A stretch of DNA of 64,000 nucleotides. Source: Laetmonice hystrix (taxonomy: Eukaryota). Positions within the stretch are counted from its first letter, which is position 1. Every line of letters begins with the position of its first letter. The stretch covers positions 29,886,001 through 29,950,000 of the forward strand of contig OZ249436.1 in NCBI GenBank assembly GCA_965235115.1, in the 5' to 3' direction. The position numbers and the translations under genes are program-made. This document shows, in pieces, positions 1-64,000 of the stretch. The notes under the pieces are model-generated. The model saw only the letters and a list, made by a program, of their open reading frames with translations. It made no database searches and was not told the origin of the DNA.

Positions 1-760
1 AAGCCATAAATCCGAGCTCGGCGCCAAAGAGCCGGGATCATTTATGGAGGAGAAACGAGGGGTTTGCGTAGGTATATTAGTATAGGTACTCGCACATATG
101 TATCTAGGACCCATGTCGTGTGCTCAGTATGTATTGTCAAGGAAATGTAAACAATAGCTGTACTCCCGTTAACCACCATCTTGGTTCTCGCCTCTCGCGC
201 GGTCTGGGTCGGAAATGACGAAGGCGACTTGGGAGACGATCCGGAGGGTATAAATACAACCGAGCAGAAGAGTCGAGTTCTCTACCTTTGGAAGCTTCGT
301 GGCAATCAGACGGCCCACCTCCGCCCCGACTCCTCCATGTTTCAACGCCTTTGCCTGGGTTAAATTATGTTTTTATGTAGACCTACTGGGTTTGGCTTGG
401 GGTCAGCATGGCTGCCCGAGTTTTTTTTCTCAGTTTGGTTGGATAGGGATGTATTTAGGTTCCTGGATGTTGTGGGCATTGTCTCCACCTAATAAGGCAT
501 TACTATACCTATATCTATGTATTTTGGACTATGTATTTCCATATAATGTATTATCGGTTATGTATTATATTACTATAGTATTGTTATGTTGTTACATATA
601 TCAGTTACACCTTATATAGATTTATCATTTACCATATTATAATGTTTGTAGAGTCCCCCATTGCATGGGGTGATCGACGGGTTACTATGTATGTGAATAA
701 AATGTAACCTACAGCAAAGCATTCCCGTTCTCCGAGTTTGACTGCATAAATGTTCTTACT
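1..760 (+). mobile_element. LTR-like segment (5' end outside window)
   Basis: TATAAATA near 249, AATAAA near 697, T-rich non-coding body ending just before BEL protease coding sequence. It does not match the BEL 3' LTR at 3649. No partner LTR or TSD is visible. Confidence 0.35.
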
Positions 761-1351
761 GCTCCAACTACTCAAGGTGTGTTGCTATGTACGGTTATAG
801 CGAAAGTGCGATGCGGAAACGAGGTTTGTGAGGCTAAACTGTTGTTTGACCAAGGTGCTCAACGCAGTTTCTTTCTTTCTTCAAAATCTATGGAGGGTCC
901 AGGATCTGAAATGGGATGACCTGATTCCAGAACAGTTACAAAAGGATTGGGAAATACTGCAACAAGATCTGGAACTAGCAACCACGTTACAGCTGCCAAG
1001 ACCATTCTTCAAGTGCAATAAGGTTGCCATGGACAAAATCTCACTACACATATTTGTCGACGCTTCTCCGAGAGCATATGGTACAGCAGCATACCTTGTG
1101 AGCGGTGGAAAATCTGTACTTATCTTGGCGAAAAGTCGAGTTGCACCGTTGAAAGAGCTCTCATTACCGAGACTGGAATTGATGGCCGCCGTTTTGGGAG
1201 CACGTCTTTACAGTCATCTCAAACGGATTATCCAACCTGCTAGTGCACACTTGTGGTCTGACAGTCAAATTGTTCTATCTTGGTTGTCAATTGACAGAAA
1301 GCTGGAAAATTTCACTCGAAACAGAGTAAAGGAGATCAAGCGACTCTCTAA

Positions 1352-1609
1352 AGGCCAACACACACACTGCAATTACCCGTCGCACGACGGTCTCACGACG
1401 GTCTCACGACGGTCCGTCGCTATGGCAATGAGTGGCCTGCAACAGCCTGCGACGGTCGCAGACGTTCTGACAGTGCCAGAACCGCTGCGACCGTCGCAAG
1501 ACTCCATTCCGTCCTGTATAGATGAGCGCGGGTCAAAAACTGGGTCACGACGGTCGCGTCGCAAGGAGTTGCAAGGAGTTGCAAGCAGTCGCAGTGTGTG
1601 TGTTGGCCT
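1352..1609. mobile_element. PIF/Harbinger-like MITE inserted in BEL pol
   Basis: TIR aggccaacacacacactgc / gcagtgtgtgtgttggcct, flanked by TAA (1349-51) and TTA (1610-12). Removing the element plus 3 bp restores RLSKGVDFHYCPSECNPSDLLTRG in frame. Confidence 0.85.
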
Positions 1610-1727
1610 TTAAGGGGTTGACTTCCATTACTGCCCTAGTGAGTGCAATCCAAGTGATCTTCTTACTAGAGGCATTCCGGCAAAAAGGTTCTTCAACAAC
1701 GACCTTTGGTTCCATGGACCATCTTGG

Positions 1728-3473
1728 ATGGAACATCCACCTGAAGATTGGCCCAAGACTCCAGCAACTTTATCCACTATTCAGTTGATAGCATTTTCAG
1801 AGGCCATAGTCAACACGGATGATGGAAAGGATGAGGAAAGCACTGCACTGGATCTGCTTAGTGTGTTAATCTCCAAAACCAACAGTTTTGTGCGCCTACA
1901 ACGTACTATAGCCATCATGCTACGCTTTGTCAACAATGCAAGAAACAAAGCAAGGAAGTCCGGTCCTATCACCATACTGGAGCTGCGGAGTGCAGAAAAG
2001 GTTTTGATACGACATGTTCAGAGCAAAGCCTTTCAGCCAGAACTTGAGGCACTACAATCCAGAAAGTCGACCCCGCTTTGCCGACAACTCCGCCTATTCC
2101 TCGACTCTGAAGGGATACTGCGATCTGGAGGGTGCATTCACAATGCTAACGTTAACTTCAATGCCAGGTTTCCAGTTCTACTGCCATCACATCATCCAGT
2201 CACAGATGCTTTGATCAGAAAGGTTCATTATGAACAAGCTCATCTTGGTCTCAATGCCACACTGACTGCATTACGACAGAGATACTGGGTACCTAAGGGA
2301 GGGCAGATTGTGAAGTCTGTCATCAGGAAATGTGTAGCTTGCAGAAAACACCATGGAAAGCCATACTCACTTCCGGAGTCACCCCCGCTGATGAGGATAC
2401 GCGTTGAAGAAGCACCGCCTTTTGGCATAACTGGACTTGACTTCTCAGGAGCCTTGCCATATAAAACAGACAAGGGAACTGGCAGTGTCTGCATACTACT
2501 TTTCACCTGTGCGGTGACTAGGGCGGTACATTTGGAAGCCACCACGTCTATGGACACTGACACTGTTCTCTTTGCTATTCGAAAATTCATAGCACGGAGA
2601 GGAAAGCCATCAGTAATTGTCAGTGATAATGCTAAATCCTTTGAGGCAGCTGATAGGAAAATACAGTGTATTCTAAAATCAGAGAAGCTCCAGACATCAC
2701 TTACCAACTGCGGAATAGACTGGCGTTTCATACCCAAAAGAGCCCCATGGTTCGGGGGGTTCTGGGAGCGACTGGTAGGGCTCACCAAGAGATGTATACA
2801 AAGCGTCTTAGGCCGCCACCTGGTGTCACTTGATGTCTTCACAACAATACTGACTGAGGTCGAAGCCATTATAAACAACAGACCACTAACAAGGGCGTCT
2901 AGCCAAATAAATGACCTTGACCCACTGACACCCTCAGACCTTCTACATGGCAGGAGACTGCCACTGCTACCAGTGGGATTGCGTGAGACTGATGACCCAG
3001 ACTTCGGCCCATCCATGTTGCGAATCCGGAAAGACCAGTATACATCAGCATCTGAGGCAGTCTGGAAACGGTTCCACAATGAATACTTGGTATCCCTGCG
3101 GGAATACCACGCAAGTCAAGGTACAACACAACGGCTGATATCAGAAGGAGATGTAGTCCTCGTTCACAGTGAGAATCTGCGTAATACATGGAAAATGGCT
3201 GTCGTCGAGTCTTCGAATTATGGAAAAGATGGGCTGGTCAGATCTGCAGACATTCGAACAGCTGCTGGACGCAGTAACAGGCCAATCAGCAAACTCCACC
3301 CGTTGGAAGTCCGAGCTGAACTCCCGCAAAATCCAAACGTGCCACCTAAGACTGAAAAGGTGGACAGTGACTGTTCAAAGCACAGTTCCAGACTAGCGGC
3401 TAAACGTGCAATGGACAAAATCCAGCAGATTCAGGCTCTTGATGTAACATCAGATTCCGATGACGACCTTTAA
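1728..3473 (+). CDS. BEL/Pao pol C-terminal part: HHCC zinc-binding domain, DDE integrase, DUF5641-like tail (fragment of a polyprotein; 1728 is not a true start)
   Basis: Motifs H...H.G...CVAC, TGLDFSG, TRAVHLE, IVSDNAKSF, APWFGGFWERLV, INNRPLT and RPISKLHPLE. Same frame as the 828-1613 ORF once the MITE is removed. Confidence 0.9.
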   Translation: MEHPPEDWPKTPATLSTIQLIAFSEAIVNTDDGKDEESTALDLLSVLISKTNSFVRLQRTIAIMLRFVNNARNKARKSGPITILELRSAEKVLIRHVQSKAFQPELEALQSRKSTPLCRQLRLFLDSEGILRSGGCIHNANVNFNARFPVLLPSHHPVTDALIRKVHYEQAHLGLNATLTALRQRYWVPKGGQIVKSVIRKCVACRKHHGKPYSLPESPPLMRIRVEEAPPFGITGLDFSGALPYKTDKGTGSVCILLFTCAVTRAVHLEATTSMDTDTVLFAIRKFIARRGKPSVIVSDNAKSFEAADRKIQCILKSEKLQTSLTNCGIDWRFIPKRAPWFGGFWERLVGLTKRCIQSVLGRHLVSLDVFTTILTEVEAIINNRPLTRASSQINDLDPLTPSDLLHGRRLPLLPVGLRETDDPDFGPSMLRIRKDQYTSASEAVWKRFHNEYLVSLREYHASQGTTQRLISEGDVVLVHSENLRNTWKMAVVESSNYGKDGLVRSADIRTAAGRSNRPISKLHPLEVRAELPQNPNVPPKTEKVDSDCSKHSSRLAAKRAMDKIQQIQALDVTSDSDDDL

Positions 3474-4397
3474 TTGTTTGAACTGAGAACTCGGTATTGG
3501 ATTAGCCATGCACGATCGTTATTTTGCGTCATTATGGCGTTATACTCGTGCTTTTCATTCTTAAGGAGTATGTTGCTTATAATTTTGTATAAGTTCTTTA
3601 TTAATATTATGTTGTCCTTAAAATGTTCAACTTTGCGCCCCGGGAGAATGTCGGAACCCATTCCTTTACTCCCAGTGTATCATTTGGCCGCTAGGTGCTA
3701 GTCTGTTATATCCCGCTAGGCGGCGTTTTTGTCCGATAGTTTTGCCATTAAAAGCTCTAAACTGGAAGCGGTGAGCACGTTGCCGGACAACTCAACAATC
3801 GGATGTGTTTGCCTTCTTTTCTAACGTTGGAGTGGACATAAACAATTATGGCTCTGTCTCAAATCTTTCAAGAGTTACAGCCAGGAATCTTCCAAATGGC
3901 CTAACTTTAAAACTTGCAGGTCAAGTAGTTCAGCGAAAATAGGTCAAATCCTTAGAAATAATGGTGCCAAACGAAAGATCATATCACTTCCTATTTGTGT
4001 ACAATAATAAACATGGCCCTTTAACAGAAGCATCTTCGAGTTATAGCCATAGATACCTAAACTGGGCACTGTTCAAAATTTCAATGTCACGTAACTCCGC
4101 GAAAATAGGTCAAATCGCTTATCCTTGGATAACTATTGAGAAGCTCTTGTCAGAGAGTCCTTCTGCCAAATATTGTCAAGTTTTATCAAAAAATGAAGAA
4201 GAAGTAGGGATGTAACCGATTTACGACCTAGGACCCAGTTCTCCTTAAGGTAGGGGGATGGGATAATAAGAAATCAGCCAATCAAAAGCGTCAACATAAA
4301 AAAAGATGTTAAAAAAGAAGGCAAAGGCTTCTAAACCTCATTCAAAGACGAGACACCGTACAGTACACATCGGGAGAGTCAAGCAATTGTGAACACA

Positions 4398-5516
4398 ATG
4401 GCTGATCTTGGACATGATGCAAGTGGATCTCTTTTTAACTATGTAAAACATGACGATACCATTAGCGATATCAACTGGGTGGTATACAGACCTGTGGGAC
4501 AGCTGAATTCTGGAGGAGCATTAGAATTCAACGTTTCTGGAAACAGTGCTCAGTACATCGATTTAAAGAATACCCGTTTGAGGGTCACCTTCAGAATCCT
4601 CCAAGGAAATGACCAGGGATTGCCATCACCAAACCCTACCGGTACCAACACTGAAACCCCTCCTCTGGCCAAGGTAGCACCGATTAACCTCATAGGTCAA
4701 TCCCTCTGGAATCAGGTGTCGTTGAGCCTGCAACAAGTGAACGTGTCTACATCCATCGGAGGCCAATATACCTAAAAGGCCTATTTTGACACCCTACTCG
4801 GTTCAACTTACACGGGCTCCACATCCATACTCTAAAGTCAGCTGTTTGCCAAAGATACTTCATCAAACCCAGACCCTATCGACGGTACGAATTCAGGCCT
4901 TATCTGGTAACGTATGTTTACGGACGAAAGCGGGCTGGTGACTGTGGAGGGTCCCCTTCATTTGGGAATCTGCCAACTATCGCGTTATCTTATTAACGGG
5001 TTCAAGCTAACTTCAAGTTCTGGCCGAATACCGACGCGTTTCGACTGATGAGTCCCAATCCCGATGCTGACTTTAAAGTGGACATTACTGATGCAGTGTT
5101 GAGAGTGCGACAAGTAGAGATGAACCCCCAAGTCATGATCGCCCATTCAGAAGCGTTACAGCAATCAAATGCAAAATACTTCTTTGAACGGACTGAAATG
5201 AGTTCGTATGCCATTGCAAAGGGACAATACTCTGCTACTTTCGAAGACATGTTTCAGTCCTATGTCCCAAATAAGGTCGTTTTGGGTCTTGTGTCCTCAG
5301 AAGCATTAATTGGAAAATACAATAAAAACCCCCTTTATTTCGACCATTATGATTGGAACTTTGTGGGGCTGTACGTCAACGGAAAGGCCACGCCATTCGA
5401 ACCCCTAACTCTGAACTACAAAGAAAAAGACTACCTGCCGGCCTACATGACTCTGTTTGGGGACAACTACGAGAACGACTCTGGAAGTATCATAAACAGA
5501 CTGGACTATCCTAAAG
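4398..5516 (+). pseudogene. Polinton/Maverick (adintovirus-like) double-jelly-roll major capsid protein pseudogene, copy A, 3'-truncated
   Basis: Motifs WVVYRPV..L...ALEFNVSGNSAQYIDLKNTRL, APINLIGQSLWNQV, Y.YKAYFDTLL, PNKVVLGLVS..A..G.YNKNP.YFDHYD and YVNG..P..P, typical of the F54H12.2-like/hexon family. In-frame stops at about 4773, 4833 and 4908, and a frameshift at about 5000. Confidence 0.8.
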
Positions 5517-5654
5517 GATCCTTTAGAGCAGGAGGATACCTTTATGGTAAGTGGACTTTCGATTCGATGTGTATAAAGTAGCCCGTTTAAAGTAACCACA
5601 TTAACAAATGGCGACATCAACGGTTAAAAACTGACAGTGTCTTTTCTTCTGTAA

Positions 5655-6165
5655 AGCCCCAGTCACATCTAGTCGTACGAATTTTGGATCGCACGATAGG
5701 CAAGGGTAATCGGGGATCGTGAGGTGTCGGGGGCATGTCGTGGAATTGCTCTACGATTATGAGATAGCGGTCACACACTAAAGATTAGTTTGCGACCATA
5801 TTGTCATCCGTAGCACAAATGCTCATAGGATTTCTCGCAGGAATTATCCAGAGAAAGCGTGCGATTAGCTAAGATTACCTATGACTGTCAAGGAACAATC
5901 GTATGAAGGGTCAGGTTTACTCGTGCGATAGTCGTGGGAATAACTGTGCAATAGCAACTAGTCGCAGGACAAGTTGTGTGATGGTCTTGTGATGACTGTG
6001 TCACTGTGTCACTAGCCACGATAAGGCACGACCACGTAAAGAACGTATAAGAACGTAAAAAAATCGTAGACATGTTCAAAATCGTAGACTGGATTTTGAA
6101 CATGTTCAAAATCCGCGCCACGACAAATTTCACCTCCCGACCTCTCACGATCACGATCGGCCTTT
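5655..6165. mobile_element. PIF/Harbinger-like MITE between capsid and polymerase (right end degraded; copy at about 43145-43735)
   Basis: Begins TAA|agccccagtcacatctagtcg, the same terminus style as other AGCCCC MITEs in the window. Central ttttgaacatgttcaaaa palindrome. Copy B ends ...ctagtgtgact. Confidence 0.6.
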
Positions 6166-9148
6166 AAATAGCCGGGTGACGATGCAGATCACCTGATATG
6201 TATAGACGATGCGTCGGCACACGAGCTGGACTTTGTAAGTATTTCTTTCGTGCTGAATGATGGGGTATGGGGGATTGAAGTAGAAGGGTTTGTGTGAATT
6301 TGTGCTAAACGGACAAGGCAGTAATGTGCCGTTATTTTTAACAGGACGTTGAGGTTGTCAACCTACGCGTGCCGACGCGTGGCGAGTCCAACTCGTGTGC
6401 CGCTGCTGATGAGGCCCATCTGCCCCCCAGAAAACGTAGACGATTTGTGAAGTACAACATGTATTATCCCCCGGCACCAGCTGACAGTGATGACCCCAGC
6501 CAGGCGGTCGCAGCCCGACACCACCACCACCACCACCACCACCACCACCATTCTATACCCTCCGACAACACCACCAGAGAACATTCATGAACTCTGGAGC
6601 GACGGACATGACCTTTGAAATACGTTTTCATCCAGACGTCTTTGGAACACAACTCTCAGATTTCTTATTACGTTTGGGAGATATGTTTACTGAGGATTTG
6701 TCCCAAGTGACGGCTGGATTAGAAGACGATGACTTAGGTCGTGTCGTCATACATCACCTTCCCTGGCGACTCCTATCGTCGTATCCCTGCCTCCTCTCCA
6801 GCATTTAACGGCTCAAGCGATCTTGGAAACTATTCAGGCCTTTCTCAATAGCAACGAAGGACTCGTCCTTGACGCCAACTTTAAAATAGACGTAGGTACC
6901 ATTCGCCTTGTTCGAGGAGCAGCTAGTGACACACCCATCACAAAATTATCTGGACCTGGTAACTCTGTACACATCAAAAACTCTTTAATAGAAATTGTTA
7001 ATGAAGACAATATCTGCATGTCGCTATCCATAGCTGTGTGCTGGGCTGTCACTGTGTGTCGAACGCTGAATGGAACGAGGCTACCTTTGGCGAGGCGGGG
7101 GATAGATTATCTCTCGCCTTGAGGTTGAAAATGGTATCAAAATGGCTGTATGTTAATATCCGAACCAAAAGCAGAAAAGAACAGAAAAACTTGGCAGCAA
7201 AACTATGTGATCTTGCAGGCGTGAGTCCTGACGTTCCTGCCACCTTAAATGATATTCCAAAGTTTGAGGCTCTGTTGGGAGTAGGCCTACAAAATTCTTT
7301 GCGTGTACCCATAAGGAAATATCGGGTCCTTTACTATGTGGAGATCATCTCGGACATTTCCATGCTATCGGTAGGATCAAAGGCATATTTAACTGTAGTT
7401 ATTTTTGTGATTCGTGTTTAAAATCCTACTCTAACAAAGGGAAACATGCCTGCGATCAGTACTGCATCGTATGCAAGTCCGAGTGTCCCCCCTCTGCTGA
7501 ACCGATGTCTTGTTTTTGGTGTCACATGACTTGCCGCAGTATGAGGTGCTTTATCAAACATAAGGAAACTCGCCATGGCATTGATGGGTCTTCACAGTGT
7601 GACAGGTATTACAGATGTACATCCTGTTATACTGTGATTGACACCGACAAACGTAGAGTAGAGAAACATCGGTGTGGTGAATGGATATGTCAGACGTGCG
7701 ACCATTATGTTGTAGGATCGCATCATTGTTATCAGCGTCCTATTCCCCTAAAACAGATAGATACCTTTAAATACATGTTTTTTGATTTTGAGGCAACCCA
7801 ATATGTTAGAACCGAGTGTTCTGAGGGATATGCCGTCAAACGTTGTTCTACTTGTACAGAGAAACCTTGTATCAAATGTAAAAGATGTATTCATTGTAAC
7901 GATCCCTTCTGCGGTGTATATACCCATATTCCTAACTATGTAGTAAGTCAAAAAGTATGTCAAGACTGTGTTGATAGTCTGATTTGCAACAAATGTAACT
8001 GTTGTGGGGATAGATGTTCCTCCTGCAACAAGTGGAATTCAAAAGACAAATGTTATGCTACCCCTCCTTGTGAAGATTGTGGTGATAGACAGTGTGTATT
8101 TGAATTTGACAACACCGTAGGTCAGTTTTATGAATATCTCTTTGATACTCAACACAAATATACAACTGTTTTGGCTCATAACCTTCGTGTTATGACGGTT
8201 TCTTCATTCTTCAGTATTTGTTTGATCAATCTATGTTTCCTGATCACATTATATATTCAGGTTCAAAAATTATGTAATGCCTGTTGGAGGTGGTCTGTCT
8301 ATTCGCCTCATTGACACCTTAAATTTCTTCCCTGTCAAATTAGCTGCTTTACCTAAAGCATTTGGTTTGACGGAGTTGAAGAAAGGGTGGTTCCCTCACT
8401 TTTTTAATACAGTAGACAACCAAAACTATATCAGCCCCTTTCCTGAACCTCAGTTTTATGGACACGACATGATGTCGTGTGAGGAGCGCACCAAGTCTTT
8501 GACTTGTCATGCGGGTCAAACACACACCTTCAATTTCAGAAAAGAAATAAAAGCCTATTGTGTGTCTGATGTCACCATACTGAGAGAAGCCTGTATGCAT
8601 TTTCGTCAGTTGATGCTCAATGTCACGGGTAAAAAACGTGAGGAGGAGAATGAGGATCAGGAACCGGCAACAGTACTTTACGGCATTGATCCGTTCAGAT
8701 ACGTCACCATCGCCAGTGTATGTATGGGAGTATTGAAAGGTAAATTATTTTATGAACATGTGGAGATTCAAGCTAAACATAAGAAAACTGGTGTCGAAAA
8801 GACATGCCGCAGGATTTGTAAGGAGGACAGTTGCGTGTATCTTTTGGACAATGTTGAATTAACATCTGAACAATTCGATGAGGATTGGGAATATGTTCTC
8901 GAATCCACCATTTTAAAATCAAATATAGCTCAAGTGGCTATGGTGTCGATCAGTACAGTGCCGAATCCATCTGTTCGCTTGAATGGTTGAATCACCATCA
9001 CAACCTGTCGATTCAACATGCTTTAAACAGGAAAGAACACCGCATACCTGGGTCAAAATATAAATTGGACGGTTTTGACAGAGTGACGAACACGGCTTAT
9101 GAGTTTTATGGCTGCATATTTCATGGATGCCCACAATGTTTCCCCGAC

Positions 9149-9298
9149 CGCCACCTGGTGGTTGTTCATGTATCCGATAGGGGGCGCGACCTCTGCGTCT
9201 CGGTCTCCTGGCGGGATATCGACCTGTTGTACGATTATTCCTCGGCATTAAAAGTTGTCCAGTACTTGTACAGGAGTACACACACAATCTGGTTGTCG
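9149..9298 (+). repeat. 5' LTR (150 bp)
   Basis: cgccacctgg...tggttgtcg; one mismatch against the 3' LTR by manual comparison. Confidence 0.92.
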
Positions 9299-9309
9299 TG
9301 GTGGCAGCG
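9299..9309 (+). promoter_or_regulatory. Primer-binding site, complementary to a tRNA 3' end (tRNA-Leu type)
   Basis: TGGTGGCAGCG directly after the 5' LTR is the complement of ...CGCTGCCACCA. Confidence 0.75.
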
Positions 9310-12300
9310 AGAAGAAACCCACCTGCTCCAGAAGAGCTTCAACAAATAGAAGTTTCGTGGTATACTCACCCGTACTGAGCCATAACTGCTGGACTGTTTT
9401 TCTGCCATCTTCACAGCACATGTGGCATGTGCTAAGCCTGAGGTTTGTGACCGGCATATTATCGCCCACCCTCGTGTTCACACGTCTTACGAACTTTGAA
9501 GAATAGCATTCTGCAGTATTACGTTGTGTGGTCTGCCACTATGGCGTTAAGCAGAGCCCCCAAACAGTGGCAGCTTACTAAGAATGAGACAATTGTCAGC
9601 TTTGAAAGTTGGAAGCAGAATCTCCTGTACATACTTTCCTTGGACATCAATTTTGCTCCATATCTACGGGAGGGTGCTTCATGGCAGAAGAAAACTGCAG
9701 CAAATCCTAACAGAGGATATACCGACGATACGGCACCCATCCCTGAGGCGAACAGGCTCACCACTGCAGTCAAGGTTCAACGTCTGGAACTTTTGTTAGG
9801 GCAAATCGCCAACTTCTGTACCGTGATATCCAGAAACAGTATTATCAAAGGATCTACATGTTTGAAAGATATCTGGCAGCTGATTCGCCTGCATTATGGG
9901 TTCCAGTCCACGGGAGGGCACTTTCTGGACCTTGCTGATATCCTTCTCCTGGTTGATGAACGCCCAGAAGATTTATACCAACGCCTAATGGCTTTTTTTG
10001 AGGATAATCTCATGACTGTGGATTCCAATCTGACTCACCATGGTGCTCCTGTCACTGCTGATGAGGATTTGACACCTACACTTGAAAACACTATAGTGGT
10101 CTTGTGGCTCCAGCTAATAAACCCGGCCCTGCCCCTCTTGGTGAAACAGAAATATGGTGCTGGACTTCGCAATAAGTCCATAGCCTCCCTGAAACCTGAG
10201 ATCTCACAAGCTCTCCCGTCACTTCTGGAGGAGCTACGTAGTATTGAGGATACTCGTGCAATGCGCACTGCCATATCATCACACGCTATTGGCAGTAAGG
10301 TGCTTAGTCAGAGGAGTCGTTCCCAGGCTCAGCCACGCCGCAAGTTTTGTTGTCTGTGTAAGACGGCTGGTCGACCAAGTTTCGCATCTCATAACCTCAG
10401 TGAATGTAGATACCTGCCTGAGGCTGACAGGAAGTATATGGGCAGGTCTCGTCTCGTTGGGGATGTTGAAGATAGTTATGATGAGTTTGATGACCAGTGC
10501 GATATTCAACAAGAGGACACACTTGAAACTGTTGCTTCAAATGCACTCATGGACAATTTGTCAGTACGCAGAGTTGATGTCGTACAATCCCCATACATAA
10601 GTGCGTACTACCATCAACAACCAGTACGTCTCACCTTAGATACGGGAGCAACAACCAACATGATATGTGATTCCTTCGCCAAGTCCGTCTCCATGCCTGT
10701 TACACCAGCTTCTCAGATGGCCCGTCAGGCTGATGGGATCACTCCATTAGAGGTAGTAGGTGAGGTTCATTGCGCACTGACTCGAGGCCTGCACACCTTC
10801 CGGCTTGACGCCCTGGTAGTCAAGCAATTGGATGTTGATATCTTGGCCGGTAACCCCTTCTTAGTGGCAACGACATAGCTACTCATCCTGCCAAACGTCA
10901 CGTAATCATCAAGGGTACAGAAGTAGTACAGTATGGGTCTCAGCCTTCAAAAGAGGGTTCAGTGAGACGCACACAGGCTCACATCCTGAGATCACCGCCT
11001 CGACAAACTGTCTTGCTACCTGGTGAGTACATTGAGCTACGAACACCGACGGACACTGATCCTGATGCCGAATGGGCGCTCGAGCCCAGATGTGATAGCC
11101 CCTCGAACAGAAATTCACCATCTGATCGACTGTGGCCCTCCGTGCAGGAAGTAAAATCCGTTGATCATTCAGTGCGATTAACTAATGCTACGACCGAGCT
11201 TATAGTTCTCAGGAAGAACGAACACATTTGCCAAGTGCGCCCTGTGACAGTACCCTCCACAGACTCCCTCCCACAGCTTCCTGCTGAAGGTCGGGACTGG
11301 AAAACACCATCTCGTAGTACACAGTCAGAGCCATCTAGACTATGCTCCTCTCAGGTAACTGTAGACCCAGATGGATGCCTTACGCCAGCCTTACGTGCCA
11401 AGTTTGAGGCCGTGAATCGTCAGTATGATAGGGTGTTTGGGCCTGAGATCTCTAAGTACAATGGTGCAAGCGGCAAGCTAGAAGCTGTTGTTAACATGGG
11501 GCCTACATTACCTCCACAGCGGAAAGGCAGGCTGCCGCACTACAATAGAGACCAGCTGCTGGAATTACAGCACCAGTTTGACGAGCTTGAAGCCGCTGGA
11601 GTATTTGCTAAACCTGAGGAGGTTCATGTTACAGTTGAGTATACATGACACATGTCCTTCTTGGTGAAGAAACCTAATGGTGGACATAGACTGGTCACAT
11701 CCTTCGGTGAGGTCGGACAGTACAGCAAACCCCAGCCATCGCTCATGCCAAGTGTGGATCAGGTCTTGAGGGACATAGCTCGCTGGAAATACATTGTCGT
11801 GACTGATCTTAGGAAGTCGTTTTATCAAATCTCCCTGGCACATGAATCAATGAAGTATTGTGGTGTGGTTACTCCATTTAAGGGAATACGCGTGTACACT
11901 AGGTCCGCCATGGGCATGCCTGGCTCTGAGACATGCCTTGAGGAGTTGATGTGCAGAGTTGTGGGACATTTGATCGAGGATGGCTGTTGCTCTAAGATTG
12001 CAGATGACCTGTATACTGGTGGTGACACGCCTGAGGAGTTGTTGGCGAACTGGTCTAGAGTTCTGGCTGCATTACATCATAACAACCTTGGGCTGAATGC
12101 AGGTAAAACCATTGTGTGCCCACTGTCCGTCAATGTCTTAGGTTGGGTATGGTCAGGGGGCACCATCCGAGCGAGTACTCACAGGCTTACTGCACTTGCC
12201 GCTGTCCAACCCCCTCCGACAGTTCAGGGCCTTAGGTCCTTCATAGGAGCATACAAAGTACTCAGCCGGGTGCTGCGAGGATATGCCAACTTGCTCCATC

Positions 12301-15300
12301 CACTCGAACAGGCCACAGCTGGAAAAGTCTCTAAGGACAAGGTAATTTGGACGGATGAGCTGAGGTCGGCATTCTGCAAAGTGCAAGCAAGTCTCAAGGA
12401 CAACAAAGTGATCACCATGCCAAGACCCAATGATCATCTGTGGATCGTAACGGATGCCTCAGTGAGGGAACACGGTATCGCAGCCACCCTGTATGTGTTA
12501 CGTGGTGGCAAACTCCTATTGGCTGGGTTTTTCAATGCTAAACTGAAGAAACACCAAGTTACATGGCTACCATGTGAGGTTGAGGCTCTCTGCATCGCGA
12601 CACCTATCAAACACTTCGCACCTTACATTATACAGTCGAGGAACACTACTCAAGTCCTTACTGATAGCAGACCGTGCGTACAGGCATACTCTAAGCTTCA
12701 GCGAGGAGATTTCTCTGCCAGTGCCAGAGTCACCACATTTCTCTCTATCACCAGTAGATACCACACCACTGTCAGGCACATTGCTGGAGTTGCAAATCTC
12801 CCCTCTGACTATACCAGTAGGCATCCACCAACATGTCCGGAGCAACAGTGCCAGGTGTGTAAGTTTGTGCATGAGGTGGAGGATTCTGCTGTCAGGCAGT
12901 TGACTGTTCAGGATGTGATGCAGGGATCAGGTAAAATGCCCTTCTTGAGTCGCGTGGCCTGGCAGGCTACACAGCAAGAGTGCAGCGACCTGCGCCGCAC
13001 ACATGCCCACCTATCTCAGGGCACCCGTCCCACCAAGAAGGCCACAAGGATTGCAGATGTTAAGAGATACCTGAGAGATGTCATGATTGCCGGTGATGGT
13101 TTGCTTGTAGTGAGGTCTGAGCTACCATTTCTGCCGGCTAGGGAGAGGATTGTTGTACCACGGGCTGTCCTCCATGGCTTACTCACAGCCCTGCACCTCA
13201 GACTTACACACCCTTCTCAGTACCAAATGAGGCAGGTGTTCAACAGATACTTTTACGCACTGGATGTAGATGGTGCTTTGCAAGATGTCTGCTCCTCATG
13301 CCATCATTGTGTGTCCTTAAAGTCTGTGCCACGCCATTTGCAGCCTCAGTCAACCTGTGCACCTCCTGACAGAATGGGGGCATCCTTCAGCCTCGATGTC
13401 ATGCGTCGGTATAAGCAGTATGTTCTCATGCTCAGGGAAACTGTGTCCTCCTACTCATTAACCGCTCTTATTGAGAACGAACGTCGTGATACCTTGAGGG
13501 ATGCCATGATAGTGCTGCTCGCCGATGCTCGCACACTAGGTGATGGCTCAGTCACCATCCGTGTGGACTCCGCTCCTGGCCTTGCGTCACTCGTCTGTGA
13601 CCCGTTGCTGAGTCAACATAACATTGTTGTTGAGACTGGAAGGGTGAAAAACATAAACAAGAACCCTGTGGCTGAGCATGCCATTCAGGAGCTTGGTCAG
13701 GAATGCCTTCACCTGTCGCCGGAGGGTACCCCTCTTTCAAAAGTGACCCTGGCCCTCGCCACTGCCAATATGAATGCCAGGATAAGGGCAGGGGGCCTGT
13801 CCGCCCGTGAGATATGGACCCAAAGGGATCAGATGTCTGGCGAGCAGTTACCCATTGATGACCGCCAACTTATCCTCAGACAGCATTTTGCGAGGACCCA
13901 GAACCATGCTTTCAGTGCGAAATGTAAGTCTCATGGTAAAGGGCCTGCAGTCTTGCCAGCTATTGCGGTTGGGGATCTTGTATATCTCACCATGGACAGG
14001 GACAAAACCAAAGCGCGGGATAGGTACATGGTTACAAGTATCAATGATGACTTCTGTCAGGTTCGCAAGTTCTCCAATAGTGGGGCGGATAATCAAACCA
14101 ATTGTGCATTTTGTGATAAAAGCATGAGAATTTTCACAGAGTAACCTGGGACCATACTCTTTAATTTAAGATAGGGAGGCATCCTGGATCCTGCCTGTGA
14201 GGCCTGTTTTAGCGTTTTGTTGCCTAGCAACAGTAACATGCTTAGCAACTGGCCTCATATGGTTCCAAGGAGATAAAGAAACACACCTACCCACACTATA
14301 GTCATATCATGGGTTAACATGGTAACATCAATTATTCCATAATACCAGCCCGTTGCCTAGCAACAGATCTTGGGTGTGAGACCTCCTTAGCAACGGGCTA
14401 CCCCATCCTGATAAATGTAGCTTTCAGTAGAGAAATCATAACAAGACGATGTCCAGTGTCTTACTGTTCATTTACATACATGTGTAGTCTTACAGTTGCC
14501 TAGCAACGGAGCTTGAATGACTCAGTTGGGGGGGTTTTCTTCATATGGAGAGGCATCCAGAATCCTCCTCATATGAAGCTGGGCACCAGTTAGGAAAATT
14601 ACATAACTATGCGACTTGGCATCAGCTTTGCTTGGCTTCATATAGCTGCAAGGAGAAAAAGAAACATACCTACCCACACTAACGTCGTATCACCGGTTAA
14701 CCTGGTAACATTAGTCATTCCATAACAGCAGCCCGTTGCCTAGCAACAGTAACATGCTTAGCAACTGGCCTCATATGGTTCCAAGGAGAAAAAGAAACAC
14801 ACCTACCCACACTAAAGTCACATCATGGGTTAACATGATAACATCAATTATTCCATAACACCAGCCCGTTGCCTAGCAACTGACCTTGGGTCTGAGACTT
14901 CCTTAGCAACGGGCTACCCCAACCTAATAAATGTAGCTTTGAGCAGAAAAATCAGACAAAAACGATGTCCAGTGCAACTGTAGTCATGTGTAATCTTAGT
15001 TACCTAGCAACGGAGCTGGATAACGCAGCTCTGTTTTTTTAGGTAAGGAGGCATTAGGAACTCCTTATATGAGGCTAGGCACCAATTAGGGAAATTGTGT
15101 AATGCACTAATAGCTTTGCAAAAATCTATGTCTGAAATTCTGCGCCCAGTTGTAGGCAAATGTATCAGCAACAAGCAGCAAAGTGACTCCGACCTGTAAT
15201 TAAAGTGCGAGGGAGTGACGAAAAGATATCTTCCAACTACAGGACAAGAACAAAATACATGAATATTTTAATATCTAACAAGCTTGTAAAGCTTATAACC

Positions 15301-15399
15301 CCCACTAAGAACTATGGATTCTTGAAGAAACGATGATCTTTGAGGGGCAAAGAAAAATTGTTAAATGAAACTTCGTATGTACTTCGTCTGCATCTTAGT

Positions 15400-16340
15400 A
15401 ACTATGCAGTTATGTACAGTTTGATAGCGTTATGCGATATGAAGTGTTTTGTAGATCCAGGCAATTGCAAATGCAATTGGAGGTTGACCCTCATGTCTTC
15501 TGTCACCAAGAACGAAGTCCTGAAAATGTCAGAGTTATTGCTTCGAATTTCTTCATAACCAAGATGGCCACCAAGCAACCATTTTTTAATATATGTTTGA
15601 CCTGTGTCCTCCGTAGACTGTCCCTGGTTATTATGCAATGTTTCATGCAAGATTAGATGTTGTTATCTTCAACTGGTTTGGCGGTACAGGCTATTAAAAT
15701 ATGCATGACCTTGATTGCCCTTGCAAGATCGCTCAAGCTCATGGGAAATGGCGCCATATGAAACTTCATATACCACTTCCTATCTGTCAATAATAGTCTT
15801 GCACCGTTTTCGAGATATGAGCCCAAACAGTGTTATTGGGGGGAGTAAAAATATCAATGTGGCCGCAATGTCGCCATATTTGCTCTGATCTGGGAATACA
15901 TTGCCATATACATTGCCCCTCATATGCACCTCCTTTCCGCCAAATTTGAAAGAAATCGGTATCGTTTTGTCTGAGTTATTGCTCCAAATGTGATTATATT
16001 CAAGATGGCCACCACGCAGCCATTTTGACTGATGTCAAAAATATCTTTGACCTGCCTCATCCTTTGACTGTCCCTGATTATTAGGTAATGTTTCATGCAA
16101 GATTATGTCGTTATCTTTAACTGTTTTGAAGATCCAGGCTATTGAAAATATGCATGACCTTGATTGACATTTCAAGGTCGCTCAAGGTCATGGAAAATGG
16201 CGCTAAATGAAACTTCATATATGACTTTCTATCTATCAATAGTAGTAACTATTGCGTCAAGCTTGCGCCGTTTTCGAGATATAAGCCAAAGCAGTGTCAT
16301 TGTGGGGGTCAAGAAACAAATATGGCCGCCGGAGGGCGAA
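15400..16340 (+). repeat. Diverged direct repeat with a unit of about 445 bp, inside the Academ element
   Basis: aagatggccacca at about 15561 and 16002; aaaatatgcatgaccttgattg at about 15696 and 16146. Confidence 0.65.
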
Positions 16341-16410
16341 TTATAAGCCCCCCGTTCTGGGGGCTAAAGAAAGCCCTGAAATTACACCAATTACCATGAA
16401 TGATGATGGT

Positions 16411-17005
16411 ATCAGGGCACTCTCCCCTGGACATTTGCCCCGGATATCTGCCCCCAGACATTAGCCCCCGTAGGACCTTTGCCTCCCTATAGGACATGAG
16501 CCCCCCCCCCCCGACATTCACCCGCCAGACATTAGCCCCCGTAGGACTTTTGCCCTCCTAGGACATCTGCCCTCCCAGACATTCACCCCCCAGATATTCA
16601 CCCCTCCCCCCCGACATTAGCCCCTGTAGAACTTTTGGCCCTCTAGGACATCTGCCCCCCAGACATTCACCCCCGGAGATTGCATCCATGGAACTAGGAT
16701 ATTCCCCACACACCTGTGCCTGCGCGGAGGGGTTAGGACAGGGTTAGAGTAGAGTTAGGGTTAGGGTTAGGGTTAGGTTAGGGTCCTAGGGGGGCAGAAG
16801 TACTCCGGGGGTTAATGTATGGGGGCAGATTTCCTAGAGGGCAGAAGTCCTAGGGGGTTAATGTATGGGGGCAGATTTCCTAGATGAGCAGAAGTCCTAC
16901 GGGGGCTAATGTCCGGGAGGGGTGAATGTCTGGGGGGGGGGGGGGCAGATGTCCTAGAGGGGTAGGAGTTCTAGGGGGGCAAATGTCCGGGGGAGAATTG
17001 TCCCC
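16411..17005. mobile_element. Fold-back MITE with C-rich/G-rich minisatellite arms and an internal (TTAGGG)n tract
   Basis: Ends gggcactctcccctggacatttgcccc / ggggcaaatgtccgggggagaattgtccc; ttagggttagggttaggg at about 16755-16783. Confidence 0.65.
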
Positions 17006-17590
17006 TTGCATTTGCATGCCCTCTTGCATTTGCATAAGATGCGGCATCCCTTTTTGCAGCCACAGGAAAGCAGCTCCTGGTGCTTTTGCTTCTTCAGGAA
17101 GGGTTGTCCAGTTTGGATGGTACAGTCCGTCTCCATTCTTCATCCATCCCCACGGCCAGGTAATAGGCGAAGAAAGCTCAGACCTGTGCGGAATCCTGTG
17201 TCTGACCCCATGTGCCCAGCTTGTTAGGCAGCTCTCCTGACGTGTTGCATAGTTAGATGGAATTGCTGCTGGAGTGGTGATATCTTCTTTGGGAACATTC
17301 TTTTATGGTTTCATTGACATAAGTAAAGTGCAGCTGTACATGAGTATGACAAATCTAGCTGGTACTCATACTAGACACAGGATTCTACACCTGAGCTTCC
17401 GTCGCCTCTTACCTTGGGATGGATGAAGAGTGGAGAGTTAGACGGACTGCACCATCCAAACTGGACAACACTTCCTGAAGAAGCAAAAGCATGAGCTACT
17501 TTGCTGTGGCCCGTATCTATGCAAATGCAAGAGGGCTGCTCTGTAATGCACTTCCCTGTCTTTATGTGGAGGAGAGTGCTCAGAGAACTG
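17006..17590. pseudogene. Two inverted remnants of an Academ transposase 3' end (minus about 17006-17290; plus about 17372-17590)
   Basis: Both encode ...WGWMK.G...HPNWTTLPEEAKA...C.CKRA... in opposite orientations. Confidence 0.75.
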
Positions 17591-18068
17591 ACTATGTCTA
17601 TGATGTCCTTCTTTCTCATAAGAAAGTACTCTATCATAAATTATGACGTGAATTTTTCATACTCAGAAGTAAAATACATACTTACACAGTCGTGCCCAAA
17701 GCATACTAATCACAGAATAAATTTATACTTCTGCAGCAGCAGATGACATGATAAACAATACATTAAAAGACGCATTTAGAGTGTTTTCTAATTCCTTTGA
17801 AACAATTATTTGGTTCTGTATGATTATACGTTTCTGTATTGACTGTGTCTCAAAATACTATTCCTAAGTCTTTTCGCCACCTCCTTGCACTTTAAATCAA
17901 TAGTCGGGGTCACCCTGTAGCTTGTGATACCAAGCAGTTATGTCATTGCCCTAACTGGTGCCTAGCCTAAAAAAAAAGAGTTCCTGGTGCCTCTTTATCT
18001 AAAAAAACACAGCTGCGTCATCTAAGCTCCGTTGCTAGGCAATAGTAAGATATGAATGTGCACAGTGA

Positions 18069-18524
18069 CAGTGGCGGATCCGGGGGGGGGGGGTCAGGGG
18101 GTCCGCACCCCCTCGCCTCAAGTGCCCTTTTCTCTCCCCACAAGTGCCTTTTTTATTTTACGAAAGATTTTTAAAATTTAAATGTCCAATTGTCTAGGCT
18201 TATTATACCCTTAAAGGCTGGTCTATATCGCGTATTTGGCACTGTCATTTTAATTTTTTTCTGGGGGAGGACCCCCAGACCCCCCCCCCCCTATAGATGG
18301 CTTCGTGCCTTCGGTGCTCGCATCATGGAGGACACCCCCTTCACCAAATTCCTGGATCCGCCCCTGACTGTCCCCACACTCAGAAATTTCTAACTACGGC
18401 TTGTTGATATGTGCATAGGCCTATATGCCACTTTTATTTGACTGTCTAGGCTACTCACTGGGGGAGGGGGGATTGAGAAAGTGCCATTTTTCCATAGCCC
18501 CCCCCCCCCGTCTTAAAAATCCTG
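18069..18524. mobile_element. CAGTGGCGGATCC-type MITE(s) interrupting the right Academ arm
   Basis: TIR cagtggcggatcc (18069) / ggatccgcccctg (about 18366). The block is absent from the left arm; AGTGA flanks both sides of the whole block. Confidence 0.6.
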
Positions 18525-20404
18525 AGTGACTGAGACACTGGACATCGTTTTAGTCTGGTTTCTCTGCTTAAAGCTACATTTATTAGGTTGGGGTAGCCCG
18601 TTGCTAAGGAAGTCTCAGACCCAAGATCTGTTGCTAGGCAACGGGCTGGTGTTATGGAATAATTGATGTTACCATGTTAACCCATGATATGACTTTAGTG
18701 TGGGTAGGTGTGTTTCTTTTTCTCCTTGGAACCATATGAGGCCAGTTGCTAAGCATGTTACTGTTGCTAGGCAACGGGCTGCTGTTATGGAATGACTAAT
18801 GTTACCAGGTTAACCGGTGATACGACGTTAGTGTGGGTAGGTGTGTTTCTTTTTCTCCTTGCAGCCATATGAAGCCAAGCAAAGCTGATACAAAGTCGCG
18901 TAGTTATGTCATTTTCCTAACTGGTGCCTAGCTTCATATAAGGAGGATTCCTGATGCCTCTCTATATGAAGAAAACCCCCCAACTGAGTCATTCAAGCTC
19001 TGTTGCTAGGCAACAGTAAGACTACACATGTATGTAAATGAACAGTAAGACACTGGACATCGTCTTGTTATGATTTCTCTACTGAAAGCTACATTTATCA
19101 GGATGGGGTAGCCCGTTGCTAAGGAGGTCTCACACCCAAGATCTGTTGCTAGGCAACGGGCTGGTATTATGGAATAATTGATGTTACCATGTTAACCCAT
19201 GATATGACTATAGTGTGGGTAGGTGTGTTTCTTTATCTCCTTGGAACCATATGAGGCCAGTTGCTAAGCATGTTACTGTTGCTAGGCAACAAAACGCTAA
19301 AACAGGCCTCACAGGCAGAATCCAGGATGCCTCCCTATCTTAAATTAAAGAGTATGGTCCCAGGTTACTCTGTGAAAATTCTCATGCTTTTATCACAAAA
19401 TGCACAATTGGTCTGTATATTTGGTCTTAACTGCCCCACTACAAGTCACAGTTCCGCTCAAGGTCATATGATGTGAAGCTCACTGAGTGTTTCCCAGTGA
19501 TACCCAACTACCTTGCACAGTCTCCTCGAGGTCCCATCCGCGGATTGGATGATCAGACGTGCACAGACTGTGTGGCAGATCAAGATGTTGAAGTGGCGAC
19601 GCATCCACCTGTGCTGTTAGAGTCCAGCCAGCAGGAGCATGTGGTCAGTCAGGGCCCTGAAAACCCCCACCCTTGCCTCCAGAGATAGTTCGACCCCCGG
19701 CCGACCCGGGCTCTACATCACATAGAGACCACATGGATTGTTCTGTTATTGTTGATAGTGGCACTGATCTGAATAATACTGTGGTGGAGACTGATGTTGA
19801 TGTACTGGATACTGTCAACACTACCGACAACGGGCCTACTGCAGCCCCAATGCCCAGTCGACATTCACTCAGACAGAGGGTTGCTCCTACCTGGCAGCGA
19901 TCAGGGGACTGGGTATTACAGTAATTTGTGTGAGGCCATGATACACACCTATTTACACTATATTATGTTATTAGCTGTGCACTTAGTGTGGCCTGATGCC
20001 ACTTGATACCCATTTGTAGTTATAGGTTGCCATGCTCATTCATGATTAAGGGCATATAGTAACCTTTATTGACTTAGACTGACTTTGCTCTCAATGGAGC
20101 CACGCAGGTGTTCTTCAGTTTCAACCTTTATATGAGACAGTGACTAAATACACTCGTAGCCTATCTGGGTTCCTCGTATAGTAAACCCACTTCAGTGGGA
20201 TTATCTAGTGTTCTAGTGTAACATCACTAATTAGTTTTCATTCAATTTATAGAATGTATCTTTTCTGTCATTGATCAAAGTGTAGTTTCGGCACCATCTG
20301 TTTACGGTGTCTAGTACAGTTGTTTTACTTTTCTTGTTTAGATACATACATATACCTTTGATTTCCTCGCGTGTAGGGGGGGATGTATGTTAGGGGGGAT
20401 AGAC

Positions 20405-20575
20405 GGTAGGGGGAAAAGGGGGCTACGCCACCTGGTGGTTGTTCATGTATCCGATAGGGGGCGCGACCTCTGCGTCTCGGTCTCCTGGCGGGATATCGAC
20501 CTGTTGTACGATTATTCCTCGGCATTAAAAGTTGTCCAGTACTTGTACAGGAGTACCCACACAATCTGGTTGTCG
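20405..20575 (+). repeat. Polypurine tract (about 20405-20422) plus 3' LTR (20426-20575)
   Basis: ggtagggggaaaagggggcta directly precedes the second LTR copy. Confidence 0.9.
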
Positions 20576-22298
20576 GACCGTCAAATGAAACACCCGCTCA
20601 CTCGACAATCCTACGAGGAGCTATACACACAAACTATGAAACGTGAGAGTGATTTGAAAGGTCGAGGATACAATGTGGTGTCCATCTGGGAATGTGATTT
20701 TCACCGTGAAATGAAAGAAAACTCGGTCTTGTCCGACTTTGTCAAAACTTTAGACATTCAGTTTCGTCTGAACCCGAGGGATTCCCTCTTTGGAGGCCGA
20801 ACAGAGGCGACACGGTTAATGTACTAAACACGTGACGACGAACACATTAAATATGTTGACTTTACGAGTTTATATCCGTATGTCAACAAGTACTGTGAAT
20901 ACCCTGTCGGTCACCCTGAAATTATTACACAACCTGGAAATGATTTAAATTCCTATTTCGGCATGGCCGAGATTAAAATCCTACCCCCACGGAACTTATA
21001 CCATCCCGTCCTCCCTTATCGATCTGTTCAGACGATGACCGGTGTCTGTTGGGTACGTGGTGTACTCTGGAAATACAAAAAGCAGCTGAAAAAGGCTATG
21101 TCATTGTAAAAGCCTACGAGGTATATCACTGGCATTAGCATTCCATCGTAAAAAGTCCTGGCTTAAGATCCCTTACCAAGTTGTGCCTCAACTCGTTCTG
21201 GGGTAAGTTTGGGCAGCGTCTCAACATGCCCCAATCCGAGTTCATACACGGTTCACAACCAGAACGTTTTTTTCCTTGTTATCAGATCCAACTGTGACTG
21301 TAATTGACTTCATGATTGTAAACGAAAATGTAATCCATTTGAAATGCGAATGGATATAATGGTCGTGTAAAGCGGGCTATCCACATATAAGCGATTTTAC
21401 CCCAAAACGACGATATAGCGTCAGTCGCCCTGGTGGATATTCGAAGCGCCAATGAAAGGATGCACTCTCCGCCGCAAGATGTCACTGCTGTCTGTCTGCT
21501 ACGCGCAATGTCTCATGGGAGATTGGAAAGGATGGTCAAGACGTTTCAACGGTTGACCTTCAAACAAAGAAGTTTCAGTGGTCTATATCATGATATATGT
21601 TCTTGACACATGGCCCTATTATTTACCATTGGGCCTTTCTGAAAATCAACGTGATCAAACGAAATTGTTTTTACATCTTATGTGACCTTTTAGACTTGTA
21701 CCAAGTAGGCTACCAATGCTTAATTTTTCAGTAGTCAGGCTGATAGATCCATTTCAACGTCAGATTGGCCTATATTTTGATTATTGTGTTTAACTTCTGA
21801 TACACTCGACTGTATACATTAAAGGGCCCTCCCAAAAAAAATATGTCTGCATTGGGGTTCTCCGATAATATCCTCTACCTTTCTGTGTGGTCTTGGCATA
21901 AATAAATAGCCTAAATTCTAAAAGTCGCCAAATCTTATTTCAGCCCGAAAATAACCTACTTAGCTTCCGAGACCCCGGGAGTTGTTTTTCATATTCCTAT
22001 GAATATTGACAGCTTTATTCTCGGGAAAATCACAGCTTTTTTTAAATTCTAGGACTTCATTCGTTGCGCACAGTTACCAAAGTTGTGTTCTGCACCACAA
22101 CAACATAACGATCCGTTGAAACGGTGGCTTTCATTGCGTTTGCGTGCACTCGACTAGTTTTTGTAATGTTTTCCACCATTAGGGGGTTATTTCACAGCTT
22201 GTTCACTTGTTCTTATCTCTCTGTTCTTATCTCAAGGCGCTTTAATTTACCATTGGACCTTTCTGGGAATCAAAATTTAATGAAATTACGGTATCTAA

Positions 22299-23585
22299 AG
22301 CCCCAGTCCCACCAAAGCCGAATTAGCTACGACGTGTCACGATCTGATAAATCGTGTAGAATCGGGAAAGGTCCTAACTCGGTCGTAGAGTAGTCTTGAT
22401 AGATCCTCATAGGTCGCGACAATTTTGAACTGTTCAAAACAATCGGCATTGGTCGGGAAAAAGCTCAGATCGGGGCTATATCGTAGGTCAAACGTTGCTC
22501 AGTCGGGAATATAGTCGGGGAACAATCGGGATAGTTCGTTGTTCAGTCCTGGTTTATCGTAGGACAATTGCCAGAAAATTAAGCCCCAGTCCCACCAAAG
22601 CCGATTGTACTACGTTCCATGCCGTTCTATCAAGATCTAAAATTTATTTTAAGTCGTGATGAATCGTGATGAAATAATGACAACCCGAAGACCTAGCTAC
22701 GAATTGTCACGTTCAACGGCGACTGGGCAACGGTTTTCCAAAGATCTCTCAACGATCACGCTGCGTGCTATCATGTTCTATCTCGACATCCCCCCGACCT
22801 TGCCGACCTATGCAGATTGAGCTACGTCCAATCAAGAACCCGACCCGATGTTTGACCAACGATGTAGCAACGTTCTATGCCGTCTGAGCCCCAGCCGAGC
22901 TACGACCTGTCCCGATGACGTCAGGGCTAGATCTAGGAAATGTCTGGCGATTGTCCTACGATCAACCAGGACTGAACAACGAACTATTCCGATTGTCCCA
23001 CGACTATTCCCGACTGAGCAACGTTTGACCTACGGTATATCCCCGATTTGAGCTTTTTTTTCCGACCAATGCCGATTGTTTTGAACAGTTTAAAATTGTC
23101 GGGGTGCAATCGTGGCCTATCCTGACCTATGAGGATCTATCAAGACTACTGCACGACCGAGTTAGGACCTTTCCCGATTCTACACGATTTATCAGATCGT
23201 GACACGTCGTAGCTATCTCGGCTTTGGTGGGACTAGGGCTTTAGCCCTGATCTAGACCTGATGTCATCGGGACAGGTCGTAGCTCGGCTGGGGCACGGCA
23301 TAGAACGTTGCTACATCGTTTGTCAATCTTGGTATAGGTCGCCATACATCGGGCCGAGATCTTGATAGGTCGAAGCTCAATCTGCATAGGTCGGCAGTGA
23401 ACGTTGCTTTAGTCGTTGCGCTGTCGGGAAGGTCGGGCCGATGTCGGGATAGAACATGATAGATTCGTAGCTAGGTCTTCGGGTTTTCTTGATTTCATCA
23501 CGATTCATGACGACTTAAACTAAATTTCAGATCTTGATAGAACGGCATAGAACGTCGTACAATCGGCTTTGGTGGGACTGGGGCT
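22299..23585. mobile_element. PIF/Harbinger MITE (TSD TAA) containing an inverted copy of the same family at 22582-23240 (TSD TTA)
   Basis: TIR agccccagtcccaccaaagccg at all four ends. Empty site ggtatcTAAtgggcc in copy B at about 49303. Confidence 0.9.
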
Positions 23586-24419
23586 TAATGGGCCTTTTTT
23601 TAGACCGATATTGCACACCCGCCATCTTGATCATTGTCATTGCATGTTTCAGGTAACAATTACATTTGAATACCATCAAAAGTGGAATTTCGAAATATAT
23701 AGATCTGGGCCTATTATGTTTGTTCTGGCATAGATCTATTCGTAAATGCTCCCTCATTCATTCAACGACAGTTGCACCTGCTGTAGCAATAAAAGCCATG
23801 ATCTTAGATCTACAATGGTGTTACTTTGACTTGTATAGATCCATATATTACTTAACCATTTCATTGTTACTGTCCTCAATTGAGGACACCACTTCTTGCA
23901 CAGCGTCCAAAATGAAACAGCCACCCTTACAAGTTGTTATTAAATAACAACTTGTAAGGGTGGCTAAATTTTAGTCAATAAACTTTTTCTAAATTGGTGC
24001 ATGTTAAACTGCGGATAATGCGTGGTATAACTATTATCATTTTAGTTCTCGACTTGGTCACGACATCAATGATAAAACATCGTAATAACATCGCCTTGGT
24101 GGATAGCAGCATCGTGTTGGTGGATAGATCTAGGCCTACGCAAAATCTAGCATCGTTGGGTATGAACGCTGACCAACCGACGGGGACCATCACGTGGGTT
24201 GACGTTCAAAGGGCGTCGGTTTTGCATCGTTTACACCAGAAATGCACGCTAATTTTTATGAATCGCGCCTGCAGTCAGTGCTGTAATCTGATTGGTGTAC
24301 GGGGTACCGAACTAGGTGGAAAACAGTTTTATCCATTCATCAAGGGGGGTGGGGGGGGGGGGTGCAGATGCACTTTTTTGTTTTGGCTGGGATCCCTGTT
24401 TATTTGAAACTATATTTTC

Positions 24420-25315
24420 TTGCAAATGTGCCTTTTCAGAGTGCAGAGGATGGCTTGTACATCCAGACAAAACAGCTGTTGCCAAATCTCCTCCTCTGGT
24501 TGTTGAAGGAGTGCCTGTGACAACAACAAACGAGTTGCTAAAATGCATCGAGTGGTACTCGACATTTGTGTTTAGTATAAAATATTATGAACGTCTGAGG
24601 AAAATGTGAAACTTCATACAAAATTTCTTCTTCGAGGTGAAAGATAAAGATGTTACAAAGTCGATGCGGACACTATACCATTTTGCTTAAGAAGTAAATA
24701 TCAAGGCATTCCTGCACAGACGATTGCGGGAAAGGGAATAATTAGTTACCATGATTTTATGATTAATCGATACTGTAGAAGGACCTGTTCCAAGTTGTGA
24801 AAATGGTTTGATATTTCAAACTAAGGGTTGCAAGGATTGTGTGAACAATAGATACTGAAGAAGGACCTGTTCCAAGTGGTGAAAATGGTTTGATATTTCA
24901 AACTAAGGGTTGCAATGATTGTGTGAACAATAGATACTGGAGAATGACCTATTTCAAGTGGTGAAAATGGTTTGATATTTCAAACTAAGGGTTGCAATGA
25001 TTGTGTGAACAATAGATACTGGAGAAGGACCTGTTCCAAGTGGTGAAAATGGTTTGATATTTCAAACTAGAGGTTACAATGAGTTCTTGAATGAAAGTTC
25101 GTTCACAAGAAAGGTATATCAGACGGGATGGAAAAGTCTAAAGCTTAGTCAGATTCTCAGTCAGTTTGACTCGGGGTTACAATGATTGTAGTCATAAAAG
25201 ATTAGTCATAAAAGCCTCAGAAAGTTCGGAGAAAAAGGCACAGTCATGCTGACCAAGCTCAGATTAGAACACCAGTCGTTTTGACTAACTTTCTACCCCA
25301 GCATTTCTTTCTGTG
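24420..25315 (+). mobile_element. 3' remnant of an EnSpm/CACTA-like element with a decayed accessory ORF tail
   Basis: Ends ...ccagcatttctttctgtg|TA (reverse complement of a CACAG terminus). Degraded coding tail VVEGVPV...FVFSIKY..L...FIQNFFFEVKD resembles C-termini of CMC-associated accessory proteins. Confidence 0.5.
24769..25085 (+). repeat. 82-bp minisatellite, about 4 copies
   Basis: Unit starts gatactg at 24769, 24851, 24933 and 25015. Confidence 0.9.
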
Positions 25316-25317
25316 TA

Positions 25318-27912
25318 CGGTTTGGAATGATCCGTAGCGCAGGGCGATCCGGTAGCTTCCGTGACCTGGAAAGGCGATGATGCGAGGGGTTCCTATACGA
25401 CATTGTTACGGGTTGAGGAGGATTGTTACGGATAGCTTTTCCGAGTCTACTCCATATAGGTAAGGATAACTTACGGATAGCTACGGCTTACTGTGGCTCA
25501 CTACGGCTGTCTTACGGGTTGATGCGGTTCCACTACGGCTTACTACGGGCTGTTACGTATCTCCGACGGGTTATTACGGAATGAACAGGTTGGCATGCTG
25601 GCGAAGCAAGCGTCACCACGTGACCCACGCAACCCGTAGCAAGCCATACCAACCCGTCACAATACGTACCACCCGTAGCACGCCGTATCAACCCGTATAA
25701 TACGTACCAATACGTTGTGTGATCCGTTCCGTACTAATACTGACCGATACGTTCCAACCCGGGAAGGATGCCTAACAGCCCGTAGTGGGTTCGTCACCGA
25801 TCACGCGATCACGGCTTATGCCACTATTCCACACAGACCACGAATCTCACGAATTGCCAGGATTTGATAAATTTTAGGATTCGTGAGGATTCGTGATATT
25901 TTGCAAATTTCTTGTCCAATTCGTGATGATGTACGATTCTGTTACGATAAAGCTACGATATAATTACGAATATTCGTGGGATTCTGCTCGAACCGCTGAA
26001 ATATTTTCAAGAATTCATAACGATTTACAAGAATCCATTACGAATACTACAAGAACGTTAGGAATCAGTTACGAATCAGTTAAGAATATGCCGAATGCAT
26101 CTACGAATCAGGTACGATCAAATTTGAATTCGTGACTATTCTTGACAATTCGTGGGATTTTCCCTGAAAATAGGTATACAAAGTGGTCTTCCCTGTCCCC
26201 TTGCCCTTGCCTGCAACTTTTCTTGGCATCTTGTAACTGATCTCCTGGAGTTCGTCTTCACAAATGACCTGAAGTCAAACGTTAAACTCCTTATATACCC
26301 AATTCGCCGGCAATCGTAGCTCATTCGTGATTGGTTCGTGGGAATTCGTAACAGATTCGTAGCTGCTTCGTACCCTATCGTGAATTCGTAGATATTTCTT
26401 ACTTGCTTCGTGCCTGCTTCGGTGTGTATTCGTGGGATTCGTGACAGATTCGTAGCCGATTCGTGGTCAAGTCACGAATTCCCGAATTCCCGAATGAGTT
26501 AAGAATACCTACGAGTGCCTACGAATTTATTACGACTCAGTTACGATGCCTAAGAATGCACTACGAATTTGTTACGAATTAACTACGATTTTTTGGAATC
26601 AAGAGTTCGTGGCCAAAATTCTGAACAGCTCAAAACTTTTGCCACGAATTCCCGATCACTCAAGAATTGAAAGAACTCACTACGAATAAATAAGAATCAG
26701 TTAAGAACTTCACGAACTGATTAAGATTAAACTACGAATCCGAGAATTCATCAATCCGTAGGGATTCGTGAAATTCGTGGTCTGTGTGGAATAGGGGCAT
26801 TACTAGGGAATAGTGTCAATTAAGGGTTGCTACGTATCATCTACGGGTTACTAAGGGTCATCTTCGGATTGCTACGGGTCCGCTACCGTGATCGAAATCG
26901 AATTTTTTTGAAGACGTGTTAGCCCCCTTCACACTTTCCCGGATCGCGCGCCGGGCCTTGCCGGATCGGGGCTACGGGCGCATCCGGCATGATCCGTGGT
27001 CAGATCCGGCGTGATCCGGGATGTTCCGTAGCTACCTGTGGCAACCCGTACCGATTCGTAGAGGTCTTTCGATCCGTGGAAAAGTTTTGAACATGTTCAA
27101 AACTTTTTCGATTTCGACCACGGATAAAATCGCCGTAGCGGATCCGTAGCAACCCGTAGATGACCCGTAGTAACCCGTAGACGATACGTACAACCCTTAG
27201 TGGACACTTAACGTTTCCCTAGTAAGCCGTGATCACGTGATCGGTGATGGATCCACTACGTGTTGTTAGGTATCCTTTCTGGGTTGGTACGTATAGGTAA
27301 GTATTGGTAGGTATAGGAACGGATTACACAAAGTATTGGTACGTATCCACTACGGGTTGATACGGTGTGCTACGGTGGTACACTACGTATTGTGACGGGT
27401 TGTTATGGCTTGCTACGGGTTGCTTCAGATCAAGGTGGCCAACGCGTGTGTCATGTGGTGACGCTCGCCTATATATTGGCGAGCACCCCAACCTGTTCAA
27501 TCCGTAATAACCCGTCGGAGATACGTAACAGCCCGTAGTAATCCGTAGTGGAACCGCATCAACCCGTAAGAAAGCCGTAGTGAGCCATAGTAAGCCGTAC
27601 CTATACGGAGTAGCCCCGGGAAGCTATCCGTAACAATCCTTCTCAACCCATAACAATGTCGTAGTAACCCCTACTGGAGCCTTGTCAACCCTTATCAACC
27701 CGTTCTGGATACGGAGTTTCACGCATCATCGCCTTTCCATGTCACGGAAGCTGCCGGATCGCCTTGCGCTACGGATAATTCCAAACCGTCGCTTGATCCG
27801 GGAAAGTGTGACAGGGGCTTAAACCTTTTCCACGGATCGAAAAGCCGCTACGGATCGGTACGGGTTGCTATGGGTAGCTAGAGAACACCCGGGAAAGTGT
27901 GACGGTGGCTTT
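25318..27912. mobile_element. Nest of Harbinger-like MITEs: truncated outer copy carrying 25819-26799 (different family, TSD TTA) and 26922-27818 (same family, inverted, TSD TTA)
   Basis: TIRs tgccactattccacacagacc / ggtctgtgtggaataggggca and gcccccttcacactttcccggatc / gatccgggaaagtgtgacaggggc. The empty site acggcTTActaggg is visible, reverse-complemented, in the inner copy. Confidence 0.85.
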
Positions 27913-30204
27913 AGCGTCCTTATGAAGTCAAAAACTTGGAGAGGAGGATGGTATTGTAGGTTACATTTTATAATATCGTAACCCGTCAATATAAGCGGAC
28001 TCTATACAAAAGTTGAAACCCGTCGAGGAGACTACACAATGAAGTTGAATAATTAATTATATCCCATGATAACAAACAACACTTTATAAGTCCGTATACA
28101 GTTATGCAGTATACGTAGGATAGAAATTACTATTCTGCCTTAGTTATTAGGTGGAGACAACATGGGCAGAAAGAAAGCAACCCGGAATGCCCTCCCAGCG
28201 ACCCCCACCCCCAACCCCCCCCCCCCCCACCCCCCACCCCACCCCCAACCCCAGAATATTTGATAACAAGAAGAAGTAAGTTTATTAACTTAATGCTGTC
28301 CCTACTACAGCCATCCTCGTTTAGCCTTCATAAATGATTCCAACCCGTATTTAGATATAGCGATACAAGATTCAATGGCCTTAAATTAAAACATGCCAAC
28401 TAAAAGTAAAGCCTTGATAGAAATGGAAAAAAGAAGATAAATAGAAGAAGGTCCAAACTCAAGCTCCTCTCAACAGGGTGCCAGCCAAGGTACTGAGACA
28501 GGGATGCTTGGTTGGAAACGATAATAAACAAAGTCGGCCCCGAGAAGACATAGAGATCTACCACACCAGCACTCCTGATAGAGGGTTGATCTTCCTAGCA
28601 CAACACTTCCCACATCCCAATCTGTATACAAATGTTGTGCGATCTGTCGGACAACATACCGCGGAATAAACTACTCGTTTTTTATGTTGACAGCTTGCTG
28701 AGATGGTAACAAATATTATTACCTTTAAGGCATAAATGGGAACATGGATAGATTCTATAGTCGCCGTTTGACCGCCAACGATGCGGGACTATTATATATG
28801 CACAATATGATATATATGATATCAGTGAAAAATGAAACAACATGGCTGACAATAACCGAATTGACAATGACCACGTGGCTCTTAAGTTCAATCCATTCAG
28901 TTATAATGTAATGTTCAATTTTGTGTTATTTTCTCTTTACATAACTCGTCATACACTATAACAATGGCCATTGTAAGTATCAATAAACCCCCGAGCGTTA
29001 ACGAGGGGGGTTATTGATAGCACCCCTCGGTTGATTATTTTTTCTCGAAAGAAACCATGGAGTTCTAGACACAAAATTAACTTCATATGTAAATAAATTG
29101 TTGAAAGTAAATAAAGAATCTACAGGGGTGTTCATAGCCTGGTCCCCTGCCTAGCAGACATGTATACGTAGCAGTCAATATAGACATGGGGACCCGGCTG
29201 GGGTGTTCAGGGAACACGTGGCCCGTCGACTGGGTGTGCGAGATCGATCAGTGATCAAGTTTTATTGGTTGAAACTGAAACCAAACATATTAGTTAGCTG
29301 CTAATGCACTGTATTGGTCAAAAAGTATCAAGGTGCTTGGTTCAAACAACCAATATACGGCTAATCAACGATATTGGCTATTTTGTTAACCAATCTGTTT
29401 TTAGAGTGTGCCCATCTGTTTCTCGGAATTGGGGGCCTGTAGAACCTAGGCATTTTTACACAAGAAAGAGCAAGGTACAAAAATGGCGATAACACCTGGA
29501 TTGACACCCTCTTTTCTTGGCCCACGTCGTGTCACGAGGCGACTTAATCTCTTTAATCGCTTTAATCTCAGCAGACGACTGAGAAGCGTCGATTGACCAC
29601 CCCTTGTCACGACGCGTATGATAAGATGGCCTACTTGACTGTACTGCCATTCGTGGGCCGTGGACTATCCCTCACATGATAATAACATGATAATAAGCGT
29701 TGAAAACTTTATTAATTATTTAATTACGTAATATGATATAATCTTGACATAGCTTCCTAAGTTTCACTCACACATTCTAAAAAAATAGCAAATATACACC
29801 CTCCGTATTGGGAAATGACAAACTGCTTAACTTTGAAGTCATGTGACTCCGTCAAAATACTTCAAATCGCTCAATCCCTGCTACAACTTCTTCGGATATC
29901 TAGGAGTAACCATTCTGTACAATTTGAAGAAAGCTTCATCAGAATTTCAGATGTATGTGACAAATGACCTGTGACCCAGTCCCAGAAGGTCAAAGGCCAT
30001 CAGCGAAATTTTGTTAAAACATTATTAAGGAATCGTCTCTTTTCTAGTATCTGAGAGATAGTACTGTTGCCCTGTTGGTACTTGTTTGGTCACTGGAAAA
30101 TATTTTCATAAGTTTGGGTCAACATCCCACCTAGGCTGTGATGTAATAAATAGTTCTTTACAGCTATGGTCATTCATTTACAGCAACACTCTACAACTTT
30201 TGTG

Positions 30205-30385
30205 TGTGCAGGGATGGCTCAGCGGTAAAGTGTAGGAATTCCAGGCCATGGGTATGACATAGTTCTTTACTACTATGGTCCTTTATTTACACCAAGACTC
30301 TGCAAATAATGTGTGAACGGATGGCTTAGTGGTAGAGTCTAGGAATTTTATGCAAAGGGTATGAGGTTCGAATACCACCCAAAAT
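30205..30385 (+). mobile_element. Tandem tRNA-derived SINE-like heads (paralog at about 58055-58232)
   Basis: A-box-like TGGCTCAGCGG and TGGCTTAGTGG; B-box-like GGTTCGAATAC. No complete cloverleaf. Confidence 0.5.
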
Positions 30386-30619
30386 TGTTTTTCTACCACT
30401 GGGAATCTACGTGAATATCTTTCTCAGTGCTGGATATCTGGAAAAACTTGGTGCGTATCATGACAATGACCTGACATGAGTTCTTTACTCTATGGTCATG
30501 GTTGACTTACTTTCATTTCATAAAGGGGCTTTTCTAGAGACATCCATAGAGGAACGGGATACCCGATTGCCTGCAATCTGCATGTCTAGTTGCAGCTGCC
30601 AGTCCTGCGCAAATGCGAT

Positions 30620-30723
30620 GCGACCGGCTTTATAAGGGCGGGCACTTCCATCATCTTTTACACAGCAGGTTCAACATTAGCTCGGACAGATCAAGCGGAT
30701 CGTCTCACTTTGAACAAGTAAGT
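30620..30723 (+). promoter_or_regulatory. Putative TATA/GC-box promoter and non-coding first exon of the METTL27-like gene (paralog at about 58490-58593)
   Basis: tttataagggcggg, then donor aa|gtaagt at 30718. An acceptor ttacag at 31385-31390 lies 3 nt before the ATG. Confidence 0.45.
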
Positions 30724-31393
30724 GCAAGGTTAGCGTGCCGATCTATTCGTCAGAAAATGTCTCTTTTCACATCAGTAGGAAAGGCCCATTTTCAAGAGGG
30801 GGATATGAGTAGCGGGTAACAAGAATAGCAAACAGGTAAAATATGCTGTTTGAGGCTGGAACATTACACTGTCCTTAGTTACCATTATGTACATTAATTA
30901 GATGCACATATCACATACCAAAAAGATAATCAATATTTCAACTGTAGCCATCATATTATTGAATACGTTGGCAGATTTTAATTTTCTGAAAGGGGTCAAA
31001 TATTTTGGGAATCTGGACTGGAAAATGTTTACAAAGCCGATTCAGTTTCATGATACATCGCCCGTGATAACTTAACCCCCACTAAATTTGGTCGAAAGTA
31101 AAGATGTACAGCCCTGACCTTATCCCTTACCCCGAACCCTAACCCTCCCAAAAACATGTCCCTGTCCTATTCCAATCCCTATCCCTGACCTTAACCCGAA
31201 CCCCTGACCACAAATGTTGTGGGGTACGGAATGTATCATGGCGAAATAACGAGTGCTATCGACTCGTTCTGTACATTCCATAATTTATGCCCAGTTATTC
31301 TCCGAATTCCAGACATCACCTATCTGCCTGTGATCTTAAATTTACTTTTGATATGTACACGAATACTCGATTATGCTGTAGAATTTACAGAAA

Positions 31394-34300
31394 ATGGCTA
31401 ACATGGACAAGTTCGATGAAGTGGCCTTCGAAAGAAACAGGGGGTCTCAGGATCCAAAGCAATCCTTTCCGGAACGAATGCAGTATTACAACACTTGGGC
31501 ATCTGAGGAGACATACGACATCGTACGCATGTTTAGGGACCTACATAATTAGAGTAATTCAAATTTAGTTCTGAAACCACACATTTTATTAAGTATAAAC
31601 AGTATATTTATTATATTTAAAATTTTGTTTCTAGCTTATGGGGCCCAATAACTATCAGGGACCGACACTCTGTGCAGCTGCTATTGAACATTATATGCCC
31701 ACAACGAAGGAAATGCATATCCTTGACATAGGAGCGGGCACTGGACGCGTGGGAACGGAAGTACGTAAAGCCATAGAATATCCACCAAACCACTATAGGG
31801 CCAGGCCAAGCTGATGTTAACATCAGGGGCAAAATTGCAGATTGTGTAGAAGATTCTCCCACCACCCTTATTTTGACGTCAATGTCATAAAGTGCATGGA
31901 GCAGAAAACCGTTTTCAATTATCTCAACTAGAAAAAAAGTTGCAGCCTTCCGAACCCATCAATATTGCAAAACTATCCCCCCCCCCCCAATTTGGTACAA
32001 TTAGGAAAGCACCTGCATGCAGACATTTCAACAGTTTGTGGGGTAAACTTGCCTGTTTTTGTAGAGATTAAAGGCAGGCAATGTTCCTCACTAATGTACC
32101 TTTAAACACCAGTAACACCATGTGAAATGTCTAAGGTCACGCCGATAAGTGGAACACTGTCGAAGGCGACTTTTAAAAATACGGTAAGGTCATTCGCTAT
32201 TTTCACACGCGTTACGCCGCCACTGGCTTCATCGGACACTCACTCACTCACTACGACTGCACTACTGACAATCTCCCATAATGCAGAGGGGCTTGCTCCA
32301 CTACCCCTCGGCCACACCTCACTTTTTACGGAGCCAATCGCTCCTCTACATACACGTTTAACTTCTTTTATGCAAAGTCGGCCGCCCTTTATAGTATCTA
32401 TAAAATTTAATGTAGGCCTACCTCTAAATCCCAAAACCGAGATTATAACGAGTGATATTCACCGTACAAGAGAAATATCTGATGAAATATTGGGAACTAC
32501 ATCTGCGGAGGGAGATCAGCTATAGCCGCAAGTCGGTTGGGCACATTTGAAATACTTCGGGTGTCTCCGACTAGGTACTTCCGTTCAACATAGCGGCTGC
32601 ATTTGATTTCTCCGAAGATTTAGATGTTTGACAGTCTGCGCCGTAAAAGTAAACAACAAGAGTGCTTCAGAATCAAGCAGCCACGATTCCAGCTCGGCTG
32701 GCCCGATCGGGGATTTCTAGGTCAGGTCAGAGGTCGCTCAAACGGCAGTACGTAGCCTGTGGCAGAGATTGAATGAAGTGAACGATCTATGTCCGGAGAG
32801 TGCACTACTGACTGTGTACTCTTACCGGTGACAGCAGACACCTTTTTCTCTCTCTTCATAACCTTATTGGGGCATGTTAACAAATACAGAGTTTGTGTGC
32901 AGCTATCGTTTGCAACCCTCTCTGAAATCTCTGGAATCGCAGTGGGACGTGAATGGCGGTACCCTGGCTGGGAATCTGCGTGGTTCGTTCCGCCTGGGCC
33001 CCGTTGCATAATATTCAAGAACCGGCCGATAAGGATGGTTAAAATGTTCGAAAGCGTTGCATATTACAGATTTAGCAGTCACTAAAATCAGAGTGTTGCT
33101 AAAATGGTTGCTAGAGGCCTCCGCTAAGGCCCACCAAAAAGGTACGCGCTAAAAGTTGGAAGAGTGGAGTGTGTCCCATCTACCAGGGCGCCATTGCATA
33201 TTTTTCCCCTTAAGGATCACTAAAACCTTTACGATCTTTAATTAACCAAGCTGCAAGGGTTACGGTGCATCAACAACATCAGGACGTCTAAATATCATGA
33301 TAGCAGCGTAGACTGCCGTTTGTCTTATTTCAGGGTCCTAGCAGGGCGTAAATTAAGAGAAAATGGATGCGGCGATGATACCCGTAACGCCGTGAGCTGG
33401 TGACTCTAACGCAAATTTAAGTTGGTGAAATAATAGATGGTGACTACTTAGACTTAGACTTATCATTTCAAACTTGTTTGATTTTTTGTTTGATTTTGCA
33501 TAAGCCTTAGGGCTTAAAGGGAATTTGTACCTAGGACTAGGCCTACACCTTTTTCAACATCTGCGCGTGATATAGGCCTTTATAGGCCATCCTTCAATAT
33601 AAAACTATGATATAACATAAATATGGGTCCTCTTTGTTGTCAATGCAGAGAAATGGAACTGCTTGAAATACATCTAGTTTTAGTTGAAGCGAGACTTGCT
33701 TTCCTCCATCTCTGATCAGCGTAACGCGCGTTACGGTGATCAGTGTCATAACCAGTTATTGCGCCGTTGTTGTCTCAACTTGATTGACAGATCTGTAACA
33801 ACCCACTTTGAAAAAAATTACGCACTTTGAAAAATATTTTCAAAATGCGTTAAATGTTGAACCACCTCAATGCACTTTGAAAATTGTTTTCAAAGTGCGT
33901 TAAGATTCGGGTCCACTTCAACGCACTTTAAAAAAGAAAATTGAAAGTGCGTTAAGGTGGACCCAAATCTTAACGCACTTTGAAATTTCTATTTTCAAAA
34001 TGCGTGAAGTTGGACCCAAATTTTAACGCACTTTGAACAGATTTTTCAAAGTGGGTAATTTCAAAGTGGGGTTGTTACACATGCACCTTAGCGACAATAG
34101 TTTAGAGCCGGAGTGAAGGGTTGGAAGGCCATTTGGGACTGACAAAAAGTGGTCACAATGCGGAGTGCCCGCTATTGTGGCGTTTTGAGAAACATTAAAT
34201 AGATAAATAGATAAATACATTAAAAAACATTAAATGAAAAAAACGGAACTGAGCCAAACTGGCCGTATAGGGTTGACCTGTAGCTCATCTGTAAATATCA

Positions 34301-36190
34301 CTGGCGATTGCTCGTACACTCTAAAAACAGATTGGTTGAATTAACCAATATTGGTTGAAATGTGTCCAACTAATGTTTTTGGTGAATCTTACCCTCACAA
34401 AGGTGTATTACCCCAAACCTTTGACTTGAGTTTGTTGTCCAGGGTGAATTATATCTAAAATCAGTCGTTTTCTAACTCAGTTTTACTTAGAATATGAGTG
34501 GTAAGGTGAAATACAGCAAAAGTGTCCCTCCGTTACCGCTTGGCCTGACCCTATATCCTACTTGACCGTCAGGAAATTAGTTCACCGGAAGTGCGCTTGG
34601 GTATGCATGGCGGTGTTGATTCACAGGCTTTTCGTTTATGTTAATTGAAAGTCCAAGATAGCACACCTTCTTCATATTACAATCTCATGTTAATTAAAAA
34701 AGTGCAATAATTATTGTAACTTAGAGGTTGGGTTTCAGGGAAATGTTCTCTATGTTTCTCTTCTGCGTTCATGCACATATGAACACCCAGAATTATATAA
34801 AGAACCGATCTATGTCGCATTATTACTGATTTTGTAAAAATGATGTTCTATTGGTTAAGAACAAAGCTTGAACAGTCAGGTAGATGGCGCAGTCCAACCA
34901 ACAAAAAATGTGACATAGATCGTTTTTCCCGTGTTCTCTTATATATTTCTAGTTGCTCCAAAATTTGGGTTAAAGTATTAGAGAAACGCAGAGAAAATCG
35001 CATGTCTCTGTGGACCCCTCTCCCTCCCCCCACGTCATTGCTGTAATATCTAATAGGCCGATCGCTAAGAGCATATTTATTATATATTAGCTTGTGAAGC
35101 GTGGATACAAGAACATCGAGGCAATTGAACCATCGGAAGGGATGCTGGAAACTGCCAGAAACAAGAAGGTTTACCGTAAACATACTCTCGGTGCATTCGG
35201 AGCCACAAACCCATCTATTGGTGACCGTAAGTATGTGCACCATCAGCAGTCTTCATGTTCGGCATCTAACAAATCTCCCACTGTATCCTGATGACCAATT
35301 CAACCAACCTAAACCAATATATTAACCAAAAATTTGTTTAAATTGATCAACGTATTTGAGATAATAATCTAACAAATATGGATTGTTAAAAAAAACTACC
35401 AGAACTAGATTAATTTAACCAAAATCTCGGTCGGACACATAATCTACCATCTAGATTGGTTAAATTTATCCATTATCCTGGTCATTTTAACCAATCTGTT
35501 TAGAGGGTATCTTTTATCATAACCAGAGGTCTGATTTCTGCCGATTTTAAAACAAATGTCTTTCAGGTTCCTACGATGCGCTGGTCTCTTCGGGCGTGTT
35601 CATGGAAGGCCACCTTCCATGCAAGGCTCTGCGAGAGATGGCTCGAATTACTAAACCAGGTTTGTCGTGCGTTTTTCTTTTTAAGGATGGTTCCTTTAGA
35701 TGATGCATGTATTAATATATGTGTAAAGTTTGCGAATGATAATGATATACATGTAGGCCGTTTTGACAAAAATGTTCATGGTCTACAAACGGGAAGTTAT
35801 TCATTAAAAATGTTTAGAAACGAAATTCTGTTATCTTAGTTGATCTCTGGAACACCTTAACGTCCTGCGTATGGGCCTGACGTCTAACTGCGTGTCTTTA
35901 TGGAATAAAGACATCGACTTCTTTTCTAAATAAAAATTATTGAAATGAAAACAGATGAAGTATAATCATGAGCACAAATATTCATTCTTCCAGGCGGTTT
36001 GATTGTGATTGTCTTTCGCGAAAACGTTCTGGAGCAGGTGGAAGAATACCGCGGCCGCCTGGAACCGATGATGAAACAAATGCAAGCGGAGGGAGTTTGG
36101 GAAATCTTGGAAAGATCTGTGAAACCCATGTACTTTTTGGATATGAATGGCGTCCGATATGTCTTTAAAGTTAACGAGGAAAACAACTAA
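31394..36190 (+). CDS. METTL27: SAM-dependent methyltransferase, METTL27/WBSCR27-like, copy A; exons 31394-31522, 31635-31760, 35091-35226, 35567-35659, 35994-36190 (226 aa)
   Basis: GT-AG introns with consistent phases (0,0,1,1) give an open 681-nt CDS. Motifs YYNTWA..YD, ILDIGAGTG (motif I), IEPSEGML, YDALVSSGVF..GH and ITKPGGLIVI. Confidence 0.85.
33794..34079. mobile_element. TIR element with internal aacgcactttgaaa subrepeats in intron 2 (paralog 61645-61929)
   Basis: tgtaacaacccactttgaaa / tttcaaagtggggttgttaca; no clear TSD. Confidence 0.65.
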
Positions 36191-37500
36191 TTAAGAATAA
36201 GATTGAAAATTTTAACCAGCGGCCGGTTTCGCCATATGGCACTACTTGATGTACTTCTGTTAGAAGATGGGAAGCAGCGGTATCAATTTCGAATGAATTG
36301 TTCAGATTTCTAAAATGATGTTATCATGTATGTAATACAGTAAACTTAGAGATACAATTGCAAAATTGATTTATACCCGTAGGGGAGGTATATGTAAAAT
36401 ATCTCCCCTATATGTAAAAAATATTACCGACGAATATAAAATTGAGAAATTAACAGCTGGTTCATGCGGCCATAAAAATACATTATTATAAATTAATAGA
36501 ACTTTCTTGGGTTTACTGCTATCACACTTGCTTTTACAGATTCTTGTCCCCGCGCGCGTCACCTAAAAACCCCTGCGTCAAGTTTTTGTTTTCTAAATCT
36601 GACTGCTTCATATGGTGGGCAGTGTAGCACTGTGACAGAACGTTGCAACGGTTCTTTGGCGTTGGCGTTTTCCTGTTAGTCTTATTGCTTTTTATGTGAG
36701 TTTTACACATTCTTTAACGAAAACAATGAACATCATTGCATTAGTTTTTTCTTCAAGATTTCTTGATGTACCCAACAGCAATTGCATTCGAAGAATCGGC
36801 CGTTGTCTGGTTGCATCCATAAAAAAAGAAAGATGAAAAAAAAAACCGCGTCACTGCACCATTTTTTTATATGAAAGGACAAGAAACGAAACTCTTTTTT
36901 TTTGTCCTAATAGACAATAATTCAATCAGATATAAAAATGACTGAACTATGCCTATGATAGGAAAAGGTACATGAATGCTATAAGGGACCGTCCATGATT
37001 ATCAACATTTTCTAAAGAATACAGAGCGTACGATTTTAACCCACTTCCTTCCCAGAGAACACTAAGTTGAAAACCTGCAGGCTGACGGGAAAATTAAAAT
37101 TGAAAAGGTTACTTCAGAAAATGTCTCAAGTCAAGTAACCCCATAAGGGAACCAATTTAGGCCAATTTTAATATTTTCAAAAGGATTTAAAAAAATTATT
37201 ATTTAAAAAAAAATGCAGTCTATCCATGTGCCCTTCTAGCCTTTGTGTGAGAAAATTCTCAGCTAGGAAATGTCTGGATTTTTCTTTTTATCCTGATCTA
37301 AACTAGTAACTAGTCCTGTCGGCCCAAGTCATCTCATACTCTGAGCCGTTGTCTACCTACAGTCCAGGTAGAAGTTTGCCAGATTGTTGAGGGTGTGGCG
37401 GTATTGGCGAAAGTTAACATTAGTGAAATGCCCTGCTGGCCTATATAGGCCGAACTATGTCTTGGCTGAACTTTATAACCTTAGATCGGCTAACGCTTAA

Positions 37501-38046
37501 AGGAAATATGTCACGGGGGTATCGACTGAAATCTTCAGTTTTCTCCTTTCCTGCTCACCACTGACGTGCTTTATGGCACTGATTGTTTTTCATATTGATT
37601 CTGTTAACACATACTACGAGTAGACAGCTGTGAAATTCTCCCTAATGTGGAAAAATGAATAAAACTAGATTCAGTGTCCGTAAAGTGCGGTAAATCCGCC
37701 ATCTAAGTAAATAACAAATAAATAAAAAATAAACAAATAAATAAATAAATAGGTAAATAACAAATATATAAAATGATAGTGGGACTATAATGGCCCATCC
37801 GCTGATCGTGTGAAAAAGGTGCAAAACACAGCCGGCTGCAAATCCCGGGGTCTCGGAATCTAGGTGTGTCATTTTCAGTGACTGAATTAAGACTATTAAT
37901 AATGGGCGATTTCTTTTCTTTTTACAAAATACCAGCCAAAGCTACATAAACATGTAGGGGACCTTTGGGGCATATCGGAGAACCCCAATGCAAACATATT
38001 TTTGCTAAAACACGACGTATTATTTGAAATTCGTGACATATTACCT
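37501..38046. mobile_element. Kolobok-like non-autonomous element
   Basis: TTAA|aggaaatatgtcacg ... cgtgacatattacct|TTAA (14/15 TIR match). Related subterminal sequence also follows ttaaaggg at about 21820 and 48818. Confidence 0.75.
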
Positions 38047-40369
38047 TTAAACCATCTCCCAATTAACAGACATGCCATGTTTCACCAACGAGACTAGACT
38101 AGTCTCGATCGTTGGTTTCACGTATTGAGCGTGAGACCATTTGGCCAATCCCCCCTCCCTCCAATTAAACCACTCGGCACACCGCAACTGACTAACGTCA
38201 TGTCTTGGCTGTAGGCTAGCTACGACGAATAGGTCGCCATGTTGGGGGTGGGGGCACTCGGAACACCGACGCTGTCCTATACGGTGACACCGTGCCGAAA
38301 ATGGAACACTTTCCACTTAATGAGCCGGTGTCGGAAATTACAGAGTTAGAATGTCTGGTTTGCTCGCAGGTGAAGGAGAGACTGCCTTGCCTCTACGGTA
38401 AAATTTCGAGAAGGATAGGTAAGTTGAGAAATAAGATTAGAACTATATGTGCCTGTGCGTAGGGGGGAAATTCCACTGTTAATTTACTGCTCATCGCTAC
38501 ATCTGCGATGCCGCTTTACGACTTTGCGGAAATCCTGGAGAAATGGCCACTTCATACATCCGAGGCCTGCTTCGCCTCCGGATATGACCTAGAAACAGCG
38601 AATCAGAAGCAGCGGCCGAGTGAGCCAGACCAGCCAGCAAAGATACAGCCTTGATCATCACGCCCTCTGTTGGCATCCAGAGACGGCGTCCCAATCTGGC
38701 AAAGATGCAACTCATGCTGTCTCCTCGATAGATGGCGTGCCTGTGTACAAAACAGTCTGCATGCGGGACCACTGAGAGAGGTGTGTCAGCATGTGACCAA
38801 AAAAAAGACGACTCCGATTGGCGACTCTCTCGTCGGAAAGTGTGACCTCACTGAGCGATGGACGGTCGACGGTGTTGTGTTGAAAGAAACCGAAGTCCAT
38901 TTTTGGCCTAGAAATCTTGCCTAATTCACTGTTTTCATTCACTGGTCCTAGCCCAAACAGCAGCCATGACAAGCACGGGTTTTGATACAGACTGTTTGAA
39001 CAGGACACGGTTGCTGCAAACCTGCTAGGCCTACTTGCCCCACCCCCATAAAATAATTGCCATCAATATCATGATTCTCCCCCCCCCCCCCAAGAATAGA
39101 TTTCATCCAACTTCATCAGAGAACGACGGCATCTGCCTGTCTCATTCCAGGCGGCGGTATCATATTTCAAAATAACACCAACTGGGGGGCATTTTTTTCA
39201 CTCAATTCTTTAAATTTGCGATGCTTGAAGAGGGGCCTGAATGCACCGGTGACATTTCTGGGCATGAACCTTTCATATTTTACCTGTGTGAAACGTGAAG
39301 CCATTTCAGGGGGGGGGGATCCCTCGTTTTGATAAGTGGGGAGAGGGCACCTAAAAACTGCTACTGTAGGCTACTAATACATCTTCATCACTAAAAAGAA
39401 GGAAAATATAGGGGACTGACCCCCTGGCTTTCTGGACCCCCACTATGTTTGGCCGGCGACATGCAGAGACCGGAGGGCTTTTAGGCCTACATTCTTGGTC
39501 TAACCTTAGAAACTGCCTTAGGGACATTGACGCCATATCGTAATGGGTGCAGTTCTTGACAATCAAAATCTAAAATATAGACACTATACATGTAGGGTAG
39601 ATTCAGGTTGACCGAGACAGCAGGTTGACCGAGACACCTAAGCAAAGACGCCTTAAAGTGTAATAAGGATCTGAAATTAATGGTACTTTTTTCTTTCGAA
39701 AGAGCATCATTGAAACTTCTTGTAGATCATCCCCTGCAAGCTTTGTGAAAATAAAAAGCTTTTTATTAAATATACCCACATTTATATCTCCATATCCTAC
39801 GACAGTCTTGGAATCTCACTAATCCTCGGCAATCTTCGGTAAACTCCGGTGTGTGACGTGTCAACATGTGCAGAGCTGCCATTATGACTGTGACCGTAGT
39901 AGGCTAAAGTCGGCCGTGTGTTGTTTTCGGGATATGCCTTACATGATCATCCTCAAATTCCATTGCCATGGAGGTAAATCCAGGTGTCAAGGACAATGAG
40001 TGGAGTAAACGAGTAAATAGATGGCGGTGTGCCGCAATGTTGTGGTATAGAGAAGCATAGACAATCATGTGGGCGTGTATCGTTGGCCAAACAGGACCGG
40101 TCTCCCGTCAGCTGGTCAGGCTCAGGCACAAAACTTGTGAACAGGACCATTAGGCTACTGGACCAAGGTCCAAGCAGTCTGTCCTAACATGTTAACCCAA
40201 GAGTAAACGACCAAGGCAAGCAGAAAACTAGATACGTTGTGGTGATACCACAATGGATCCCATCCCCGGGGTGTCTCGTCCAACATGTTAAGAAAAGCGA
40301 TAACAACGGTGCTATCATGCACCCGTGACGACGTATAAGTCTTAGAAGATGCAAATTATGTCATTATGA

Positions 40370-41042
40370 CAAATGAAAGAACATATATTATGTAACTTCC
40401 TATTAGTGTTTAATGGTAACTCTGGTTCTAACCTCAACAATTAACAAGTTATATCCCTGAGACAATATGGATGACATCGTTATGGCGTCATGTCACGTGA
40501 CCCTAAAAAAATTATGGTCCCCAATGAAAGAACATATATGACTTCCTTTTAGTGTCTAATAGTAACCATGGCTCTAACTTCAACCAATTACTAGTTATAT
40601 CTCTGGGAAAATATGGATGACATCGTTATGACGTCATAGGTCACATGACCTGAAAAATAATGGTGCCAAATGAAAGAGCATATATGACTTCCTATTAGTG
40701 TTTAATAGTAACTATGGCTCTAACTTCAACCATTTACAAGTTATATCCCTGAGAAAGTATGGTTGACATCGTTATGACGTCACAGGTCACGTGACCTGAA
40801 AAATAATGGTGCCAAATAAAAGAGCATATAGGACTTCCTATTCGTCTTCAATAGTAACTATGGCCCTATCTGGCACTGTTTAGAAGTTGTAGCCATAAAT
40901 AGCTAAACTGACCACTGTTGAAGACTTCAAGGTCACGTGATTCAGCGAATATAGTTCAAATTGCTTATCCCTGGATGATTCTATTAAAGCACTTGTTAAA
41001 GAGTGTTCCCGCCTAATATTGTAAAATTTTACAAAAAAAAAT

Positions 41043-41073
<31 letters not shown>

Positions 41074-41095
41074 AAGAAGAAGAAGAAGAAGCGAT
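40370..41095 (+). repeat. Interspersed element with 146-bp tandem units and a (GAA)n tail
   Basis: tggtgccaaatgaaagagc-like unit starts at 40515, 40661 and 40807; (GAA)n at about 41045-41090. Related sequence at 3872-4200 and 41349-41700. Confidence 0.75.
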
Positions 41096-41887
41096 TTAAC
41101 CAAATTGTAAGGTGAGGCCCAGTTCTCCCAAAGGTCAAAGGTCAAAGGTCCAAAGAAGGCTCAATTTTAAGTATGACCCATGCCTAATTATAGCACCATG
41201 ATGGGTTTTGGAAATTCTCAATATGAGCTTAAAAAAAATGGCCTCAATGTACAAATCACGTTTGACGTCATAACGTCAGGACGTGACGTCATGACTGAAT
41301 GTATGACCTGTCTTTGTCATGGTCAAGGTGTGTATTCATAATCTTTTATGAGTTACAGCCAGGAATCTTCCAAATGGCCTAACTTTAAAACTTGCAGGTC
41401 AAGTAGTTCAGCGAAAAGAGGTCAAATCCTTAGAAATAATGGTGCCAAACGAAAGATCATATCACTTCCTATTTGTGTACAATAATAAACATGGCCCTTT
41501 AACAGAAGCATCTTCGAGTTATAGCCATAGATACCTAAACTGGGCACTGTTCAAAATTTCAATGTCACGTAACTCCGCGAAAATAGGTCAAATCGCTTAT
41601 CCTTGGATAACTATTGAGAAGCTCTTGACAAGAGTCTTGTCAGAGAGTCCTTCTGCCAAATATTGTCAAGTTTTATAAAAAAATGAAGAAGAAGTAGGGT
41701 TGTAACCGATTTACGACCTAGGAACCAGTTCTCCTTAAGGTAGGGGGATGGGATAATAAGAAATCAGCCAATCAAAAGCGTCAACATAAAAAAAGATGTT
41801 AAAAAAGAAGGCAAAGGCTTCTAAACCTCATTCAAAGACGAGACACCGTACAGTACACATCGGAAGAGTCAAACAATTGTGAACACA

Positions 41888-43015
41888 ATGGCTGATCTTG
41901 GACATGATGCAAGTGGATCTCTTTTTAACTATGTAAAACATGACGATACCATTAGCAATATCAACTGGGTGGTATACAGACCTGTGGGACAGCTGAATTA
42001 TGGAGGAGCAGTAGAATTTAACGTTTCTGGAAACAGTGCTCAGTACATCGATTTAAAGAATACCCGTTTGAGGGTCACCTTCAGAATCCTCCAAGGAAAT
42101 GACCAGGGATTGCCATCACCAAACCCTACCGGGACCAACACTGAAACCCCTCCTCTGGCCAAGGTAGCACCGATTAACCTCATAGGTCAATCCCTCTGGA
42201 ATCAGGTGTCGTTGAGCCTGCAACAAGTGAACGTGTCTACATCCATCGGAGGCCAATATACCTACAAGGCCTATTTTGACACCCTACTCGGTTCAACTTA
42301 CACGGGCTCCACATCCATACTCTAAAGTCAGCTGTTTGCCAAAGATACTTCATCAAACCCAGACCCTATCGACGGTACGAATTCAGGCCTTATCTGGTAA
42401 CGTATGTTTACGGACGAAAGCGGGCTGGTGACTGTGGAGGGTCCCCTTCATTTGGGAATCTGCCAACAATCGCGTTATCTTATTAACGGGTTCAAGCTAA
42501 CTTCAAGTTCTGGCCGAATACCGACGCGTTTCGACTGATGAGTCCCAATCCCGATGCTGACTTTAAAGTGGACATTACTGATGCAGTGTTGAGAGTGCGA
42601 CAAGTAGAGATGAACCCCCAAGTCATGATCGCCCATTCAGAAGCATTACAGCAATCAAATGCAAAATACTTCTTTGAACGGACTGAAATGAGTTCGTATG
42701 CCATTGCAAAGGGACAATACTCTGCTCCTTTCGAAGACATGTTTCAGTCCTACGTCCCAAATAAGGTCGTTTTGGGTCTTGTGTCCTCAGAAGCATTAAT
42801 TGGAAAATACAATAAAAACCCCCTTTAGTTCGACCATTATGATTGGAACTTTGTGGGGCTGTACGTCAACGGAAAGGCCACGCCATTTGAACCCCTAACT
42901 CCGAACTACAAAGAAAAGGACTACCTGCCGGCCTACATGACTCTGTTTGGGGACAACTACGAGAACGACTCTGGAAGTATCATAAACAGACTGGACTATC
43001 CTAAAGGATCCTTTA
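41888..43015 (+). pseudogene. Polinton/Maverick major capsid protein pseudogene, copy B
   Basis: Near-identical to 4398-5516. Shares two stops and the frameshift with A, lacks A's stop at about 4773, and has its own TAG at about 42826. Confidence 0.8.
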
Positions 43016-43749
43016 GAACAGGAGGATACCTTTATGGTAAGTGGACTTTCGATTCGATGTGTATAAAGCAGCCCGTTTAAAGTAACCACATTAACAAATG
43101 GCAACATCAACGGTTAAAAACTGACAGTGTCTTTTCTTCTGTAAAGCCCCAGTCACATCTAGTCGTACGAATTTTGGATCGCATGATAGGCAGGGGTAAT
43201 CGGGGATCGTGAGGTGTCAGGGGCATGTCGTGGAATCGCTCTACGATTATGAGATAGCGGTCACACACTAAAGATTAGTTTGCGACCATGTTGTCATCTG
43301 TAGCACAAATGCTCATAGGATTTCTCGCAGGAATTATCCAGAGAAAGCGTGCGATTAGCTAAGATTACCTATGACTGTCAAGGAACAATCGTATGAAGGG
43401 TCAGGTTTACTCGTCCGATAGTCGTGGGAATAACTGTGCAATAGCAACTAGTCGCAGGACAAGTTGTGTGATGGTCTTGTGATGACTGTGCGAGTGTCAC
43501 TAGCCACGATAAGGCACGACCACCCCCGACCATCGCAGGACTATATAAGAACGTAAAAAAATCGTAGACATGTTCAAAATCGTAGACTGGATTTTGAACA
43601 TGTTCAAAATCTGCGCCACGCGACAAATTTCACCTCCCGACCTCGATATACGGATATACGGCGATTTATTGCGTTTGGTCATCGTAGGTACTCATAAACC
43701 CATCGTAACCACTCGTATCCCCTAGTGTGACTTTTAAATAGCCGGGTGA

Positions 43750-46700
43750 CGATGCAGATCACCTGATATGTATAGACGATGCGTCGGCACGAGCTGGACT
43801 TTGTAAGTATTTCTTTCATGCTGAATGATGGGGTATGGGGGATTGAAGTAGAAGGGTTTGTGTGAATTTGTGCTACATGGACAAGGCAGTAATGTGCCGT
43901 TATTTTTAACAGGACGTTGAGGTTGTCAACCTACGCGTGCCAACGCGTGGCGAGTCCAACTCGTGTGCCGCTGCTGATGAGGCCCATCTGCCCCCCAGAA
44001 AATGTAGGCGATTTGTGGAGTATTATCCCCCGGCACCAGCTGACAGTGATGACCCCAGCCAGGCGGTCGCAGCCCGACACCACCACCACCACCACCACCA
44101 CCACCACCATTCTATACCCTCCGACAACACCACCAGAGAACATTCATGAACTCTGGAGCGACGGACATGACCTTTGAATACGTTTTCATCCAGACGTCTT
44201 TGGAACACAACTCTCAGATTTCTTATTACGTTTGGGAGATATGTTTACTGAGGATTTGTCCCAAGTGACGGCTGGATTAGAAGACGATGACTTAGGTCGT
44301 GTCGTCATACATCACCTTCCCTGGCGACTCCTATCGTCGTATCCCTGCCTCCTCTCCAGCATTTAACAGCTCAAGCGATCTTGGAAACTATTCAGGCCTT
44401 TCTCAATAGCAACGAAGGACTCGTCCTTGACGCCAACTTTAAAATAGACGTAGGTACCATTCGCCTTGTTCGAGGAGCAGCTAGTGACACACCCATCACA
44501 AAATTATCTGGACCTGGTAACTCTGTACACATCAAAAACTCTTTAATAGAAATTGTTAATGAAGACAATATCTGCATGTCGCTATCCATAGCTGTGTGCT
44601 GGGCTGTCACTGTGTGTCGAACGCTGAATGGAACGAGGCTACCTTTGGCGAGGCGGGGGATAGATTATCTCTTGCCTTGAGGTTGAAAATGGTATCAAAA
44701 TGGCTGTATGTTGTGATGTGTGTGAGGTAGAATTCCTCAGTGTAGGATAATTCCAATCCGCCAGCTGGCGCTGTGGTCTTATGGTAGTTAAATGTCCCGC
44801 AGTAGGAGGTTCCGGGTTCTCAGTGAGACCAGAAAGTTCCCGTAATAGTTGGAAATTAGAAAGTTCTCAAACAACTAGAATTATCCAGTGACAGTCGAAC
44901 ATTCTACAACGAGAAGGTTCTTTAACTGAAGGTATATAAGCTGGTAGAACTGATGATGCGTTGAGATCTAACAGAGAGTGTAGTTTAGACTAACTTTAGT
45001 GACTACGTTGGAACAAGACCTGATTGACGATTGTGAGACTGTATTATCGCTCAGTGTGGGATTACGAATGCTGTCATATTTGGGCGTTGAGCTGTAACGT
45101 GGACAGTAGATTATAGCCTAGGGCTACGGGTCTTCAATTCGTGTGCTACTGAAGTTGGCGACTTCAATAGGAAGATTTATCCACGGAGGAAAACAACTGG
45201 AACTTTATGTGAACTTTGGATTTACGTGTTGGCATTGTGCTTGTGAAATCCACGGAGGAAACAAACTGGAACTTTATTCGAACTCTGATTTGGATTTACG
45301 TATGGACTGAGAACGTTCTGGAATTGCAGACGGGACAATAGACCACAATAGATGGTAGGAACATTCCAGAAGGTAAAACACTTGGGTTTTATGATTGTGA
45401 ATCAGACCTTATTTTGTCGTCATCGTGTAACTGTGAGGATTCATTAAATTGTTTAAAATTCAATTCTGGGTGGTTGTCATCTACTGCCGTTGGCCACGTA
45501 ACAATGTTAATATCCGAACCAAAAGCAGAAAAGAACAGAAAAACTTGACAGCAAAACTATGTGATCTTGCAGGCGTGAGTCCTGACGTTCCTGCCACCTT
45601 AAATGATATTCCAAAGTTTGAGGCTCTGTTGGGAGCAGGCCTACGTATCGCCGTTGTCAGTGCCAGAACAAATTTTTGCTTGTACCCATAAGGAAATATG
45701 GGATCCTTTACTTTTTTTGTACCACATTCAGCAGTGTGGAGATCATCTCGGACATTTCCATGCTATCGGTAGGATCAAAGGCATATTTAACTGTAGTTAT
45801 TTTTGTGATTCGTGTTTAAAACCCTACTCTAACAAAGGGAAACATGCCTGCGATCAGTACTGCATCGTATGCAAGTCCAAATGTCCCCCCTCGGCTGAAC
45901 CGATGTCTTGTTTTTGGTGTCACATGACTTGCCACAGTATGACGTGCTTCCTCAAACATAAGGAAACTCGCCATGGCGTTGATGGGTCTTCACAGTGTGA
46001 CAGGTATTACAGATGTACATCCTGTTATACTGTGATTGACACCGACAAACGTAGAGTAGAGAAACATCGGTGTGGTGAATGGATATGTCAGACGTGCGAT
46101 CATTATGTTGTAGGATCGCATCATTGTTATCAGCGTCCTATTCCCCTAAAACAGATAGATACCTTTTAATACATGTTTTTTGATTTTGAGGCAACCCAAG
46201 ATGTTAGAACCGAGTGTTCTGAGGGTTATGCCGTCAAACGTTATTCTAATTGTACAGAGAAACCTTGTATCAAATGTAAAAGATGTATTCATTGTAACGA
46301 TCCCTCCTGCGGTGTATATACCCATATTCCTAACTATGTAGTAAGTCAAAAAGTATGTCAAGACTGTGTTGATAGTCTGATTTGCAACAAATGTAACTGT
46401 TGTGGGGATAGATGTTCCTCGTGCCACAAGTGGAATTTAAAAGACAAATGTTATGCTACCCCTCCTTGTGAAGATTGTGGTGGTAGACAGCGTGTATTTG
46501 AATTAGACAACACCGTAAGTCAGTTTTGTGAATATCTCTTTGATACTCAACACAATTTATATACAACTGTTTTGGCTCATAACCTTCGTATCTCGGTTAT
46601 GACGGTTTCTTCATTCTTCATTATTTGTTAGATCAATCTATGTTTCCTGATCACAATATATATTCAGGTTCAAAAATTATGCACATGTCTGTAGGAGGTG

Positions 46701-48342
46701 GTCTGTCTATTCGCCTCATTGACATCTTAAATTTCTTCTCCGTCAAATTAGCTGCTTTACCTAAAGCATTTGGTTTGACGGAGTTGACGAATGGGTGGTT
46801 CCCTCACTTTTTTAATACAGTAGACAACCAAAACTACAAATGTATATCGGCCCCTTTCCTGAACCTCGGTTTTATGGACACGACATGATGTCGTGTGAGG
46901 AGCGCACCAAGTCTTTGACTTGTCATGCGGGTCAAACACACACCTTTAATTTCAGAAAAGAAAGGAAAGCCTATTGTGTGTCTGATGTCACCATACTGAG
47001 AGAAGCCTGTATGCGTTTTCGTCAGTTGATGCTCAATGTCACGAGTGAAAAACGTGAGGAGGAGAATGAGGATCAGGAACCGGTAACAGTACTTTACGGC
47101 ATTGATCCGTTCAGATACGTCACCATCACCAGTGTATGTATGCGAGTATTTAAAGGTAAATTCTTTTCTGAACATGTGGAGATTCAAGCTAAACATAAGA
47201 AAACTGGTGTCGGAAAGACATGCCGCAGGATTTGTAAGGAGGACAGTTGCGTGTATCTTTTGGAAAATGTTGAATTAACATCTGAACAATTCGATGAGGA
47301 TTGGGAATATGATCTCGAATCCACCATTTTAAAATCAAATATAGCTCAAGTCCCTACATCTGGCTATGGTGTCGATCAGTACAGTGCCGAATCCATCCAT
47401 TGGCTTGAATGGTTGAATCACCATCACAACCTGTCGATTCAACATGCTTTAAACGGGAAAGAGCACTGCGTACCTGGGTCAAAATATAAATTGGACGGTT
47501 TTGACAGAGTGACGAACACGGCTTATGAGTTTTATGGCTGCATATTTCATGGATGCCCACAATGTTTCCCCGACCATCAAATGAAACACCCGCTCACTCG
47601 ACAATCCTACAAGGAGCTAATACACACAGACTATGAAACGTGAGAGTGATTTGAAAGGTCGAGGATACAATGTGGTGTCCATCTGGGAATGTGATTTTCA
47701 CCGTGAAATGAAAGAAAACTCGGTCTTGTCCGACTTTGTCAAAACTTTAGACATTCAGTCTCGTCTGAACCCGAGGGATTCCTTCTTTGGAGGCCGAACA
47801 GAGGCGACACAGTTAATGTACAAAACACGTGACGACAAACAAATTAAATATGTTGACTTTACGAGTTTATATCCGTATGTCAACAAGTACTGTGAATACC
47901 CTGTCGGTCACCCTGAAATTATTACACAACCTGGAAATGATTTAAGTTTCTATTTCGGCATGGCCAAGATTAAAATCCTACCCCCACGGAACTTATACCA
48001 TCCCGTCCTCCCTTATCGATCTGTTCAGACGATGACCGGTGTCTGTTGGGTATGTGGTGTACTCTGGAAATACAAAAAGCGGTTGAAAAAGGCTATGTCA
48101 TTGTAAAAGCCTACGAGGTATATCACTGGCATTAGCATTCCATCGTAAAAAGTCCTGGCTTAAGATCCCTTACCAAGTTGTGCCTCAACTCGTTCTGGGG
48201 TAAGTTTGGGCAGCGTCTCAACATGCCCCAATCCGAGTTCATACACGGTTCACAACCAGAACGTTTTTTTCCTTGTTATCAGATCCAACTGTGACTGTAA
48301 TTGACTTCATGATTGTAAACGAAAATGTAATCCATTTGAAAT
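43750..48342 (+). pseudogene. pPolB pseudogene, copy B (interrupted by a solo LTR)
   Basis: Same motifs as copy A. Retains segments deleted in A (for example GLRIAVVSAR and LLFLYHIQQCGDHLGHFHAI). Truncated at the same 3' point. Confidence 0.9.
44712..45503 (+). mobile_element. Solo LTR (792 bp, TG...CA, 4-bp TSD ATGT)
   Basis: ATGT|tgtgatg...cgtaaca|ATGT; empty site ggctgtATGTtaatatcc in copy A at about 7150. TATATAA at about 44933 and ATTAAA at about 45443. Confidence 0.9.
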
Positions 48343-50271
48343 ACGAATGGATATAATGGTCGTGTAAAGCGGGCTATCCACATATAAGCGATTTTACCCC
48401 AAACCGACGATATAGCGTCAGTCGCCCTGGTGGATATTCGAAGCGCCAATGAAAGGATGCACTCTCCGCCGCAAGATGTCACTGCTGTCTGTCTGCTACG
48501 TGCAATGTCTCATGGGAGATTGGAAAGGATGGTCAAGACGTTTGAACGGTTGACCTTCAAACAAAGAAGTTTCAGTGGTCTATATCATGATATATGTTCT
48601 TGACACATGGCCCTATTATTTACCATTGGGCCTTTCTGAAAATCAACGTGATCAAACGAAATTGTTTTTACATCTTATGTGACAGTTTTAGACTTGTACC
48701 AAGTAGGCTACCAATGTTTAATTTTTCAGTAGTCAGGCTGATAGATCCATTTCAACGTCAGATCGGCCTATATTTGATTATTGTGTTTAACTTCTGATAC
48801 ACTCGACGGTATACATTAAAGGGCCCTCACACAAAAAATATGTCTGCATTGGGGTTCTCCGATAATATCCTCTACCTTTCTGTGTGGTCTTGGCATAAAT
48901 AAATAGCCTAAATTCTAAAAGTCGCCAAATCTTATTTCAGCCCGAAAAAAACCTACTTAGCTTCCGAGACCCCGGGAGTTGTTTTTCATATTCCTATGAA
49001 TATTGACAGCTTTATTCTCGGGAAAATCACAGCTTTTTTAAAATTCTGGGACTTCATTCGTTGCGCACAGTTACAAACGTTGTGCTCTGCACAACAACAA
49101 CAACAACAACAACAACACAACGTTGAAACGGTGGCTTTCATTGCGTTTGCGTGCACTCGACTAGTTTTTGTAATGTTTTCCACCATTAGGGGGTTATTTC
49201 ACAGCTTGTTCACTTGTTCTTATCTCTCCGTTCTTATCTCAAGGCGCTTTTATTTATTATTAGACCTTTCTGGTAATCAAAATTTAATGAAATTACGGTA
49301 TCTAATGGGCCCGTATAGACCGATATTTCACACCCGCCATCTTGCGCATTGCCATTGCATGTTTTAGGTAACAATTACATTTTAATAGCATCAAATGTGG
49401 AATTTGAAAAGATATAGATCTGGGCCTATTATGTTTGTTCTGGCATAGATCTATTCGTAAATGCTCCCTCATTCATTCAACGACAGTTGCACCTGCTGTA
49501 GCAATGAAGGCCATGATCTTAGCTCTACAATGGTGTTACTTTGACTTGTATAGATCCATATATTACTTAACCCTTTCATGGTCACTGTCCTCAATTGAGG
49601 ACACCACCTCTTGCACAGCGTCCTCGGACACTTCATTAAACTGTGTTAATTATACAAAATGAAACAGCCACCTTACAAGTTGTTACTTTTTCTAAATTCG
49701 TGCATGTTAAACTGCGGATAATGCGTGGATAGCAGCATCGTGTCGGTGGATAGATCTAGGCCTACGCAAAATCTAGCATCGTTGGGTATAAACGCTGACC
49801 AACCGATGTGGACCATCCCTCGTGTTGACGTTCAACGGGCGTCGGTTTTCCATCGTTTACACCAGAAATGCACGCTAATTTTTATGAATCGCGCCTGCAG
49901 TCAGTGCTGTAATCTGATTGGTGTACGGGGTACCGAACTAGGTGGAAAACAGTTGTACCCCAAAGGAAAACGGGTGTACATGCGGTATTTAAGTCAATGC
50001 TAGACTAGAGGGAGATTCCCTTTCACACCCGGAAGTCACGTGATCACGCGTCATCATCGCCCGACCGCGGCCAACTCAAATATCCTGTGGGCCGCTCGCT
50101 AATTCTGAGCTACGTATTTGCGAGAGATTTGGCATATTTTCCTTACTAAATACTGGTCGCTGGGCCATAACAGTCTCACATGATGTTACTGGGAGTCTAA
50201 GGTATGCGAATCATATTATGTTTCTAACACTGCCATAAATCGAAAAAATGAATTTTACGACTCCCTTTAAA

Positions 50272-53200
50272 CCTGTTATCGGCATCATGAACAATTGACA
50301 CGGATAGGCCTATCAAAAAGCGCCCTGCCAGGTCAGTGTCACACAAGGCCAATGTGAATGTCATCCACACCAGGCCAACAATCAAAGTATTCTTTTATTC
50401 AGCTCTCCTCCCATGTAAGATTCAAAAACATATATACATTAGACAGTTAGCCTACACCCCCAGTTCAAAACCACAGTTAATTCAATTATGTCAGTTCTGA
50501 ATACACATATTCCTCCAGCCCCCCACCCTGACTGGGGGCACCCTGACTGGGAGGAAGGGGGGAGTAGTCACGACCGACCGGCAGGCCCTTATCACCAGCC
50601 GTTATGTAACTCTGCCAACCGCAGGCGGCCGCGTCACAGGGAGCGCCGACCCGACCTTATCAGTAGCAGTTACGTAACGCTGCCGACCCAGGGCGGCTAT
50701 TCACAGTCAGTGGACTGTATACACAGAGACCCGACCGTCCAGAGTGACACATCATTTTATTGTGAAGACTATACCGATTGAAACTTACAATTCTGTCCAT
50801 ATTACCTTTCCAAGAAAAGAACTAAACGACCAGCAGTATACCTGACTCTATACACTTTGTAACTGTTATATTTGTAGATGGCTATCATACACACGTTTCA
50901 AGTATAGAGCCTGTCAACGTCAGATTACATATTTCATCATAAATAAAAAGATATTGGTAAATTTATGCAAAAGTTTATGCAAAGTGACCAATCTTTAATA
51001 GGAGCACACATCTAGTGACCAAATATATGATTCCTATCTCGTTGAAGCAATTTTAGCAAAAAGTGCTAAAAGTGCCACATTTCAAAGTCACGTGACTCTC
51101 TTAATATAAGTCAAATATTGAGGGAGAAGATGCTATTTAAGCTGTTTAACATCTTTGACCTAGATCTCACAAAGGTCAAAGGTCAGAGGCCAAATTCAGG
51201 TGCATGACGATTAATGCCTAAGTGCCTAATTAGAAACTATCATGGAGATTGCTCCTACCTTTCCAGGAATTCAAGAAATGAGCCCTCCTTTGAGAAACTT
51301 TAACGCGTCATAAGTCATTGACGTGACGTCATATGACGTAATCAGTCAATAGCTGATTATTTTAGTGGATGATCAATGTTCCCTGCAAGTTTCATGAAGA
51401 TACCTTCATAGATAACCGAGATACAGCAAAAGTTTTACTGCACCAATAATCAGAAAAAGAAGAAGAAGAAGAAGAAGAAGAAGAAGAACTAGAAACTCTG
51501 ATTGCCAAGCAATACAGGTAGGATCCCATTTCCCCAATGGTTTGCTATCATTACCTACATTTTTCTCTCCTTTAATTTGACTGTCCTGTGATTCCGCCAA
51601 CTGTTCCACAGGTATACTTGACACTGCCGTGCCGACATTACCTCTGGAGGTTATTTTCATTTACATGGAATTTACTAAGTACCCCTTTGACAATTATGAA
51701 ACAGTATAGTCCTTAAACCTGTTATCGGCATCATGAACAATTGACACGGATAGGCCTAGGGGGGCTATCAAAAAGCGCCCTGCCAGGTCAGTGTCACACA
51801 AGGATTACAGATTACATATTTCATCATAAATAAAAAGATATTGGTAAATTTATGCAAAAAGTTATGCAAAGTGACCAATCTTTAATAGGACCACACATCT
51901 AGTGACCAAATATATGATTCCTATCTCGTTGAAGCAATTTTAGCAAAAAGTGCCAAAAGTGCCAAATTTCAAAGTCACGTGACTCTCTTAATATAGGTCA
52001 AATTCCTGACTTCAAATCGTTCCAATAAAGAGCCACCTTATGAGACTCTTCAGGCACACTTTGGCTACATATTGCAAAATATTGGGGGAGGAGATGCAAT
52101 TTAAGTTGTTCAACATCTTTGACCTAGATCTCACAAAGGTCAAAGGTAAGAGGTCAAATTCAGGTGCATGACGATTAATGCCTAAGTGCCTAATTAGGAA
52201 CTGCCATGGAGATTGCTCCTACTTTTCCAGAAATTCAAGAAATGAGCCCTCATTTGAGCAACTTTAACACGTCATAAGTCATTGACGTGATGTCATATGA
52301 CGTAATCAGTCAATAGCTGATCATTTTAGTGGATGATCAATGTTCCCTGCAAGTTTTATGATGATACCTCCATAGATAACCGAGACACAGCAAAAGGTCA
52401 CTAGACCAATAACTAGAAACTCTGATTGCCAAGCAATACAAGTAGGATCCCATTTCCCCAATGGTTTTCTATCATAACCTACATTTTAATCTCCTTTAAT
52501 TTGACTGTCCTGTGATTCCGCCAACTGTTCCACAGGTATACTTGACACTGCCGTGCCGACATTACCTCTTGAGGGTATTTTCATTTACATGGAATTTACT
52601 AAGTACCCCTTTGACAATTATGAAATAGTATAGTCCTTAAAGCTGTTATCGGCATCATGAACAATAATTGTTCATGATGCCGATAACAGCTTTTTGATAT
52701 TGTGTCAATTATTGACACAATATCAAAAAGCGCCCAGCCAGGTCAGTGTCACACAAGGCGAATGGGTGTGAATGTCATCCACCCCAGGCTTTTGACTCAG
52801 GCTGAAACAACCAAAAGTCTGGCATGTCACCTTAATTCCACAGCCAAAAATCACAGTATTCTTTTATTCAGCTCTCCTTCCATGTAAGATTCAAAAATAC
52901 ATTAGACAGTTACACCTACAGTTCAAAACCACAGTTAATTCAGTTATGTCAGTTCTGAATACAGATATTCCTCCAACCCCACCCTGGCTGTGAGGCAAGG
53001 GGGAGTATCCAAAAACATGTATTGGACAGTTACACCTACAGTTTAGTGGCACAGCTAATTCAGTAATGTTAGTTTGGAATACACATATTCTCCAACCCCA
53101 CCCTGACTGGGATGAAAGGGGGATTAGTCACGACCGACGGGCCTACCTACCGGCGGGCTCTAAATATGAAGTCTATCCACATCAATCTGCTGGCTCACTC

Positions 53201-54120
53201 AACCAAGAGTTGTCTTGTAAATTTAAAAAAGACAGCCTTCATCAGAGTTTTGTTTTATTGCTCTCCTCCAATATAAGATTCAAGAAAATGTGTATTAGAC
53301 AGTTACACCTACAGCTCTAAAGCAGGGCTAATTCAGTTGGGTTTGTTCTGGACATACACATTCCAACCCCAGCCTGACTGGGAGGACCGTCGACACCAGC
53401 GGCCCTTATCAGCACCAATTACATAACTCTCTGCCGGCCTGGCTCTTTGGCCAGGCGGACCTCGCAGCGGGCGATCTGTGTATACAGAGACCACAACCAT
53501 CCTAGTGACAAACATTATATTGTGCAGACTATACCGATTAAAACTTAGAATTCTGGCCATATTACCTTTCAAAAAGAGAACTAAACAGTCAGTGGTAACT
53601 TAAATCTATACACTTTGTAATTGTTGTATTTGCATATGGCTATCTTAAATACGTTTCAAGGTAGAGCCTGTGAACGTCAGATTACATATTTCATCATTAA
53701 TTAAAAAAAGTATTGGTAAATTTATGACAAGAAATATGCAAAATGATCAATCTTTAATAGGAGCACACATCTGGTGACCAAATATATAATTCCTATCTCG
53801 TTGAAGCAATTTGAGCAAAAAGTGACAAATTTCAAAGTCACGTGACTCTCTTAATATAGGTCAAATTCCAATAAAGAGCCACCTTATGAGACTCTTCAGA
53901 AACACTTTGGCTACATTTTGCAAAATATTGGGGGAGGAGATGCAATTTAAGTTGTTTAACATCTTTGACCTAGATCTCACAAAGGTCAAAGGTAAGAGGT
54001 CAAATTCAGGTGCATGACGATTAATGCCTAAGTGCCTAATTAGGAACTATCATGGAGATTGCTCCTACTTTTCCAGAAATTCAAGAAATGAGCCCTCATT
54101 TGAGCAACTTTAACACGTCA
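50272..54120 (+). repeat. Roughly three diverged, partly deleted tandem copies of a composite repeat unit (copy-B specific)
   Basis: ctgttatcggcatcatgaacaat at about 50273, 51719 and 52643; gacctagatctcacaaaggtcaaagg at about 51157, 52121 and 53967. Confidence 0.8.
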
Positions 54121-54128
54121 CACGGCCA

Positions 54129-54276
54129 AGAAGAAGAAGAAGAAGAAGAAGAAGAAGAAGAAGAAGAAGAAGAAGAAGAAGAAGAAGAAGAAGAAGAAGA
54201 AGAAGAAGAAGAAGAAGAAGAAGAAGAAGAAGAAGAAGAAGAAGAAGAAGAAGAAGAAGAAGAAGAAGAAGAAGAA
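54129..54276 (+). repeat. (GAA)n microsatellite, about 49 units
   Basis: Pure GAA run. Confidence 0.95.
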
Positions 54277-55625
54277 TAGTGTAGACGAAACCAAGTGATT
54301 TCAAAATCCCATTTCCCCCTTCGGGGGGGGGGGGATGGGATAATTAGTGTAGATGAAACCCAGTGATTTCAAAATCCCATTTCCCCCTTCAGGGGGGGGG
54401 GATGGGATAATAAATAGAAGAAGGTCCAAACTCAAACTCCTCTCAACAGGGTGCCAGCCAAGGTACTGAGACAGGGATGCTTGGTTGGAAACGATAATAA
54501 ACAAAGTCGGCCCCGAGAAGACATAGAGATCTACCACACCAGCACTGATAGAGGGTTGATCTTCCTAGCACAACACTTCCCACGTCCCATTCTGTATACA
54601 AATGTTGTGTGATCTGTCGGACAACATACCGCGGAATAAACTATTCGTTTTTTATGTTAACAGCTTGCTGAGATCGTAACAAATATTATTACCTTTAAGG
54701 CATAAATGGGAACATTAACATGGATAGATTCTATAGTCGCGGTTTAACCGCCAACGATGCGGGACTATTATATATGCACAATGCACTCTTCGTGCTGATA
54801 TCAGTGACAAATGAAACAACATGGCTGAAAATGACTGAATCGACAATGACCACGGGGCTCTTAAGTTCAATCCATTCAGTTATAATGTAATGTTCATTTT
54901 TGTGTTATTTTCTCTTCACATAGCTAGTCATACACTATAACAACGCCCGGGGTCGGCGGGCCGGAGTGGGCCGGAGCAGTTCAGTGGATCCAGCACTGTA
55001 CAAAAGGGGGAGTAAACATGCGCAGGGGTCTAGGGCTCCTCCCCCAGAATTTTTTTGATTTTAGAAGGCAACCCCCCCCCCCCCCCACGCTATTTTACGG
55101 CATCTGGAGATATAAATTGGGAAGCTTCCTGCCCATCTGTTTCTCGGAATTGGGGGCCTGTAGAACCAAGGCATTTGTACACAAGAAAGAGCATTTACTG
55201 CAAGGTACAAAAATGGCGATAACTCAATTTGACCCAATTAGTCAGATACTGTGGTTTACCTTTGGAAGGCAGTATTGGGATCGCTCGTTTCGGCTCACCT
55301 CGGCTGTCTACCAATACCGCCACTCGTTTGTGCACCTCATCAACCTTGGAGGACCTCAACACTCGGGGTTACACCAGCTCTTGCTTCGGCCCACCTCGGT
55401 ATGATGTGACACATCGGTGGACCTCAACACCTAGATACACCAGTTTATAGTTCGTCAGAATCTGAGCCTCGTTTTGAAGTTGCGAGTAAACAAAGCCAGC
55501 GGCGCGCCATTAGCATTGCTGTCAACGGTGTTTTACCGCGGAAAGAAGCCACTATTCCACCACCGCGAAGTTGTGACAAATTTTTCTGGCTGTGATTTTA
55601 GACACATGGAGGGTAGGCCGACATG

Positions 55626-56733
55626 CACAGTGCTTCAAACAATGGGTAAGGTCAAATCTAAAAGTTAAATGGGTGTTAACGCTAGGTATTAAGAAAGTGT
55701 TCTATAAATCGGAAATTTGACCTCGTCCTGGGTGTTTACTTAACACTGAGTTAACACTGTCTCAACAACGTGTTACCACCTAAAACACACCTTGGAAACA
55801 CCTAGATAACTCAGGTGTCCCCTTAATCTCAGTAAGGTCCCAGGTGTCTTTGGAATACCATAGAAAACCTATACCTAAAGTGTTAACCGCCTGTGGGTTA
55901 ACACCTGAGACAGGTCAAAACTCAGAGTCAAGCTTATTCCTTATTCCACTGGTAGGAGTGGCGACCAGGTGTGGCTGATGTGTCAGGAAAATGTTACCTG
56001 AGTTTTTTCAAAGTATTAACAAGGTGTTGTCAAAATGTTAACTGGAGCCTGGTGTTAAAGGTCCAGGTTAACGCTTTTTCCTGAGATAACACCTGGATAA
56101 TCCAAGCGTATAGTTAACTCTCATATTTGACCTCACCCAATGTGTTAGGCCTGGATAATTCCGTCCACAGGCTGTCGAACTGGGCGTGAGCTGCCCGTCG
56201 GACAAGTGCACGCTTCGGCAGTGGGTGAGGTCAAATATGAGAGTTATCTATACGCCTGGATTATCCAGGTGTTATCTCAAGGAAAAGTGTTAACTTGGAC
56301 CGTTAACACCAGGCTCCAGTTAACATTTTGACAACACCCAGTTAACACTTTGATGAAACTCAGGTAACACTTACCTGACACATCAATCACACCTGGTCGC
56401 CACTCCTACCAGTGGAATAAGGAATAAGCTTGACTCTGAGTTTTGACCTGTCTCAGGTGTTAACCCACAGGCGGTTAACACTTTAGGTATAGGTTTTCTA
56501 TGGTATTCCAAAGACACCTGGGAGCTTACTGAGATTAAGGGGACACCTGAGTTATCTAGGTGTTTACAAGGTGTGTTTTAGGTGTTAACACGTTGTTGAG
56601 ACAGTGTTAACTCAGTGTTAAGTAAACACCCAGGACGAGGTCAAATTTTGGATTAGTAGAACACTTTCTGAATACCTAGCGTTAACACCCATTTAACTTT
56701 TAGATTTGACCTTACCCAGTGTTTGCAGACTGT
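55626..56733. mobile_element. Fold-back non-autonomous element, EnSpm/CACTA-like (arms of about 510 bp, spacer of about 80 bp)
   Basis: 55626-56139 is the reverse complement of about 56222-56733. Left terminus is CACAG. Absent from copy A. Confidence 0.8.
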
Positions 56734-59262
56734 CAGTGCGTCAGCACGCGGGCATTTGGGGGCCAAACCCGGTTTAACTGACCCTTCCCCCTCCAATCCA
56801 GCGCATAAAGTGTCAATCAACATCCGACTGCCCCCCCAATATCTATCCCGTATGAGTTGAGAACCAACTGTGTGGAGCCCGTCTCCCCCGAGCGCTACGC
56901 CGGCCGTCAGGCCTGGGGAGGCCGCCGTGTCAGTGACGCCAGCGAACCGTTTAACTTTACTATTACGCCAATGTCGAGGTTTAAACCGTTTTTTTTGTCA
57001 AGTCTAATACAAGTTTTACACATTCGAACATTAGCTGTACAGATATTGTTTGGAGAAGAGACGTAATCCCGACACAAAGATCGTGTATTTAACATAGAAA
57101 TAGATAGGGAGACGGTTTGTTTACTCACAACTTCGAAACGAGGCTTCCCTGCGCATGCGCTCTGTTCGAACTATAAACTGATGTATTGACACTCTTGGCC
57201 CACGTCGTGTCAGGTGGCGACTTAATCTCTTTAATCGCTTGCGCTCTGTTCGAACTATAAACTGGTGTATTGACACTCTTGGCCCACGTCGTGTCACGTG
57301 GCGACTTAATCTCTTTAATCGCTTTAATCTCAGCAGACGACTGAGAAGCGTCGATTGGACACCCCTTGTCACGACGCGTATGATAAGTAGGCCTACTTGT
57401 ACTGGTGTGTAAGCTTGGTAGAACACATTTCTCACCAATTTCACCCTCGGCGTCTAAGCTTCATGGAGCCATTCGTGGGCCGTGGACTATCTCTCACATG
57501 ATAATAACATGATAATAAGCGTTGAAAACTTTATATATTATTCAATTACGTAACATGATATAATCTTGACATAGCTTGTTAAACATGTCAAGGCGAAGGT
57601 ATTCACAAGTTTCTCTCACACATTCTAAAAAATAGCAAATATACACCCTCCGTATTGGGAAATGACAAACTACTCAACTTTGAAGTCATGTGACTCCGTC
57701 AAAATACTTCAAATCGCTCAATCCCTGCTACAACTTCTTCGGGTATCTAGGAGTAACCATTCTGTACAATTTGAAGAAAGCTACATCAGAATTTTAGATG
57801 TATGTGACAGATGACCTGTGACCCAGTCCTTAAGAAGGTCAAAGGCCATCAGCGAAATTTTGGTAAAAAATTATTAAGAAACCATCTCTTTTCTAGTACC
57901 TGAGAGACAGTACTGCTGCCCTGTTGGTACTTGTTTGGTGACTGGAAAACATTTTCGTAAGTTTGGGTCAACATCCCACCTAGGCTGTGATGTAATAAAT
58001 AGTTCTTTACAGCTATGGTCATTCATTTACAGCAACACTCTACAACTTTTGTGTGTGCAGGGATGGCTCAGCGGTAAAGTGTAGGAATTCCAGGCCATGG
58101 GTATGACATAGTTCTTTACTACTATGGTCCTTTATTTACACCAAGACTAATGCAAATAATGTGTAAACGGATGGCTTAGTGGTAGAGTGTAGGAATTTTA
58201 TGCAAAGGGTATGAGGTTCGAATACCACCCAAAATTGTTTTTCTACCACTGGGAATCTACGTGAATATCTTTCTCAGTGCTGGATATCTGGAAAAACTTG
58301 GTGCGTATCATGACAATGACCTGTCAAATATGACCTGTCATGACAGAGTTCTTTACTCTATGGTCATGGTTGACTTACTTTCATTTCATAGAGGGCCTTT
58401 CTAGAGACATCCATAGAGGAACGGGATACCCGATTGCCTGCAATCTGCATGTCTAGTTGCAGCTGCCAGTCCTGCGCAAATGCGATGCGACCGGCTTTAT
58501 AAGGGCGGGCACTTCCATCATCTTTTACACGACAGCAGGTTCAACATTAGCTCGGACAGATCAAGCGGATCGTCTCACTTTGAACAAGTAAGTGCAAGGT
58601 TAGCGTGCCGATCTATTCGTCAGAAAATGTCTGTTTTCACATCAGTAGGAAAGACCCATTTTCAAGAGGGGAATATGACTAGCGGGTAACGAGAATTGAA
58701 AACAGATAAAATATGCTGTTTGAGGCTGGAACATTACACTGTCCTTAGTTACCATTATGTACATTAATTAGATGCACATATCACATACCAAAAAGATAAT
58801 CAATATTTCAACTGTAGCCATCATATTATTGAATACGTTGGCAGATTTTAATTTTCTGAAAGGGGTCAAATATTTTGGGAATCTGGACTGGAAAATGTTT
58901 ACAAAGCCGATTCAGTTTCATGATACATCGCCCGTGATAACTTAACCCCCACTAAATTTGGTCGAGAGTAAAGATGTACAGCCCTGACCTTATCCCTTAC
59001 CCCGAACATTAACCCTCCCAAAAACATGTCCCTATCCTATTCCTATCCCTATCCCTCACCTTAACCCGAACCCCTGCCCACAAATGTTGTGGGGAATGTA
59101 TATATCATGGCGAAATAACGAGTGCTATCGGCTTGTTCTGTACATTCCATAATTTATGTCCAGTTATTCTCCGAATTCCAGACATCACCTATCTGCCTGT
59201 GATCTTAAATTTACTTTTGATATGTACACGAGTACTCGATTATGCTGTAGAATTTACAGAAA

Positions 59263-62200
59263 ATGGCTAACATGGACAAGTTCGATGAAGTGGCCTTCGA
59301 AAGAAACAGGGGGTCCCAGGATCCAAAGCAATCCTTTCCGGAACGAATGCAGTATTACAACACTTGGGCATCTGAGGAGACATACGACATCGTACGCATG
59401 TTTAGGGACCTACATAATTCGAGTAATTCAAATTTAGTTCTGAAACCACACATTTTATTAAGTATAAACAGTATATTTATTATATTTAAAATTTTGTTTC
59501 TAGCTTATGGGGCCCAATAACTATCAGGGACCGACACTCTGTGCAGCTGCTATTGAACATTATATGCCCACAACGAAGGAAATGCATATCCTTGACATAG
59601 GAGCGGGCACTGGACGCGTGGGAACGGAAGTACGTAAAGCCATAGAATTCCACCAAACCACTATAGGGCCAGGCCAAGCGGATGTTAACATCAGGGGCAA
59701 AATTGCAGATTGTGTAGAAGATTCTCCCACTACCCTTATTTTGACGTCAATGTCATAAAGTGCATGGAGCAGAAAACCCTTTTCAATTATCTCAACTAGA
59801 AAAAAAGTTGCAGCCTTCCGAACCCATCAATATTGCAAAACTGTCCCCCCCCCCCCCAATTTGGTACAATTATGAAAGCACCTGCATGCAGACATTTCAA
59901 CAGTTTGTGGGGTAAACTTGCCTGTTTTTGTAGAGATTAAAGAGGCAGGCAAAGTTCCTCACTAATGTACCTTTAAACACCAGTAACATCCTGTGAAGTG
60001 TCTAAGGTCACGCCGATAAGTGGAACACTGTCGAAGGCGACTTTTAAAAATACGGTATCGGTCATTCGCTATTTTCACACGCGTTACGCCGCCACTGGCT
60101 TCATCGGACACTCACTCACTCACTACGACTGCACTACTGACAATCTCCTATAATGCAGAGGGGCTTGCTCCACTATCCCTCTGCCACACCTCACTTTTTA
60201 CGGAGCCAATCGCTCCTCTACATACGCGTTTAACTCCGTTTATGCAAAGTCGGCCGCCCTTTATAGTATCTATAAAATTTAATGTAGGCCTACCTCTAAA
60301 TCCCAAAACCGAGATTATAACGAGTGATATTCACCATACAAGAGAAATATCTGATGAAATATTGGGAACTACATCTGCGGAGGGAGATCAGCTATAGTCG
60401 GAAGTCGGTTGGGCACATTTGAAATACTTCGGGTGTCTCCGACTAGGTACTTCCGTTCAACATAGCGGCTGCATTTGATTTCTCCGAAGATTTAGATGTT
60501 TGACAGTCTGCGCCGTAAAAGTAAACAACAAGAGTGCTTTAGCAAAATCAAGCAGCCACGATTCCAGCTCGGCTGGCCCGATCGGGGATTTCTAGGTCAG
60601 GTCAGGGGTCGCTCAAACGGCAGTACGTAGCCTGTGGCAGAGATTAAATGAAGTGAACGATCTATGTCCGGAGAGTGAACTACTGACTGTGTACTCTTAC
60701 CGGTGACAGCAGACACCTTTTTCTCTCTCTTCATAACCTTATTGGGGCATGTTAACAAATACAGAGTTTGTGTGCAGCTATCGTTTGCAACCCTCTCTGA
60801 AAAGTGGAATCGCAGTGGGACGTGAATGGCGGTACCCTGGCTGGGAATCTGCGTGGTTCGTTCCGCCTGGGCCCCGTTGCATAATATTCAAGAACCGGCC
60901 GATAAGGATGGTTAAAATGTTCGAAAGCGTTGCATATTACAGATTTAGAAGTCACTAAAATCTGAGTGTTGCTAAAATGGTTGCTAGAGGCCTCCGCTAA
61001 GGCCCACCAAAAAGGTACGCACTAAAAGTTGGAAGATATTATGCCATTGCATATTTTTCCCCTTAAGGATCACTAAAACCTTTACGATTTTTAATTCACC
61101 AAGCTGCAAGGGTTACGGTGCATCAACAACATCAGGACGTCTAAATATCATGATAGCAGCGTAGACTGCCGTTTGTCTTATTTCAGGGTCCTAGCAGGGC
61201 GTAAATTAAGAGAAAATGGATGCGGCGATGATACCCGTAACGCCGTGAGCTGGTGACTCTAACGCAAATTTAAGTTGGTGAAATAATAGATGGTGACTAC
61301 TTAGACTTAGACTTATCATTTCAAACTTGTTTGATTTTTTGTTTGATTTTGCATAAGCCTTAGGGCTTAAAGGGAATTTGTACCTAGGACTAGGCCTACA
61401 CCTTTCAACATCTGCGCGTGATATAGGCCTTTATAGGCCATCCTTCAATATAAAACTATGATATAACATAAATATGGGTCCTCTTTGTTGTCAATGCAGA
61501 GAAATGGAACTGCTTGAAATACATCTAGTTTTAGTTGAAGCGAGACTTACTTTCCTCCATCTCGGATCAGCGTAACGCGCGTTACGGTGATCAGTGTCAT
61601 AACCAGTTATTGCGCCGTTGTTGTCTCAACTTGATTGACAGATCTGTAACAACCCACTTTGAAAAAAATTACGCACTTTGAAAAATATTTTTAACATGCG
61701 TTAAATGTTGAACCACCTCAACGCACTATGATTTTTTTTTTCAAAGTGCGTTAAGATTCGGGTCCACTTCAACGCACTTTAAAAAAAAAATTGAAAGTGC
61801 GTTGAGGTGGACCCAAATCTTAACGCACTTTGAAATTTTTATTTTCAAAATGCGTGAAGTTGGACCCAAATTTTAACGCACTTTGAACAGATTTTTCAAA
61901 GTGGGTAATTTCAAAGTGGGGTTGTTACACATGCACCTTAGCAACAATAGTTTAGAGCCGGAGTGAAGGGTTGGAAGGCCATTTGTGACTGACAAAAAGT
62001 GGTCACAATGCGGAGTGCCCGCTATTGTGGCGTTTTGAGAAACATTAAATAGATAAATAGATAAATACATTAAAAAAACATTAAATGAAAAAGAACGGAA
62101 CTAAGCCAAACTGGCCGTATAGGGTTGACCTGTAGCTCATCTGTAAATATCACTGGCGATTGCTCGTACACTCTAAAAACAGATTGGTTGAATTAACCAA

Positions 62201-64000
62201 TATTGGTTGAAATGTGTCCAACTAATGTTTTTGGTGAATCTTACCCTCACAAAGGTGTATTACCCCAAACCTTTGACTTGAGTTTGTTGTCCAGGGTGAA
62301 TTATATCTAAAATCAGTCGTTTTCTAACTCAGTTTTACTTAGAATATGAGTGGTAAGGTGAAATACAGCAAAAGTGTCCCTCCGTTACCGCTTGGCCTGT
62401 CCCTATATCCTACTTGACCGTCAGGAAATTAGTTCACCAGGCAGTGCGCTTGGGTATGCATGGCGGTGTATTCACAGGCTTTTCGTTTATGTTAATTGAA
62501 AGTCCAAGATAGCACACCTTCTTCATATTACAATCTCATGTTATTTAAAAAAGTGCAATTGTAACTTAGAGGTTGGGTTTCAGGGAAATGTTTTCTATGT
62601 TTCTCTTCTGCGTTCATGCACATATGAACACCCAGAATGAATTATATAAAGAACTGATCTATGTCGCATTATTACTGATTTTGTAAAAATGATGTTCTAT
62701 TGGTTAAGAACAAAGCTTGAACAGTCAGGTAGATGGCGCAGTCCAACCAACAAAAAATGTGACATAGATCGTTTTTCCCGTGTTCTCTTATATATTTCTA
62801 GTTGCTCCAAAATTTGCGTTAAAGTATTAGAGAAACGCTGAGAAAATCGCATGTCTCTGTGGACCCCTCCCCCTCCCCCACGTCATTGCTGTAATATATA
62901 ATAGGCCGATCGCTAAGAGCATATTTATTATATATTAGCTTGTGAAGCGTGGATACACGAACATTGAGGCAATTGAACCATCGGAAGGGATGCTGGAAAC
63001 TGCCAGAAACAAGAAGATTTACCGTAAACATACTCTCGGTGCATTCGGAGCCACAAACCCATCTATTGGTGACCGTAAGTATGCGCACCATCAGCAGTCT
63101 TCATGTTCGGCATCTAACAAATCTCCCACTGTATCCTGATGACCAATTCAACCAACTTAAACCAATATATTAACCAAAAATTTGTTTAAATTGATCAACG
63201 TATTTGAAATAATAATCTAACAAATATGGATTGGTAAAAAAAACTACCAGAACTAGATTATTTTAACCAAGATCTCGGTCGGACACATAATCTACCATCT
63301 AGATTGGTTAAATTTATCCATTATCCTGGTCATTTTAACCAATCTGTTTAGAGGGTATCGTTTATCATAACCAGAGGTCTGATTTCTGCCGATTTTAAAA
63401 CAAATGTCTTTCAGGTTCCTACGATACGGTGGTCTCTTCGGGCGTGTTCATGGAAGGCCACCTTCCATGCAAGGCTCTGCGAGAGATGGCTCGAATTACT
63501 AAACCAGGTTTGTCGTGCGTTTTTCTTTTAAAGGATGGTTCCTTTAGATGATGCATACATGTATTAATATATGTGTAAAGTTTGCGAATGATAATGATAT
63601 ACATGTAGGCCGTTTTGACAAAAATGTTCATGGTCTACAAACGGGAAGTTATTCATTAAAAATGTTTAGAAACGAAATTCTGTTATCTTAGTTGATCTCC
63701 GGAACACCTTAACGTCCTGCGTATGGGCCTGACGTCTAACTGCGTGTCTTTATGGAATAAAGACATCGACTTCTTTTCTAAATAAAAATTATTGAAATGA
63801 AAACGAAATATTTTGCCGTTTTGACAAAAATGTTCATGGTCTACAAACGGAAAGTTATTCATTAAAAAATGTTTCATTTCTAAATAAAAATTATTGAAAT
63901 GAAAACAGATGAAGTATAATCATGAGCACAAATATTCGTTCTTCCAGGCGGTCTGATTGTGATTGTCTTTCGCGAAAACGTTCTGGAGCAGGTGGAAGAA
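59263..64000 (+). CDS. METTL27: METTL27/WBSCR27-like methyltransferase, copy B; exons 59263-59391, 59504-59629, 62939-63074, 63415-63507, 63948 to beyond 64000 (last exon runs off window)
   Basis: Same exon sizes and splice sites as copy A; open through the visible part. Confidence 0.85.

What the first reader, a model, noticed from the sequence alone, without database searches (positions are those of the whole stretch)
4398..21345. Endogenous Polinton/adintovirus-like remnant reduced to capsid + polymerase and present twice
Seen: a major-capsid-like gene directly upstream of a pPolB gene on the same strand, repeated at 41888-48342. No integrase, ATPase, protease, penton or terminal inverted repeats are recognisable. 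Known: Polintons/Mavericks encode pPolB plus a double-jelly-roll capsid and normally these other genes too. Inference: this is an internally deleted proviral relic that was already dead (shared stops, shared frameshift, shared truncation points) before being copied with a host gene. The two copies retain complementary pieces, so a more complete ancestral sequence can be rebuilt.
Basis: partly seen in the sequence, partly recalled or inferred. Interest (0 to 1): 0.7.

Follow-up and report, generated by a model that had tools for sequence, protein, structure and literature searches.

The report
Dead Polinton fragment in host duplication
A broken leftover of a virus-like jumping element (a Polinton), reduced to a cut-short capsid gene and a cut-short DNA polymerase gene and split by other transposons, lies twice in this animal DNA beside a host enzyme gene, likely because it was already dead when the host segment was duplicated; such fossils are common, though its polymerase gene may carry two small introns at its start.

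Summary
The finding is real but ordinary. Both copies hold a Polinton capsid pseudogene: its 441-aa relative folds as a double jelly roll, and the last ~66 aa are missing here. Both hold a protein-primed polymerase pseudogene missing its last ~180 aa, including catalytic motif C. No integrase, ATPase, protease, penton or terminal repeats were found. Most breaks are shared, and differences between copies look neutral (45 amino-acid-changing to 14 silent), so the element likely died before a ~32-kb segment with a methyltransferase gene was duplicated.

Corrections: only ~5.0 of the 16.9 kb is viral; 11.4 kb is a Gypsy retrotransposon with a nested element. Capsid and polymerase are not natural neighbours: they meet at a break (5517-5519), and 0 of 10 related loci show this order. 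The copies complement each other only at small lesions. Two haplotypes placed in tandem are not excluded (~0.2).

One lead: two perfect splice donors and in-frame acceptors in front of the polymerase gene suggest a spliced leader; no RNA was available to test it. The scan had noted spliced Polinton polymerases and scrambled dead copies in other genomes.

The parts
3862..36046 (.). Copy A of the duplicated host segment
   Evidence: Self-BLAST; 14,922 of 32,185 bp align to copy B, the rest is private to this copy
41340..64000 (.). Copy B of the duplicated segment (runs off the window)
3838..4267 (.). High-copy host repeat that bounds the viral remnant on the left
   Evidence: Summed contig depth 1e4-6e4 against ~300-900 on the capsid gene; related to the 146-bp array at 40370-40940
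4270..4391 (+). Likely basic C-terminal tail of the small ORF that precedes the capsid gene in related elements (inferred)
   Evidence: K/R-rich frame ending just before the capsid ATG; basic tails in most of 10 related loci, K/R 0.17-0.62; not detected by the profile
4398..5518 (+). Major capsid pseudogene, copy A: 3 stops, 1 frameshift near 5000, last ~66 aa missing
   Evidence: 46% and 53% identity to P0004 residues 3-375 of 441; P0004 model is a double jelly roll
5517..5519 (.). Break that joins the cut capsid gene to DNA upstream of the polymerase gene; shared by both copies
   Evidence: table 8: a ~87%-identical contig leaves at 5519, a ~90%-identical contig enters at 5517, and a near-identical contig (5356-5603) spans the join
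5544..6344 (+). Predicted spliced leader of the polymerase gene: ATG 5544-5546, donor 5547, acceptor 6170-6171, 63-nt exon 6172-6234, donor 6235, acceptor 6343-6344 (untested)
   Evidence: Sequence; donors in both copies; post hoc chance of two donors 0.003; no RNA data
5652..6163 (.). 512-bp high-copy insert (MITE-like), shared by A and B, absent from another family copy
   Evidence: Depth 5e3-1.3e4 and a contig joining 5651 to 6164 in 3 of 3 runs
6345..9148 (+). pPolB pseudogene, copy A, 5' part (terminal-protein, OTU, Cys-rich, exonuclease and Vsr-like regions), several frameshifts
   Evidence: 50-78% identity in tiles to P0279 residues 12-1031; PF03175 E 7.8e-10; domains from the relative's model
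9149..20575 (+). Gypsy-type LTR retrotransposon, copy A only; LTRs 9149-9298 and 20426-20575 differ at 1 of 150 bases
   Evidence: aspartyl protease, RVT_1, RNase H, integrase zinc finger; empty site in B at 47572
14094..19415 (.). Element with 881-bp inverted ends nested in the retrotransposon
   Evidence: 97.3% inverted repeat
20576..21350 (+). pPolB pseudogene, copy A, 3' part: motifs A and B present, two internal deletions, cut before motif C
   Evidence: P0279 residues 1028-1366 of 1544; motif C lies at 1407 in the relative; PF03175 E 2.7e-8
41888..43008 (+). Major capsid pseudogene, copy B: 3 stops (2 shared with A), same frameshift and same cut end
43913..48347 (+). pPolB pseudogene, copy B, same 3' deletions and cut end
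   Evidence: PF03175 E 7.1e-12
44712..45503 (.). 792-bp insert in copy B only, solo-LTR-like (TG...CA ends, 4-bp target repeat)
   Evidence: absent from the independent sample, joint 44707-45504 in 3 of 3 runs
31394..36190 (+). Host five-exon SAM-dependent methyltransferase-like gene, copy A (resembles METTL27/WBSCR27; name recalled, not tested)
   Evidence: Exon frames and GT-AG ends; Methyltransf_11 E 4.2e-4 on one exon
59263..64000 (+). Host methyltransferase-like gene, copy B (last exon runs off the window)
   Evidence: 7 changed codons of 180 compared, no stop

Best explanation
This is the broken remains of a Polinton (Maverick) element, a cut capsid gene joined at a break to a cut protein-primed DNA polymerase gene, which likely was already dead when a ~32-kb host segment carrying it and a methyltransferase gene was duplicated in tandem. 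Order of events (inferred): (1) an element with a terminal-protein/OTU/exonuclease/Vsr/palm polymerase inserted; (2) a rearrangement cut the capsid gene, removed the protease gene that normally follows it and brought the polymerase's upstream region next to it; host repeats and deletions removed both ends and the other genes; stops, frameshifts and a 512-bp insert accumulated; (3) the host segment was duplicated, possibly by unequal crossing-over in the repeat family at its left edge; (4) the copies drifted neutrally, A gaining a Gypsy element with a nested element, B a solo-LTR-like insert. Shown: gene identities, breaks, which are shared, the insertions. As it stands it can make neither a whole capsid protein nor a polymerase with motif C, and it lacks the ends needed to move.
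For: Capsid: 3,597 relatives at E<=0.001; window covers P0004 residues 3-375 of 441; P0004 model pLDDT 92.7 matches PBCV-1, iridovirus, mavirus and Sputnik capsids at E 1e-15 to 9e-14. Polymerase: PF03175; tiles along P0279 to residue 1366 of 1544; the relative's N-terminal model matches OTU proteases (Z 9.4, rmsd 4.4, 140 aligned) and the PolIV little finger (Z 6.9, rmsd 3.0, 98 aligned). One family: contig lengths shared between capsid and polymerase clusters, 2 of 5, 4 of 7 and 4 of 8. Dead first: 2 stops, 1 frameshift and the cut end shared in the capsid gene; at least 3 frameshifts, 2 deletions, 1 stop and the cut end shared in the polymerase; 45 amino-acid-changing, 14 silent and 4 stop differences in 1,040 codons. 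Break real: contigs from an independent sample span it, and diverged contigs part from the window there. No N between the copies.
Against: No close relative (over 50% capsid identity) was seen in its DNA context, so the original gene order and the kind of rearrangement are unknown. Contig-length matching is indirect and several contigs are over 1 Mb. Trees left both window pieces in no well-supported group. The independent sample shows one unbranched version over 441-522 bp of the capsid gene, A-like in one stretch and B-like in another, which also fits alleles of one locus. All three runs are one sample and may be related to the assembly's source.
Confidence: 0.72

Rival explanations
1. Same dead Polinton fragment, but present once: A and B are two haplotypes of one locus placed in tandem by the assembly.
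For: Divergence of 0.9-3.5%, uneven along the segment, with many private insertions, is what alleles of a very polymorphic invertebrate can show (own knowledge). The independent sample lacks B's insert and A's Gypsy element and has one mosaic capsid version.
Against: The window has no N or gap between the copies. In the runs, near-identical capsid and host-exon contigs have depth ~255-290 (X1, X2) while many other contigs have 55-130, which hints at more than one locus; the tool warns that depth is no copy number, so this is weak.
Confidence: 0.18
2. Capsid and polymerase come from two unrelated or separately inserted Polintons that were joined by a deletion at 5517-5519.
For: The genes meet at a break, and the order capsid-then-polymerase is seen in 0 of 10 related loci. 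Six loci with 31-41% capsid relatives carry a polymerase that matches this one only in the Vsr-like region.
Against: The nearest capsid relatives and nearest polymerase relatives fall on contigs of identical length, including 41,395, 104,522 and 115,375 bp; 6 of 21 contigs of 20 kb or more for capsids at least 50% identical to P0004, against 2 of 20 for more distant ones. L037 pairs this polymerase type (50% to P0279) with a related capsid (37% to P0004). Two neighbouring copies of the same family remain possible and are counted under the best explanation.
Confidence: 0.06
3. A reduced, non-autonomous element (capsid + polymerase) that moves with the help of intact Polintons, or a pair kept by the host for a function such as antiviral small RNA.
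For: Two copies exist; the joined form occurs in an independent sample.
Against: No terminal inverted repeats; the second copy came with ~15 kb of flanking host DNA and a host gene; both genes are broken and drift neutrally.
Confidence: 0.04

Closest known systems
Degraded Maverick/Polinton loci of animals (PMC8097293, passages; PMC8502044, abstract, first third of Results and passages)
   Same: Stops, frameshifts, large insertions, no discernible terminal repeats; 96% of 3,511 vertebrate loci are in this state.
   Different: Invertebrate host; capsid lies upstream of the polymerase across a break; copied with a host gene.
Alpha-PolB adintoviruses (OTU + PF03175 class, PMC8502044)
   Same: PF03175 polymerase with an N-terminal OTU-fold domain and a double-jelly-roll capsid.
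   Different: Integrase, ATPase, protease and penton are absent here; the capsid class (Alpha or Beta module) was not resolved.
Vsr-bearing pPolB2 Polintons of molluscs and a marine nematode (10.1101/2023.08.22.554363, passages and section 9)
   Same: A Vsr-like insert in the polymerase; named nearest relatives are from Haliotis, Saccostrea, Magallana, Gigantopelta, Mercenaria, Ruditapes.
   Different: Not compared with that paper's sequences, so pPolB2 membership is untested; this copy is dead.
Polinton pPolB with TP-vOTU-exonuclease-palm layout (PMC11161782, passages and section 6)
   Same: The relative's first two domains match the PolIV little-finger fold and OTU proteases; the window keeps the Cys and His invariant in 29 aligned relatives.
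   Different: Frameshifted and cut before motif C; possible spliced leader, whereas core genes are described as intron-free (PMC8097293; 10.1101/2022.07.12.499685, passages).

Membership tests
Polinton/Maverick (adintovirus) | [quoted passage not shown] | tested here: met
   Through the full-length relative P0004 (46-53% identical over residues 3-375). The window's gene is broken and cut.
Polinton/Maverick (adintovirus) | Protein-primed family B polymerase with terminal-protein and OTU domains | tested here: met
   PF03175; tiling on P0279; domain folds from the relative. Present as a pseudogene without motif C.
Polinton/Maverick (adintovirus) | Retrovirus-like integrase | tested here: not met
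   A profile of 10 related integrases finds only the Pao and Gypsy integrases and one hit at E=1.
Polinton/Maverick (adintovirus) | Packaging ATPase, adenovirus-like protease, penton | tested here: not met
   Profiles of 9, 9 and 10 related ORFs give no hit at E<=1; 205 ORFs from related loci hit only capsid and polymerase. Group labels are mine; ATPase and protease were backed by Pfam in 1-2 loci each, penton in none.
Polinton/Maverick (adintovirus) | Terminal inverted repeats with 6-bp target duplication | tested here: not met
   No inverted pair encloses either copy except short host-repeat matches; AGTAGT-type end motif at chance level, 10 against 6.5 +/- 2.6. So: a fragment derived from a Polinton, not a member as it stands.
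Degraded Polinton fossil | Polinton gene homology with stops, frameshifts, insertions and no terminal repeats | tested here: met
   description in PMC8097293.
Alpha-PolB class (PMC8502044) | OTU domain plus PF03175 match | tested here: met
Vsr-bearing pPolB2 class | Vsr endonuclease domain inside the polymerase | tested here: inconclusive
   3 of 120 listed relatives are named very-short-patch-repair endonuclease; profile hits to three Vsr chains only at E 0.25-0.35.
Vsr-bearing pPolB2 class | Placement in the pPolB2 clade | not tested
   The paper's sequences were not fetched.
Non-autonomous Polinton derivative | Own terminal repeats and copies at unrelated sites | tested here: not met
   No terminal repeats; the second copy shares its flanks. 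The rest of the genome could not be searched.
Gypsy LTR retrotransposon (the insert) | Two LTRs, protease-RT-RNase H-integrase order, target repeat | tested here: met
   the ends are CG...CG rather than TG...CA.

The most novel reading that the evidence does not exclude
This Polinton lineage makes its DNA polymerase from a spliced message: a start-codon-only first exon, a 63-nt second exon and two ~110-nt host-type introns precede the terminal-protein domain, much as adenoviruses splice a tiny leader onto their polymerase (recalled). Core Polinton genes would then not be intron-free, and intron-free searches would mis-call their starts.
Probability: 0.45. Interest if true: 0.45.

Novelty: new member of a known kind. 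Interest (0 to 1): 0.2.

Why it matters
Little as it stands: decayed Polintons are the usual state of these elements, and this one rode along in a host duplication. It gives a clean local order of events (decay, duplication, two later retrotransposon insertions) and shows that the host species carries an undescribed family about 55-69% identical to its nearest database relatives. The one point of wider weight is the possible spliced leader on the polymerase gene: if RNA from an intact relative confirms it, polymerase expression in these elements depends on host splicing, against the usual description of intron-free core genes.

Tried and rejected
No whole genome was held, so other family members could not be searched in the assembly. 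The word-based protein search with the capsid piece found nothing among 352 candidates; the full HMMER search did. PDB sequence searches gave only chance hits for the capsid piece and none for the capsid profile. Pfam has no hit for any capsid piece or for P0004. Viral-contig scans: 0 of 135 and 0 of 2 stretches confirmed, 1 of 56 distant; prokaryote-genome scan with the capsid 0 of 62. The Atlas did not hold the sequence. Trees of 43 capsid and 39 polymerase rows placed the window pieces in no starred group. No RNA holder was listed. Contig depth was examined as a copy-number guide and left as a weak hint. GT(A/G)AGT donors upstream of the polymerase in 7 related loci: 1 of 7 had one, and 5 had under 1 kb of upstream DNA; L041 had one in 1.3 kb: uninformative. 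A search for F54H12.2, the label on named capsid relatives, found no paper; that it denotes the nematode Maverick capsid is recalled. The 31-54-bp inverted matches around copy B (37839-38003 / 48834-48981) were rejected as terminal repeats: short, patchy, and apparently two copies of a host repeat. Literature searches listed no paper on this element or, by title and abstract, on a spliced leader of an animal Polinton polymerase; introner insertions in dinoflagellate elements are reported (PMC12166617, passages). No supplements were read; gene maps in those of PMC8502044 and the pPolB2 preprint could bear on gene order.
Full report
Setting. The window is animal genomic DNA with no N; no whole genome was held. 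Self-comparison shows a direct repeat, 3862-36046 against 41340-64000. Only 14,922 of 32,185 bp of copy A align; the rest is private to one copy. Substitution divergence is 0.9-3.5% over the viral parts, 2.1% over the host-gene block, and up to 10% in one short repeat-rich piece. Both copies hold a five-exon methyltransferase-like host gene with open exons; its likeness to METTL27 is recalled, not tested.

Capsid. The gene starts at 4398 (B 41888). The unbroken piece 4997-5578 finds 3,597 relatives at E<=0.001, mostly 420-440 aa when whole. The window matches the best full-length one, P0004, over residues 3-375 of 441 at 46% and 53%. P0004 folds with pLDDT 92.7 and matches the capsids of PBCV-1, an iridovirus, mavirus and Sputnik at E 1e-15 to 9e-14, TM about 0.5-0.6; the top viral-library hit is a bracovirus protein at 28% identity. 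Named relatives are bivalve proteins labelled F54H12.2-like or hypothetical. PMC4028283 (passages) describes the Polinton PY protein as such a double jelly roll.

Polymerase. Four pieces hit PF03175. The window tiles along P0279 (1,544 aa) from residue 12 to 1366. Exonuclease motifs and polymerase motifs A and B are recognisable; motif C, at 1407 in the relative, is missing from both copies. A model of the relative's residues ahead of the Cys-rich region (pLDDT 89.5) matches OTU proteases (best Z 9.4, rmsd 4.4, 140 aligned) and the PolIV little finger (Z 6.9, rmsd 3.0, 98 aligned, below the tool's confident range); its top viral hits are MELD-virus and adintovirus proteins. This is the TP-vOTU layout of PMC11161782 (passages and section 6) and the Alpha class of PMC8502044. 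A Vsr-like insert is suggested by names and weak hits; Vsr-bearing polymerases of mollusc Polintons are described in 10.1101/2023.08.22.554363.

What fills the interval. About 5,009 of 16,948 bp are viral-derived. A Gypsy element occupies 9149-20575, with 150-bp LTRs differing at one base and protease, RT, RNase H and integrase-zinc-finger hits. An element with 881-bp inverted ends sits inside it. Copy B has the empty site and instead a 792-bp solo-LTR-like insert. A 512-bp high-copy insert at 5652-6163 is shared.

What is missing. Profiles built from 8-10 related ORFs each for integrase, ATPase, protease, penton and the small pre-capsid ORF found only the two retrotransposon integrases and chance-level hits; 205 ORFs of related loci hit only capsid and polymerase. 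No terminal inverted repeat encloses either copy.

One family or two. The closest capsid clusters and closest polymerase clusters share contig lengths: 2 of 5, 4 of 7 and 4 of 8. Among listed hits on contigs of 20 kb or more, 6 of 21 close capsids against 2 of 20 distant ones share a length with a listed polymerase. This is indirect, since the DNA of those contigs could not be read, and the trees did not resolve the window pieces. It favours one family.

The join. In an independent sample (three runs, one sample), a ~87%-identical contig leaves the window sequence at 5519 with 179 unlike letters, and a ~90%-identical contig enters at 5517 from unlike sequence, covers 5517-5651 and continues at 6164; a near-identical contig spans 5356-5603. 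So the capsid gene was cut at a real break and joined to the polymerase's upstream region. Of 43 loci fetched, 10 hold both genes: 7 have the polymerase first on the same strand (L007, L008, L009, L012, L014, L017, L026), 3 have the genes facing (L003, L037, L041), none has the capsid first. Several of these polymerases are assigned by size, position and partial match only, and all these capsids are distant (29-43% to the window piece where compared). A protease-like ORF follows the capsid in 11 loci. A plain deletion would need an order not seen in these loci; an inversion or head-to-tail join fits as well. This stays open.

Dead before the copying. Shared in the capsid gene: two stops, one frameshift, the cut end; each copy has one private stop. 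Shared in the polymerase: at least three frameshifts, two internal deletions, one stop and the cut end; the rest are private small lesions and the two insertions. Across 1,040 collinear viral codons the copies differ by 45 amino-acid-changing, 14 silent and 4 stop changes, close to neutral; the host exons show 4 and 3 in 180 codons, too few to judge. The copies therefore complement each other only at minor lesions; what is lost is lost in both.

Duplicate or haplotype. The sample lacks both private insertions and shows one unbranched capsid version over 441-522 bp, nearer A in one stretch and nearer B in another; 16 of 24 and 8 of 26 checked variants equal B's letter (24 of 40 and 26 of 40 listed rows were checked, those in aligned stretches outside high-copy repeats or the window's B limit). 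This fits alleles, or tandem copies that recombine. The lack of a gap between copies and the depth pattern lean to a real duplication; I put the haplotype reading at about 0.18.

Possible spliced leader. An ATG at 5544-5546 is followed at once by a perfect donor; a pyrimidine tract split from its AG by the 512-bp insert precedes a 63-nt open exon; a second perfect donor at 6235 and an acceptor at 6343-6344 lead in frame into the polymerase's N-terminal homology, which has no in-frame ATG ahead of it. Two such donors in 316 bp have a post hoc chance of 0.003 at the window's rate. Two relatives' frames start with an F-Q pair at nearly the same distance from a conserved His. Against: those relatives have their own ATG three codons later, related loci gave no support, and there is no RNA. 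Core genes are described as intron-free in PMC8097293 and 10.1101/2022.07.12.499685. I noted this; unchecked scan notes on three other genomes later showed the same idea, which is not independent proof.

Verdict. A decayed Polinton fragment carried in a likely host segmental duplication. Degraded copies are the norm (96% of 3,511 vertebrate loci, PMC8097293). It derives from a Polinton but fails four defining features as it stands, so it is filed as a fossil, not an element. Interest 0.2; the spliced-leader case has probability 0.45 and would merit 0.45.

Noticed in passing
window 9149-9298 and 20426-20575: The Gypsy element's LTRs begin and end with CG and are flanked by a 3-bp repeat (or 4-bp if the LTR starts one base later), instead of the usual TG...CA; primer site and purine tract look normal.
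   Followed up: partly
window 801-3838: BEL/Pao retrotransposon remnant (Peptidase_A17, rve, DUF5641), cut at 3838 where other copies continue with different sequence; it marks the left edge of copy A.
   Followed up: partly
window 14094-19415: Element with 881-bp inverted ends holding 133-bp tandem units; two minus-strand fragments (16880-17302, 17371-17640) resemble the Cys-rich C-terminus of a DNA transposase (recalled; no Pfam hit for the one scanned).
   Followed up: no
window 40370-41100, 3838-4267, 54128-54411: Very high-copy repeat family with 146-bp units and AAG microsatellites (summed depth up to 3.6e5); may be Helentron/HINE-like, as a scan note reports for this genome.
   Followed up: no
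window 22295-23589, 25317-27894, 55633-56728: Nested palindromic inserts with long inverted arms, private to one copy each.
   Followed up: no
window 6172-6234: The predicted small exon encodes an LxCxD stretch followed by acidic residues, loosely like the Rb-binding motif of the 'Oncoid' ORFs said to lie upstream of adintovirus polymerases (PMC8502044); could be chance.
   Followed up: no
L037, L039, L041-L043: Polinton contigs sit in records titled as bacterial metagenome-assembled genomes (Bacteroidia, Sedimenticola, Dysgonomonas), probably binning contamination from an animal host.
   Followed up: no
L003:2165-2728, L037:7192-7695: ORFs upstream of the integrase resemble a small TATA-binding protein (recalled motif, not scanned).
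   Followed up: no
window 31790-34603: A contig in 2 of 3 runs joins 31790 to 34603, suggesting a version or paralogue of the host gene with a shorter second intron.
   Followed up: no
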